Shown here: positions 1 through 64,000 of the stretch, in pieces | How positions within the stretch are numbered: the stretch's first letter is position 1 | How the letters are laid out: every line of letters starts with the position of its first letter | Assembly: GCA_051530055.1 (NCBI GenBank) | Contig: CM121343.1 | Location: forward strand, 4,000,389 to 4,064,388 | Source of the DNA: Neoechinorhynchus agilis | Lineage: Eukaryota > Animalia > Acanthocephala | Reading direction: 5' to 3' | Length of the DNA: 64,000 nucleotides | Notes under the pieces: generated by a model | The model's database searches: none | What the model was told of the DNA's origin: nothing | The model's input: only the letters and a program-made list of their open reading frames with translations | Position numbers and translations under genes: made by a program

Positions 1-374
1 ACTTCGACGATCTGCTGTAGTCGTTCTTCGTAATTATCAACTTTGATGCACTTATTGCGAATCAAATCACGGCAGAGATTCACGTGCAATTCGTTGCCTT
101 TCCTCATATCTTCTATAAGAACAATTAAATTCAATACTGCAAGCGGAAATTCGATACCATCAAATGCCACGTCCAACGCACCAATCTTATACATCTCAAC
201 CTTTAAAACTGCTCGTAAATCATCAGCAGCTAACAAAATACCTTTATCTAATCGCAAGTGGAATCACTTACCGTCCAAAAATCGTTCATGATATTCCGGA
301 CCACTATCTTCAGGAGGTCCATTTGATATACTAATCGGCAGATATTCGAGTTTCCCATACCTGGGAAGTCCCAT
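1..374 (-). CDS. Unassigned protein-coding gene, 5' part (runs off the window start)
   Basis: ATG at 374 preceded by TTTCAG. One frame MGLPRYGKLEYLP...HERFLD continues as ILLAADDLRAVLKVEMYKIG...EERLQQIVE to position 1. The only in-frame stop (TGA 266-264) lies inside a GTAAGT...AG intron (271-248 or 271-242). Absent from the supplied ORF track; no family recognised. Confidence 0.55.
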
Positions 375-423
375 CTGAAATCAATCACATTCAAAACTCG
401 CTCTCACTCACACAAACGAAACG

Positions 424-912
424 TTACATCATTTTCCATCGACTCGGAGGCCAAATTATCATGGAAACTTTGCCAAGTACGTGACTACGATGGACTTGGC
501 CAATCTCAACGCTCTTCACGCTCGATTGTGAATCACCAGCCACCCAATAGCAATTAGGCTCAATTGGTTGAATCTCAACGGTTGAGTTCATTTCATCAAC
601 CAGCTCTTCGATTAAGTTTCCACCCACGCCTATTATCCGTTTCACCATAAATGTACCCGGATGTTTCGGAGACTCAAATGCAATTATATCCCCCTTTTCA
701 AGCCCATTGATAGAACGTCGACTCACCAATACAATATCACATCGTTTCTTATTTATTGGATTTAACGTCGGAGACATGGAATCGCCCTTCACGATAGCAA
801 CGAACGCTACTTTGTTAGCCGTTATCGTACCAATGGCAATGGCAAGGGCGCCTAACGTCAATTTGCGGGACCAATAACTCCATCTCGCCGTAGATATAAG
901 TCCCAACGCCAT
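424..912 (-). CDS. IMMP2L: Mitochondrial inner membrane protease subunit 2 (S26 signal peptidase)
   Basis: Catalytic Ser motif VKGDSMSPTL, Lys motif MVKRIIG, WVAGD and C-terminal IIWPPSRW typical of Imp2; single exon. Confidence 0.85.
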   Translation of the reverse strand: MALGLISTARWSYWSRKLTLGALAIAIGTITANKVAFVAIVKGDSMSPTLNPINKKRCDIVLVSRRSINGLEKGDIIAFESPKHPGTFMVKRIIGVGGNLIEELVDEMNSTVEIQPIEPNCYWVAGDSQSSVKSVEIGQVHRSHVLGKVSMIIWPPSRWKMM

Positions 913-3260
913 CTTATGTGGATGCGAATATCGTCGGAATTTTATAGTCCATTGGGTTCCTTAATCACATGATCGTTCTTCCGTGCTTGGTAGCGACGAA
1001 GAGAAAAACAAAATGGCGAGATCCGACGAGGACCACAGTGCCAATGGTGCAGCAATTACCCGAAACTTGCTTCTTCCGGGTGTTCAATCGTGCCTTCTCT
1101 TTGCGGACTTTAATGAAAAACCTCAAGGGTTGTCATCTCAGACGTTATAGCGTTTTCCTGTGGACTGATAAACGTCGGGCAACGTGTTAAGCCGATGATA
1201 ACCAATCCACAGGATAGGGCTATAACGTCTGAGATGACCAACGTTCAGGTTTTTAGTGAACTAAACTAAGAAAAAGAATGAGACTAATGATGGATTTCGG
1301 CGTTTAGACTTTTATGATCTCGCTTGGAATTTAAGTTACAGTATCGTTTTCAATGGAGAACGCCACGATAGTCGTCGTCCATATCCGTGTCAGATTACCG
1401 CGATCTAAATCAAGGTTGCTTGTGATCCAAAAAAAACCAACGTTGAGTTCTAAGTTAATTGTGCTTCAGGTCGGTCTAATCGACTCCATCAGATGCCATT
1501 ATGCTTCTCCATTACTCCCTTAAGTGTATTTGTCTCGACCATGAAGTTCCCCGAGTCTCCACTTACGAATCTAATTTTTCTGTGATTCAATCTTCTGGGA
1601 GATTACACAGATTCGTATCTTTTTCATTTACTTTCCCGAGGCGCATTCACTTCTTTGAGCCAATGAAATCCTACGAGGATTTACATTATTAATCATATCA
1701 AGAAAATCCTTCGAAGTGATAAATATTGAATGGCGGTGGTGAACAAAATCCCCCGGATTCCTTTATTATTGAGAGGTGACCCGGATGAGGTTTCCTCTTT
1801 CGAAAGATTTCATAATAATAACGGAAGCTTGAATCGGGGGTTATGTTCACCACATCATTCAATATTTACATTATTGTTTGTTTATGGCGGAAAAATTGAA
1901 GGATCAAGATTGTTTCTCCTCCGAAACCAATCGGATAAATTCCTTCAATTTTTCACCGCCATAAATAAACATGAATAATTTAATTTTCAAACATTTAAAT
2001 TCCATTTCACACCCTCAAAATGTTACTGAACCGATTTCGGATCACGACTTAATACTCAATTGACTAGATGGCAGGTTTGACCCAGCGAATGATAATCACG
2101 TAAATCTGTGCTTCAAATCTAACAGCAGCATTCTAGAGGCTTTTAAACTTTTTAAGTGGCTACTTTCTAAAGCGATGTAAGCAGAACAGAGCATGCATTT
2201 TAGTACAAAGAAGGTGAACATTCTTCATTCTACGAGGTCACTCGGCATGAATCTGTTTAAGTTAACAAGTTGAATCGAATAGTTCTTTTTTTTATCAAAA
2301 AAAGTAATATGCTCGGGTTTTTTTATGAAAAAAGAGTGCGGGATAAAAACCATGCTTTAGCTCTTTTTTTGAAAGTTTTGTTTTAAATCATTTTTAGGAT
2401 TTTTCATAATTATTTCCGGATTCTGTCATACGACTCGGCAAACTCTTTTTTTTACATGTTCATTTCTGCTTTGCGCGGAGTAATCACCGTGTTGTTTATT
2501 GAGTAGCTCCGGAATAACACCTTGAGCTATATCACCAAAGAGGATTCGTTCATTTAGACCTTGAACGGACATTGGATTTTCTATTTCCCATTTTGATGCT
2601 TCATAAAAGCTTATTATTTTCAAAACACTAAGAAGCTCTTTTTGTTGGATAGGTTTTTGGAACTGGTGGTATAGAGATGTTGTGCTCTTCTATCTCACCA
2701 CCGCAGTAGTATGGCTGTAGCTTCTGCTAGAATGGTTCCTCTGGTTTAGTCTTGCACATATGGTGGTTGGCTCTAGTTTTCTGGCGTCGCAAGATAGAGT
2801 TGCTTTCTGATATAACACGGCATCTATATCCTGCCAACATCATCATGTCTCTTACATCATCGGAATATAGAAAAGCTGGGCTTGTATACGGCTATGGCTG
2901 CTGGGTGAGGCGCATGATGAGAGGATGTAAGTGGTGGTGCCTCTTCTATTTCTGACTATATGATATAGGCGTAGTGTACATCTTCTCCATTTTATCCACT
3001 ATGGATATCGCCCATCTACACATACTACCCACAATTTCCTCGTTTTACTTGATTTCCTGAAAAAATTCATCCAAACTCTGCGTAATTCCACTGGCAAGAC
3101 TAACACTTACTCATTTGATATTTTTCCATTAAAGGCTCATAACAAAAAAAGAACGGCTACACACTTCACTTTAACATTTTGACGATCCTTTCTGTTTTAC
3201 CAGGAAATTAAAGGGACGCTGATAACAGTAAATTTCTGTTAAGGAGTCGATAATCACGTT

Positions 3261-5734
3261 ATGCAACTATATGACTTTAGTCGGACATATCAAACCGAAT
3301 CTGCAAAGAACTGTGAAGAATTCTGCAACCTCAATGAGCCTAAGGATGATCTGACGGTTCCTATGCCGAATGCGAACCACGCTTCGGACATACCCATAAA
3401 TTCTGGATTGAATGAAAGCTATGAAAATATCAACTCAACATTCACACTTCGACCACTAACAAGTAACACAGCATCTTGCGTGGATGGTATGTCATCGCCG
3501 GATGGCCATACAGTTTCTTGGAATGATACAGTGAAGTTCACACCTCTTCGGATTGATAGTTATCCGGATATACAAGCTGCCGATATCCATAGCGTCCGAC
3601 ACTCATCGGACGGCGACATCTCAGCATCAGTTGAAGAGAATACAGAATCTGATCAATCCATCGCTACTTGTGACTCACAACATTTTGTGGTAGTAGCAAT
3701 TGATTTCGGAACCACTTTTAGTGGTTATGCTTTTGCACTCACCAAGGACCCTACAAGCATTCACATGATGCGAAAGTGGGAAGGTGGTGACCCTGGAGTC
3801 GTTAACCAAAAGACCCCTACAACTATACTTTTAACCCCTAATGGGCAATTTCATTCATTCGGATTTTATGCTCGTGATTATTATCACGATTTGGATCCCC
3901 AGGAGTCCAGACACTGGCTATATTTTGAAAAGTTTAAAATGCATTTGCATCATACACAGGCATGATTTTGAGTAAATGTTCAAAGTTACATTTGAATTTT
4001 AGGAACTAGATTCGAATACGCTATTGACGGCGAGTAACGGGAAACAAATACTTGCGATGCAAATTTTTACTTACGCTTTGGTTTACTTCAAAGATCATGC
4101 TCTTCGAGAACTTAGTGAACAGGCTGGTGTTAATATAGTCAGTAGTGATGTCAAATGGGTTATTACAGTTCCGGCGATCTGGCGGCAGCCTGCAAAGGCT
4201 TTTATGAGGGAAGCAGCTTATAAGGTAGAAACAAATTGTTCATAGAATCCATTACCGTGATCATTGCTCTAAAGTCCGGAATGTTGAGTGTTTCAAATCC
4301 TGACCAGTTGGTAATTGCATTGGAGCCTGAAGCAGCCTCAATATACATCAGAAAGTTGAAGTTACACAACCTTTTTTCAGCCAATTTTCATTCTAATCAA
4401 AATCGTTCAGTTACAGAAGCAATAGCTCCCAATACTAGTAAGCTTACTTACAAATTCGATTTGTAATACTACTTATCGATTTAGAATCAAAGTATATGGT
4501 AGTGGACTGTGGAGGTGGAACGGTAGATATTACAGTACATGAGCTGAATCCAGTAACGGAGACACTGAAGGAACTCTATAAAGCTACAGGAGGTCCATAT
4601 GGCTCTACAGCCGTTGACAATGAATTTGAAGTCCTTCTGAACTCTATTTTTACCTACGATTTCATGGAAACTTTCAAAACTCGCAGACCAGCCGGGTTTG
4701 TTGATTTAATGGTTGCGTTTGAAGCTCGCAAACGCGTGGCAAATTCGTTTAAATCAAATCACCTCAATATTTCTCTTCCGTTTTCATTCATTGATTTGCA
4801 TAAAAGGATTAAGGCACGTTTACCGATTGGGAAAATATACCATCATGCTTTTGTCCCTAGGGTATTTCAGTCGAGTCCGCTATTAAAAAATATAACAATT
4901 TAAACTATAAATGGTCATCACAAGGAATGCTAAGACTCACTTCCGAGGCAATGAATGCTTTATTTCAACCAGTTCTAGAAAAGATATGCACGGCAATATC
5001 CGAAGTACTACATGGGAATGAAGTTAAAGGTAGTGTAGAATACGTCGTTTGACTTAAATCGTTTATTTAAGCATTAAAGTAGAGGTCGAGCACATGTTTT
5101 TGGTTGGTGGATTTGCGGAATCACCAATATTACAGCAATATATAAGAAGTAGATTTTCACAATATACTAACATTATAATCCCTCAAGATGTGAGTTTAGC
5201 CATTTTAAAAGGTAATTTTCTTTTCTAGAGATATTCAAAAAATAATGCTATTATTTAGGTGCCGTTCTTTTTGGTATTGATCCCACCATCGTGAATGTCC
5301 GTCGATCTCGCCTGACATACGGTGTTGGTATTTTGAACAAGTTCATAAAGGGTAAACACCCGAACAGTAAACTATTGCTCAAAAATAACACCGAATGGTG
5401 TGCGGATATATTCGATAAATTCGTAGTTGTTGATCAATCAGTTGGACTTGGCGACGTTGTTTCTCGAAGATATGCACCTCTGAACACAGATCAGTCATGT
5501 ACGGCCATAAACTTTTATTGCGCTGAAAGTGATCGTCCAACATATATAACGGATATTGGCGTCAAGAAAATCGGAACATTGGTTCTAGAGCAACCGTCGT
5601 TTTATCAGGACTCTAAAAGGCATCGGGAAATTCAAACAAGAATGATATTTGGTGACACTGAAATCAAAGTTAGTGCAACGGATGTCCATTCAGGAAGATG
5701 TGTTCGTGCAACTATCGATTTTCTCAATAAGTAG
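3261..5734 (+). CDS. HSPA12: Heat shock 70 kDa protein 12 (HSPA12A/B-like), 7 exons
   Basis: Spliced translation gives [96 protein letters not shown] and MIFGDTEIK. Introns: 3960-4002 (GC-AG), ~4226-4275, 4438-4484, 4814-4860 (GC-AG), ~5030-5079, ~5212-5258. Confidence 0.93.
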
Positions 5735-7094
5735 CATAATGTTGTTACTTACAACTGTGAAAATAGAACTTGTCGTGTGTGCGTGTGATTTGATTCTAAT
5801 CGACTTTCGAAATGTTCAAAGATTACATGTATTTTGAACGCTTTTGTTGTTTAAGTGCCTGTTTGTAGATGAAAACGAAATAGCCAAGCTCTTTTCCGTT
5901 GAAGTTGCCAACAACAACATCATCACCAACACACTCCATGGCTGCAAATTGATTAGTGCAATTTGCGTTGTACATTTTTCTGTGCGGAAAAACGCAATCG
6001 TTCTACATAGAAAAGGAGGATTGTACCTTATGTTCAAAACGACTCCGTATCTCGCATTTTTCTCCGCATGAGAAAAACGATTTAGTTGCTTCCAATAAAA
6101 GATAGAGCGAGATTTCGCCAACGTAGTCCTATTTGGTGAAGATCATGATTTTTGGCAGCAGTCTCATTGAGCAAAAATCATATTTCTACGAATTACATGC
6201 GTTTCCTTTATCGATGAAATCAGTCGTTTTACTATCGAGTTGCCATTATTTCACACATGGGAAAAGCTCATTGATTGTTCATCTTATTTTATAGAAGGAG
6301 ACAAAGGTTTGACTTTTTCATAGGTCTTAAATTACACAAGAATGAAGGGCAATGACCTTTTTTTGAAAAATAAAAGCAGTCTGTGATTTGGAAGAAAAAG
6401 CGTAAACTTTGATGATGTGAAGCTGCGCATACCGTCGCTAAGATTCAAGTTATTCATTCCTCTAAGGTTGACTCAAAACATCTAAAATGTGCAACGACAA
6501 TTCCTACCTTCAGTTTGAACTTAGTCACATACCTTGAATTTTTATTCTTGGATCAGTACTTACCTCATCGAACACAGCACTTTTATTTCGTTCAAGAGAC
6601 GACGTCCAACAAAGTTGGCAACAGCAACAAAATGAACAAACAGTCACCCTCATTCATTCTTGGTTATCAAGCGTACAAACCGCCAAAATATGGAGCAGGA
6701 TTTGTGAAATCTTTGCGACAAATGTCATCAAGCAACAATAGAAAGTTTACCATCACTTTCATACCATTTTAATTTTACTACGATTTTGTTGAAGACAGTA
6801 AAATTTACACTTGGTTTTTATTTTCACAGACCATTTTAATATTGCCTTAATTTTTAAGCGCTACCCAACAAATAGTCGACTTCTACTTAAAAAAACTAAG
6901 ATTTGTTTTCATCTTTTCAAAAGTAAAAGAAAGATATTTTGAATAGACATCAATTGGCAACATTATTTTGATTAATCGCACTCGATGTTCAGTTTCCGGC
7001 ACGATTTTTCTCTACAATACTTAGCTGGGACATCGTGGTAAATAGTAGAAGATGTTGATAAATTTAAAGCGTAAAAACCGTATTCAATCAATCT

Positions 7095-7500
7095 TCATTT
7101 CTCGACAATTAACACACTCACCACCTCCCGCCGAATTCCAGCTTTTGTCCTTCCTCGACCGTCGCCATCACGCTGGCAGCATTGCCCCGTTGTACTGCTA
7201 GCGAGATATTTTGTCGAAGGAATACGCCTGCTCTTGAGTCTCCGGTTGCCTCTCTCAATTTCTTCGAGAGATCCTGGAGCAGAGAGAGTGCCGAGCTGCC
7301 GAGCGCTCCATACGTCTCTACCCCAAAGGGGACAAAATAGTGAGCCCTCGATAAGTGAAGATATTTCCGTATTTTCCTCCCTTCCGCTGCACTGGCGGCA
7401 CCACCGGCGATTTCGAGGGAGTAGGGGATGTTGCTGGCTGCGAGGGCGTCCACACACGTGGCGTCCCAGAGAAGGCATTAGCCCTCCCGCCACGATACAT
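7095..7500 (-). mobile_element. 3' fragment of CRE-clade non-LTR retrotransposon (restriction-like endonuclease region), decayed
   Basis: Translation WREG*CLLWDATCVDALAAS...GAASAAEGRKIRKY...VPFGVETYGALGSSA...FLRQNISLAVQRGNAASVMAT matches the PW..G..LxWDxT and SxAxQRGNA signatures of CRE-like RLE C-termini; one in-frame stop. Confidence 0.8.
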
Positions 7501-8438
7501 GTTAGATATCTTAATTTATGTTCTCATCCATCGCGGTACATCTAAATATGGTATTTCAATGGGTATCAGAAATGTATATTCCGGTACGTATTGAGATACC
7601 AGATTTTTTTATTGGTACATAATGGATAGAGAGATTTCTGCGTACAGTTTGTAACCTGAAATTTATTATCGGCTTTTGTGATTAGTCAATCAATTAAATG
7701 TTTCACACTTGCAAGTGTTTGTTGCATCCCATTAGCCCGATTGTGAATCGTTGTTTTTTCGCAACAAAGAAAAAATTGTGATTGGTTACTGTCACGACCG
7801 TTTCAATAGATTGGAGATTTTAAAAGTAGGAAACATGTTGCACTTTTCTAAATAAGGTTCTAACTTTATAACTTCGATTGCTTGACGTCTTTTGATATAA
7901 GAGATTGGCATACCAAAACTTCTGAAAGTTATAAAATATCTCCACAACACAGTCCTTTGGATGTGCCACTTACAAAGCACCGTAAGCAGAAGTCTCAAAC
8001 CGTACGCCCTACCGTAATTACTCCGTACGAACCCACTGCAAATTCAATAGCACCTTATTGTCCATTACGAGCAGATTCACTTAGTGATCTTGACTCAATA
8101 GAGGTCGAAAAAGTCCAGAGTGAGTCATCGATTAATGGAAATAAGAGGAAATGTTCAATTACAATAAAGACGATCGCTAATCCAACCATTCGCGAGCTAA
8201 ATGATCTAGCGAATGCTGGTCACGTTTCTGAGTTCCGGAAAAGATTCACAAAACATTTTTAACTGAAACTGAATTTCATTTCCCACTTGTCCTATTCTCG
8301 AAAGATTGGTGACTCCATATATAAAATTTAACAAGTGTGTTTGTGTTTTTGAGGATGTACTCTAACGAAATTGCCTCCACATAGCATTTTTCGTACTATC
8401 CAACAAGGTCTAAAAATTACCTTTTATTAGTTAGAAGT

Positions 8439-8520
8439 ATTGTTTAGGTCTTCAACCGGCAAATGATTTTTATTAAAAACGTTCTGCCAATCTCGCCGCG
8501 TTTATCATCAGTTTGTTAGT
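8439..8520 (-). repeat. Dispersed diverged copy of the 235-bp array unit (28.4-30.7 kb)
   Basis: Minus strand reads TAACAAACTGATGATAAACG...GGCAGAACGTTTTTAATAAAAATCATTTGCCGGTTGAAGACC, collinear with the array's TAACAAACTGACGATGAAC...AAAGAACGTTTTAACAAATTATTTACCGCGGATAAAGAC. Confidence 0.6.
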
Positions 8521-9201
8521 CATTAATAGACATATGACGAAGCCTACGAAGTTCAAAACATTTTTAATCGAAAAATTATTTATCAGGTGAAGGCCTAAAG
8601 TATAATTCCAATCACCTTCGCCGGTGCCTCCTAACATATCGACATTTTAAGTCTCCGTAAGAAATTTTCAACTCGAACTTACCCGGCGGTAATAATAAGA
8701 TTTGACTTCAGTATTCTCTAAGTCACAGTCACAATGGTTATCTGCCAAGAAATATGCATGAAAGTATAAATTCGGTTATCTAAATTTAAAGTGCTTATAT
8801 AAAAATTGATCTCAAAATCAAAGTTATTAGACAGTGTAGAAACAAAAAACAACCACATCAAAGCGTAAGGGTTGAAAACATTAAATTTTAAATTTCAATA
8901 ATCAAAATTAAGTCTGATTATACAGTTATAAATGTCCGTTAAGAATATCGATCAGTAATTGGGATAACAAATTTAGTTATTTGTACAGTCTATCGTAATG
9001 CCGGGGAACCGTCCAATTAATTCAAGAGTGTAAAAGACGGGACAAAGAGCCATTCAATGACTAGACGAAACTGAAGCTCACAAAAAATTCATGATGAAGA
9101 ATAAGTTTAAAAAAGTCACGTTTCCGCTTTATGAGAAATAAGTAATAAAATGAAAGCCATTTTATGCCATCTCACAATAAAATAATTCTCCGATATTTAG
9201 A

Positions 9202-10290
9202 AGCTAAAATTAAAGACGTCATCAATGAAGATTTCGAGAATTGGTGACACATTGAAAAGTCAAAAAAGACAGTAATCTCACACTGGAATCTTTCTTAAAA
9301 ATGAAAGAGCTAAAATTAAAGACGTCATCAATGAAGATTTCGAGAATTGATGACACATTGAAAAGTAAAAAAGACAGTAATCTCACACTGGAATCTTTCT
9401 TAAAAATGAAAGAGCTAAAATTAAAGACGTCATCAATGAAGATTTCGAGAATTGATGACACATTGAAAAGTCAAAAAAGACAGTAATCTCACACTGGAAT
9501 CTTTCTTAAAAATGAAAGAGCTAAAATTAAAGACGTCATCAATGAAGATTTCGAGAATTGATGACACATTGAAAAGTCAAAAAAGACAGTAATCTCACAC
9601 TGGAATCTTTCTTAAAAATGAAAGAGCTAAAATTAAAGACGTCATCAATGAAGATTTCGAGAATTGATGACACATTGAAAAGTCAAAAAAGACAGTAATC
9701 TCACACTGGAATCTTTCTTAAAAATGAAAGGCTAAAATTAAAGACGTCATCAATGAAGATTTCGAGAATTGTGACACATTGAAAAGTCAAAAAAGACAGT
9801 AATCTCACACTGGAATCTTCTTAAAAATGAAAGAGCTAAAATTAAAGACGTCATCAATGAAGATTTCGAGAATTGGACACATTGAAAAGTCAAAAAGACA
9901 GTAATCTCACACTGGAATCTTTCTAAAAATGAAAGAGCTAAAATTAAAGACGTCATCAATGAAGATTTCGAGAATTGATGACACATTGAAAAGTCAAAAA
10001 AGACAGTAATCTCACACTGGAATCTTTCTTAAAAATGAAAGAGCTAAAATTAAAGACGTCATCAATGAAGATTTCGAGAATTGATGACACATTGAAAAGT
10101 AAAAAAGACAGTAATCTCACACTGGAATCTTTCTTAAAAATGAAAGAGCTAAAATTAAAGACGTCATCAATGAAGATTTCGAGAATTGATGACACATTCA
10201 AAAGTCAAAAAAGACAGTAATCTCACACTGGAATCTTTCTTAAAAATGAAAGAGCTAAAATTAAAGACGTCATCAATGAAGATTTCGAGA
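9202..10290. repeat. Tandem array, 106-bp unit, about 10 copies
   Basis: AGCTAAAATTAAAGACGTCATCAATG... recurs at 9308, 9413, 9519, 9625 etc. (period 105-106). Near-identical units, each with a 9-bp inverted repeat GTCATCAAT/ATTGATGAC. Confidence 0.97.
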
Positions 10291-10644
10291 GTTGGCGATG
10301 CCATAAAAATGTCGGTAATCTAAGAACCTTCTAAAGATAAAAACAAGTACATTTCGGGCCTTAATGTTGAGGTCATTACTCTAAATGCGAAAATTTACTT
10401 TCAAATTCAATTGGAGGTATGGAAATGGCGGCATTTGGCGGCAAACTTGGGCATCGCCTGATTTCACCCTTCGTTTTGGAACTTTTTGGTGTGCGTTTTG
10501 CGTCGTCACAAAACACGTGTGACTCAATGCGCGCGCGTGTGCGTGCGTGCGAACAGGCGGGTGCGCATCTGTGTTCAAAGCGACGGAGTCGAAATCACAA
10601 AACAGACAAGAGGTCTTGAGGTTTCCAGTCCAAATGTCGCGCTG

Positions 10645-11532
10645 ATGGATCACGTCATCAATGGGTGTAACAGAATGAATGCTGCGTTCTCGCGCGTTTT
10701 CAACACAGTTTGCTCTTACGAACGTTCCAGCAGCACTAGCAAAACAACTTCAATTTTACCCGATAGTTCAAGCTGTGACCGCCGAGCGGAGATTGTGGAT
10801 GATCGTAGCATGTTTAAATCAACCGGGAGTTTATCCAGCTTAGATGAAGGTCCTATAAGCGATAAGGTACTTGCAAAACTGGACCGGATCAAAATTAAGC
10901 ACCAACTTTGGCCGGTGAGACGCGTTGCACTCTTAGCGGATGACATTTTGAGATGGAGAGTGCCGTATAGTCCACTTTTACTTGCCTTATTTGTATCATT
11001 TGTATTTGGTACGTTCGCTTTAACTCCGCCACTTGTCTCCTGTGCGACTTGCATAACGCTCATTCTTACACTCGATCGATTACTCTTTGGTTATGGCAAT
11101 GAATCTGGGAATGTAGAACAAGAAGACGAGGAAGAGGAGGAATCTACTGATCTAAATCGCAGCAATGATTTGAAAAGGCTTAGACACAATATTGCTAGAT
11201 GGCCGACCAATTGGACGAAGAGAGATGACGCCCAGTTAGATGATATTTGTAACAGTCTTTGTGAAATGAGAACCGAATTTTGGAGAGCTGGTAGGTCGAT
11301 CATTCTTTGCAGAACACGACAACCATTGAAATTTTATTTCTTGACTGTCGTCACTCTTTCTTTGTTAGCCATCGTTGGTCAGCGGATTAATAACTTGTTT
11401 CTATTCTACCTTTATTGCATGTTCATGTTACTCGGACCAGGATGGAGAAGATATCAAGATAGGATAAGTCGTAAATTATTGAGATGGGCGTGCCCCGATT
11501 CAACTGATGACCTTGGTCAATCTGTCGACTAA
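10645..11532 (+). CDS. ARL6IP1: ARL6IP1-like ER-shaping reticulon-homology membrane protein
   Basis: LLADDILRWRVPY, NWTKRDDAQLDDICNSL and PLKFYFLTVVTLSLLAIVGQRINNLFLFYL align with recalled ARL6IP1 segments (MADKVLRWE, KWTTEQQQRFHEICSNL, PKMYFMTMIVSLAAVAWVGQQVHNLLLTYL). First ATG taken as 10645; single exon. Confidence 0.75.
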   Translation: MDHVINGCNRMNAAFSRVFNTVCSYERSSSTSKTTSILPDSSSCDRRAEIVDDRSMFKSTGSLSSLDEGPISDKVLAKLDRIKIKHQLWPVRRVALLADDILRWRVPYSPLLLALFVSFVFGTFALTPPLVSCATCITLILTLDRLLFGYGNESGNVEQEDEEEEESTDLNRSNDLKRLRHNIARWPTNWTKRDDAQLDDICNSLCEMRTEFWRAGRSIILCRTRQPLKFYFLTVVTLSLLAIVGQRINNLFLFYLYCMFMLLGPGWRRYQDRISRKLLRWACPDSTDDLGQSVD

Positions 11533-11819
11533 CTTAAATGAAGAATTCATTGCATAAAAATGTGTGCCATGCAATGAATCAAATACTTCACTAAATTGAA
11601 TGCAATACAGCTTTATCCCAGAAAAAGTGATCCGCCTTTGAACACTTTTCCTAAGTATCTTACGATTCCTTATTTTCCTTTTAAAAGTCTGGAATTTTAC
11701 TAACTTTTCAGCTCTTTTACTGCATTAAGAAATACAATCTCCACATTCGCATCATCATCGTTAAAAATATGTAAAATGTAATCATAAACATTTCCCATAT
11801 TTGAGATCCATCCCAGCTA

Positions 11820-13380
11820 CTTTCCCTTCATGGACGCGCGATGAATTTTTAGACAAACAACCTTGATTGTTGACATGAAAACATCAATGTCAAATAAAAC
11901 TACCTTTTTTGATAAACTGTAAAGCTGATTACCGTTTTTGGTGGCCTTTTTCATTTTTATCTTTAGTTCACCGATTAAACTTCCTAAAAGACAACTGAAT
12001 TCAATCAAGAGATCAGCAATTCTGGGTATCGCTAATGCGGTGATTTCATTGGTTTTATCCAATTTTGTCGATTATTTCAAATTTCATCATTGTGCACTGT
12101 TTTGACAATTGACGAATTGAACGCTTTCAGTTTTGTGAAAAAGGCCGCACACAGATACCTAATAAAAAGAAGTTACCGGCTGGCCAGTCTTCAAAAAATA
12201 AACCTAGATATGTTTAAGTTCATTTTGTACATCTCGACACGCTGATTCCAAAATTGTTTTCCGATCTGTGATGGCTGCTATAGTTCTTGAGTTATTCGTC
12301 TTTCAATTTTTAGACCAATAACCTTGATTATAGACCAAGAAACATCAATCAATATCAAATTAAATAACTTTTTCTTGATCAACATTTAAATCTGTTTTCA
12401 CCTGCATAAACTATTTACCGTTGCTGTACTTATCTACATATTTAATTTACTGATTAATGTTTATAAGACACTTGAATTTAAAAAATTGCAATTAAGCTGG
12501 CAAGACCTAAGAAGCGATTCTAAATACATCAAATTCGGAAATTTCATTAGAATTAACAATTTTTCTTTATTACTTCAATATTCATGATTTTTCACGTTCA
12601 CGACTTTTGAGGAAACAAACAATCGAGATTTGCAGCGTTAAAAAATTGAAATTAGCTAGTTAAGTACATCTCGACACGCTGATTCCAAAATTGTTTTTCG
12701 ATCTGTGATAGCTGCTTTGTTTCCTGAGTTATTCGTCTTTCAATTTTTAGACCAATAACCTTGATTATAGACCAAGAAACATCAATCAATATCAAATTAA
12801 ATAACTTTTCTTGATCAACATTTAAAGCTGTTTTCACCTGCATAAACTATTTACCGTTGCTGTACTTATCTACATATTTAATTTACTGATTAATGTTTAT
12901 AAAAGACACTTGAATTTTAAAAAATTGCAATTAAGCTGGCAAGACCTAAGAAGCGATTCTAAATACATCAAATTCGGAAATTTCATTAGAATTAACAATT
13001 TTTCTTTATTACTTCAATATTCATGATTTTTCACGTTTACGACTTTTGAGGAAACAAACAATCGAGATTTGCAGCGTTAAAAAATTGAAATTAGCTATAA
13101 TTAAGTAACTTAATTCAGTACATCTCGACACGCTGATTCCAAAATTGTTTTTCGATCTGTGATAGCTGCTTTGTTTCCTGAGTTATTCGTCTTTCAATTT
13201 TTAGACCAATGACCTTGATTATCGATATCAGAATATTAATCAATTTTAAATCAAATAACCTTTCCAGAATCAACTTTTAAAGCTGATTTCGCCTGCATAT
13301 TCTGTTTTTTGGTGGCTTTTCTAATCTGTACATTTAGTTTGAAGATTTATGTTCATAAAAGACACCTGAATTTAATCAAA
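11820..13380. repeat. Tandem ~440-bp repeats: two close copies plus diverged partial flanking units
   Basis: GTACATCTCGACACGCTGATTCCAAAATTG at 12227, 12664 and 13118. Diverged homologous sequence at ~11820-12060 and ~13200-13380. Confidence 0.85.
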
Positions 13381-14074
13381 AGTTCGATGAAGCGGTTCAG
13401 ACCTGATAAAACATTTTTGTCTTAGACATGAAGAGAGGAATACCTCAGCCATTTCTTGTCTCAGGATTTGTTTGCTATACATATAATTCTGATTGTTGAA
13501 TAACCAGAAAGATGGGAATACGGCACTTAAACAGGTCGGACGAGACGGAATATTGCGACCAATAAATCGGTATTTTTTAATCACCAAAGAACACATGAAT
13601 GATATATTATGGACGTGAATGCATGGCCCTTCTTCTAATTGAGAAAAAGGTTAAACGATATCTTCTCGCAGTCGGTGGTTGATGGGCTGATCAAGTCGAT
13701 AGAAGCAATCATCATATCTCGTCGTGCGCACGAACACTAAACCCGTCAATTGAACAGCGCACACTCGCGCGCGCCCGCGTGAGTCGTTCAATTTGAAAAG
13801 AGAGACTAACACTCACGATTTTCAAGATAAAGTGCGCGTAGAGTGGGAACACGCACACTATCGCGTGATGTCGTCTTGCCGTACGATGTCTACGTGTTGA
13901 AAAAGTGCTCGCCAACTCAGCCCCCTTCTCTCCCCTCCCCTTGTCGCCATCGCCAACCACTAGCGAATTGTATGGCCACGACAAAAAGGTGGTCGAACGC
14001 TAGCGTCTCAGTGGTGATCGGTGTTCGAAATCGATTCCCGATTTTCAGATGATTCTATTGAATTTGTGAACGAG

Positions 14075-16131
14075 ATGATTTCGCCTCGAAATCCTCTTCG
14101 AACTCACGTCTCCGCTCCTTCTGTAAACAGCAATGCCAGATTTAAAGTGATTTCTCCTTTGAAGATTCCACTAAAAAAACTTAGACAAAAAAATCTAATC
14201 ACCAAAGAAAAACATCAACTTTTATTTTCAAGTCCAATCAAAAAGCGACTACAATCATTTAAAGAAAGAAAGCACAATTCGAAAAAATCAACGATTTCCA
14301 ATGATTCCGATTCAATGGCACTCCACGTCGATAATATAAGAACAATCGATGTAATTATAAGAAACAAAAATGAACAACTATGTGCCACTTGGCAAGTAAC
14401 CGATGATCTTAAGGATCTCCTCTCCTTCGTGGAACGAGTTTCCTTAGCTAAAGATCTTGATTCGTTGCGATTGACGTGGCTAGATGAGGAAGGGGACCAA
14501 TGTGTTCTGAGAAATGAACAAAACTTTAAAGAAATGCTGAAACTAATCAGTAATTGGTCAAGTCTTCGCCTCTATCTTTCCGAAGCCAACACTTGCCAAG
14601 AAACAAAATCAGGACTATGGCGCGGATGGGATAAACGTATCCGTAAAGTAAATGTTCTCTGCAACCATCGATTGGTCCGATTCCGCCTGGCTCAACTAAA
14701 GTCATGTACAGCGAGGAATCGGAATGAAGTACCACCTCTACTTGGGGTTGCGGGGAGTTCGTGGGTATTTCAAATCCTATCCCACGCTCTAAAGTTTGCA
14801 AACATCGACTTTGGCCACTCGGTAGAGGGTTCCGATGCACTCAGTGCGATTTGTGCGTTCATGGTAGCTGTAAAAAAATGCTCCCACCGTGCCCGAAAAC
14901 CGCGGAAATTGGTGATCAGTACTCTGGTATGTGCCATAATGCGTCTCAGTACAGCTCCCTCCATGTTTCACAACCTTTCCTCATTTCGGATTTCAAACTC
15001 CTAAAGGTGATTGGAAGAGGAAGCTATGCAAAAGTGTTTCTTGTGCGAAGACAAAGTAAAAACCGAGAATTGTTCGCTTTAAAAGCAATCAAGAAGAGAC
15101 AAAGTAAATGCCGCGATACTAAGAAAAAATATAGTCGTGATGATAAATCGAACTCAACCAATTTTCAAGAGGAACTCGAATGGGTACGAACTGAACGACA
15201 AGTGCTTACGTTTGCGAGAAATCGGAATTTTCTAATCAGTTTAGAAGCTTGCTTCCAAACCCGTGATTATTTGTTCTTTTTAACTCCGTTTGCACCAGGG
15301 GGTGACTTACTATCGCTAATGCAACGTCAGCGCCGGCTAACCGAAGACCAAGCTAGATTTTATTCGAGTGAAATTGTGATCGGCCTCAATTATCTTCACA
15401 CCGCAGGAATACTTTATCGGGATTTGAAATTGGATAACGTTCTCATTGATGGTGACGGTCATATTTTACTCACGGATTATGGAATGTGTAAAATTCACGA
15501 AATGGGTGCTAAAACGAGGACTTTCTGTGGTACACCCACCTACATTGCTCCCGAAATACTAAGAGGTGAATTCTATGATCACTCAGTCGATTATTGGGCT
15601 CTAGGAGTGCTATTGTTTGAACTTTTGACTGGTCGGTCGCCGTTTGATCAACAAGATCATTACTTACCAATGAGCAATAACAACAATGCTAATTTTCAGG
15701 CCGGAATGTCCGACGATGAAAACGAAGAACTTCTTTTTCAAATCATTGAACATCACGTTGTACGGATACCTAAAGGCTTCACTAACTCATGCTCATCTGC
15801 GCTCCGAGCATTACTTCAAAAATTCCCAGCTGACAGATTAGGTTGCTCACCATTTAAGACATTGGCAGAGAATTTTGACGATGTGAAGAAGCATTCTTTT
15901 TTTGCCCAAATGGATTTTAATCTTCTCGAGAAAAAACATTATACTCCTCCGTATATTCCTCAACTCAAGGGACCGGAAGATCTAACGTACTTTGACCGTG
16001 AATTCCTTTCAGAGCCACCCATTCTGACTCCCGTAGGGACGATTGGCGATCCGCATTCAAGCGACGATAGCGAGCACTACTTACCAACCTTGGAAGAGCT
16101 CAAGCACCTCAATCCATCTCAAATATTCTAG
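14075..16131 (+). CDS. PRKCI: Atypical protein kinase C (PKC iota/zeta-like): PB1, C1 and AGC kinase domains
   Basis: PB1 motif LTWLDEEGDQC; C1 residues HRL...C..CKHRLWPLGRGFRCTQCDLCVH..C; kinase VIGRGSYAKV, LYRDLKLDNVL, LTDYGMCK, TFCGTPTYIAPE, VDYWALGVL; turn motif EPPILTP. One frame-shifting intron between ~14706 and 14794 with uncertain boundaries; start codon uncertain (14021 GTG or 14075 ATG). Confidence 0.92.
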
Positions 16132-16495
16132 CATTTTCCTATTTTCAGGCAGTGTGTAAGAGCTCTAATTCATGTAGAGCGAACACAAATGTGAATGTAT
16201 AACATGAATGGCAATGTAATATATATATAAAAAAGACCAAATATTTCAATTTACGCGTTTGGTCACATTGCATTTTAATTTGTGATTTAGTCGAAAACTT
16301 TAATCGCATTAGCGATCGGTATCGCTTGATATTCGTTTTACAAAAAAAAACGGATTTTCGGCTATCCAAGTAAAAAAATATCACCATGAGAAACAAAGTG
16401 TTCCGTTCAGCGAACTCAAAAGGTGTTTGCTTTTATCATTTTTTAGTTATTGCTTTTCAGAACGAAGATAGCAAACGATCCTAGCAAGCATTCTA

Positions 16496-16920
16496 AACAT
16501 TCATTTAATCTATCAGAAATCGAGTGTTTTTGTGAGGACCCAAACGAGGAAATTGGTCCTATTCTTTTTGGATTAAGAAATAAACGTGTTATTCCCGTCA
16601 ACGATTAAACCCGTGAGTTTGCTTCCCGAATTTCAAATCCCAATTCATTTCATCCTCTCCCTACCGCCGCCCCCCCCCTCATTTTTCCATACCATCAACC
16701 GAAATGAAAAGGAGGAAAGACCCAACGTCATAAGAATAACCACCGACTTTCGAACCCGTGATCCACTCCATAATCAACATTCATTTAATCTATCAGAAAT
16801 CGAGTGTTTTTGTGAGGACCCAAACGAGGAAATTGGTCCTATTCATTTTTGGATTAAGAAATAAACGTGTTATTCCCGTCAACGATTAAACCCGTGAGTT
16901 TGCTTCCCGAATTTCAAATC
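16496..16920. repeat. Two ~145-bp direct repeats (16496-16640 and 16776-16920) flanking a ~135-bp spacer
   Basis: AACATTCATTTAATCTATCAGAAATCGAG...TTTCAAATCC occurs twice, 280 bp apart, nearly identical. Confidence 0.9.
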
Positions 16921-17615
16921 CAAAACGATTCTCATCCCTCTTACAATAACTTACTCATCTAGAAAAACACTAATGAGCGAGATCAATAAAATATACTTTT
17001 CGAGAACAATCGACCTTTTATTAATACGTCCATAAAAAACATCTTTTATAAAGTAAGATCAATTAGTCATTGATCTCTTAAATTAGGATAAAATGACAAT
17101 CTATTAAGAATTAAAAGGAAGACCGCCCGAGTTTTGACTCAATTTTTTAAATTGTTTTAAGAAAGGACCAAAAGCGTTTTAAAGACCAGAATTACCAAAT
17201 TTTTAATGGCTAATAGTAGATCGTTTAGTTTCTCTTTCAACAAACGGGAAACATATGATCTTCATAAAGTCCAAAGAAGAAAAAAGAATTAAATAATGAA
17301 CAATTGAAGAAATTTATGCAAATCACACAAAGCATAAAGTGGAGGAAGATTTGAGGCAAATAATAGCAAATACTCGCTCTTCCTTTTTGTTAATTTTTTG
17401 AGCGTGCAATCGGCTCTAAACCTAGGCACTTCATCCTTCCCAATTAAAAATAAAGAAAATACAAGGGCATGGAAGGATCCGAACCAATTGGGAGTTTATA
17501 TTATGTGTGGCTGTAATAAATAAATAAATCTGTGAAATGCATGGACACAAGACGGATCGCATAAATATCCATGGCAACCAGGATATCTCTTTTTGTTCAA
17601 AAATAAAATGGTAGA

Positions 17616-18680
17616 ATGAATTCTGACAACCCATCCCAAGATGATAACGTTCCGATCGCGATTGCTGATTATATTGTGAGTCTAACTCGATATTTAATAG
17701 CGAGGTATCAAGTGGATGCTGGAGTTGACTTTAAAAAGGCAGCGTTAGATTACGCTGTTTCTGTGACCTCAAACCGGGAAAGCAATGAACATTTAGAGGA
17801 CGACCCCCCTTCTGGGATGAACACAAGGTGTTCGTACGTGGAGATTCCAATCGAAGAGGAAGATGCCACGGGCACTGATCGCATCTTTGAGAAGACTGAA
17901 GAAGCACGGGAACGAATCCGAACGAAACTCGAGACATTTCCTTTTTGTGATAAACTTAGAATCGAGCAGTTGGAAGCAATTACTGATGCAATGGAGTCGA
18001 TAAGTGTAAAAGCGGGGGATATCGTCATTAAAGAGGGCGACCAAGGTGATACTTTTTACATTATCGATGATGGGAAGTTCCAAGTGTTTGCGAATGATGA
18101 GACAGTTCATGAATTTATAAACACTGGATGTTTTGGAGAATTGGCTCTGATTTTCGATACTCCTAGAAATGCAACTGTAAAGGCAGTAACCGATGGGATG
18201 CTTTGGATGATTGATCGAAGAACGTATCGGAGAAAAGTAGTGCTAACGGCTAAAGAACGGGATACTTTGTACGAAAATGCCATAACTTCGATTCCTTTAT
18301 TTAACGGCCTTGACATGAACACTAAAATGTACTTGCTGAATTCAGTTAAGCAGGAGATTTATAACGATGGTCAATGTATTATCAAACAAGGCGACAATGC
18401 AGAGTGCATGTACTTTGTGGAAGAAGGAATAGTGAGAATCGAGATTGAATCAAAGGGACAAGTGAGAATTGTCAACGAAATAAAAAAAGGTGACTACTTT
18501 GGCGAATTAGCATTGATCGACAACAAACCAAGAGCAGCCTCAGCATTTGCAGTTGGTAAGACAAGAGTGGGAGTAATGATGACTAATGAATTCAAGGAGT
18601 ACATGGAACCAATATTGGATATTTTGGAAGAAAACAAAAAGAAATATTTTGAACAAGTCAAAAAAGAATTCGGTGATTAA
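17616..18680 (+). CDS. PRKAR2: cAMP-dependent protein kinase regulatory subunit, type II-like, intronless and divergent
   Basis: Two cNMP-binding domains with phosphate-binding cassettes FGELALIFDTPRNAT and YFGELALIDNKPRAASAFAVG; EKTEEARERI hinge; C-terminus parallels RII (MEPILDILEEN). Confidence 0.88.
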   Translation: MNSDNPSQDDNVPIAIADYIVSLTRYLIARYQVDAGVDFKKAALDYAVSVTSNRESNEHLEDDPPSGMNTRCSYVEIPIEEEDATGTDRIFEKTEEARERIRTKLETFPFCDKLRIEQLEAITDAMESISVKAGDIVIKEGDQGDTFYIIDDGKFQVFANDETVHEFINTGCFGELALIFDTPRNATVKAVTDGMLWMIDRRTYRRKVVLTAKERDTLYENAITSIPLFNGLDMNTKMYLLNSVKQEIYNDGQCIIKQGDNAECMYFVEEGIVRIEIESKGQVRIVNEIKKGDYFGELALIDNKPRAASAFAVGKTRVGVMMTNEFKEYMEPILDILEENKKKYFEQVKKEFGD

Positions 18681-20138
18681 ATGTCCAAATGATTTTATTA
18701 AAAAAGAAGATATTTTATGATTGCCACTGATCGAATCTACGTTTTTAATCCTAAGAAAAAATCTTAGCAACTAAAATACAAGTTTTAATTTGCTTATTTA
18801 AAAAAAAAGTTAAGACGATATAATTGACACCGATGCTGCCTACACCACCAATGCCGTCCCCTCGCTTCGCTCGGAACCTGGATGCTGGACAATAATATGA
18901 AGACGGAAACTTGTCCGCCCAAAATGAGCCAAGTGAAAAGGCCGAGGGAACGCTCAATGCTACCGGGACACCAGACCTAAATTATGTCCCTCAAATCACC
19001 GAGGGAGACACATTGAACACGTCACTTATCGATCGTGCTCAACCTGAGAAGATCAACGCTGCCAGGCTCCCACGCGTCTCCACTGGTGTGTGTTCGAGTT
19101 GGCGGTAAGTCTTTCAAATTAACCAATCTGGGGGGTTTTGTTTGTCCATGGTCCCTGGGATCTCCGTTGTAGCGGGTCTGGTTCTCCACCACAATCAACC
19201 GATCTGCTTATGCCTGAGCGAGAAGGAGAGAAATGCAAATGTTGCGTCGATCACCAATAAGTCCCGTATTTTCCATCGATCGGGAACGAATTCCAATTTG
19301 TTTGTTCAGAAGGTGTACTTTAACTCTAACGGAACGGACAGGCGAAGTAATGGCTCTTTTTACAGCTCGAGATGTGTTAGCGGGCGAAGAACTCATCGTA
19401 CCGGCGATCTTACGAATGTTTATTGGATTTTGTGTGTAAGCCGCTTAAGTAGTTCCGAGAAAAACCGTCTTCGATTTGATCTTTATCGAACGTCTGAGTT
19501 CTTTGTGCAAAGGTTTGTTTCGTAATGGGAAATTAACGATTTTATCTGCAATGGAACGTTGGGTTATTTTTTCAGGAGGATTTGATCTCTTTCTAATTTC
19601 CTTTAATTTATGTGAATGATGTTCGTTTTCCTCGTTAACTTTAAGCGTTTCGAATTCATCGATCTCTTATAGGGTGGCATATAGTCTTTCCCTCGAGCGA
19701 TTGGTCGTTTATTGCCCTTTTTTAGAGTCGTCTTCCGCTGTAAAATAATGGTGCAACTTATCGGTAACGTAGAAATGGTGTTTAATGATGATAATTGTCT
19801 AGAAACTTGCTTTTTGAAATCTACGAGAGAAGATATCGAACGTGAAAGTGCTTTTCCCTTCATTCATTTTAGATAAAAGACAATCTGATTTTCGTACCTT
19901 AGAGATAAGCGCAGTGCGTGAGTTACGAGATGAAAGTTTGAGTGAACGCGTGGACAGATCGTTTTTGTGGCACTATTTCGGCACAAATTCACACACATCT
20001 TGGAGTGCCATCAACGTTTATCGTTTCTCTTTTCGTATATTATATATCTTTGTCTACTCTCGGTCACTGTGAGATATGTAATAATTCGCCGCCACGCTCG
20101 CATCAGCGAAACTTGTTCACATGTTGTGGATTGAGGGA

Positions 20139-22559
20139 CTAATTGTTCACTTGGATACATCCTGCAAGAAGTTCGTGCCCTCGCAACGAATTCGACGGAT
20201 GACTTTGGTTTGGCCATAGGTTACCAGGATCATCGATACGGGGCCGTAGTGCCACCAGTTCGCCGCCGCCGCCGCTGCTTGTTGCGTATATTAATGGAAA
20301 GCGAAGTACAAAGAATGAGTCATCTTTTAAATGTATTCTTCGATCAGAAGGAGAAAACAGAGGATTGCTTAGTCCGTGACGAACGCGTGGCTGTAGGTAT
20401 ATTGAAGATCTTGGTGGACATACTACGAACAAGCGCATCAATTGACCGAGATGGTTCGCTCCTACTGCACTGTTCATATCTCGAGTTCGTTCGGGACATC
20501 TTGAATAAAGAGGAAGTGTATCAGAAATGAAATTTGATTGGATCGGATTCATGTTTGGACTGGACAGAGTGTTAGGTTGCACTGATATCCATCGATGACC
20601 AAAATGGCACTCATACTCACATCCGACAAAGGCGATATTACCTGAACTTACACTATCGTCGATATTAGCCAATGGTACCAGTTTGTGAGTGACCAAATCG
20701 AGCGGGGCTAAAAAATTGGCTGGAATGAGGAAACCGGGTTGACCAGTGAGACCTATTTCATGGTCATAATCAAAATAATCGCCGATTCGACAAAGACTCC
20801 ATGATGAGCTCATTGAATCGCTGCTGTTCGTCGTCATTAGATTTGTTTCGACGTCATAATATTCGATCAGCCATTGGGATTTTCGATCAGCAATCACTCC
20901 TCTAAGATTTTTATAGAATTCAACATTTGCCTCAGTTAAAGTAAATGGATCATTTCGACTTGCTTGCGCACGTCCGCAATCACTAGCAGATTTAAAAGAG
21001 AATGTAGTTTCGTGAGCCATATCGTCCAAATTGTGCTTTGGATGCATACACATATGACCGGTTAGGCTGACAGTTTCACACGACTGATGGCCACTAGTGT
21101 GCCAATGAGTAGTTAACCGCTGCAGCAACTGCTCAGCATTGCAATCGATCTTTAGCTTCAGAGATTCTTCTATATGGCCGAATTTACGATTACATCCATC
21201 TCTAAACCATTTGAAGATCTTTTCACAAACCGAACGATGAACTCGTTCAGTGTAGTGATAATTTTGTTTGCGAGCCTGCTGTTGTTGCTGATGAAACTGC
21301 GGAGTGGTTCGCCAGTGATTGGGATGTTGTGGGAAGCAAATATGCTCGCATTCTTCGGTATACAGCTCAAACGCTTGGAGCGAAAGTTCGTCTAAGCACT
21401 CGTTCTCCATTCGATCAACCTCTTCAAGTCGTAAACGTTCATATTCAGCATCAGTAGGAGGAATGTGTCGAAAATGTTCAATCGCAAATTCAATCCCTCC
21501 ATAGCGACCATCAATCACCTGCTTTAGGATTCTCAGGCACTTGGTATAGTCCCACAAGGATCCAGAATCAATGATTTCCTCTTCATCAATTATGCGTCTA
21601 TTAATAATATCGTGGACTGTCGATCGGTAAGCACTGACGTTTGACCATTGGGCAAACACGTTTCCGCTAGTTGTATGTTCTTCAAATAAACCATCAATTA
21701 CGGTTGCCAGAAACCGAGCACTCCTGTCCATTTGTTCAATAGTCATCGACGTTCGTCTAAGAGTTTGTCGGACTGACTTACTAAATGAGTGATCTTCGTG
21801 CCCTTGAGTTAAAGGCGCAATGTCATTTAAGCAATCCTTCCAATCATATATAAATGAACTGCCATTTTCAAGCCACAAGAAGTCTTCCCATTCAGGCACA
21901 AGCAAGATATCGATTTCGCTCGAACGGAAAAATGTCCTGATTTCATTCTGGACAATGGACCTCTCTTCCTGTAAAGACACTCTACTGCCATTCTTGTTTT
22001 CCTTCGTCAGCAAAACAACCAAATTTGGACGACGCAACTGTTCACATTGATTCCATCGCTTCGTCGATGTGATCAGCAAAAATAATTGGCGCCATTTGTC
22101 ACTAGTGAGCCAAGAGTCATCATCATCGCAGACACATAGAATGTCTGAGATTGAAAGGCAGAAGGAAAGGGCGGGAGCAAACTCGGGTAACTGATCGTCA
22201 TCAGTTAGATCTCCGCCGATATCTAATACCAAAATTGGTCCATCTGAGTTCAATTTGGATCGTTCAACGTAATATTCGTTTATGATATAATTGCAGTGAT
22301 CAGGCAAAGGTTTTAGGCTGGAACCAACATAATCATCCATCAGAACAATACCTTCAAGAAAAGCCGATTTGTGATGGACGTTTGAACCAATCAGTAGAAT
22401 GACGCAAAATGCTCCGTTTCGGCGTTTGAATTTTTCTTCTTCGTTCAATGAAGACATGGATCCAGTAGATACTTGATATTCCTCAAAGCCATTCGATATC
22501 ACGGACCAGAAAGGATTCGTGGAGTCGATGTCCTTAGTGTCAGCGTCCCTCTCACTCAT
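20139..22559 (-). CDS. SMG8: Nonsense-mediated decay factor SMG8
   Basis: CETVSLTGHMCMHPKH, ASDCGRAQASRNDPFTLTEANVEFY, FVGCEYECHFGHRW, GQLMRLFVVCP and FVLRFPLIY match recalled SMG8 C-terminal motifs; single 806-aa exon. Confidence 0.8.
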   Translation of the reverse strand: MSERDADTKDIDSTNPFWSVISNGFEEYQVSTGSMSSLNEEEKFKRRNGAFCVILLIGSNVHHKSAFLEGIVLMDDYVGSSLKPLPDHCNYIINEYYVERSKLNSDGPILVLDIGGDLTDDDQLPEFAPALSFCLSISDILCVCDDDDSWLTSDKWRQLFLLITSTKRWNQCEQLRRPNLVVLLTKENKNGSRVSLQEERSIVQNEIRTFFRSSEIDILLVPEWEDFLWLENGSSFIYDWKDCLNDIAPLTQGHEDHSFSKSVRQTLRRTSMTIEQMDRSARFLATVIDGLFEEHTTSGNVFAQWSNVSAYRSTVHDIINRRIIDEEEIIDSGSLWDYTKCLRILKQVIDGRYGGIEFAIEHFRHIPPTDAEYERLRLEEVDRMENECLDELSLQAFELYTEECEHICFPQHPNHWRTTPQFHQQQQQARKQNYHYTERVHRSVCEKIFKWFRDGCNRKFGHIEESLKLKIDCNAEQLLQRLTTHWHTSGHQSCETVSLTGHMCMHPKHNLDDMAHETTFSFKSASDCGRAQASRNDPFTLTEANVEFYKNLRGVIADRKSQWLIEYYDVETNLMTTNSSDSMSSSWSLCRIGDYFDYDHEIGLTGQPGFLIPANFLAPLDLVTHKLVPLANIDDSVSSGNIAFVGCEYECHFGHRWISVQPNTLSSPNMNPIQSNFISDTLPLYSRCPERTRDMNSAVGANHLGQLMRLFVVCPPRSSIYLQPRVRHGLSNPLFSPSDRRIHLKDDSFFVLRFPLIYATSSGGGGELVALRPRIDDPGNLWPNQSHPSNSLRGHELLAGCIQVNN

Positions 22560-22614
22560 CTATAAAAATAATATAGAACACAAAAAAAAGAAACGACTAT
22601 TGAGCGCTTAAATC

Positions 22615-25600
22615 TCATTGGTTCATTATTAAACTCTCGAGCTCTTCTGCGACAGTGGTCAAGACACGCTTTTCATCCCTTTCGCTCTGTTTGGTTCTAA
22701 GTCCACTTAGAAGGCCCTTATTCTTCTTAAGACCCTCGCGTAGCCTTGGTAGATGGAGAGCGCTACACAACAATACACAGAGTGTCAAAAATGCTCACTT
22801 TTCGACAATAATCAATGCTTTTTTTGGATCGATATGACCAAATCGATCACTATTTTTCCCCGCTTCAGCGAAATATGACGACCAATTCTTTGTGATGGCC
22901 AAATCAAGCAACTAAAATGGTTCAGTGTGCATTTTAGAGGACACTACACTTTTGGAAACCTGTCTAAGTTCTGCGAAACTCTCGAAAACGCTTTGGCCGA
23001 CGGTGTGAGACATTTCATCGACGAATTGCTCACATTGGATCAAATCCAACTCTAATTGTTCAAGAGACGCGTACGAGATGGATCGCACATCAGGATCAAA
23101 GAGTCGTTCGAGTAAGCTATTCGATATGTGTCGACACGTATTAACCAATGCAGTTTTCCTCAATTCAGACTGAAAAATCTTTAAAAAAGACATTTTCGTA
23201 CTTACGGACATTCCTTCAAATGAAGTAAACGTGCTTCTTAAGAAATTTAACAAGTCCACCAAATAACTAGAGGCACAACCAGTCGACTCCAAAAGCATCC
23301 ATTCGTACGATGCTGTTCAAAAAATCGTCGAAAAAAAATTAATAATTGAATTCTAAGCTCAAAAAGAAAAGAAATTTCGAAATACAATGCGCGCGTGGGG
23401 AACGTTGATTGAGTAAAATTCTTCCGTGGTTAGCACAAAGCTGCTGACCTAATTCAAGGAATTGATCCACTGAATGGTTTAGTTGAAGGTAGATCTTTTT
23501 TTGAGCTTCCTGCCTGAATTGCTGGAAAGACCGTTCTTCAGTAAATGGCAACGGTGACTTTCCTGACCTTAAACACGTTGGCACCTTCAAGTTGAATCAT
23601 TTCAGTTGATTTGACAACTTGAGTGACTGCTCTTTCCAGTCCGACCATGAACGCCTCCAGTTGAGACGCATTGATGCAAATTTGAATCAACTACGCGCAT
23701 GTTCACGAGTGACTTGTTTGTTCAATGTGGAAATGTTTACCTGGGTAAGTGTTCGGTTGGAATCGTTCAATACGTGAAGTAAACATTGATGAAGTTTTGT
23801 TGTCATGAGTTCGTTGATTGGATTCCGGATGAGCTCAACGGCACTTGCGTTGGTTTCGTAGAGTCCGTCGGTGTATTGGAAGCACTCGGAGGCGAACAAG
23901 CAAACTGAACAGTACAATTCAGGAACCAGCTGACTGAATCCAAGTTCAAACGGAAACTAGTGGAAGTTTTTCGGATTTCAATGAGGGAGAGAGACCAACT
24001 TTTTGATTGGCAAATTGATCGAATTCAAAGAACGGGTACGCGTCTCGTAAATGCTTAAAGTGTTCAGCCGAGTTCACTTTCATCAGTGTAAACGTATCGT
24101 TGTCGAACATGTTGCGAATTTTAAGCGAATAATCTGACAAAAGTGCGTCGAAGTATGCTGAACTGGCTCCTCGGAGTACCGAGTGTATCTGATTTACTGG
24201 ATAAAAATAGTCCTAGTCCAGAAAAGATGTGGATTCAATTAAAATGAGTCGCGTACCTTCATCGTCTCACAAAACATGAAAAGGGAAAACTTACAATGAA
24301 GCAGGTCCGAAGCAGTTTTGTAATCTCTCTATACACGTACAAAGCTGTTTCGAACTATTTAAGAATTCTTAACTATTAGTCTTTTAATTGTTGATATAAG
24401 ACGTTTTAAAGATATTCTTGTAAGTTCAAAATAAAACTGACTATCGATTAGCCCTCGACTTGTGCATACGATGTAGTCTTCAACAACGAAAAACCTTGGA
24501 AGCGCCAAATCGTTCAAAAACCAATCTATATATATAAACCAACCCCACTGTTCGTAGAAGGAACTTCTTAAATGAAGAAAACGATAGTGTCTAAATAGAA
24601 TAATAGATGTGATGCTCAACAAAAAAAACAATACGGAGGAAATATCGAGAACGGCATTCATTTGTTTCCTCTTTTCGTCTTTATAGCGATCGGACAACAA
24701 ATTAATCGTTCCCTAAAATGCAAAAAATAGAAATAAAGAAAAGAAACGCTTCCTACCAAAGTCACATTGATATTGATGGCTTTGTGGACCGGTGTGGTAT
24801 CCAACAGTTCGTAGACATTAGTTCCCTAGGTAATGATGAAATGTGTGTTTGGGGCGAAAAAATCGAACCTCGGCCACGGAGCCAAATTCAAGTCTATCAA
24901 AAGGGTTATCAGTTTGAATACGGTCAAGGTCTAACAGAGATCTCATTTTCTTTAAGAGGGACTCGTGTTGAAACACAATAGCACCAGCAATATTGTTAAG
25001 AGCGATTTTCCCAATCAATTCCGCTTTTGTTGAAACCTGCTCCAAGAAATTCTTTAAAGTGTCCAATGTATCAGAAAATATGGCATCCCTGAACATCTTC
25101 AATTGTTTAACTATGCATAAAGACCATCTATATCGGAGGACGGCAGGTAGAAGAACTTGATCGATATGTTTTATCAGTTCAATCGCTCTATAATAGTCTT
25201 TGATCGCCATTTGATGTCTTAACTGCCTATAGACTTCAAATATTGGCATTGAAGTCTCAAGAGCGACAATTGTATTCACTATATTGTTCTCGGACAACTT
25301 CGATTGGATTACCAAATCAGTGTTCAAAGATACACGGCCGCATGCATCTGTTAGATCCTGATTGGCTGATACAACCCTTTCCTATTTGCTATCAAACAAG
25401 CACGCGCCAACGACGGTCGACTTTCCCACCTTTAGTGACGTTGCATCCCCCCGAATATTGATCAATTTTTGAAAGGAGTCCACAAAACCCTGATAATGAT
25501 GCTGGCAGACTTTTTCGATGCTTGAATCATGTTGATGGATTCGGCTATTCAAACGAGCCAGAAAATCACGAATGTCGTAGTTTACAAATATGTTCCTAAA

Positions 25601-25753
25601 TACGTTCATCGACGATTTACGGAGAATACACGCTAAAATACACAACCTCAAACTCGATGCCATTTGACCCTCATCCGCCATCTCGAGATCACGAATCGCA
25701 TTCTCAAAGTAGGCTACAGTCGAATCGTCCAGAGAAGACCAACTCAATTCCAT
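22615..25753 (-). CDS. EXOC6: Exocyst complex component 6 (Sec15), about 15 exons
   Basis: Manual splicing with 14 GT-AG introns (mostly 42-55 nt) gives HDSSIEKVCQHHYQGFVD, MAIKDYYRAIELI, DTLKNFLEQV, VGFFVVEDYI, FSQLVPELY, ASSYLVDLLNFLRSTF and LELDLIQCEQF, ending at TGA 22617-22615. ATG 25753. Confidence 0.9.
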
Positions 25754-26482
25754 CTTAAGAAACGTCGAATACCGCTTTTTTACACTCACATTGCGACTTT
25801 AAGACACGGAAGAATCATGTAAGAGGATCAGTAAACTACCGGAATTCCCTCTTTATGCTTCTTAGATCAACTTCAAGATCAGATCCAAGTAAACAGGTTA
25901 TATCGATTCTGTGCTTTTTTTCCGAACGTTGGTTTGTTTTCCTCTTTTTGGATAATAGAAACGGTGGGTTTTGTTGTACATTCCGTAGTCCTGTTTCAAG
26001 GTCAAAAAGGGTTCAAATATGGTCGAAATGCCGTTGAAAAAAAGACTCACTGATGATCTCGCCTAAAGGGAAAAAGCCGAGTAAGGGATGTTCTTTAACA
26101 CTAAATTCCGTTTATTTGCTAGCCTAAGCCATCTTTTCGCCAGTACGGCTCTGAAGTTCACTTTGGCGAAACGATTGCCAGCATTATGTTGCTCATTAAT
26201 TTTCCTTAAAATACAACACCGGTTCTTCTTTCAATCAATCAATTATTGGCACCAATCCGCGAGAGAATCGGTCGATAATCAAGTACAAATCGGCCGCTTT
26301 AAAAATGAGCTAAAGAAGCACGAGTGATGTTATTGTGAATGGTTATCAAAGTCACGAGGATTAAGTATAGATCGCACTTGTTGTGTGATTTTCGATAATC
26401 GTTATTGTCGCTCGTTTTATAGAGAGAGATCGTTAAAAAGCAGACAACACAATCGAACGGTACAAAGTCAAACAATGCAAAA

Positions 26483-27718
26483 TCACCGTTTCTTATTCCG
26501 ATTTAAGACGTTTCTCCTTTGAGACATTCTTTGATTAATATCCTTGAGCTCATCTTCCAGTTTGTTTTGTTCAGTGACCAGTAGTGCTCTCCGCATTCTC
26601 AATTCCTTTAAGCGCAGACCTTTTACTGCATTCTCGTGCTGGATCTTAGAACGAGTTGTTGAACTGCTGCTGCAGTAGTTGGCGACCCTGCCGTGCTTTT
26701 TTTGACGTTCGGGTTTCCTTCGCTTTGATTTACGATAAGATCGATCTTTTCTCACCCGCTTGTGTCTCACGTGAGAGGAAGGACTTCGAGAACAAAGACT
26801 CGATGAACAAGTCGAACACTGGCACACGCTCGAATCACAGGAGGAGCAACTAAAAGGTTTTTTAATGTGAGACAAGGAGCACTTAAAAGAGACTAAAACA
26901 AAGAAACACGATCAAAACCGAGTTTTCGATGTTGTTTTTTGTTATTAACGGGTTACCATGGTCCGAAAAAAAAGAGAGGATGAACCGGAGCTGACCTGGA
27001 GGACGTTGAACAACAGGAACTGCACTCTTTAGCTGAGCGCTTAGTTCGTCGGCGAGATGATACCCGGCAAGGATTTGTCGTGGACGAATTGGTAGAAATC
27101 GATGAGCACTTTGAGCAGGTCCTGGACCTGTCCATTTGGTTCATCGCCCAATCATAGTCTTTCAACGATTTACTGCTGGAAACCAACGGAGGAGTCAGCT
27201 TTTCCATTTTAAGATTCATTCGCTTCTCGTTGAAGTCTTTATCCTCCATTCTTCTCACTTGAGCGCGCTCTCTTCGTTCCTTTGCTCTAAGAAGTGCGGC
27301 ATCCCACGGATTGTCTTCGTCTGTTCTTCGTTCGTCTTCTGGAATACATCGATGAGCGTTGTTAATCTCGTCATCTACGTCATAGATTCGTAATTTATTT
27401 TCTCGCGTATGTACGTGCTGCTTCCCTGCCACGAGCCCGCCGATCTGTACCGAAATTACGAATCGCTGATCCACAATCTCGCCTTCTTCGTGTTCGCCGC
27501 CCGTCTACATGGAGAAGCGGAATCTCGAAGGTTATGCGACACACACAGACCACCGAAATACTCACAGCCTCACGCGTCCACCCGGATTCGTTCGGACTGA
27601 CGTCACAGTCATCATAGTCCAACTCTTCAAGATCGTTATCATCACTCCCAAATTTAGAAACCATGCTGCTTGGATATCTTAAGCCATGCGGAACAGAAGT
27701 CGCCGAGGAGAATGACAT
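26483..27718 (-). CDS. Unassigned multi-exon protein, Ser/Arg/Cys-rich with C-terminal coiled coil
   Basis: Three successive minus-strand ORFs (27395-27718, 26953-27474, 26483-26875) with plausible GT-AG junctions; C-terminal LRLKELRMRRALLVTEQNKLEDELKDINQR heptads. Exon structure not resolved. Confidence 0.5.
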
Positions 27719-28354
27719 TCCCCCCTGAAACGGTGGTCAATGAAGATGTGGACGACGAAATGTCCTCTGAACGTGTTTCGCAAATATGCTCTAGAGAATT
27801 CTTCCGTAGAACACAACATCTTTTGTAAACAGAACGCGCGCGCATTTTGATAAAAGGAAAATGACTAGATCCCTGGGAGCGCGGTTTCCGGAAAGTATCT
27901 CAGGTTTCCTTTGACCTTGAATTCCGTGATGGCGGCGGAGGTCGATCCACTAATTATCCGTCCGGAAAATTCGCCCATTCTTGACTCTCAAGCGCAATTC
28001 TTCCATTCATTGTCCTACTCTCGTAGAAGCTCCCTTTTGTTACCGTGCAGACGGCGTTCGTTCAACTTTGAAATTCATTGAAAATTATACCGTTTCATTA
28101 TTAGGATTATTTATATCCTTCATGATAACATTCGGGTGAAAAGTAATCCTCTTGTTGCGAACGTCGAAAACATTTGCAAACAATGACAATGTTTGAAAAG
28201 GTGGGTTTGGCCCACGAAATATTACAAAATAAAATTGGTTCTCGGGGTGCGAATCGCCACAAGAGGATTAGGATTATTGTTTACAAGTCGTAAACCGGTA
28301 AATAATATGTTAAAGACTTCGGGAGTTCACCATCATCAACTTGTTACTAAATAA

Positions 28355-30712
28355 AAATTATTTACCGCGGATAAAGACTTGTAAACAATAATTCGGTAAT
28401 CATAAACCCTCCCGGTACTTCCTCACATATTGCCACTTGAACTATTTAAAGAAAATTTATTTTAAATACCTGATATCGTCTTGGGAGGACTGGAATTATT
28501 GCTTACAAGTCTTCAGCCGGTAAATAATTTTTTTTATTTAATAACAAACTGACGATTAAGCCTTTTTGCGTTGTTCAAAGAACGTTTTATCAAATTATTT
28601 ACCGCGGATAAAGACTTGTAAACAATAATTCGGTAATCATAAACCCTCCCGGTACTTCCTCACATATCGCCATTTGAACTATTTAAAGAAAATTTATTTT
28701 AAATACCTGATATCGTCTTGGGAGGACTGGAATTATTGTTTACAAGTCTTCAGCCGGTAAATAATTTTTTTATTTAATAACAAACTGACGATGAACCCTT
28801 TTTGCGTTGTTCAAAGAACGTTTTAACAAATTATTTACCGCGGATAAAGACTTGTAAACAATAATTCGTAATCATACAGCCCCCGGTACTTCCTCACATA
28901 TCGCCATTTGAACTATTTTTAGAATATTTATTTTAAATACCTGATATCGTCTTGGGAGGACTGGAATTATTGTTTACAAGTCTTCAGCCGGTAAATAATT
29001 TTTTTATTTAATAACAAACTGACAATGAACCCTTTTTGCGTTGTTCAAATAACGTTTTCACAAATTATTTACCGCGGATGAAGACTTGTAAACAATAATT
29101 CTGTAATCATACAGCCCCCGGTACTTCCTCACATATCGCCATTTGAACTATTTAAAGAAAATTTATTTTAAATACCTGATATCGTCTTGGGAGGACTGGA
29201 ATTATTGTTTACAAGTCTTCAGCCGGCAAATAATTTTTTTATTTAATAACAAACTGACGATTAAGCCTTTTTGCGTTGTTCAAAGAACGTTTTAACAAAT
29301 TATTTACCGCGGATAAAGACTTGTAAACAATAATTCGGTAATCATAAACCCCCCGGTACTTCCTCACATATCGCCATTTGAACTATTTAAAGAAAATTTA
29401 TTTTAAATACCTGATATCGTCTTGGGAGGACTGGAATTATTGTTTACAAGTCTTCAGCCGGTAAATAATTTTTTTATTTAATAACAAACTGACGATTAAG
29501 CCTTTTTGCGTTGTTCAAAGAACGTTTTAACAAATTATTTACCGCGGATAAAGACTTGTAAACAATAATTCGGTAATCATAAACCCCCCGGTACTTCCTC
29601 ACATATCGCCATTTGAACTATTTAAAGAAAATTTATTTTAAATACCTGATATCGTCTTGGGAGGACTGGAATCATTGTTTACAAGTCTTCAGCCGGTAAA
29701 TAATTTTTTTATTTAATAACAAACTGACGATTAACCCTTTTTGCGTTGTTCAAAGAACGTTTTAACAAATTATTTACCGCGGATAAAGACTTGTAAACAA
29801 TAATTCGGTAATCATACAGCCCCCGGTACTTCCTCACATATCGCCATTTGAACTATTTTTAGAATATTTATTTTAAATACCTGATATCGTCTTGGGAGGA
29901 CTGGAATTATTGTTTACAAGTCTTCAGCCGGTAAATAATTTTTTTATTTAATAACAAACTGACGATTAACCCTTTTTGCGTTGTTCAAAGAACGTTTTAA
30001 CAAATTATTTACCGCGGATAAAGACTTGTAAACAATAATTCTGTAATCATACAGCCCCCGGTACTTCCTCACATATCGCCATTTGAACTATTTAAAGAAA
30101 ATTTATTTTAAATACCTGATATCGTCTTGGGAGGACTGGAATCATTGTTTACAAGTCTTCAGCCGGTAAATAATTTATTTAATAACAAACTGACGATTAA
30201 CCCTTTTTGCGTTGTTCAAAGAACGTTTTAACAAATTATTTACCGCGGATAAAGACTTGTAAACAATAATTCTGTAATCATACAGCCCCCGGTACTTCCT
30301 CACATATCGCCATTTGAACTATTTTTAGAATATTTATTTTAAATACCTGATATCGTCTTGGGAGGACTGGAATCATTGTTTACAAGTCTTCAGCCGGTAA
30401 ATAATTTTTTTATTTAATAACAAACTGACAATGAACCCTTTTTGCGTTGTTCAAATAACGTTTTTCACAAATTATTTACCGCGGATGAAGACTTGTAAAC
30501 AATAATTCGGTAATCATACAGCCCCCGGTACTTCCTCACATATCGCCATTTGAACTATTTTTAGAATATTTATTTTAAATACCTGATATCGTCTTGGGAG
30601 GACTGGAATCATTGTTTACTAGTCTTCAGCCGGCAAATAATTTTTTTATTTAATAACAAACTGATGATGAACTCCTTCTACGTGGTTAAAAGAACGTTTT
30701 TAACAAATTATT
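28355..30712. repeat. Tandem array, 235-bp unit, about 10 copies; each unit is a fold-back with a hammerhead-like core in the linker
   Basis: Period 235 (AACGTTTT at 29286, 29521, 29756). Arm AAATTATTTACCG-CGGATA-AAGACTTGTAAACAATAATTC is the imperfect reverse complement of GAATTATTGTTTACAAGTCTT-CAGC-CGGTAAATAATTT. Confidence 0.97.
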
Positions 30713-31757
30713 GATCCAAAGAATTCAGGAATGTTTCGATTCTTTAGCATATTTGTGGCTCAGCCGGATAGATTTTTTAGTATATATTTGAGGTTGCTCA
30801 AATTCCCTTGGCTGATTTGGGCACACAGTCCAATGATTTATTAGCCAGGAAAGAACTGGTCTACGCTAAATACCCACGACCGTACAATTATGAGTCTGTA
30901 CATTCCTACGGATATTCAGATACCTCCCGAGGAGGCGGAACTCATCAGTGAGCTCCCTCTCTTCAACGAAGTATATCGTTCCCTTTGGTTATGGGTCATC
31001 GGCGGTAACGGATTCGAACCCTTGATCAAAACAATTCAGTAATGTTTCGATTCTTTGGCGACGGCTGATAATTTATTTTTCATTGGGCCCATCACCTACC
31101 GATCTGCTTCAGCGATTAAAATAACATTAATACCCCGGCAATGCCGCGGCCATCAAGGAAGCTGCCGAACAATCATAACCTATGGGTAATGCGGATTTGA
31201 TATGACTGCGAAATAGAATTTATACAGAAATTAATCGAATTTGAATACCCATGGGTGAGAGGTGATTTATTAAAAAATTCGAGGTCTCTAATTTAGCTAG
31301 TGCCTTAATATAATTCTTCTCCTTTATTACTACTGTTAAATCGTCGGCATGCATCGTGATTGAACGGCAAATCGAGCAATTACATACTATGTATTGGGAA
31401 ACTAGGCAAAATAAAATAGGCGATAAGGGAGAACCCTGGGGAACTCCTTTGAGTTACCAGTAAACGGGTCGTGTGGGATCATCCGCAAAGATAAACCGCT
31501 TTGAATATAATGTATTGTGGACCATGTGCTCGGAATAAAATGAAACATTTTTGATGGATCGATAATTTCGTCACGTTGCACATTCGGCGTATATGTAAAA
31601 AACAACTAAAAACTTGCCCACGCAGACCGGCAATCGGTTCGGACTGTAACTCGGTTCGTTCATGCGCGCAAATGTAGTTGGGAACAAAAATTGCGCTCTA
31701 GCGAAACCGAAGGAAGAGGTACCGCCAGATCCAAGGGATATTCGACGGAGGATTTTG

Positions 31758-32133
31758 ACCGAAAAAAGTACGGGTCAAGGTCCTCCTGGGCTTCTGACCT
31801 CAAAGTCATGTTTGCCGGCTTCTCGAATCAATTAGCTCGATACCATGATTTCGGTGAGATTGCCAAATGTATCGGTCTTCCGTTATACTGGAAAAGCTTA
31901 CTGTACAGAGCTGTGGGTGGTCGTCGGCGAAGCGAGAACATTACATACGACCAAGTCCACAATGTATGGAGCCGGCTATACGATCGCTGTAATGATCGCT
32001 GTTCGCAATTTCTCACTCTTATCACCGCGGGAAAGTCCAATGAGCGAAACAAGATCGAAAGCAAGGACTGGGATCACTTTATGCTCGACGTGGTAAACAC
32101 ACATCCGGGATTGGAGTTTTTAAAAAAGGCAAA
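31758..32133 (+). pseudogene. Inverted partial copy of PP2A B'' exon 1 (copy of 35737-35362)
   Basis: Reverse complement of the parent from ACCGAAAAAAGTACGGG to AAAAAAGGCAAA; encodes RKKYGSRSSWASDLKVMF...GLEFLKKA. Confidence 0.95.
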
Positions 32134-33029
32134 TAGTAAAAGATCCATTCTTTTGACCATTTCATTTCTTAGAGTGATGTTTACCTTGTACTTTGTAATT
32201 TGTCCTCTTCAGCGATTAGAAACCATACAAATTCCCAGTAAGACATTCGTCCCTGCCTTATCCTTTCCGTGTTGTACACGGCGGCACCGCTGAATATTCG
32301 ATCAATAATTCGTTTTGATATGGCTCTGTTATTATGTTCATAAAGGTCCAAATTTGAAATGAACAAATCGTGATCTGTGTCAATGTCCCAGAATTTACAG
32401 TAAATGACATAAAAGTGCTCATAAGAAAAGTAATCAGTCATTCGATTAATATCATTCTCGGTTTCCAGTTGTTCAATAGAGTCAAGGATATTGCTGTTTC
32501 TTAGTTCTCCAACAGTAATTTTTCCGTTCCATGATCGATTTACACTAAAATAGATTCTAGATATGACCTGTATATGATATGAACGCGTTTCAGAATGAAA
32601 ATAATATGGGAAAAAAGAGGCAAACCGTTATGCAATAGCGAGAAATGAATTCCTTTGCCTTTTTTAAAAACTCCAATCCCGGATGTGTGTTTACCACGTC
32701 GAGCATAAAGTGATCCCAGTCCTTGCTTTCGATCTTGTTTCGCTCATTGGACTTTCCCGCGGTGATAAGAGTGAGAAATTGCGAACAGCGATCATTACAG
32801 CGATCGTATAGCCGGCTCCATACATTGTGGACTTGGTCGTATGTAATGTTCTCGCTTCGCCGACGACCACCCACAGCTCTGTACAGTAAGCTTTTCCAGT
32901 ATAACGGAAGACCGATACATTTGGCAATCTCACCGAAATCATGGTATCGAGCTAATTGATTCGAGAAGCCGGCAAACATGACTTTGAGGTCAGAAGCCCA
33001 GGAGGACCTTGACCCGTACTTTTTTCGGT
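32133..33029 (-). pseudogene. Direct partial copy of PP2A B'' (34841-35737): end of exon 1, intron 1, exon 2, start of intron 2
   Basis: Matches the parent at a constant 2708-bp offset; intron retained; identical ORFs listed at 32181/34889 and 32590/35298. Confidence 0.95.
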
Positions 33030-33114
33030 ACAGTTGTCCGTCGACTTTAGATGATATTTTGAAAGCCGTCCTAGAATTTCATTCTTCGGGTTCTATCGAG
33101 GATCAAAAGCAAAT

Positions 33115-33780
33115 CTTTGTAAATTGATAAGTAAAGATCGGATTCTTAATCATTGCAAGATATCTTTCCTATTCGAGAATATTGGGACGATTTCTCTCGG
33201 TAGCCGAATTTAGTCTTTTCTACCGAAAATGGATATTTTTTAAGCAGATTAAAAGAATCTACAATTTTGAGCACATGAACAAAAGCGAAGCATTGTAAAT
33301 TGAAACGTAAAGATCGGATTAATCATTGCAAGATATCTTTCCTATTCGAGAATATTGGGACAATTTCTCTCGGTAGCCGAATTTAGTTTTTTCTACCGAA
33401 AATGAATATTTTTAAGCAGATTAAAAGAATCTAATATATTGAGCACATGAACAAAAGCAAAGCATTGTAAATTGATACGTAAGGATCGAATTCTAAATCA
33501 TTTCAAGATATCTTTCCTATTCGAGAATATTGGAACAATTTCTCTCGGCAGCCGAATTTAATTTTTTTATTCTGAAAATGGATATTTTTAAGCAGATTAA
33601 AAGAATCTACAATATTGAGCACATGAAAAAAAGCAAAGCATTGTAAATTGATACGTAAGGATCGAATTCTAAATCATTTCAAGATATCTTTCCTATTCGA
33701 GAATATTGGGACGATTTCCCTCGGCAGCCGAATTTAATTTTTTTTCTGAAAATGGATATTTTTGAAGAACGCTAAAAGAA
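33115..33780. repeat. Tandem array, ~175-bp unit, about 3.7 copies
   Basis: CATT(G/T)CAAGATATCTTTCCTATTCGAGAATATTGG at 33151, 33324, 33499 and 33675. Confidence 0.93.
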
Positions 33781-34159
33781 TTCAGTTTCTTAAGCACTAA
33801 AATATGCCAAATCTACAATTGTTAATTGTGCTTTTGGAATTTATATGGTGTGAATTTTCGAACTAGGACTTGATTCAGGTTGAGGGTTGGAAAGGAGAAT
33901 TCGATTCTACAAATTCTTTGAAAATCGCTTTGCTTAGTGTAGGGAGTTTGGACCGATTCTCTAATCTTGTTTACCTCTATTGGAAGCAAAAGAAAACATA
34001 ACTATTTATAACAACAAACGGGAACTCAAGGACGTAATGTTACAGATTGGAGAAGTTTACCACGGCTTTTCCAGTTGAATGTGCAGTTGTGGACGCCTTA
34101 TTTGCTTTGTCTTCATTGGTTAGATTATCCTTGTCGGTACTATTTTGAGCATATAAGTA

Positions 34160-36344
34160 TTAGACTAAAAGAAAAACCCTACACGTTTCATCATCTCCAG
34201 TCGTCGTTGAATTCTGTGCGTGATCCTCACGTATTAGAATTTCATACTCTTCAGCTGCATAACGAACCCAATTGCTTATTGGTGGACGCTCCGGTCCCTA
34301 AAGAAATCGTATTTCAACTAGAATCGTTATTCAACAACAACAACAAAGCAACAAACCGCCGTGTCAGCGAATGGGTCCTTTTGGTCATGATCAAGATATT
34401 TATGGATGTTTATGAAGGTGTCGAAAAAGAGGTGGGCCATTTTGCTTCGTTTCAAATCCATTAAACGTATTTTATTAACTTCCACTGGTCTAATCATGTC
34501 AAACATTTGACACATTAGGTCTTCAAACTGCATAAACTCGTAATTTAATTTCTCCAGTTGTTGAATCTGTTCCTCGTAAAAGTATTCCAGTTCGTACATG
34601 GACAATACGCCGTCACCGTCAGTGTCCATGATACGGAACCAGTACTCAATGCTAAATTAAGAAGGCAAAAGAATTTAATTTGTCACTCTAAAGTCCGATT
34701 CGTCATCAAAGAATGAAAACCCAGTTATGCTGACGGTTAATAAATGCTGCTTTTTTGCATTAAACCCATTTAGAGGACATGTTTCAACGCCATGACTCTA
34801 TGGGTTTTCGTGAGGAGAGTGTATTTCCAATAATTTAGCAATAGTAAAAGATCCATTCTTTTGACCATTTCATTTCTTAGAGTGATGTTTACCTTGTACT
34901 TTGTAATTTGTCCTCTTCAGCGATTAGAAACCATACAAATTCCCAGTAAGACATTCGTCCCTGCCTTATCCTTTCCGTGTTGTACACGGCGGCACCGCTG
35001 AATATTCGATCAATAATTCGTTTTGATATGGCTCTGTTATTATGTTCATAAAGGTCCAAATTTGAAATGAACAAATCGTGATCTGTGTCAATGTCCCAGA
35101 ATTTACAGTAAATGACATAAAAGTGCTCATAAGAAAAGTAATCAGTCATTCGATTAATATCATTCTCGGTTTCCAGTTGTTCAATAGAGTCAAGGATATT
35201 GCTGTTTCTTAGTTCTCCAACAGTAATTTTTCCGTTCCATGATCGATTTACACTAAAATAGATTCTAGATATGACCTGTATATGATATGAACGCGTTTCA
35301 GAATGAAAATAATATGGGAAAAAAGAGGCAAACCGTTATGCAATAGCGAGAAATGAATTCCTTTGCCTTTTTTAAAAACTCCAATCCCGGATGTGTGTTT
35401 ACCACGTCGAGCATAAAGTGATCCCAGTCCTTGCTTTCGATCTTGTTTCGCTCATTGGACTTTCCCGCGGTGATAAGAGTGAGAAATTGCGAACAGCGAT
35501 CATTACAGCGATCGTATAGCCGGCTCCATACATTGTGGACTTGGTCGTATGTAATGTTCTCGCTTCGCCGACGACCACCCACAGCTCTGTACAGTAAGCT
35601 TTTCCAGTATAACGGAAGACCGATACATTTGGCAATCTCACCGAAATCATGGTATCGAGCTAATTGATTCGAGAAGCCGGCAAACATGACTTTGAGGTCA
35701 GAAGCCCAGGAGGACCTTGACCCGTACTTTTTTCGGTACAATTGTCGGTAAGGAATAACTGTAAAGTGACCAATGGATAAAGGTTCGTCTTCGGAACCAG
35801 TGCCATCTTTCTCTCCCTCTTGCTGCTGCTGCTGCTGCTGCGTGGTCATGGTCGTCGTCGTCGTTGGTGTTTCGGTCGTCGTATCGTCCAAGGTAGTGAA
35901 AGTGACGACAGGCAACACGGACGAGACGGATAAACTACTTTGTTGATGATAGATTGGCGGTGCCGGTAAGTGTGGTCTATCCGGTGACGACGGCGAAGAT
36001 GATCCAGCACAGACTTCAGCGTTTTCAACTTTGGTCGAAACATAATCGCCTTTCGCAAGTCGCAAAGAGTCTTCACACTTTACAAATGAGGTGGAACCAT
36101 TTTCGAAATTAGAGAGCGCTCCTCTGAGAACGTCTTGAGTCTCCTGTTGAGTAAGCCACCTCAAGAACAGCTCATTCACTTTGCTTTGAAAAGAAGTCCT
36201 ATAATCACTGCTCTGCTGACAGGAAGAATGCGATGATGTATTCGACGAAGACGAGGATTGGCTGGTGGGGCTGATCACTCGCGATCCGTTAGTTCGTTCG
36301 ATTAAATTCGATGATTGCAACCTTTGACCGGAAGGGCCATTCAT
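34160..36344 (-). CDS. PPP2R3: PP2A regulatory subunit B'' (PR72/PR130 family, EF-hand), 4 exons
   Basis: VNTHPGLEFLK, YFSYEHFYVIYCKFWDIDTDHDL, RIIDRIFSG, EFVWFLIAEEDK, IEYWFRIMDTDGDGVLSMYELEYFYEEQ and DPFA...NWVRYAAEEYEIL; three GT-AG introns; last exon 34297-34160. Confidence 0.93.
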
Positions 36345-36631
36345 GGTTCGTACTTCGTGGTGCAGATGGTTCGCAATTCCATTATTGTTGTTCCATGCTT
36401 CCGTGATTGTTGTTAAAGCGTTCGTATTCTTTCGTGTTTCTGCTCGCCCGTGATCGTGTCCGTCGTCCGTTTCATTTTCAAAAAAAAGACGTTCCTTCTA
36501 AAATGAGTATTTATTGGAAACCATTCCGTTCGAAAGATTAGGTGCGTGTTTATAAGAAGCCAATCTCACACGTATAACTAACAATACACTTATAATCACA
36601 TATCTCGCTTAATGCGCTCATCACCCGTTCA

Positions 36632-39600
36632 TCAATCCTTCCTCCGCATAGCGTACTTTTGCAATAAAAGCGGATTGGTCGGCGTGTTCATGATCAAGCG
36701 CCGCCTTTCTTCACGTGCTTTGACCTTCATCTCTTCCAACTCAGCGTCGCTCTGGGGTAAATGCCGATTTGTGGTGATGGGGGCAGTGGTGGCCGTCGCC
36801 GTCGCCGCCGCCGCCGCAGCAGCCGCCGCCGGCTTACGCTGGTTCTCAGAAGCCATCAATCGACCGTCCTTACCGACGACGGAACCGCTCATTGTACACT
36901 CACGACTCCTATTCACCATGTATTCCCCCCCTCCCCGCCTTATTCCTCCAACGTCACCTCCTACCCTGCCTCCTACTACCATTGTCGTCGTTTGTCGACG
37001 CATGTTAGAGGAGCTCATGCTCGAAGAATCATTCCGAGATTCCCGATTCCTATCTGCTGGGAAATCCCGATTGATCACTCCAGATCTACGCTCAGGAATA
37101 CCCTTAGTCATATTCTCAACTTGTTTCGATTCCTTCGTTGCCGATATCCTCAACAAACGCTCACGAATCTCAGTCGCCGACTCATGGTGCGTCTCACGTT
37201 GCAATGAAGCTTCTTGCTTCACTGCAACCGGCGATGGGGATTCACTCAACCTTCCAAGAGCCATTCCATCAGGTTGTTGCTTAGTTAGCGAATAACCCGT
37301 GTCTTTGGTCGGCGTTTTCAATCGATCACCTGCTGCCACCGCCATAGGCGGCCTCAACCGGACCTTTTTCCGTTCTGGGTGACCTGCTTTCCTTTCATCA
37401 CCCTTCTTAGGAGATCTTCTCCGTCTTACTGCTTTTGAAGAATCGTGGTTCAACAACTGTAATTGACCGCTTTTCCGTTGATTTTCTGAAGACCCGTGCG
37501 GCGGACTACTTCTGTTTTTCCGCTTTTGTGGTTTCATTCTTTTACCCTGGTGACTATTGCCTGGGAGTACCGACTGGGTCCTTTGCTGCTGTCGTTGTTG
37601 CACGTAATGCTGAGAAGATTCGGTCTGTGGTAGTGAACTAGACGAAGGAAGGTGTGGTTGTGAACTATAAGAAGCCTGCGACTGCCTATTGTTGACCATA
37701 GAGGTCGGCTGATTCGTTGTGGACGACGGAACTGTTGGCTTCGGAGGAGTATACTGCAATGCCCGAAGTCTTTTAAGCTTTGCATCACGAAGAGCCGTGC
37801 CGTATGCCTCATGCTTTGATGCCACGTATTCGCGGACTTGTGTAATGACCTCTTGGCTCATTTTGTCAAAGGGAATCTCCAGTGCTTCGAAGTCACTTTC
37901 TTCCAATATTGATTGGATGTTTGGAATCAAAAGTAAAAGAGGCAAAAGATCATCCTGAGACAATTCCTGGATGCATTTTGATAAGTACTCTTCCTCAGCG
38001 AAGTTCATTTTAAAATTCGTCATATCTTCAATCGTCATTTCATTCACGTCTTTATCAGGCAATACGCATTCCTCGCCTTTACTGCTTTTATCCTTCTTAT
38101 GTTTACTGCTCTGAGACGTCGTTGAAGAATCATCCACTGGAGGTGCAATAAAGGATTTTGCTGTCCCTACCGTACCTTCGGATTTAAAAAAAGTTTGTTG
38201 CTTTATTGGCGGCGGTTTGACCTTCCTAGCCATCTCTTCCTTTCTATGTACATTTTCAGTGATACTTGATTTAAAAGTTCCGTTATTTCTGGCTTCTAAG
38301 ATGACAGGATCCCTGATTTCAACCAATTTCGCCTCAGCTAAAGGAGCGGCGATCACTTCTCTTATAGGCGCCTCTGCTGGCCTCTGCTTATAGCCACTTA
38401 CGGTAACCATCAATGGTTCCGCGCCTGATTTTGAAGGGGATAATTCGTCCTTTGCTTGAGCATTACAAACTAATACATCGGATGAAAGCTTTTTCCGCTT
38501 AGCTTCAATATCTTCTAATCGACCGGATGCTATTTCAAATTCAGAACATTTAATCCGTTCCGACTTTCGAGAGGAACTCGTCTGCCGGATTCTTCGTTTT
38601 CTGGCTAGTGGCGTTCTTGGGGGTACCTGTGCGTTATCATCCAGAAGACTTTCTCCGATCTCTATCATAAATTCCAAATTCTCAATAATAACTTCGGCTC
38701 GTTCAATATCCACTACATGAGAAACTGAAGTTCTTAGACGTGTCATAATATTGTCAAGGGTATCAATATTCTTCACTATTGCCGCCGAAACCTCGTCAAA
38801 TGCACCACACTTCTCATCATCACGCGTCTCTTGGGTAACCACCACCTCTTTTGCTAGTAATCGTGGTTGAGTTGGTACCGCAGCAACGGCAGAAGAAGAA
38901 AGCGGCGGTGGGCTGGGCGACGGCACCGATGGTGGTTGCGGCGGCGGCGGCGGCGGTGGTGGTGGTTGCGGCGGCGGCGGCAGCGGCGGTGGACTTGGCA
39001 GTGGAAGTGTTTGCTGTGTTGTTTCTTCCAAAACGGCTTCCGGCACGATCGGAGCAACTGGTTGCGGCGCTGAAGGAATGGTTGGCACGGTGGCTGCTGA
39101 ATCTACGGCTACATCTTCTGACTGGGTGGTTGTGTTGTCAAGTTTTATGATATTTGTTGAAAGTTCACTCAATAGTTTCTCCGCGGCCTGCTCGAATTTT
39201 CTCCCAAGTCGGCCATAGAAAGATCCTCTGCCGTTATAATCATAGCAGTTGGCCACGATCAATCGTAAGTCTGCCTTGAACAACTCTACGTCGTCACCAT
39301 ACTCAATTGAATAAATTTTGGACTTTATTGTTGATAAATCCATAGGATTTTTTATGATTTGAAAATAATCGTCAATTCGTAGAATACTTCGGTCGAGTGG
39401 TGCATGAAAAGGCTGCGTGAACGAGTACTTTACAGGGTCGGTTAGCAAATCGTCAACGACTTGCAAGCATAATGTCATTTTAGCAGACAGTGGAGCGATT
39501 GGTGCGGCCAGCAGAGGTGGTGGTGGTGGTGGTGGCGGCGGTGGTGGTTTTGCAGTACTCTGTGCAGCGACGGTTAAATCAGTTTCATTCACAGTTGTAG

Positions 39601-40360
39601 CACACGGAGGGGCATTGGGCTGTACAGCGGAAGCTGCCTTCACAGACTGACGTTGACTCGGTAACGGTTGTGGTGGTAATGGATTTGATTCCGCGAGTGC
39701 CGATCTGTTGTTTTTTTCAACAACTTTTCTTCGCTTTAATTGTTTGTTTGTTGCGCCGTATTCGTTAGGAGGCGAATCGAGTGAGAACAGTTCAGCGAGA
39801 GACTCCTTAGTTCGTTTTCTTCGGTTTTTCTGAACCGTCGTGGACGACTGAGTAGGCAAAGAGTGTGTCCTCAAATCGGGACTTTCGAAGGATAACATCA
39901 GCTCTTCCCTGAAGCAGCAGGCTAAGCCGCGGCACATTACGTGGACGTCCTCCGATGGTTTATTGTAAACCATGCAATTAAGCAACATAATGTTAACGTC
40001 AGAAATAAATTCGTTCTGATTCGTATAATAGTCACCGTTGAGTTTTTCGCGAATTGTCTGTAAGTCCATCGGTTTACCCACAATGCTCGGGTAGTCCGGT
40101 AAATCAAGCCCAAAATCAAATACCGGTTTATGGAATGGCCAAGCATATTTATAACGGTGAACTATATTCCATGTAGTCTTAGCAGCGAGTAAGCCATTTG
40201 TCTGTCTTGTCACACCTTCGCTGGAAGCAAGAAGACCAGCGATCTCGATGCTCAACCTCGTCGCCGCTAATTGATCATTTTCATGTTTATCGTTTACCTT
40301 GGATAAATCCGCTGATGCCGCCGCCACATTTCCTTCCTTATCTAACACATCGGACTCCAT
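36632..40360 (-). CDS. BET-family double-bromodomain protein (BRD4/fs(1)h long-form-like), single exon
   Basis: BD1 AWPFHKPV...PDYPSIVGKPMDLQTIREKL...NCMVYNKP; BD2 PFHAPLD...DYFQIIKNPMDLSTIKSKI...NCYDYN; ET-like MNFAEEEYLSKCIQEL...LEIPFDKM; C-terminal AREERRRL resembling the BRD4 CTM. First ATG 40360. Confidence 0.88.
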   Translation of the reverse strand: MESDVLDKEGNVAAASADLSKVNDKHENDQLAATRLSIEIAGLLASSEGVTRQTNGLLAAKTTWNIVHRYKYAWPFHKPVFDFGLDLPDYPSIVGKPMDLQTIREKLNGDYYTNQNEFISDVNIMLLNCMVYNKPSEDVHVMCRGLACCFREELMLSFESPDLRTHSLPTQSSTTVQKNRRKRTKESLAELFSLDSPPNEYGATNKQLKRRKVVEKNNRSALAESNPLPPQPLPSQRQSVKAASAVQPNAPPCATTVNETDLTVAAQSTAKPPPPPPPPPPPLLAAPIAPLSAKMTLCLQVVDDLLTDPVKYSFTQPFHAPLDRSILRIDDYFQIIKNPMDLSTIKSKIYSIEYGDDVELFKADLRLIVANCYDYNGRGSFYGRLGRKFEQAAEKLLSELSTNIIKLDNTTTQSEDVAVDSAATVPTIPSAPQPVAPIVPEAVLEETTQQTLPLPSPPPLPPPPQPPPPPPPPPQPPSVPSPSPPPLSSSAVAAVPTQPRLLAKEVVVTQETRDDEKCGAFDEVSAAIVKNIDTLDNIMTRLRTSVSHVVDIERAEVIIENLEFMIEIGESLLDDNAQVPPRTPLARKRRIRQTSSSRKSERIKCSEFEIASGRLEDIEAKRKKLSSDVLVCNAQAKDELSPSKSGAEPLMVTVSGYKQRPAEAPIREVIAAPLAEAKLVEIRDPVILEARNNGTFKSSITENVHRKEEMARKVKPPPIKQQTFFKSEGTVGTAKSFIAPPVDDSSTTSQSSKHKKDKSSKGEECVLPDKDVNEMTIEDMTNFKMNFAEEEYLSKCIQELSQDDLLPLLLLIPNIQSILEESDFEALEIPFDKMSQEVITQVREYVASKHEAYGTALRDAKLKRLRALQYTPPKPTVPSSTTNQPTSMVNNRQSQASYSSQPHLPSSSSLPQTESSQHYVQQRQQQRTQSVLPGNSHQGKRMKPQKRKNRSSPPHGSSENQRKSGQLQLLNHDSSKAVRRRRSPKKGDERKAGHPERKKVRLRPPMAVAAGDRLKTPTKDTGYSLTKQQPDGMALGRLSESPSPVAVKQEASLQRETHHESATEIRERLLRISATKESKQVENMTKGIPERRSGVINRDFPADRNRESRNDSSSMSSSNMRRQTTTMVVGGRVGGDVGGIRRGGGEYMVNRSRECTMSGSVVGKDGRLMASENQRKPAAAAAAAAATATATTAPITTNRHLPQSDAELEEMKVKAREERRRLIMNTPTNPLLLQKYAMRRKD

Positions 40361-42588
40361 AGCGGTGAACGATTGTGTAGCCCTCAATCGAAATGTCTCT
40401 GACAAAAATGTGATCAGGGATTGTGGCTTAACAAAAATCAATCAGAAAAAATCAATCAAAATGGAAGAACGTTAAAGGTGACTCCTTTAAGAGTGCCCAT
40501 CTACAGAGGAAGAATTGAAATTCTACCCCCTCAGGTCCCCAGGGAACATTCTTCGAGAGTATGAACTCTTGGGGAAATAACGACGATCTCATGATTTTCG
40601 TGTTTCTATGGTGTCTGTGGAAGTAAATCAGAACTTTCTAAGCCTTCCTGAACGGAATACCGAGAGCACCATTCATGTCACATTGAACTATGCACAAAAC
40701 GATTATGCCGGAAATTTAGAATGAAACTAACGATATACCGAGATCTTGAGTAAAAAAGAATCTTCGAGTGACAAGAAAAATAACCCAGCAGCTAAAAGTG
40801 CCATTTTTAACAATTGTGGCAAAAAATTGACGAGGCAACTATTGGGAACCACTACCCAACGATATTGAGCTATCGGGACGCTCATGAAAATAACGCGTTT
40901 TACGAGAGGGGATTCTTCCGTGGATATAGCGAGCTATCAAATACACTTTAGGCCCTAATCCAAGAGCACTCAAAGTTAAACAAATGTTGGAATTTAACCC
41001 TTTTTTTGTTAGAATGTAGTTTCAACGTGGAACAATTGGGTGGTGGGCTTTGATATTAAGAGTGAGAAATTTCGGCCTTAAGGAGTGTTTGTGAACTTTT
41101 TTCTATTCCTCTCTGGCTCACACGATTGCACGTTCGCTTCTTTTTGTTGTAAAAATTTAAATATGAAGCCGAAACAGCGAGGAAGAGGAATCCTAACACC
41201 TACGTCATCTACGTTGCTATGACGTCAACTTAAGTGCGCAATTGTAAACGTTATGAAGTGTGTTAAAATGATAGCGCTTCTCCAAAATATCGAACGGCGG
41301 GAATACCTTATCTTTGAAATTGTCACAACCTCGTCGTACTCTTTCCATTTGTTCCTTGATAATACTTCATTTGACCAAAAAAAGCATAGTCAGACCGGAG
41401 ACTTTCGGACATCTAGCAAATTCACGGAGATCAACATGGAGTCTAAACTCAAAACGATATTTTTCTCGCAAAGTTATTTAATAGCGGTCTTAATTTCCAT
41501 TTGTATCAGAAATGTGTCCGTCGTCCCGTGGATTTTTACCTTTGACGTCACCGATTCTTGTACCAATTTTAGCGCACAGTGAATGTTTCTAGACCTCCTT
41601 ACATATCGACCATTCTATCGGGGTTTTTGATGATTAACCCATACAAAATCTTGAGAATTTTTCATTTCTAAAATTCGTACGCTATTAGAAATTATAGTTG
41701 TAGGCAATACCTTGGATAATCGCCGAATTTAATCGAACGTCTGTCCTTCCACTCTGCTTCCAAGAACCATGCTTAAAAGCTGATGAGAAACCTTCAGGTC
41801 GTTGAAAAAAGAGGAACTTGAAGCTCTTTACAGTTTTCCGCTCGGTTGGGCTCTTCTACTGTCCAGCAGAAATCTACGAAAGTTGGCAACTAGAAGAACC
41901 CACTGCAGATTCGATGACGGCGCGGATCTTATAATTCGACCGAACGGATGGGTCCCCAGGATAAAAGCGGTATTTTATTGAGATATTTCGAAAGAGGAAG
42001 CCTCGTCAGTCATCTTAAAAGGTTTGTGTTCAGGTTCGCAGAGGATCGCCATTCCCGAGGTTTGAAGACCGCGTGTCCACTCGTACAAACGAGGTGAGGC
42101 CTCCTCGCTAAATATCTTCAATAAAATATGTGTGTTTTAAAGGAATAATTGATTAAATCTGCAATTTAGGTCATTTCATTGCCTTTGCTGCAAAAAGGAG
42201 GGTTATGGCATAACTGCGATGAAACTCACGTCTTTAGTTTTAAATCCGAAATGGAGCAATGGATCGGTAGAGCCTTAAACCGGTCGCTAATGAACTAGCA
42301 CGTCTACTACTTTCAGTTAATGCTGTGGCACTGATGTAGAAGGAGCCATTAATTCTTGTGGTCAGTATGGTACCGTTTTTCTCTTGGAAAATCTTAGATT
42401 TTACGTAAGGATATGTTTATAAATTATGGAACATCTCCATTACCTTTTGCTCGCATCTAATCTGAGACTAAATCGTCGATCTCAATTTATCTGGAAAACG
42501 CGCACTCTGATCGCTTCCACACGTACGATTAAAATTGTCGTTGAATTAAAAAAAATATATAATGAAAACATTTTTGCATCCACAATCT

Positions 42589-42753
42589 GGGGCTCAGTGG
42601 CATAAGCACGCTCAAAATGCGCTCGATAGGTCGTTGGGTTCCACGGGGGTCGCGAGGCTGCTCTAAGGGTGGGGTCAGGTTTTGAGATCGCCCATTGACC
42701 CCATGCCCTTCGAGGGCGACTAAGCGCTTCCGAAAGTTAGCCAAGAGGCCCCC
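42589..42753 (+). mobile_element. GC-rich tRNA-derived SINE-like sequence (duplicated at ~47787-47951)
   Basis: A-box-like GGGGCTCAGTGG followed ~40 nt later by degenerate B-box GGGTTCCACG, in an isolated GC-rich patch; no cloverleaf. Confidence 0.3.
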
Positions 42754-42815
42754 AAAAAAAGATTGCGATTTAAGATAATAAATCCACAAGATGGAAACAG
42801 AACATTTATCAAACG

Positions 42816-45503
42816 CTATTTGAGTTCACTTCCACGGTCATTCTTATAATCGTTCAAGGTGCTTCTCAAGACTTTGACCGTTCGAAACATAAATATTTTA
42901 CGCTGCGTACTATATGGCAATAAGTGAACATTGACATTCTCGTCCATACAAATTTGATCAGTACATTCCTCCAGGTCCTTGTAAGCCGAAACATCACTGA
43001 ACACACTGAAATCGTTTGTAACACAATCCGTATTGGCTTTGGCACAAACTCTGAGTTCGCATATGTATTTATACATCTTCTTGATAAGATTTATCATTAA
43101 TAAGATAATCTTGTCGCTGACGAGCTGTCTAAACTTGTACCTGACTAAGGTGTGCGAATGAATTGAAACTCCAAGTATCAAAGCCGTATATGCTGCCAAA
43201 AGACTGTTGTGAAAACTCGTGAGGCAACGTGATTTCAATAAGGATATCCCATCCATACCAGACTGCGATTCTTTATTGCAATAATCGTTGAATGTGGGTA
43301 GTCTTTAGAGATTTTTTTGATTTTAACATCTATTACAAAAAATATCTATCGTGCTCATCTTTATCAATCACTTTAGACGATAGTAAAAAACCGAAAAATT
43401 CAAGGCAATATATTACAAGAAAACGTTTATAAAATTTAGTAATGTGGAACCTCTTAATAATCGATGAACAAATCCATTAGCATTCGAATTACTGAGTTGA
43501 GAAGCGGTTAGGTAATAAACTTAAATATAAGAGGAGAACCCAGGACTAAGAAGAATGAAATTTAAACATCAACGTTTACAGTCTTAAGAGCATCGTCGAA
43601 GCATTTGAAATTTTCTGAGTCTTGTTTCACGACTTGCCCGATTTTCAATTGAAAAAACCTCGTTAAAGATCCCAGGAGGTCAAGAGAATCCGATTCCTGC
43701 GATTGCTTAAGTAGAGACTTGAATAGTGGATTCTTCGGGTCTACTGAAAAATTGCCGAGACTGCATAATAAGAGATAAGAAATTGTATAAGAGCGTGGTT
43801 CTGGATCGGATCCAAACTTCTTTATGGTGGTAATCATGTCTTTTAAGAAATCCATTGACGAATCGTTTAAGATCCTTTCCGAAACGGCATGCGATCGTGA
43901 CGTTAAATGGAACAAAACCCAACAAGCGTTCTCCACTATTTCGTTCGTCAGCATATCAATGGAATGGATAGAAATAACGTCCTTTAAAATGATTCCAATA
44001 GATTCCGCCAAGGAAAGTGCGGAAGCAATGTCATTTATTATTTTGCTCGAAAACCTCCCTTCGCTTTCATACATTCCAGTTACGGACGAAATTATACTGT
44101 TGACAATGGTAAAATACTTAAGCATAAGGAGTGATTTCCAACTTGTTAGATGAATGATTTTCGAAGAGGAGATGTTAACAACTGTCATACATTGAATCTC
44201 CTTTATTACATATTGGTTGAGCCGAGTTAAGTAATCGACTAGAGTTAATTGTGCTTGTTCAGAAAAAGAATCAATCGCACGATTTCCTTCGTCGGACAAG
44301 ATTGAGAAATCACTTAGACTGTCATGTAGGCCTTCAGAATGGTTTCCTAATATTTTGTTCGCGTGAATAAATTTACATACTTTTGCAACAACATCAGCAA
44401 TTAAAAGATTACATGACATTTCAGACAAATAATAACGAGTAAGTTCTTTTTCTGCAGGTGGAATCGCTCGAGACAGTATACTGCAGAATTTAGGAACGGA
44501 GTACTGTTGATATCGTCGAGAGTATTCCACCAAATCACAAAGTAATTGGAAATATTCAATCAGAATGTCAGGAGAACACGGGATGACCGATTGGTGAATT
44601 GTCATCGCCCATACAAGTACAAGAATAGGTTGAAAAAGAATGCGTTCGCCATGAACGCTAACATTTATCTCATGAGCCGTTTTTGCCAGGGAAAGTACAA
44701 TGTTCTCACCAAAACACCCTTTCCGTTCAGATTTATGTTCGATTGACTCCAATTGCGGAATCAATATCCTATCGAGTAAAGCATCGATTTCCTCTAACGT
44801 CAAAAAACAGATTTTCGTTATCGATTGTAACAAGAACTCAAAATTTACGATATGGATTTTCTCTCGATATGATTAATAGATGCTTTGTATCGATAATTTG
44901 AAGACAAGATTAATTCAAACCAACTGTGAGAACATCTCAGGTGTTTTTTACATTAACTACAGCCAATATGACAAAAAATAAATTTAACAAAACCCCCACC
45001 TAAATGGAAACTTCGCATAATGCCCTAGGAAAATCTCAATTGTTAAAAAATAGAAAATCTGTTCTTGTGGCGTGTAATTTAGCACTCGCCAAAAATCTTT
45101 TCGACGTTATAACTTCCATGTGTCGCTCAGCATTGGCAATAAAGTTCGCTATAAACTGTTCCTCGTTGTTCTTTTCCATTTCGAGAAGTTTTAATCGAAG
45201 TGCAGCAATCTCAGCGGTTTCAATAACTACTACATCATCGTTTCCATTTGCCGATTTCGTACGTTTTCCATCAAAATCGACTTTTATGCGATGATCAGGC
45301 ACCGTATCGAGTGTATCATCTTTAGGCGGCGGCGGCAACCTTCCCATCGAAGAATCCTTCTTCTCACTACTTTGACCACACTTATTTTCCTCGGCTAACC
45401 TAGCCGCAAGCTTCAAACTTGCAGATTTTACGATCTTACCAAAGGCTCGATCCCGGTGCCCAGTCGTGTTCTTTGAAGTATTCTTCTTTTCGGATGTGGG
45501 CAT
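42816..45503 (-). CDS. WAPL: Probable WAPL (cohesin release factor), multi-exon, divergent
   Basis: FHNSLLAAYTALILG...MINLIKKMYKYI resembles the WAPL C-terminus (DCIVASYTALLLG...MTEMLKKFLSFM). VLFHLTSRSHAVSERI and PEPRSYTISYLLLCSLGNF resemble VLLNLTNDNEWGSTKT and PQEQRFDIRVLGLGLLINL. Whether ORF 45036-45503 is the first exon is not resolved. Confidence 0.6.
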
Positions 45504-45855
45504 ATCTCTTGAAGATCACTAAATGTGGACCAATTCAATCGCTCACAAGCTAAGCCACACGATGCATGAATGAAAAATTAAAACGATAAAACCACAAAAC
45601 CAGTGTTAAGGCGAAAAAACCCATTAACGACCAAATCGATCGTCGATGATGCAATTAAACAAAAATATTAATTTTCCTTCTTTCGCGGCAATGTTCCATC
45701 ATGAAATTTCACTGCGATTTGTACGAATGTTCGAACTTATAGATTAGATCTTTTTTTAAAAAAAATGTCCCCACATTTGAATTTTTTAACATTACGCATC
45801 GTCCTTCTTAGTTGAAGGCCACTAAGTTGCCAAATTGTTCAATAATCCATTCGAG

Positions 45856-46585
45856 CGGTGCCTGATCATCGCATAAAAGTCGATTTTGATGGAAAACGTA
45901 CGAAATCGGCAAATGGAAACGATGATGTAGTAGTTATTGAAACCGCTGAGATTGCTGCACTTCGATTAAAACTTCTCGAAATGGAAAAGAACAACGAGGA
46001 ACAGTTTATAGCGAACTTTATTGCCAATGCTGAGCGGCACATGGAAGTTATAACGTCGAAAAGATTTTTGGCGAGTGCTAAATTACACGCCGCAAGAACA
46101 GATTTTCTATTTTTTAACAATTGAGATTTTCCTAGGGCATTATGCGAAGTTTCCATTTAGGTAGGGGTTTTGTTAAATTTATTTTTTGTCATATTGGCTG
46201 TAGTTAATGTAAAAAACACCTGAGATGTTCTCACAGTTGGTTTGAATTAATCTTGTCTTCAAATTATCGATACAAAGCATCTATTAATCATATCGAGAGA
46301 AAATCCATATCGTAAATTTTGAGTTCTTGTTACAATCGATAACGAAAATCTGTTTTTTGACGTTAGAGGAAATCGATGCTTTACTCGATAGGATATTGAT
46401 TCCGCAATTGGAGTCAATCGAACATAAATCTGAACGGAAAGGGTGTTTTGGTGAGAACATTGTACTTTCCCTGGCAAAAACGGCTCATGAGATAAATGTT
46501 AGCGTCCATGGCGAACGCATTCTTTTTCAACCTATTCTTGTACTTGTATGGGCGATGACAATTCACCAATCGGTCATCCCGTGTT
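45856..46585 (+). pseudogene. Inverted copy (730 bp) of 44575-45304, 5' region of the WAPL-like locus
   Basis: Reverse-complement match with about 4 substitutions seen (e.g. HATRT vs HAART); duplicated ORFs 45858-46124 and 46327-46587. Confidence 0.93.
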
Positions 46586-48337
46586 AGTCAGACCGGAGAC
46601 TTTCGGACATCTAGCAAATTCACGGAAATCCACATGGAGTCTAAACTCAAAACGATATTTTTCTCGCAAAGTTATTTAATAGCGGTCTTAATTTCCATTT
46701 GTATCAGAAATGTGTCCGTCGTCCCGTGGATTTTTACCTTTGACGTCACCGATTCTTGTACCAATTTTAGCGCACAGTGAATGTTTCTAGACCTCCTTAC
46801 ATATCGACCATTCTATCGGGGTTTTTGATGATTAACCCATACAAAATCTTGAGAATTTTTCATTTCTAAAATTCGTACGCTATTAGGAATTATAGTTGTA
46901 GGCAATACCTTGGATAATCGCCGAATTTAATCGAACGTCTGTCCTTCCACTCTGCTTCCAAGAACCATGCTTAAAAGCTGATGAGAAACCTTCAGGTCGT
47001 TGAAAAAAGAGGAACTTGAAGCTCTTTACAGTTTTCCGCTCGGTTGGGCTCTTCTACTGTCCAGCAGAAATCTACGAAAGTTGGCAACTAGAAGAACCCA
47101 CTGCAGATTCGATGACGGCGCGGATCTTATAATTCGACCGAACGGATGGGTCCCCAGGATAAAAGCGGTATTTTATTGAGATATTTCGAAAGAGGAAGCC
47201 TCGTCAGTCATCTTAAAAGGTTTGTGTTCAGGTTCGCAGAGGATCGCCATTCCCGAGGTTTGAAGACCGCGTGTCCACTCGTACAAACGAGGTGAGGCCT
47301 CCTCGCTAAATATCTTCAATAAAATATGTGTGTTTTAAAGGAATAATTGATTAAATCTGCAATTTAGGTCATTTCATTGCCTTTGCTGCAAAAAGGAGGG
47401 TTATGGCATAACTGCGATGAAACTCACGTCTTTAGTTTTAAATCCGAAATGGAGCAATGGATCGGTAGAGCCTTAAACCGGTCGCTAATGAACTAGCACG
47501 TCTACTACTTTCAGTTAATGCTGTGGCACTGATGTAGAAGGAGCCATTAATTCTTGTGGTCAGTATGGTACCGTTTTTCTCTTGGAAAATCTTAGATTTT
47601 ACGTAAGGATATGTTTATAAATTATGGAACATCTCCATTACCTTTTGCTCGCATCTAATCTGAGACTAAATCGTCGATCTCAATTTATCTGGAAAACGCG
47701 CACTCTGATCGCTTCCACACGTACGATTAAAATTGTCGTTGAATTAAAAAAAATATATAATGAAAACATTTTTGCATCCACAATCTGGGGCTCAGTGGCA
47801 TAAGCACGCTCAAAATGCGCTCGATAGGTCGTTGGGTTCCACGGGGGTCGCGAGGCTGCTCTAAGGGTGGGGTCAGGTTTTGAGATCGCCCATTGACCCC
47901 ATGCCCTTCGAGGGCGACTAAGCGCTTCCGAAAGTTAGCCAAGAGGCCCCCAAAAAAAGATTGCGATTTAAGATAATAAATCCACAAGATGGAAACAGAA
48001 CATTTATCAAACGCTATTTGAGTTCACTTCCACGGTCATTCTTATAATCGTTCAAGGTGCTTCTCAAGACTTTGACCGTTCGAAACATAAATATTTTACG
48101 CTGCGTACTATATGGCAATAAGTGAACATTGACATTCTCGTCCATACAAATTTGATCAGTACATTCCTCCAGGTCCTTGTAAGCCGAAACATCACTGAAC
48201 ACACTGAAATCGTTTGTAACACAATCCGTATTGGCTTTGGCACAAACTCTGAGTTCGCATATGTATTTATACATCTTGATAAGATTTATCATTAATAAGA
48301 TAATCTTGTCGCTGACGAGCTGTCTAAACTTGTACCT
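46585..48337 (-). pseudogene. Direct copy (1753 bp) of 41387-43142: WAPL-like 3' end plus downstream DNA
   Basis: Begins TAGTCAGACCGGAG and ends AAACTTGTACCT as in the parent; a few SNPs and a 3-bp deletion (IKKMYK vs IKMYK). Confidence 0.95.
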
Positions 48338-48881
48338 AGCGAATTATTATATAGTTGAATTATTTTTGATAATTTTCGGCTTTCGCGTAGGCCTTCTTCA
48401 GTCTATCTAAAATGCACTCAAGAAGCACTCAATTTCGTTTATCCGGTAGTTTTCTCAAGATTGAGTTTGTAATCCGTTTTGTTGCTTACAAACGTATCCG
48501 TTTTTGTATCATGATGGCCTCTGTCGTACACTCCGCGTACGAATCTGAGTGCCATCAAAATTAATCTGGTGCCCACGGGACACCATTGTCGAATTCAGTC
48601 CTCTTTAAGGCTGCTCTTCGGTGCTCGGCAATCCTTCTTTTCAGATTGTTCGTTTGTCCCACATATGAAATGACACATTCAGCAGGAACATCCTCATTCT
48701 TCGGCCGAATCGTGAACTCCTTATCCTTGTTATTTCGGGGTTATATAACAAAAAGGGCAGGACTCCACAGTGTACTTCGGCCGAAGAATGAGGATGTTCC
48801 TGCTGAATGTGTCTACAAGATCCCATGTTCCAACTGCAATCTATCTCATATGTGGGACAAACGAACAATCTAAAAAGAAGG
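48338..48881 (-). mobile_element. Penelope-like element remnant: GIY-YIG 3' end (minus, 48709-48338) with an inverted 5' segment (plus, ~48720-48881)
   Basis: Plus strand LHSVLRPKNEDVPAECVYKIPCSNCN(fs)YVGQTNNLKRR. Minus strand YVGQTNNLKRRIAEHRRA...GHQINFDGTQI...EAIMIQK, then a hammerhead motif. The inversion point falls on the palindrome TTCGGCCGAA. Confidence 0.82.
48366..48405 (-). ncRNA. Minimal type-I hammerhead ribozyme at the Penelope-like 3' end
   Basis: GA-CTGAAGA-A-GGC[CTACGCGAAA]GCC-GAAA-ATT-A-TC: intact core, palindromic AATT stem III, UUA cleavage triplet; stem I only 2 bp. Confidence 0.65.
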
Positions 48882-49093
48882 GGTAAAACGGAGAGGATTA
48901 ATGACGGTCAGTGTAGTGTGGGTTATTCTTCACCTTTTATCGCTCACAATTGTTACAAATTAGGATGCGATGGACATTTAGGTGAGGATTCTCCCAAATC
49001 AAAGTCCCTTATTTGCCGTTATTCTGAAACAAGCGACCACGCACACACTTAGGGCTGATAAACCGATATCAGTACTCAAATCAAAGTTGCGGC

Positions 49094-49982
49094 TTAGAAG
49101 TGATCCTTAAGTGCGTTGAGTAGTGATGCGCATTTCGAATGATAATCTCGTTGAGCTTCAACCAGATCCACAAGGCACTTAAGTTGTCTACTATTGGCGG
49201 AACTTTCAATCTGATCGACTAATATCTTGGTAACTTCCATTTGGCGCTCAAATGCTGCCTGGCAAGTACCGAGTTCTACGTCGGGTTCAGAGTCGTTGTT
49301 TGCCTGTTTCATTTTCATTTTAGCGGCATCAAGTTCGAATCTTGCATTTTCTAAATTCTTACGCTCCTTTTGGAGATCTTTAAGATCTCCTTCGATGAAT
49401 CCATGGAGAGGCTGGACAAATCCTGACAAAATGCGTTCATTTGTTTCCTTCTTTATCTTGCCTAATTGCACCTCAACTTCACCTATTGTTTTAAGCGAAG
49501 AACCTGTAAGGCAAAATCATTAGCTACAACCAAATAAAACCAACGTGCCAACCGAACATGGAATTCGGCCCAATATCGACCGAAGCGTCCAACATTAATC
49601 TTCCTAGAGCTTCTAACACATTCGGTTTATCCTTTACTGATTGACCGATCTTCGATAAGATAAATCCTTCCAGTTTCTCCACTTTCAAATGAAATCACAA
49701 TTAAAATCACTATAATGTTAAAAACAACAACCTTGACTCGGTTGGATAAGTCCGTCGGCCTGCTCTATTAAGCGATCGATCCATATTTTTTGCTTTTCGA
49801 CGCGCTTCAATGACGCCTCCAAATTGGGATCTAGTTGGGTTTTCTCGCTCTTACCAAGAGTTTCTTGTGTGACCTTTCGGGAAAAGGGGAAAATCGGCTC
49901 GTAATAGTATCCCACAAACCTGCTGCATACGATTTAGCATTTTGTTAGCCCCTTCGGCCAGTGATTTAAGGTCGAAATTCAT
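49094..49982 (-). CDS. SH3GLB1: Endophilin-B (SH3GLB1-like) N-BAR protein lacking an SH3 domain, 4 exons
   Basis: MNFDLKSLAEGANKMLNRMQQ|VTQETLGKSEKTQLDPNLE...IWIDRL...LIQP, FIEGDLKDLQKERKNLENARFELDAAK, FERQMEVTKILVD, QLKCLVDLVEAQRDY; three GT-AG introns; stop right after the BAR domain. Confidence 0.85.
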
Positions 49983-50361
49983 CTTCCAATACTCAATAAT
50001 ATATGGCTTAATGAAAGCAACAAAAAAAACGCACGAAGCGTTCCGTTTGAGTCATGGAGCTTTTAAGAAGCGTGCTCGCATCCGTCGTGTGAGTACGAGA
50101 ACGGTTGTACGTTTTTACATTCCAACCACTTTCACGCACTTAAATCGATTTCTGACTACTCCGTCTTAGAAGACGTATCAACGACGCATAAACACGAACT
50201 CCCAACGCATAAAGGCGGTGCATACGCGACAACGTCAATATCACAAAACTCAGCTCGCTTTCGAGTCAACTTGATGTGCGGATTATATGTGACGTTTCTA
50301 CCTTCGGTAGACACGAAAGAATTATGAACACACTACGAAGTCTGCGAATTATCAAATTCGC

Positions 50362-50741
50362 TCGAATGGTAAGCGCCCCCGCGGTATCACCGTTCTCCCT
50401 TGGAAAGAAGGGAAAAGTCTAATTTAGGATGCAAAGTGTGTCGACTTGCTTGTCCCGAATAACCGACAAGAGGCCCTAACTGAGACGGGAGGAGCAGCGA
50501 GTGCCGCCGAAAGAAGGAAAGCAGATAAATACAAAGAGCTACGACAAAATTATATATTGCTTTCGGTGTGGAAACGCAAGGAGCACTGGGATCGTCAGCA
50601 CAAAACTTCTGCGCTGAACTAGGACGGCGGCTAACATCCTGCACGGGAGAGCGGCGCGAGAGGACTTTCCTAATCCAAAGGATTAGCCTCGCAATCCAAC
50701 GAGGAAATGCCGTCAGCGTCCGAGACACGATCCCAGCTTAA
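50362..50741 (+). mobile_element. 3' fragment of CRE-clade RLE non-LTR retrotransposon
   Basis: NGKRP(R)GITVLPWKEGKSLI*DAKCVD...GAASAAERRKADKY(fs)FGVETQGALG...FLIQRISLAIQRGNAVSVRDTIPA*; one stop and one frameshift. Confidence 0.85.
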
Positions 50742-51359
50742 AATAAAACACTTCTGAAAAGAATTACAAGAATAAATTAGACTTTGGAAAAAACTATCTG
50801 ATAATTCGCCATAAAAAAGTAAATGATGAACATCTTTACAACATTACGAAGTGTATTCGTTTGTATCAAACCAATTTAAAATATCCATATTTGGTCAGAA
50901 ATCGAAGGGGGATCAGGAGGCGTGGAAGGCCGAGAAAACGATGGAAAGATTGAGTGGCTGAGGTGTCACCTTTACGGAGGAATGTGTGAAGTCTTTGGAC
51001 TGCAAGTTTTTGTGCGACCCCGGGAAGGAAAAGCATGAAGTTGAGGCTGTTGGTCAGAAATCACATGTGTCCTAGGCGAAGCTAGCATGTCCGACAAATC
51101 TGTTAGGAACCCTGAACATTAATAAGCAAAATGGACACTTTTTCGTTGTGCCCAACGATAATCCAGAATCAGTTGGGGCTATAAAATTGCAGCAGACCAC
51201 ACAGACTCCCGTTAACATCTCAACTTCCATTTTTGCCATGGAAATGTGTGGATCTGATGCAGATATTTTCTGGTGATGAGGAAAATAGAGATTGGCTTAT
51301 TTATTCTCATTAAATTTCGTCCGTATCGTTGGACGTCTTGAGGTTGTTTGAAAGTTAAC

Positions 51360-51450
51360 CTGAAAAAGTCGGACGAACGAAATTTAATGGGAAATAATAA
51401 ACCAATCTCTATTCTTCTCATCACCAAAAAATACATATATATGAACAATT
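51360..51450 (+). mobile_element. Possible decayed LINE reverse-transcriptase fragment
   Basis: KKSDERNLMGNNKPISILLITKK resembles the LINE motif KKGD...NYRPISLL; very short. Confidence 0.35.
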
Positions 51451-51685
51451 TCTTTACAGCAATCTGATCTGTGTTCACGGGAGATCTCCGTAACACTTGT
51501 CGAGGATCCCCATCTTCTGTTCTTTTATGAATCGCGATACTGATAGGTGACGCGGCATATCATCCATCGGATGGGTAAAGTCATCAAAGACCCTGACTAA
51601 TTCTCGAATCCAAGGTGGCTAACGAAGACTATTTCGGTATGCAAAGGTTTTTCGGTATGACTCATTGAACAATTATTTCGATAAC

Positions 51686-51845
51686 TTTGACGTCAAGACA
51701 CTTGGGTCGTTCGTAAAACAATCGTCCAAGAGACAAAGACGAATCACTGACTATTCGAGGGCAGGAGCATTCCTCCTGTAAAGCATAATTGTGGCGGTGC
51801 AACGAGCGAGAACGCATCCTCCGTCCTTTCGACCATTACAGCAGG
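51686..51845 (+). mobile_element. Third, more decayed CRE-like RLE 3' fragment
   Basis: FDVKTLGSFVKQ...RITDYSRAGAFLL*SIIVAVQR(fs)NASSVLSTI parallels the fragments at 7.1 and 50.4 kb. Confidence 0.65.
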
Positions 51846-52703
51846 AAAGCAGCTTTAAATGATCCAGAAAGCCAATATCCACACACAATAAATCTAAGAT
51901 TTAGATTCCTGCCAATTCCCACCCAAACGGATTTCCCCCGGCCGGATATTCCAACCCGACCAAACCCGTAATCCGCTCAAAAATCAACAACTGCGGGGTC
52001 TAATTTCTTAAAATTCTATTTTAGTCCGTTGTTTCCTTTGAGATATTCACTAAGGCGTCCTACTCAAAAGAGAAATCTAATTTCAACTGTCTTTAAAGTA
52101 CTACTTGATTCTAAAGCTTCGTTTCGAGTACTAGGTATCTACTTAAATACAAATAGAGCACAATTAGAGATTCAAATAAAAAAATTGAAATTTGACTGTT
52201 AAATGCAAATTGTGTCCTAAAAAGTTCGAGGAATTCTACCACTCGACGAGACGTACATTTCAATACGCGTCCTTTCCTTGTAGAGCTTAAAATTGGATGA
52301 TTTTAATTGATGGCACAGAGCCCCAAATCCAATTATTTTATTATGTTTCTCTGTCAAAGCGTCTTCGTTTGAAAATCATCGAACTGCGCCTCATAGAGTG
52401 TTGGGTGTTAGGATGTTCATTTTAAGATGGAATTTCTTTTTTAAGAACACGGTTGCGGGACAAGTATGTGGGAATTTTCGATAAATGTGCGATCGTAGAA
52501 AAAAGATTTTTGTGGCTTATTGCTTTTAATTCGGCTGAACTGTCCTAAGGAATTTAAAGAGCGAGATCTATATAGAACTTACATATTGCGATTTTTCGAA
52601 GTATCGGGATCTCACGTTTCACGGTCGATATATTATGTAGGTTTATTAAGAGAAAGAGACGTCTTTAAAAGACTATAAAGTTGATGGATTGTCGTGTTTT
52701 CAG

Positions 52704-52740
52704 GATCCTGATGAAGGAGTAAAACTCCGAAATGTTGGTC
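52704..52740 (+). ncRNA. Degenerate minimal hammerhead ribozyme (Penelope pLTR type)
   Basis: GATC-CTGATGA-A-GGAGT[AAA]ACTCC-GAAA-TGTT-GGTC: stem I 4 bp, stem II 5 bp; TGTT replaces the usual CGTC, so probably inactive. Confidence 0.6.
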
Positions 52741-53107
52741 AACCGCGTATAGTGCTCGAATAAGGACAATCGAAAAAGCCTATAAAAACAAATAGGAATT
52801 ATTTGATCTCAAAATCGATTCGCCGTGCGCAAATGATCTTCGAGAGAGTTGAGTGCAGAGAGATTGAACGTTCACATTTCCTTTGTCGATAAAACGAAGT
52901 AAGAAACGCATTATCTGATTTTAGTATTCCGCGTAATCGCCGTTCTACAACGACCGACAAAACCTATTATTTTTTGTGAAACAATTTACATAACGGCACT
53001 TCGGTGTCTGAAATGTGTTCCACTCAATCGCAATGTATCAATCCGGTAGCTCCATTTTGCGCGTGCCGGCCGAATTTTTTTGTTTCTAGTCTACACGGGG
53101 TAACACC

Positions 53108-54200
53108 TTAATTGAGATTCAATGAAGTTTTCGCGTTAAAAAACAATGATTGATGAATGTTTGCCATACCCGTGGATAATTCCTGATCATCGGTAGCTCC
53201 GTTGTCATTAATAATGTACTTTTGTGGAAATTCACCATTAGATCTGCCGTTTCGAATAGTTTTGCCACTTCCATTTAGCCCATTAGTTTTTAGGTACTTT
53301 TCAAAATGTGGCCCCTAAAATGCCGGTAATTAAGAAAATAAGAGTTATCCAACGAACCGGTCCTTTCGGTATTTCTTGAAATATCGAGTTACATTGAACT
53401 TGTATAAGCATGTCTTTTTCCTGTACAAGTTTAAAAAAGCCGACGGCTCAAGTTTAAATCACATAAAAATACTAGCCTCTTGGGTTGTTTCCATTTCGTT
53501 TATGACAGCTACACATTCGGCCTGATGATTTTTAAGTTTTTCAAGGGGACTTAGTGTAGCCATTGGCAGAACATTTGCGCGATTATCATATAACGTTGCA
53601 TCATCCACTATGGTTTCACTTGACATTCTTATTTGATTAGTGGCAAGTTCACGTTTGACGGACTGTACTCCCGGTACATCTGCCGCTGAATTCAAATCAG
53701 CGGATTTTTTAAGCAATGTTTTTAAAGCGTGATTCGAAGCTACTTGAGCATTCTCATCAGATAACAATAATTGATTAGGCAATAGGAGATTATGCAACGA
53801 TTGATCGAAATACTCTGCTTTCGGATCGCTAATTCGTTCTTTGCGGCTATCACTTAAGTAGACGTCCTCGGTGAGCATGGAAGCCTGGGTTTTGCGAGAG
53901 GTTTTCTTCACTAATACACATCCAACGAGCCTACCTGACTTCTTCTCACATCCTCGGGGCGAGGCTTAATCGAAGAAAATACTATGAATAAGACCGTAAA
54001 CAGTGGAATAAAGTGCATGATGGCGTCAACTGCCTTCTCTGTGTATTCGTCGGTGAACGGATTTGTCGTCGTCGTTGTCGTCGTCGTCGTCGTCGTTGTT
54101 GTTGTTGTTGTTGATTGGAGTGCGTGCGTGGTTTTCGTTGCGAGTTATTGTTATCTATGCGAAATGGGAGTGCTTTCACGGTTAGTATCCGCCGATATTG
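53108..54200 (-). CDS. Unassigned multi-exon protein (5' end unresolved)
   Basis: ORF 53459-53911 continues in frame through a 56-nt GC-AG intron (53476-53421) and a GT-AG intron to TAA at 53110-53108; upstream microsatellite-rich exon(s) not resolved. Confidence 0.5.
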
Positions 54201-56047
54201 TAGTAGACACGCTTAGGGAATTGCGTTTAAATAAAATACGGGTAGACATTATTTTGCGCATTAGTTTGCATCCTGATGACTTTTGTAAGCGGAGCGTAAC
54301 TAATACCACCAGCTGCAGTTGTGCGCCGTTGTGTCTTCAACATAGAGATGATTGGTATTTTGTCTCCCCCTCCTCCTCCATACACAATATACCAACGTGG
54401 CTAAGGTGCTTGATGGGTGAAGAAAATGCCATTTCGGAAGGCTGCAGAATGTGTGCAGGCTGCTCTAGATAACGAACCGAGACACATGAGACCGGCAATA
54501 AAAACGATAACGCCTTAGTCCGTCTGAAACCGATTTTCTACACAAAAGACCCATTCTTAAAAATAATCTAAACAACAACCTAATTGCCGCGGTATGCAGC
54601 TTCGAACTAGCTTTACTCATCGCAAGAGAAAGGAAATGGTTGAATCTAAAAGTCCAAAGAGTTGCGTTTCACACTAGGCGTGAATTCTAAAATCTCCATG
54701 GGATGTAGACGCATAAGTGTCGTTTTCGTTCAACGAAGTTAAATTGTATCTTGTGATTTATCGGAAACCCGGACTACCAACAACATCGACGTAACGTCTT
54801 TGGAAATCTAAGGTCGGTCCATTTTCGTTTCCAACCTTCGTGCTTGTAAACTTTATCGAAAAACCGGTTTAGTGGCCAACTTCGTGATTTCGAGAAACAA
54901 ACTTTTCATTGTAAGTGATTTGTCTGATTGAGTTGGGATTTAAAGGCAACCTACGACCACTGAAGGGAGAGCAATGCCTCTTCTTCGTGGACGGTAGTGA
55001 TTGTTTAAACGTTTTGTTGTTGTGTGTATGTAACAAAAAGTGTAATAAAATAACCTAATTAAGAAAATTACGTCTAAGAAGTTTCCTAATCATGATCATT
55101 GTTGTTTAGGTCGCTTGTCAACACACATAGACTGATTCAATCAGTGTCGAAATATATACTTTCGTCTCTTTAACGTGATCTCTCTCGGGTGTCGTCGACA
55201 AGAGACCTAAATAACAAACCACAACCGAATGTAATCCTCACACTAAAATGATCATGATTAGTCGATCAAAATCATGGTTAAAAATAAGGTACGTTTGATT
55301 AACCAATAAGCAAAAAGGAGTAAACTTTACACACGGCCGGATAAGAAATATTTTATTTATTTCAAATATTTCTTGAGGTACGAGCTAAGATAGTAGAAAA
55401 CTCACAATACCTCGTGAAATATTTCAAATAAATTTGTCAAGCTCGGGAGTATGCTCACCACAATTTTAATTCGATTATTCCGAAGGATTTTCTATCCAAG
55501 AAATAGTCGTTGATTTTTGGGAAATTCGAGAAACTCTACCACAAAACATATCATCATGCCTTAAATCCTAAGAACTGAAGAGAACTTCAGCTGAGTAGGC
55601 ACATCATTCATTGAAAATTTGTTTGACGTAAGTTTGAAAAGTGGAAACAGTGTTAATTTTTGTAGATTGGTATTTCAGCTAAGATTTTAGCTGAAGTGTC
55701 ATTGGTATGTTTATAAAAGTCCAAGTGGCGACAGTAGCGGGGCAAAAGAAATTTCTAAAATATAGAGAGCTGTCGGTAGATTTCAAACTTTATCCCAAAT
55801 GGATAACTGATACCCTCAGGGTAGAAGAATGACTGCGTCGCTGATTTGATTCCTTTACCAGAAAAGAATACGCCATTGGTGTTTGATTTGGTTAATAGGC
55901 GTACAAAACGGCCAATGACTTGGATTTCACTTTGCTTGACCGGATTGGTTCGAAATCTCAATGTATTGTGCTAGTTTTCATGTAGAGCAGTCGCCGCTGT
56001 CGAAGCGCCAGATAGCATTAGACGCTTTTTATTCATACATGCATCAA

Positions 56048-57877
56048 TCATTTAGAATCGCTTTTCTTTTCGCTGGCACAGTTTTTGTCTGCGAAAAGCG
56101 TTCTATCATCTACTTGTTCTGCAAGACATATAGTTCGCGTTCGACGCTTTTTCGTTTCCATTTGCAGAAGATGGGTTGTCTCTTCGTCAATCAGTTTTCT
56201 CTTGTTTAGTCCATCAACAAGCTGTCTTAATGTACGACCAGCACTTCTTCTGTACATCTCCAATAGTGGTATGTCTTCCAATACACGTTTTAATCCCTAA
56301 ATCAACGGATAATTGCCTTCACAAATCTATTTACACAAACCTGTTTCATCTGTCCATTTGGCATGATTCTTAATTCGATTAATTGTTTTAAAAGATCGCA
56401 GGTCATCTCGATGTCCATTTGAATGTTTTGTTTTTCAATTAAACACTCAAGGAGCAAGTAGACGAGCTCATGTAAGAAATGAGGTATCGATAATTTCTTT
56501 ATTTCCGCAGCAGTCGTGTCAATCATTTTTATATCGAAGAAATTCTTAACAATAACCCGCAAGGTATCGACCGATTTTTGAACTGGATAACGGCTAGCCA
56601 CTAATGGAAGCCAAATTTTATCAATATCTCCTTTGTCTAAAAAAAACGGAATCATACTAAGGCACGAGTTTGCCTCACGACTTGGTATATCCGACTCGAA
56701 ATGGTGAAGCGACGAGGATGCTAGACAATTGTCGCAGACTGCACGTATTATAAACTTGGCAAGATATTCGGGTGCATTTGGTATATCTTTCACTAAATCC
56801 TCGAGATTGATTAGCATATCAATAAAAGCCTTTTCAATTTGTGATTTATTGATGAATTCGTACGATAGAGGCACCAATAAACTGGATATCAGTTCTCGGT
56901 GAATATCTTGTCGTTCCATTGATAGGACAATGATAAATTGAACCAAATCAGAGCGACGTTGTGATCCCAGCTCCCATTGAGATACACCTTCCTACAATCA
57001 AAAGAAATGGCGAATTTTTGAACGCAATCAAGATGTTCTCAAATCTTTGCTGTTAATGTGTTTTAAGTTCAACTAACCCAAAACGTTAATTCTTTTATAG
57101 ATCACACTTTTACCACCTCAAATACGAACAGTCATTATTCGGGACTCTGCTACTTTCGGATGATTAAATTAGCTCACTAAATCGCATTATTTTTTGGCAC
57201 CAATAAAGCCAAATATTCTCCGGATATCGATCCTTGATTTTTTAGCTTTATAATCTTAAAACAATTATACTAAGCAAAGAGAACACCACTAATAGCACAT
57301 AGATTTGAATCACATCATCAATAAACAATTCTCCCTTAGTCTCACGATGAATTCTTGGGCGTCGCCGTTAAAGAAATATTCTTCAAGGATTGGTTTAATG
57401 TTGTTTTCAAATGAACAGTTTTTTCGCAAGTTAGCCTTCATCATTCTGGCTCGGATTACTTCGAACTATTTTAAAGAAATAGATTAGGCTGATAGAGCAG
57501 TCTCATACCGGTTCTTCATCGCTTTCGTAATTTGGGTCATTATGATCAATAGCGCCCCCGTGATCGACATCCGCATCAACCTCTGATCCGGGCAGTCCCC
57601 ATATGAAGGCGCCACCTCCGCCCTTCTTCTTAGGAAGCCCTCGGTTTCTCAATTTCCTCGCATAATGTTTTGACGATTTAGTTCGTTGTTCGAGAACTGT
57701 ATTTGTTTTAATCTTGCTCTTATTGGCCGTCTCTCGCTCCCAAGTGGAAGTTGATATGGCTCTCTGCCTTACCTGAGGTACGGTTGGTCGATCTGATACC
57801 CTTAGGTTTTCAAGTCTCAGCACCGAGTCATCCGGGTCACTTGATGGTGATTCATCAGCGTCCCGAATTTTTGACAT
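56048..57877 (-). CDS. PDCD4: Programmed cell death protein 4 (MA3 domains), 4 exons
   Basis: RGLPKKKGGGGAFIWGLPGS...DHNDPNYESD, FENNIKPILEEYFFNGD, RELISSLL, LINLEDLVKDIPNAPEYLAKFIIRAVCD, PHFLHELVY, GLKRVLEDIP. Confidence 0.9.
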
Positions 57878-58393
57878 CTCGGAAATTATGATGAAGTATT
57901 GGGAAATGTGAAAGTTCTTTTACGGAAGCTCCGTGAGGGGTTACGCGCGTGGAGTGAGAAAAAGTGGATGCGGCGTTTATGTTAGCATACATTTGAGACC
58001 GCACTTCTACGTGCCTACATTTGCCTAGATTATGATAAAGCTCTCGTCACCGGAGATGCGTGCCACTCAGCAATGCTATTCCCATCTCGTGATGGATCTT
58101 TAGGTATCAAACAAGGATCCGGCTCAAAATATCAAAAGAAAATACGTAGATATTAAAACGTGCTCCTAGATGACTTCGCCTGATTCATCAATGAGCTCAC
58201 ATGCTCATTCTAATATTGACTAAAAAAATATTTTCTTGATCGTTACTAACGGGCAGATCACAACGGCCAAGCTGAAAATTATTGGTTGGACTTGTGGTGA
58301 TCATAACACTCTCACCCGGATTATACATATTTTATTGTTTCACGCTGAAAATAGTCTGCTAAATAACGACTAGAGACTTTCTCTTCGTGAAAT

Positions 58394-59015
58394 ATCTCAA
58401 TTGAAAATACTTGTTTTATCCGGGCGGCGATTATGGTCGCCACATCTCTAATTTTATCATCCCGAAGGATTTTCTCTTTATGACATATCCAAAAAATGAA
58501 TGGAAAATATTTTATTGAAGACATTTCACAATGAAAAACTGGGCGAAAAAAGCTTTTATAATTTCTCAATCATTTAGCAACGACTTAATCTCAATTGAAA
58601 ATACTTATTTTATCCGGGCGGAGATAATGATCATTAAATCTCTAATTCTATCATCCCGAAGGATTTTCTCTTTATGACATATCCAAAAAATGAATGGAAA
58701 ATATTTTATTGAAGACATTTCACAATGAAAAACTGGGTGTAAAAAGCTTTTATAATTTCTCAATAATTTAGCAATGACTTAATCTCAGTTGAAAATATGT
58801 GTTTTATCCGGGCGGAGATAATGATCATTAAATCTCCAATTCTATCATCCCGCAGGATTTTCTCTTTATGACATATCCAAAAAATGAATGGAAAATATTT
58901 TGTTGAAGATATTTCACGATGAAAATCTGGGAGAAAAAAGCTTCTATAATTTCTCAATAATTTAACAATGACTTAATCTTAATTGAATATCCTTGTTTTA
59001 TCCGGGCGGAGATTA
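58394..59015. repeat. Tandem array, 194-bp unit, about 3.3 copies
   Basis: ATCTCAATTGAAAATA...TTTATCCGGGCGG at 58394, 58588, 58782 and 58976. Confidence 0.93.
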
Positions 59016-59629
59016 CGATCACCGCAGAAACACTGTTCTGTTTCCAGAATAAAATTAGAGAGACCAGAATCGATCGATTGATCATTGGAAGAAATCAGAG
59101 TCTAAAGTGCAGAAGTTTAATTCTTATTCCGCTTTCTTCCATTGCGAGGCAAGGACGCCCTAATTTCTATCTTGAATATAACGCATGACTAACCTTCCCT
59201 TTGAGCTAGAAGCAAAATGTAGAACGTCATCAGAGCCTAGTTTGTCAAATACTACTAACGGATCAGGAAGAAATTGGTCAAAAATCACGATGGTGCCATC
59301 GGACTTAATTACGCTCATATCCGTCCGTTTTGAATTAAAAGAATGTGTTACCGTCAGGATGCAGTGCATTCATTTTTGTTGATTTTTGCTCTTTAGAAAA
59401 TGTCGATCGATTAAAGTAGCAATGAAATCAATAGACATTATCCGAAGGACATCGAATACTCTTTTCTATGATTAACTCTAAACCGAGGAATATCTCCAAG
59501 AAATAAAGTTCACCGACCTTGCTAAACCCGACTGGAGAAATCGTTTTTGGAAACGCCGAATTCGCCAGAAGAATATACGTTCAGATTCCAAGGATTAAAT
59601 GTGACGCAACGTTTAAACACGTATTAATT

Positions 59630-60200
59630 CTGAATTTGTTGTTTTGGTTCTCCTTCCGGTAAAGAATGTTTTGTAAAAAAGACGTTTGGAACCTCGACGG
59701 GTTCCTCTACTTCCAAGGAAACTGATGATGAACCTGACGAGGTTCGAAACGTCTTTTTTTACAAAAAAATCTTTACCAAGCCGATTCTTATCTTAAATTT
59801 AAGAAGCGTTAAATTTCGCATTTACGTCTTTGTACGGTTGAGAACGTTTTTAACGAAGACGCTTCGAAGCTCGTCGTGTTCATTGAGCTTTCTGTAAACG
59901 TAAAGAATCTTTAACCCTACATATTTTAAAATGTTGGTAACGTTTAAACTGAAGATGAATGCAAAGGAAAATTTGTTGTTTTGGTTCTCCTTCCGGTAAA
60001 GAATGTTTTGTGAAAAAAAGACGTTTGGAACCTCGTTGGGACGGAATGAAACCAAAATAAGAAAATACTTCCCTGGTTCCTCCTCACAAATCGACATTGA
60101 TAGCGCTTATAATGATTATTATTGAAAAACATTTAATTTCTTATTTTGTTCTTCGTCCTGTATAGAATGTTTTGTAAAAAAAAGACGTTTGGAACCGTTC
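59630..60200. repeat. Fold-back element (~59630-59800) carrying the hammerhead, plus two further partial left-arm copies (~59968-60035, ~60135-60196)
   Basis: TTTTGTAAAAAAGACGTTT(G)GAACCTCG pairs with CGAGGTTC(G)AAACGTCTTTTTTTTACAAAA; AAGAATGTTTTGT.AAAAAAGACGTTTGGAACC recurs three times. Confidence 0.8.
59715..59760 (+). ncRNA. Intact minimal type-I hammerhead ribozyme
   Basis: AAGGAAA-CTGATGA-T-GAACCT[GACG]AGGTTC-GAAAC-GTC|TTTTTTT: full core, 6-bp stem II, palindromic ACGT stem III, GUC cleavage after 59753, 7-bp stem I (2 G-U). Confidence 0.8.
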
Positions 60201-60472
60201 ATAATGAGTCATTGTTTAAATTTTAATAAAACTCGTTCTTTGCTGGGCGAAGATCAAACTAAGAAACCAATAACCCACCGCCGATACCTAATCGACACGT
60301 ATTAACCCGTACGAATCAAAGTGGCGTTCGAGCACTAAGTGGCGAAATCGGGGTTGCGAGAAGAGGTAACGAAGATGAGGAGTGAGACTTTGATGGAGTG
60401 ATGATAGCTCCATGGAAGTGAAACGCCATCTCACATTATCGTCTACCGCCCTAATGTTCGTTTCCTAGATAC

Positions 60473-63266
60473 ATGGCAAATATTGCTCGTGCTGCTGCGA
60501 CCACAATGGCCGGTGCTCGTATTGGACGGGCGTCGGAGGCGATGAACGTTTCGATTGCGCCTACTGCGACCTTAGTTCCTGATTCGATTGCGAACACTTG
60601 CAAAGTACTTTTTAAGAGATTTCTCTCGAAAACCAAAAGATACCAACAGGCAATTAAGCGTGATTTGTTAAAACCGGAGCGAAATACGATCGTAGTTGAG
60701 ATGAACGACATTGAGGTCTACAATAGCCGCCTAATGGACGCCATTCGCCTGCATTTTTACCGTCTTTATCCAGCTTTATGTGAAGCAGTTGCTGAGTTGG
60801 TGTTTGAGGCTGCCGGTCAATTGTCGGTGCCGGGTCAACGAGATACCATTTCGACTAGTGTATTGAATAAGGAATTTCTGGTAAGTCTCTCTGGCACGCC
60901 GACGCTATTGCGGCTCAGGGAACTGTCTACTCAAAGATTAGGTCAATTTGTACGCATCCAGGCCCAGGTTGTCCGCAACCACCCGGTTCATCCAGAACTG
61001 GTTTTAGCCACGTTCGTATGCAATGATTGTCACAGTGAAATTACCAATGTCAGGCAGCAGTTTAAGTACACTCCGCCGGCGGTTTGTAGCAATGCTCAAT
61101 GTACGAACAGGACGCGATTCAGTCTCGACATTTATAAATCTCACTTTGTCGACTTTCAACGGGTTCGAGTCCAAGAAGTGCAAGCTGAGCTACCAAGAGG
61201 CAATGTACCTCGAACAATGGAAATCATTCTAAGGTCGGAATGTGTCGAAGAAGCACAAGCTGGTGATAGGTGTTATTTTGATGGTTGCCTTATTGTCGTT
61301 CCTGATGTTAGTTCAATTTCACTGCCCGGTGCTCGTGCTGATGTAAGTCGCCCTATCCAATCAGGTCCAAAAAGTGATCTAAGTGGAGCAAGGATTACGA
61401 GTACTGCTGAAATTGGCGAAGGAGTTCGCGGTTTGAAATCGCTTGGAGTGAGAGATCTCAACTACCGAATGGCTTTCTTTGCTTGTCATGTCAAACCGGT
61501 CGCTGCTATGCAAACCTGCAATGTAGAAGAAGCCGAAGCTCAAATGAACGAGCTAACGTCCAGAAATTCAGGTGAAACGGAATCTGATGGTGTAATTGAC
61601 GACATTCCTCCGATTCGCCTCTTAGATCAATACACCAGGGCGTACCGAATCAGTAAAGATAGAAACCTGTTTAGACGTCTCGGTGCCAGTCTTTTTCCTT
61701 CGATATATGGATGCGATGAGATCAAAAGGGGAATCCTTTTGATGCTCTTAGGTGGAGTTCCTAAACGAACTGATGAAGGAATCAATCTAAGAGGTGACAT
61801 AAATATATGCCTCGTGGGTGACCCTAGCACTGCCAAAAGTCAATTCCTTCGACAACTTACTGATTTTGCACCTAGAGCTGTCTACACAAGCGGTAAAGCT
61901 AGCAGTGCAGCAGGATTAACTGCTGCTGTTGTCCGGGATGAGGATTCGGCTGAATTCGTAATAGAAGCCGGGGCTTTAATGTTAGCTGACAATGGTATTT
62001 GTTGCATAGACGAATTCGACAAAATGGATCCAAAGGATCAAGTTGCGATTCACGAAGCAATGGAGCAACAAACAATTAGTCTTGCCAAAGCCGGAGTTAA
62101 GGCTACTTTAAACGCTCGAACTTCGATTCTGGCTGCAGCAAATCCAATTAATGGACGTTACGACAGGCAGAAATCGTTAAGGCAGAACATAAACTTATCC
62201 AGTCCAATAATGTCACGGTTCGATCTATTCTTCATACTAGTTGATCTCTCAAATGAAGTCATCGATTATGCTATAGCTCAACAAATTGTTCAATCTCACG
62301 CTTCTGCTAAACTAATTGGTCTTCCTAATGAACCAAATCTAAAAGACCCAACGTACGGAGGCTTGCACGAGGACGCTGACAATATGGCTTACAGTTTTGA
62401 TGATATTAGAAATTATATTAGCGTTGCTAGGATGTTCAATCCAAAAATGACTGAAGAAGCTCGCATCTCAATTATTAAGGAATACAAAAAATTAAGACAA
62501 AGGGACGCAACATCCGGCGCAAACAGAGAGTATGGGTTTCGATCCCAAGCACCTTCTCGTGGAGGGAGTGGTCGCATAACAGTCAGACAGCTTGAAAGTT
62601 TGATTAGACTATCAGAAGCGGTGGCTAAGCTGCACTGTGTGGATGAAGTAACCTCAGAGCACGTTATGTCAGCAATTGAATTATTAAGTAAATCACTATT
62701 ACGTGTAGAGCATCCCGATGTAGTGCTTAAATATCGAACAGCCGATCGGGATGCTGGCGACCACGAAATGGATATGGATGCATTAACGGGTCGTTCGGAC
62801 GAAGGTGGTGTGGTCGGTGAAGGCATTGATGTTCAAGTCACGTCGAGGGAGACTGCAGAAGATGATACATTTGAGTCATTGATTCATGTCACCTCTGAGC
62901 GACATGAATCAATGTAATAGGCTTTCATATGATGAATATGCTCGGTTAGGTCATCTAATTCTGACCAAAGTGGCCTCCGTCGATACCATCACAAGATCCG
63001 ACCTGGTTGCTTGGTATTTGCGACTTATTGAACCAGATCTTCAATCGAGGGCCGAGTTGTGCCGCGCCCGGGATGTCGTTGCATGTCTAATCGATAGACT
63101 TATTAATGTAGATCACTTATTGATTGTCTTACGTACCATTGGTAGCAGTGGTGCCGATGGTCATCAAATATCGCAATTAACGACAGATCCTCCTCTACCA
63201 AGTACCCAGCTTCTAATGATTCATCCAAGCTATGTGCCTGATACGGAAACCTTAAGAGTTATCTGA
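60473..63266 (+). CDS. MCM6: DNA replication licensing factor MCM6, 2 exons
   Basis: [11 protein letters not shown], zinc finger C-x2-C...C-x4-[12 protein letters not shown], Walker [20 protein letters not shown], arginine finger [24 protein letters not shown] 46-nt GT-AG intron 62875-62920 joins the winged-helix exon (LSYDEYARL...LVAWYL...HPSY). Confidence 0.96.
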
Positions 63267-63317
63267 AACATTTATACTTGAGATGCCAATTAAAAATGCT
63301 CTTCAATGCATGATTTA

Positions 63318-64000
63318 TTAAACTTTTCTACCAGCTTTACTAAACGCCGATGTGTTCGAAAAATACTTGGGTGTAGCATTTCCACTCTGCTTCTGGGCCT
63401 CTGCAAATCTGCCGGGCAATGGATCGGTTCGCTTTGCTGAGCGAAGTGTCGTTTTTGACATTACGCTGCTAACTGACTTTCCGTCAATTTCGCCGTCGCA
63501 ACCGGTCACCTCTGACATTGCTCCTGCGCTTATTATCTCAAGCCCCTAAAAAAATGAAGTATTACGTTGAAAATTGTAATTTCCTTGGGAACAACCGCAA
63601 GAAACGATTCACAAAAATTTAGAATAATACGCTTTTTAAAGTATTCGTGCTTAGGACAAAGCATATCGATTCTTTGCGAAAAACGCTGATAAGTTGATGC
63701 TCAAGGATTGGACTGGTTACCTGAAAAGGCGTGAAGACAACACTGGATGCTGTTCCACATACAGATCGCTTAGAAATAGAACTTCGATTTCCTCCAATTG
63801 GAGTAAAGGAATTTTTGACTGCCCTTCGCTCTCTCTGAAGTGATCTATGGAGCTTTTGAGATATCCTGGTTTTGATTTTTGCGTCGATTGGTGCTGCTCT
63901 CACTCGTCCAGCTAAAACGACTTTACTCACACCACTACTGGAATTACCCGTAGCGCTATCAGTTAAGGCGACACCCAACTGCCCCATCGATAGTTCTAGG
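63318..64000 (-). CDS. PRPF31: U4/U6 snRNP protein PRPF31, 3' end (runs off the window end)
   Basis: GRVRAAPIDAKIKTRISQKLHRSLQ...GTASSVVFTPFQ|GLEII...KYFSNTSAFSK matches the Prp31 C-terminus; GT-AG intron ~63720-63547. Confidence 0.88.

Follow-up and report, generated by a model that had tools for sequence, protein, structure and literature searches.

In young plant MIRNA genes and in the pseudogenes that yield endo-siRNAs in mouse oocytes, an inverted duplicate of a future target produces a long hairpin that feeds RNAi. Transcription and small RNAs are demonstrated at those loci, whereas the hairpin that we describe here, built from fragments of a PP2A B'' gene, has been characterised from its DNA sequence. 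The same contrast holds for the closest animal parallel, the hpRNAs of Drosophila (Dsim-hp58, hp-Nmy and hp-ODox1 of D. simulans and D. melanogaster), where membership of the class is defined by Dcr-2-dependent siRNAs and by an increase of both pri-hairpin and target in dcr-2 mutants (PMC10317233). Dsim-hp58 lies at a distance of one gene from its progenitor and contains an exon-2 fragment as an inverted repeat, and some D. simulans hpRNAs use pre-existing transcription units (PMC10317233). Our locus resembles these hpRNAs in being an inverted repeat of a protein-coding gene fragment near its progenitor, with near-perfect arms that are antisense-complementary to a parental exon. It differs in that an intron and exon 2 are kept in the loop, in that PP2A B'' is a conserved regulatory subunit while Drosophila hpRNAs typically target young testis or meiotic-drive genes, and in that the host is a non-arthropod by protein similarities.

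Fold-back inverted duplications of the human germline, cancer and yeast (PMC3907307, PMC10622511, PMC7467729, PMC2621351) are the nearest relatives at the DNA level. They share with our locus (i) inverted and non-inverted copies arranged around a single-copy spacer, (ii) a 2-nt inverted match at the inversion junction, a length that chance can also give, and (iii) changes and short templated insertions beside the junctions. The human cases have a single-copy spacer and mostly a 2-bp inverted microhomology (PMC3907307), and in yeast short templated inverted insertions arise at breaks (PMC11724301). Published events span kb to Mb, whereas ours covers 0.4–0.9 kb, and its 520-nt spacer is shorter than the 766 bp–70 kb of the human cases. 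Unlike these cases, it is also interstitial, 2.7 kb from its template, and comes without a terminal deletion or a dicentric chromosome. A further parallel is found in vitro: the phi29 (MDA) chimeras, more than 85% of which show an inversion together with an intervening deletion, with priming on 2–21 nt of complementarity (PMC1855051). The likeness lies in the inverted junction, the intervening deletion and the short complementarity; our locus departs from it by having three junctions, by the mismatches close to them and by its place between unique flanks of a chromosome-scale assembly.

Structure and derivation of the PP2A B'' fragments

The window (the whole 64-kb stretch of DNA analysed) contains an intact minus-strand gene, modelled from the sequence with GT-AG introns, that its B''-specific EF-hand domains and its similarity to known B'' proteins identify as PP2A regulatory subunit B'' (PR72/PR70, PPP2R3). 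This identity had been proposed in an earlier, sequence-only reading of the locus and is borne out by Pfam (PF17958 at 1.7e-26, plus PF21161 and PF13499; EF-hand_13, P2R3B_EF-hand and EF-hand_7) and by matches of the copied part to PDB 4MEW and 4I5L (E about 1e-76). The protein has 1892 homologues named B'', with a best identity of 58–60%, and the nearest named ones come from an acanthocephalan and bdelloid rotifers. Elsewhere in the window, a Smg8-like ORF had no detectable relatives. The features of the gene and of its copies are as follows.

34160–36344, minus: intact PP2A B'' gene, 608 aa (exons 36344–35334, 35275–34893, 34651–34357 and 34297–34160; introns of 58, 241 and 59 nt)
34840–35749, minus: source segment that was duplicated, defined by BLAST (416 nt of exon 1, intron 1, exon 2 and 53 nt of intron 2)
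35362–35737, minus: parental stretch identical to both arms (about residues 203–328, the P2R3B EF-hand and the first half of EF-hand_13)
33104–33763, no strand: satellite of 3.8 units of 176 bp that separates the hairpin from the 3' end of the parent and includes the nearest poly(A) hexamers downstream of the gene
33030–33044, minus: outer junction of the right copy, 12 parent-derived nt (mismatches at 33033 and 33039) and then a non-parental TCG at 33042–33044
32132–33041, minus: truncated same-orientation DNA copy with the intron kept (BLAST to 34840–35749, 910 nt, 99.78%)
32654–33029, minus: right arm, exon 1 sense on the minus strand (repeat finding and BLAST)
32134–32653, minus: loop or spacer, 520 nt (end of exon 1, 32653–32626; intron 1, 32625–32568; exon 2, 32567–32185; start of intron 2, 32184–32134; coordinates from the parent model, offset 2708)
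32132–32133, no strand: fold-back junction with a 2-nt AA microhomology (three-way comparison with both parental sequences)
31758–32133, plus: left arm, exon 1 sense on the plus strand, so that the copies lie tail to tail (repeat finding and BLAST)
31750–31757, plus: 8-nt patch GGATTTTG in place of the right arm's CAACTGT (sequence comparison)
31742–31749, plus: outer end of the left arm, TCGACGGA, identical to the outer junction of the right copy

Repeat finding and self-BLAST of the window agree on the arrangement first read from the letters, namely two inverted exon-1 copies of 376 nt with 100% complementarity and a separation of 520 nt. The left arm is the reverse complement of parental positions 35362–35737 at 100% identity by self-BLAST, and a chance origin of a perfect inverted repeat this long is impossible. 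Only one other large inverted repeat exists in the 64-kb window, and the remainder are far shorter or less perfect. When the imperfect outer part is included, the repeat reaches 392 nt (31742–32133 against 33044–32654, with 4 mismatches and 1 gap). From the outer end at 33044 to the stop codon of the intact gene, which ends at 34160, we measured 1115 nt, matching the earlier estimate of about 1.1 kb. The spacer occurs once within the hairpin. It had been described as intron 1 and exon 2, and both are present (58 and 383 nt), but 28 nt from the end of exon 1 and 53 nt from the start of intron 2 are included as well, two of these nt being common to the arm. The computed fold of the perfect 376-bp stem with its 520-nt loop is −893 kcal/mol.

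The right arm is contained in a longer direct copy of the parent gene. The presence of intron 1 and of part of intron 2 marks it as a DNA-level copy; a retrocopy or processed pseudogene was rejected given intron 1, the 53 nt of intron 2 and the lack of a poly(A) tract. With intron 1 removed, the direct copy encodes a 246-aa ORF that matches PR70 core residues 25–262 of PDB 4MEW, and the public record has a 246-aa gene called here with P2R3B_EF-hand and EF-hand_13 matches. Both domains are also matched by an ORF of the left arm (31691–32293, plus). The direct copy carries only two mismatches to the parent, at 33033 and 33039, which amounts to 2 in the last 12 nt and 0 in the other 898 nt, and every difference sits at a junction. 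The duplication is very young, as had been supposed: there are 0 differences in 376 + 898 nt, compared to about 0.55% in a neighbouring inverted duplication. Complete identity among the three copies would equally follow from an artefact or from ongoing gene conversion.

In which order were the copies made? The left arm has the non-parental TCG and a C>G mismatch in common with the right copy, which indicates that it was templated on the right copy and not independently on the parent. The idea of one intermediate, put forward in the sequence-only reading, is supported by these same two marks. That both copies start at parental position 35737 is true of the perfect arms, which end there, but the right copy runs on to 35749. 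Similarly, the 8-mer TCGACGGA is indeed common to both sides (31742–31749 and 33044–33037), but at 8 and 7 nt from the perfect arms and not at 9–10 nt; at the left outer end, 3 of its nt are non-parental and one more is mismatched to the parent. At the inner junction, where a GCAA/A microhomology had been claimed, AA is exact at 32132–32133 but GCAA requires a 1-nt slip. This 2-nt microhomology is weak evidence alone because about 13% of simulated junctions reach 2 nt by chance (PMC3907307).

The patch GGATTTTG looks like a short templated inverted insertion. Together with its neighbours (31747–31760), it matches the reverse complement of 31773–31786 at 12 of 14 positions, forming a 14-bp local stem of −10.9 kcal/mol, compared to −5.4 and −7.0 kcal/mol for the equivalent parental and right-arm sequences. 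A 12-mer match this close has a background-rate probability of about 0.006 in a post hoc test, and the snap-back reading of the patch, also noticed post hoc, needs two extra G>A changes. Beyond the patch, the insertion site has no target-site duplication, as judged from the lack of a direct repeat at 31741/33045 (flanks ...GGGATAT and CTTTAGATG...). The flanks are without homology to each other or to the gene, local alignments scoring at shuffle level. An extended palindrome or satellite-derived flanks were rejected on these alignments and on an nhmmer satellite profile that matches only 33101–33800.

Putative origin by fold-back synthesis

Our preferred explanation, to which we give a probability of about 60%, is that a local structural mutation, real and very recent, took place in an animal genome; it is seen in one assembly and was most likely produced by error-prone fold-back or template-switch synthesis of the MMBIR/fold-back-priming type. 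The junction mismatches, the patch and the 2-nt microhomology together bear the signature of this kind of repair. In a first step, leftward synthesis from intergenic position 33045 would switch to PP2A B'' at about 35749 and copy 910 nt in the sense direction. At parental position 34840, the strand would then fold back through an AA/TT microhomology located 522 nt back from its 3' end and copy its own first 392 nt in reverse. Near the end of this copy, a brief snap-back detour may have left the 8-nt patch before the left flank was rejoined at 31741. Alternatively, the direct copy and a later fold-back could have been separate events, with an identical product. While we infer such a repair mechanism from the junctions, the absence of a present function is our assumption, and the pair of gene fragments is most likely neutral or transient. 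Transcription from either side would yield an RNA that folds into a perfect 376-bp duplex, a Dicer-type substrate with 100% complementarity to parental exon 1.

A second inverted gene-fragment duplication lies 12 kb away (44575–46585), with about 99% identity and a spacer of 522–551 nt. It too consists of an inverted and a direct copy (44575–48337) and has a three-junction architecture like that of the PP2A B'' hairpin. It is slightly older, and its divergence is 0.2–1.2%, with the differences clustered at the junctions. Being diverged (0.2–0.55%), this second duplication shows such events to be real and heritable in this genome.

Alternative readings of the hairpin

Could the locus already act through RNA? 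In the sequence-only reading it is an hpRNA (endo-siRNA) locus, whether functional or nascent; either read-through or a promoter of its own would supply the transcript, and its 376-bp duplex would be diced into siRNAs that repress the parent. We consider this unlikely, if slightly less so than the other alternatives. The perfect stem, its −893 kcal/mol fold and its 100% complementarity to parental exon 1 favour it. The minus-strand order of parent, sense arm, loop and antisense arm is also suitable, no minus-strand AATAAA or ATTAAA is found inside or just past the hairpin, and de novo D. simulans hpRNAs arise beside their progenitor (PMC10317233). However, three canonical poly(A) hexamers (33738, 33571 and 33562, minus) stand between the stop codon and the hairpin, and read-through from PP2A B'' is thus possible but not expected by default. 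The (GC)n promoter-like motif reported upstream of the left arm did not stand up, being a single GCGCGC at 31664, a hexamer present at about 9 loci in the window. A scan for bacterial-type promoters and terminators stayed at chance level and is irrelevant to a eukaryote, and the whole 64-kb window had no Rfam match. Further arguments against an hpRNA are that the would-be target is a housekeeping regulator and not a selfish gene of the testis type, that zero divergence leaves selection no time to act, and that the older neighbouring inverted repeat lacks strand-biased G.U-preserving substitutions, although its split of 2 versus 2 per strand is uninformative. As a bolder version, which we regard as a long shot, this could be an hpRNA at birth in a poorly sampled, non-arthropod animal lineage, where fold-backs with spacers of about 0.5 kb recur (two in 64 kb) and place perfect hairpins beside their parents, and where siRNAs would already tune PP2A B'' dosage.

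An assembly or whole-genome-amplification artefact, that is, a phi29/MDA inversion chimera or a misjoined read fixed in the consensus, comes next and is also improbable. All three copies are identical over 376 nt, the junctions are known from one assembly, and the lineage seems poorly sampled, possibly (this is speculation) a small animal that would need amplification. The inner junction does fit the pattern of MDA chimeras (PMC1855051), but the outer junctions are not exact copies of the template. Moreover, an artefact would need three novel junctions within 1.3 kb and then a return to intergenic sequence, and neither 2 mismatches in 12 nt nor a patch that differs from the template is expected of a high-fidelity in-vitro polymerase. 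Because the differences are confined to the junctions, they argue against a simple amplification chimera. Single long reads can resolve the 4.6 kb that contains all copies, unique flanks surround the locus in the interior of a scaffolded, chromosome-scale record of 7.8 Mb, and a divergence of 0.2–1.2% means that the sister structure, 12 kb off, is no read chimera. In a search for independent assemblies, the ORF across the junction (31808–32293), the parental exon-1 ORF and the right-copy ORF had no exact match, and a 24-mer ending at the fold-back junction had 0 matches in metagenome contigs. Given the junction-proximal mismatches and the three junctions needed, the concern about an artefact is reduced, with some remaining.

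Inverted-repeat arms convert readily. An older palindrome of PP2A B'' fragments might have had its interior homogenised by recurrent gene conversion, so that only the outermost 12–17 nt would show its true age. We find this doubtful indeed. The outer edges, at which a conversion tract would stop, do carry all the differences, and only 1.8 kb separates the parent from the direct copy; yet the outer ends differ as a block (8 identical nt, then an 8/7-nt replacement) where scattered substitutions would be expected, the flanks keep no residual homology, and conversion would have had to cover the 898 nt of intron and loop without one difference left. We also rejected, as very improbable, a transposon (Pack-type TIR, foldback or Helitron) that had captured gene fragments and inserted them here: terminal inverted sequences and a satellite-rich intergenic region might hint at it, but the "TIRs" consist of the gene fragment, the insertion lacks a target-site duplication, and the 64-kb window has no other copy and no transposase-like ORF.

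Consequences for the PP2A B'' locus

The PP2A B'' hairpin is best viewed as a real, young structural duplication of a known kind, for which an hpRNA or siRNA function would be plausible by analogy with D. simulans. If untranscribed, it is an ordinary young segmental duplication. With direct repeats separated by 1.8 kb and inverted ones by 3.2 kb, the PP2A B'' locus is structurally unstable, and the fragment pair is able to recombine with the parent gene. If its junctions are real, it offers a clean snapshot of a hairpin-capable locus made from its own target gene, with three intact junctions whose repair signatures can be read and an older sister event in the same window. How a structural mutation turns into a small-RNA gene would then be directly testable in this species.

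Anatomy of the inverted duplicate

Downstream of the intact PP2A B'' gene, a repeat search and BLAST against the whole window recovered the inverted arms described in the sequence-only reading (31758–32133 and 32654–33029; 376 nt, 100% complementary, 520 nt apart), for which chance origin is not an issue. The remaining inverted repeats of the 64-kb window, one other large one excepted, are far shorter or far less perfect. The left arm is a 100% reverse complement of parent 35362–35737, and the right arm belongs to a longer direct duplicate, whose end it forms (32132–33041 = 34840–35749, 910 nt, two mismatches). Allowing four mismatches and one gap lengthens the inverted repeat to 392 nt (31742–32133 versus 33044–32654). 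The sense strands of both copies converge, so the arrangement is tail-to-tail, as proposed. Exon 1 contributes its final 28 nt to the loop, which also takes in the complete intron 1 (58 nt), the 383 nt of exon 2 and 53 nt from intron 2. Thus, the duplicate is a DNA-level copy, and the retained introns rule out a retrocopy.

Parent gene, duplicate and repeats (window positions)
36344–35334, 35275–34893, 34651–34357, 34297–34160 (-): exons of the parent PP2A B'' gene, gene model from sequence
Plus-strand order, left part: left flank, TCGACGGA, 8-nt patch, parent 35737 to 35362 reverse-complemented, AA junction
Plus-strand order, right part: parent 34840 to 35749, CGA, 56 nt unique, 176-bp satellite (33104–33763), parent 3' end
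Parent 35731–35750; copies 33022–33041 and 31758–31772: GTAC-N8-GTAC breakpoint palindrome
28355–30712: satellite, 235 bp x 10 copies, 96% matches
33104–33763: satellite, 176 bp x 3.8 copies, 91% matches
9202–10294, 12227–13299, 58394–59021: tandem arrays, 106 bp x 10.4, 439 bp x 2.4, 194 bp x 3.2

Read on the minus strand, the parent has four exons and GT-AG introns of 58, 241 and 59 nt. Its 608-aa product contains EF-hand_13, P2R3B_EF-hand and EF-hand_7 domains, and 1892 homologues of it are annotated as PP2A B''; for the copied part, there are matches to the PR70 and PR72 crystal structures 4MEW, 4I5L and 4I5J (E 1e-66 to 1e-76). Top identities are just 58–60%, to a transcript contig of run SRR6291294 and to the acanthocephalan Pomphorhynchus laevis, with bdelloid rotifers at 52–55%. 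The right copy carries a 246-aa gene call in the public record (32181–32979, minus strand) with P2R3B_EF-hand and EF-hand_13 domains, the equivalent of the PR70 core's first two-thirds, lacking the EF-hand_7 pair and the C-terminus. This call is a gene prediction only and says nothing on expression; if expressed, the product would be a truncated B'' subunit.

The host animal has short introns and belongs to a poorly sampled lineage. A neighbouring single-exon ORF of the Smg8/Smg9 family (806 aa, 20139–22559, minus strand) found no relative but itself in a word-seeded search of 5.8 billion proteins, which suggests that the lineage is fast-evolving or poorly sampled. Immediately upstream of PP2A B'' lies a double-bromodomain BET-like gene (36632–40441, minus strand), whose ORF of at least 1269 aa includes long runs of Ala, Pro and Gln. 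The hairpin itself lies between two satellites within ~6.5 kb of gene-poor intergenic DNA; the 176-bp satellite does not occur elsewhere in the 64-kb window. Short satellites are abundant in the window. Small palindromic elements were also seen (48633–48881, 51264–51433, 1116–1254 and 59675–59759); in one of them, perfect arms of 38 nt with 66 nt between them lie inside 39-nt arms at 95%. Such elements may be MITE-like or may be what is left of old fold-backs.

Junctions and origin

The fold-back junction reads GGCAAA/TAGTAAAAG, against parental GGCAAA/GGAATTC and TTTAGCAA/TAGTAAAAG, with exactly 2 nt (AA) in common. At the right outer junction, parental homology extends up to 33041 with mismatches at 33033 and 33039; the right copy thus differs from the parent at 2/12 of its outermost nucleotides versus 0/898 elsewhere. 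On the left, the outer 8-mer TCGACGGA (31742–31749) is identical to 33044–33037 of the other arm, and it holds three non-parental bases, TCG (the CGA beside the right copy, read on the minus strand), together with the same C>G mismatch as the right copy. These shared bases show that the left arm was not copied independently from the parent but was templated on the right copy or the same nascent strand, in support of the single intermediate suggested earlier.

The stretch that separates the 8-mer from the perfect arm reads GGATTTTG on the left and CAACTGT on the right. The left-hand patch with its neighbours, GGAGGAttTTGACC (31747–31760), matches the reverse complement of 31773–31786 at 12 of 14 positions, a near-match whose probability at such proximity is ~0.006 (9 background hits in 128 kb; post hoc test). 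The region forms a 14-bp local stem of -10.9 kcal/mol, versus -7.0 for the right-arm equivalent and -5.4 for the parent. A small GTAC-N8-GTAC palindrome in exon 1 coincides with the outer breakpoint of both arms, and a short hairpin there may have favoured a template switch. No target-site duplication was found at the ends of the duplicate, and its flanks lack homology to each other, the gene or the satellite.

How did the duplicate arise? From the single-copy spacer, the 2-nt inverted microhomology, the junction-proximal errors and the templated inverted insertion, we infer fold-back priming or microhomology-mediated template switching, for which these features are hallmarks in the literature. 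The parental segment would have been copied first and folded back second, the left arm being made on the right copy (or the same nascent strand); junction synthesis would have been error-prone, with the patch as a short templated inverted insertion. The origin first envisaged is thereby both supported and sharpened. The MMBIR model is reportedly described in PMC2621351. All 21 inverted duplications of a human series have a spacer (766 bp–70 kb), with microhomology of 2–8 bp, most commonly 2 bp (PMC3907307), and a yeast study describes fold-back at breaks yielding very short templated inverted duplications (PMC11724301). Compared with published fold-back duplications, the present event is small and interstitial, and its insertion site lies 2.7 kb from the template.

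A possible hairpin RNA

Transcription of the locus, from whichever side, would yield an RNA folding into a 376-bp perfect duplex (-893 kcal/mol), fully complementary to parent exon 1. The sequence-only reading proposed an hpRNA locus (a hairpin RNA source of endo-siRNAs) targeting PP2A B'', a regulatory interpretation that is unproven. Among known systems, the de novo hpRNAs of Drosophila simulans come closest, several of them born beside their progenitor: Dsim-hp58, which lies one gene away from its own, carries an exon-2 fragment as an inverted repeat. Some of these hpRNAs use pre-existing transcription units (PMC10317233). What defines the Drosophila class is the production of siRNAs that depend on Dicer-2, together with target derepression.

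On the minus strand after the parent stop, the first canonical poly(A) hexamers (33738, 33571 and 33562) fall within the satellite, before the hairpin, and none occurs within or just beyond it. The promoter-like GC-rich motif noted earlier does not hold up: it is a single GCGCGC, a hexamer found at ~9 loci in the window. A bacterial-type promoter scan, irrelevant for a eukaryote, was at chance level, and no Rfam family matched in the window. PP2A B'' is a conserved housekeeping regulator, unlike the young selfish genes that known hpRNAs usually target. Because such sequence-level indications are weak and point different ways, a functioning hpRNA locus seems unlikely.

The sister event and the probable reality of the duplicate

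A second inverted gene-fragment duplication (the sister event, 44575–48337) lies 12 kb away.

Sister event
44575–45319 / 45842–46585: inverted arms, head-to-head, spacer 522–551 nt

Its arms (730 nt at 99%, ungapped) enclose the start of an uncharacterised gene on the minus strand, whose 5' end has its ATG at 45503. At 46585 they adjoin a direct copy, 1.75 kb long (46585–48337), of 41387–43142 (99.66%), and this event, too, requires three junctions. As in the PP2A B'' duplicate, differences cluster at junctions: five lie in the arms' innermost 15 nt, and two of the direct copy's three substitutions lie within 47 nt of its junction. The body has diverged by 0.2–0.55%, which shows that such structures are real and inherited in this genome. 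At the same age, the PP2A B'' duplicate would be expected to show ~7 differences, yet it shows 0; thus, it is clearly younger or is being homogenised. The very young age proposed earlier fits this count, although homogenisation would look alike. By BLAST coordinates, the two events share a fold-back distance of 522 nt, a lead rather than a result since the older event's end is fuzzy and n=2.

The worry that amplification or assembly made the inverted duplicate was legitimate: its inner junction looks just like an MDA chimera, and one study of such chimeras gives >85% as inverted with an intervening deletion, primed on 2–21 nt of complementarity (PMC1855051). However, an artefact would need three junctions in 1.3 kb and then a return to intergenic sequence, and the outer junctions depart from their templates, an outcome that a high-fidelity polymerase copying in vitro would not give. 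The diverged sister structure, the position of the locus inside a 7.8-Mb chromosome record (CM121343.1, GCA_051530055.1) and the confinement of all copies to 4.6 kb, and hence within reach of single long reads, further make an artefact quite improbable.

The PP2A B'' duplicate is of a known kind, both as a fold-back inverted duplication and as raw material of hpRNAs. We know of no described case in this lineage, and the value of the duplicate is that of an unusually clean and very young example, close to which lies a slightly older sibling.

Follow-up and report, generated by a model that had tools for sequence, protein, structure and literature searches.

We lean towards reading a 2,483 bp patch on contig CM121343.1 of Neoechinorhynchus agilis, a thorny-headed worm (Acanthocephala), as a young, probably unselected rearrangement, made by template switching at the 3' end of a Penelope-like element (PLE). 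The patch was composed of two copied host segments (B' and A') and located between position 45855 and the 3' end of a PLE remnant, with both templates no more than 4.5 kb away; positions are those of the window, the whole 64-kb stretch that was analysed. The gene structure (from exon mapping), the segments and the junctions (from alignment of the copies) are as follows.

42816..45018, minus strand: gene ACOME3_009432, 542 aa
About 45018-45012, minus strand: exon 1 of ACOME3_009432
About 45011-44794, minus strand: intron 1
About 44793-43655, minus strand: exon 2
43304-42816, minus strand: exon 3
45036..45503, minus strand: 155-aa ORF, a separate gene in the annotation
41387..43142, minus strand: source segment A, from its match to 46585-48337 and exon mapping
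44575..45304, minus strand: source segment B, which forms an arm of the inverted repeat, matched to 45856-46585
45305..45855, no strand: spacer (loop) of 551 nt between the inverted arms
45855/45856: junction J3, gene upstream region to B'
45856..46585, plus strand: B', inverted copy of 44575-45304
46585: junction J2, B' to A', tail-to-tail, with a shared T
46585..48337, minus strand: A', direct copy of 41387-43142
48337/48338: junction J1, A' to the PLE 3' end

The first-pass annotation had described a direct 1753-bp copy of the gene 3' end, a switch at 46585 to an inverted 730-bp copy of 44575-45304, and a 551-nt loop with an ATG between the 730-bp arms. All of these were recovered, and the alignment reproduced the junctions 45856, 46585 and 48337 exactly. 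The copies are also non-identical, as it had stated: A and A' showed 99.66% identity (1756 alignment columns), with three substitutions and one 3-bp indel at 43076-43078 that is a deletion on the A' side, and B and B' showed 99.45% identity over 730 nt, with four substitutions. Of the final exon of ACOME3_009432, segment A contained the last 327 nt (42816-43142), and it continued through 1429 nt of non-coding DNA downstream. In segment B, 269 nt from the 3' end of the 155-aa ORF are followed by exon 1, intron 1 and the initial ~73 codons of exon 2, in agreement with the intron retention noted before. Since the copied host sequence takes in intron 1 as well as 1.4 kb of DNA beyond the gene's 3' end, it was copied from DNA or from unspliced RNA. 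The 155-aa ORF ends 18 nt upstream of the ACOME3_009432 ATG; its own ATG (45503) is in the spacer, where its promoter presumably lies as well.

ACOME3_009432 had been labelled "WAPL-like", but its protein revealed no sequence match in Pfam or PDB. Human WapL was its best-TM match in Foldseek, a weak fold match obtained with a low-confidence model of the protein, and this is the one match that fits the label.

The neighbouring features on the other side of the patch are listed below.

48338..48712, minus strand: PLE remnant, minus arm (Pfam, tblastn, family alignment)
48750..48881, plus strand: plus arm of the PLE remnant, 132 nt from the GIY-YIG N-terminal region in inverted orientation
49094..49471, minus strand: upstream BAR-domain gene, last coding exon

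The minus arm comprises a decayed GIY-YIG endonuclease C-terminal region, a 3' UTR with a minimal hammerhead (min-HHR), and 32 nt past the predicted cut. The GIY-YIG relic (about 48710-48438, minus strand), reported before as a C-terminus from 48709, matched Pfam PF01541 (E = 6e-5) and three N. agilis GIY-YIG proteins (tblastn, 1e-13 to 1e-14), and was interrupted by frameshifts, stops and a 29-nt deletion. The plus arm keeps the Cys pair (VYKIPCSNCNLSYVGQT) and is placed head-to-head with the minus arm; 75 of 77 positions match between the arms, with one 29-nt indel. We identified this neighbour as a PLE because of the Pfam match, the three homologous copies elsewhere in the N. agilis genome and the head-to-head arms, which are typical of PLEs (PMC8557442). 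The remnant (48338-48881) is 5'-truncated and follows the BAR-domain gene, of which the stop codon lies 213 nt before the plus arm on the same strand as the PLE. No AATAAA or ATTAAA was found from this stop codon to 48300.

Endonuclease-containing PLEs (Penelope/Poseidon/Neptune) share the 5' truncation and the head-to-head inverted partial copy (PMC4209133, PMC8557442), but the N. agilis remnant is only ~540 bp long and decayed, contains no reverse transcriptase and no tandem pLTR, and its plus arm is truncated at both ends.

A' abuts the PLE 3' region to the base at J1. Microhomology was 0-1 nt at each of J1, J2 and J3, and the shared T at J1 is possible only if the PLE template had the tail seen in other family copies. 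With 2-3 hammerhead motifs per 64 kb, the chance of an insertion within 35 nt of such a motif was roughly estimated at ~0.1-0.2%, so that a mechanistic link between the patch and the PLE end is plausible. In a biochemical study the PLE protein cut both strands, endonuclease recognition and cleavage of a PLE fragment needed the tail, and reverse transcription began without homology to the target (PMC11167929); these findings offer a way in which breakage or priming could come about at the PLE 3' end. We therefore favour, with some reserve, serial template switching, which would account for the three new junctions, each with 0-1 nt microhomology, and, through one fold-back, for the tail-to-tail join. 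The initiating break or primer may have been at the PLE 3' end, either through the PLE endonuclease or reverse transcriptase acting at the element's own tail, or through PLE cDNA primed from the 3'-OH of A'. The hammerhead would then be the ordinary 3'-region motif of the element, without a role in the duplication.

A rearrangement by host replication or break repair alone (fold-back plus FoSTeS/MMBIR, or end-joining), which ended by chance at an old PLE, is quite unlikely in our judgement. As in this class of fold-back/DUP-INV events and templated insertions, the templates are nearby (all within 4.5 kb), there are three switches, one fold-back leaves an inverted segment with a 551-nt spacer, and the homology is very short. 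The PLE arms also appear older than the host copies: they differ at 2 of 77 positions plus the 29-nt indel, versus 7 of 2483 in the host copies (Fisher p = 0.028), a hint that the PLE predates the duplication; this speaks against a single event. PLE homology in the minus arm ends ~14 nt before the point to which three other family copies still align, as from a later break. However, the base-exact abutment on the PLE 3' end would be expected by chance only at the rate estimated above, and 0-1 nt of microhomology is at the low end for MMBIR.

A second, PP2A-type composite is located within 14 kb and has the same tail-to-tail geometry as J2, as the first-pass annotation had noticed. Neither GIY-YIG nor hammerhead was found at its junctions, which fits host repair.

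The PP2A-type inverted piece ends within ~5 nt of the direct piece end, like a run-off after snap-back, which would suit another account: that PLE machinery copied unspliced host RNA in trans, snapped back and jumped onto PLE RNA in one event. We consider this improbable. It has a precedent in rotifer PLEs, which moved intron-containing host genes; there, snap-back self-priming and template jumps were proposed, and self-priming on a sense template was predicted to give tail-to-tail inverted repeats (PMC3846280). The rotifer cases, from a clade related at phylum level (Syndermata), likewise have intron-retaining host DNA beside PLE terminal sequence. They differ in that whole genes were moved to distant sites, with a pair of direct pLTRs, a further pLTR in inverted orientation and 8-9-bp target duplications (PMC3846280), whereas in N. 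agilis two gene fragments, one inverted, lie 5 kb away from where they were copied, PLE sequence occurs on a single side, and neither a flanking pLTR pair nor a clear target duplication is present. A candidate 7-bp target-site duplication (AATTGTT at 45833 and 48948) was within chance expectation, and a test of whether the missing PLE tail continues beyond the patch, on its other side, gave no significant result (p = 0.09-0.58). The plus strand of A' has cDNA polarity and leads directly into PLE cDNA, whose start is close to the zone where initiation would be expected, but the polarity of B' is wrong for cDNA of a sense RNA; since the two host segments differ in polarity (cDNA in one, sense in the other), a single reverse-transcription pass on sense RNA is insufficient. 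The 41387 end also has no canonical poly(A) signal at the usual distance, the nearest being an ATTAAA ~95 nt upstream, and the PLE copy is decayed, with arms that look older than the host copies.

The assembly itself gives a further explanation, which we hold to be unlikely though the first to be weighed: B' and A' may be misplaced allelic or chimeric-read sequence, with 45855 joined to the PLE in the true locus. A mis-assembly or a rare haplotype is possible because the assembly was a MaSuRCA hybrid with R9.4 nanopore reads from pooled DNA of ~50 worms, processed with purge_dups, instaGRAAL and TGS-GapCloser. Copy differences of 0.2-0.5% fit allelic variation, assemblies are known to be upset by PLE structures (PMC8557442), two similar composites occur within 14 kb, and look-ups of junction-specific ORFs matched no independent contig. 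Against it, there were no N runs, and the junctions were off the DpnII/HinfI sites used by the scaffolder. Uncollapsed haplotigs give simple tandem copies, not inverted then direct pieces of non-adjacent origin, and ligation chimeras would be expected to join random loci rather than two segments within 4.5 kb. The assembly methods describe no amplification step. Six of the seven substitutions in A/A' and B/B' together were transitions, a pattern that resembles true mutation or polymorphism more than the indel errors of nanopore reads. Three other loci (6-13 kb) of the same assembly with copies of this PLE family had no such duplication structure.

The hammerhead-like motif was assigned by the descriptor features of PMC4209133.

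48364..48407, minus strand: minimal hammerhead-like motif
48401-48395, minus strand: C3-A9
48394, minus strand: extra A after A9
48393-48391 paired with 48380-48378, minus strand: helix II, 3 bp
48377-48375, minus strand: G12-A14
48374-48371, minus strand: A15.1 A15.2 U16.2 U16.1
48370, minus strand: A17

The 34-nt core (48401-48368, minus strand; CUGAAGA-A-GGC(C)...GCC-GAAA-AUUA) matched the "minimal hammerhead" published for animal PLEs and was conserved in three other genome copies. Cleavage is predicted between 48370 and 48369, 32 nt ahead of J1. As in PLE min-HHRs, the motif is type-I, lies near the 3' end, and has the extra nucleotide after A9, the G10.1-C11.1 pair and the palindromic 15.2-16.2 (PMC4209133); its helix II has 3-4 bp in N. 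agilis, in contrast to 6-8 bp in many PLE min-HHRs. The hammerhead proposed earlier at 48405-48366 corresponds to this motif, but Rfam gave no hammerhead match at gathering score or E <= 10.

The first-pass annotation had further proposed a recurrent PLE-built device, in which the hammerhead cuts read-through RNA at ~48369 and frees a long hairpin RNA by which the neighbouring gene is silenced. We regard this as very improbable. The 730-bp arms are 99.45% complementary around the gene start, the core nucleotides are intact in the copy beside the patch, the BAR gene shares its strand with the PLE and is not separated from it by a canonical poly(A) signal, and N. agilis has piRNAs, PIWI orthologues and existing small-RNA data (PMC12256650). 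Yet the motif is a lone min-HHR, with no second hammerhead motif on the same strand in the 64-kb window, and as monomers min-HHRs showed no cleavage in vitro (PMC4209133). Just one PLE hammerhead has been assayed biochemically as part of a full-length PLE system; it needed the PLE protein, insertion could do without it, and RNA-seq gave no cleavage-site reads (PMC11167929). Besides the 3-bp helix II, helix I has only 2-4 bp, and no covariation was found in the helices of the four family copies. Two of these four copies carried core mutations (G5A and U4C), so the motif is without visible constraint in the dispersed copies sampled. HDV-like ribozymes of non-LTR elements such as R2 could similarly cut a read-through transcript, but a single copy of such a ribozyme is active and sets the 5' end of the element itself (cited in PMC4209133), whereas the N. 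agilis motif belongs to the minimal type that depends on dimers, and what it would release is host sequence downstream.

The hairpin, moreover, can form without cleavage. Hairpin-RNA (endo-siRNA) loci can arise when a target gene is duplicated in inverted orientation; the Drosophila hpRNA genes are an example. The N. agilis repeat resembles them in being a long, near-perfect inverted gene repeat that could fold into dsRNA against the parent, but here one arm is the working gene itself, with the start codon in the loop. The copy identity of 99.5-99.7% suggests a recent, unselected event with no time for selection, which speaks against the silencing function.

The wider proposal, that PLE activity duplicates and inverts host genes, held in part: intron-containing host DNA does abut a PLE end at this locus, but recurrence was not borne out by the PP2A-type junctions, nor a recurrent PLE system by the three other PLE-family loci. 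The structure looks like a recent repair or copying accident rather than a ribozyme-driven gene-silencing device, and if transcription from the BAR gene or from the PLE were to run through it, its inverted repeat could give hairpin RNA as an accidental by-product.

Repeat comparison of the window confirmed the anatomy of the duplicated block, and all coordinates proposed for it in the first-pass annotation hold. The block consists of two host segments (A and B), their second copies (A' and B') and a spacer:

41387-43142: A
46585-48337: A', direct copy of A, with 3 substitutions and one 3-bp indel
44575-45304: B
45856-46585: B', inverted copy of B, with 4 substitutions
45305-45855: spacer of 551 nt between B and B'

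B and B' form a long near-perfect inverted repeat, with 730-nt arms that are 99.45% complementary and a loop of 551 nt. The plus-strand order is spacer, reverse complement of B, A, reverse complement of a Penelope-like element (PLE, 3' to 5'), a further PLE piece, and the 3' UTR of an upstream BAR-domain gene (BAR gene; last exon 49094-49471, minus strand). At the three junctions, J3 (45855|45856), J2 (46585) and J1 (48337|48338), homology with the displaced sequence is 0-1 nt. Six of the seven substitutions between copies are transitions. Copies this similar speak for a recent event that was not under selection, unless gene conversion maintains their likeness.

The main rival explanation is that the block is an assembly artefact. 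The 46.2-Mb genome was built from nanopore R9.4 and Illumina reads of a pool of about 50 worms, with some single-female data, by MaSuRCA hybrid assembly followed by purge_dups, instaGRAAL, manual curation and TGS-GapCloser (PMC12690905). Queries with the J2-specific ORF, two copy-specific ORFs and a 155-aa ORF returned no independent contig beyond one NCBI assembly. However, N runs are absent and the junctions lie away from the scaffolder's DpnII and HinfI sites, and an artefact of the scaffolder was rejected on these grounds.

The 423-aa ORF at 43562-44833 (minus strand) matched one database protein with 99% identity: ACOME3_009432, a hypothetical protein from Neoechinorhynchus agilis whose gene is on chromosome CM121343.1 (assembly GCA_051530055.1). 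Protein mapping placed this host gene at 42816-45018 on the minus strand:

~45018-45012, minus strand: exon 1
ending at ~44794, minus strand: intron 1
ending at 43655, minus strand: exon 2
43304-42816, minus strand: exon 3

By this exon map, B contains part of an upstream 155-aa ORF, exon 1, intron 1 and the start of exon 2, so that the intron said to be retained in the duplicated host segment is indeed there, as intron 1. A contains the final 327 nt of the coding region, followed by 1.43 kb of DNA beyond it. Because of the intron in B and the downstream DNA in A, the template was genomic DNA or unspliced RNA. No poly(A) signal was found at the usual distance from 41387, and this position is therefore unsupported as an mRNA 3' end. 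The 155-aa ORF (45036-45503, minus strand), which is annotated separately, ends just 18 nt ahead of the ACOME3_009432 ATG (45018, minus strand); the two may be one gene, with a disordered N-terminal region and a helical-repeat domain, or a mis-split model.

The host gene had been named WAPL-like, and no sequence comparison supported this identity: there was no Pfam match at E <= 10 and no PDB sequence match, an exhaustive search of 1.84 billion representatives gave 1 distant homologue, and the ortholog context look-up returned nothing. The AlphaFold (AF2) model of the protein is all-helical and weak (pLDDT 46.6). In a fold search with this weak model, human WapL (4k6j_B) had the top TM-scores among the PDB hits listed (0.39/0.44, prob 1.00, E = 0.058), which is weakly suggestive, and ACOME3_009432 is possibly WAPL on the strength of the predicted fold.

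Adjacent to A' lies the PLE remnant, which is composed of two head-to-head arms:

48712-48338, minus strand: minus arm
~48710-48438, minus strand: GIY-YIG relic (Pfam PF01541) with frameshifts, stops and a 29-nt deletion
48750-48881, plus strand: plus arm, a 132-nt inverted piece retaining the Cys-containing GIY-YIG start

PF01541 matched the minus arm with E = 6e-5 and 23.7 bits, over the cutoff of 22.6, and the plus arm, translated as VYKIPCSNCNLSYVGQT, with 3.7e-4 and 21.2 bits, slightly under it. The relic has three homologous N. agilis proteins (P0002-P0004); tblastn of the GIY-YIG region against them gave 1e-13 to 1e-14, and in the loci that encode them (L002-L004) the alignment with the window spans the endonuclease region and continues across the 3' UTR. 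A telomerase-like reverse transcriptase is absent upstream of the endonuclease, where the sequence is the BAR gene 3' UTR; the remnant is 5'-truncated, and this loss is expected of a fragment. The tandem or inverted partial-copy (pLTR-type) architecture attributed to PLEs is present here as the head-to-head arms, and truncated head-to-head copies are a standard PLE feature (PMC8557442). The arms are identical at 75 of 77 aligned positions and differ by one 29-nt indel, and the proposal that the PLE is ancient by arm divergence is much weakened. None of the three other loci contains the inverted arm (3/3), hence the plus arm arose at the window site. Its inheritance from the family was rejected, since the matches at the other loci are longer forward copies and the inverted arm is specific to the window. 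What remains is a decayed PLE fragment of an ordinary kind, with the minimal hammerhead of its family.

The hammerhead motif is kept in four family copies, about 40-100 nt past the ORF stop, and all of them share CUGAAGA-A-GGCC-N8-GGCC-GAAA-AUUU-UC. The core was scored as C3 U4 G5 A6 N7 G8 A9 ... G12 A13 A14 A15.1 ... U16.1 H17 (type I, minimal PLE variant); every core position is intact in the window copy and L004, and the remaining two of the four copies have core mutations (G5A in L002, U4C in L003). In the window copy the predicted cut is at 48370/48369, 32 nt ahead of J1. Helix II, closed by G10.1-C11.1, has 3 bp in the window copy as against 4 bp in the consensus; helix I has 2-4 bp, and no helix III exists beyond a palindromic AAUU. 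Pairing cells reached 70% versus <=45% in slid registers, with no covariation among only four sequences, and the MFE fold of the motif was no better than that of shuffles (z = 0.55). On the minus strand of the window no second motif was found with which to dimerise, bar a chance-like match inside A and A'. Rfam 15 gave no hammerhead at gathering score in the whole window or at E <= 10 in 47800-49800. Minimal hammerheads were missed by their discoverers' canonical hammerhead descriptor, and they did not cleave as monomers and cleaved only weakly as dimers (PMC4209133). The Anolis PLE hammerhead cleaved only with PLE protein, its cleavage-site reads were absent from RNA-seq, and insertion did not need the hammerhead (PMC11167929). 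The hammerhead claimed for the PLE thus stands as a complete, family-conserved core, but it has no same-strand partner, and the Rfam result, the short helices, the shuffle-like fold and the core mutations in two copies weigh against self-cleavage by the window motif.

For the host-DNA patch, the most likely origin is a recent rearrangement by template switching that was seeded at the PLE end. In the simplest account, one strand would have been extended with three switches, the first a fold-back onto B, the second a jump to 41387 with copying on to 43142, and the third into the PLE. On the plus strand, A' ends (3') at exactly the position expected of a primer for target-primed reverse transcription of the PLE. 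For PLEs, reverse transcription is known to start internally, without homology to the target; the PLE protein cuts both strands, and a PLE fragment needed the tail for EN recognition and cleavage (PMC11167929). The chance of an insertion <=35 nt from a hammerhead motif was roughly estimated as ~0.1-0.2%, with 2-3 motifs in 64 kb, so a link to the PLE end is favoured, and we lean towards a mechanistic one. No hammerhead or GIY-YIG was found near 45855, 41387 or 43142.

Divergence is greater between the PLE arms than between the host copies (p = 0.028), and the PLE homology ends ~14 nt before the shared 3' end of the family, the other copies running ~14 nt past J1; both the divergence and the missing ~14 nt favour an older PLE that was later struck by a break. 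The tail-continuation test, which took an empty site with the two flanks joined and asked whether the PLE tail lies on the loop side, was not significant (p = 0.09-0.58). A PLE is expected to have a target-site duplication (TSD) and, optionally, a tail of 30-40 bp. A candidate TSD, the 7-mer AATTGTT at 45833 and 48948, is within chance expectation. Because the two host segments have opposite polarity, a route through RNA templates alone cannot account for one of them. The block also differs from a PLE-mobilised host gene of the A. vaga type, which has pLTRs on both sides and a TSD, whereas here a PLE is on one side only and there is no clear TSD.

A second composite in the window involves a PP2A B''-like gene:

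32132-33038: D, direct copy of 34840-35746 (907 bp)
31742-32133: C, inverted 392-bp copy of the 5'-ward part

C joins D tail-to-tail at 32133 with 3-nt microhomology, a geometry which matches J2 as the first-pass annotation had stated, and C stops within ~5 nt of the outer end of D, like a snap-back copy running off its template. The NCBI annotation gives this composite (31742-33052) as a second PP2A-like gene, a case for caution in annotation. Neither GIY-YIG nor hammerhead was found at its junctions. The exact 11-mer CCGAAGAATGA at 33079-33089 (minus strand), 35 nt past the right end of the PP2A duplicate, is otherwise confined to the pair of PLE arms (48694-48704 and 48781-48791), with no further homology. 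About 280 nt left of C lies a degenerate reverse-transcriptase relic (31301-31462, minus strand), matched by Pfam RVT_1 only (E = 1.3e-6) and by no homologue in PDB or databases; by its sequence it may be PLE or LINE. The three other loci (6-13 kb) contain no such composites. As the PP2A junctions are without GIY-YIG or hammerhead and these loci are free of composites, the proposed PLE-tied recurrence is not shown. It seems quite unlikely to us that active acanthocephalan PLE machinery at PLE 3' ends uses template jumps and snap-back self-priming to copy fragments of the neighbouring host gene tail-to-tail time and again, with the resulting gene-start inverted repeats feeding small-RNA pathways and the two composites 14 kb apart being two instances.

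The window also contains five satellite arrays of 2.4-10 copies with 91-98% identity, which is dense for a 46-Mb genome:

9202-10294: satellite array, unit 106 bp
12227-13299: satellite array, unit 439 bp
28355-30712: satellite array, unit 235 bp
33104-33763: satellite array, unit 176 bp, directly after the PP2A duplicate
58394-59021: satellite array, unit 194 bp

In L003, a 121-bp satellite of ~11 copies (6897-8285) starts ~280 nt past the 3' end of the PLE copy. Imperfect palindromes of 140-170 nt with ~77% identity are located at 1116-1254 and 51264-51433. A well-formed minimal hammerhead, CUGAUGA-U-GAACC-UGACGA-GGUUC-GAAAC-GUC, with a helix II of 5 bp and the palindrome ACGU, was found at 59722-59759 (plus strand) within an imperfect 120-nt palindrome (59658-59777) of a short repeat cluster (59633-60196), and is probably a further relic, of PLE or retrozyme type. 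A weaker hammerhead-like match at 52708-52740 (plus strand), CUGAUGA-A-GGAG-UAAAA-CUCC-GAAA, has a good helix II and unconvincing helices I/III.

Both the BAR gene and the PLE lie upstream in the same orientation, and the stretch that separates them has no canonical poly(A) signal, so read-through is conceivable; it would yield a 730-bp hairpin even if no ribozyme cleaved. Both piRNAs and PIWI orthologues occur in N. agilis, whose small-RNA data (PMC12256650) and RNA-seq data (PMC12690905) are public. The reading of the block as a silencing device is unsupported, and as it stands the locus provides no grounds for proposing a new regulatory system. Provided that its junctions are real, it shows in a clean and datable form how local template switching and a retroelement end can produce a long inverted repeat around a gene start. 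Such inverted repeats are the raw material for hairpin-RNA genes in other animals, and the presence of two similar composites of tail-to-tail form within 14 kb, in a genome of 46 Mb, hints at a process that merits a genome-wide count.
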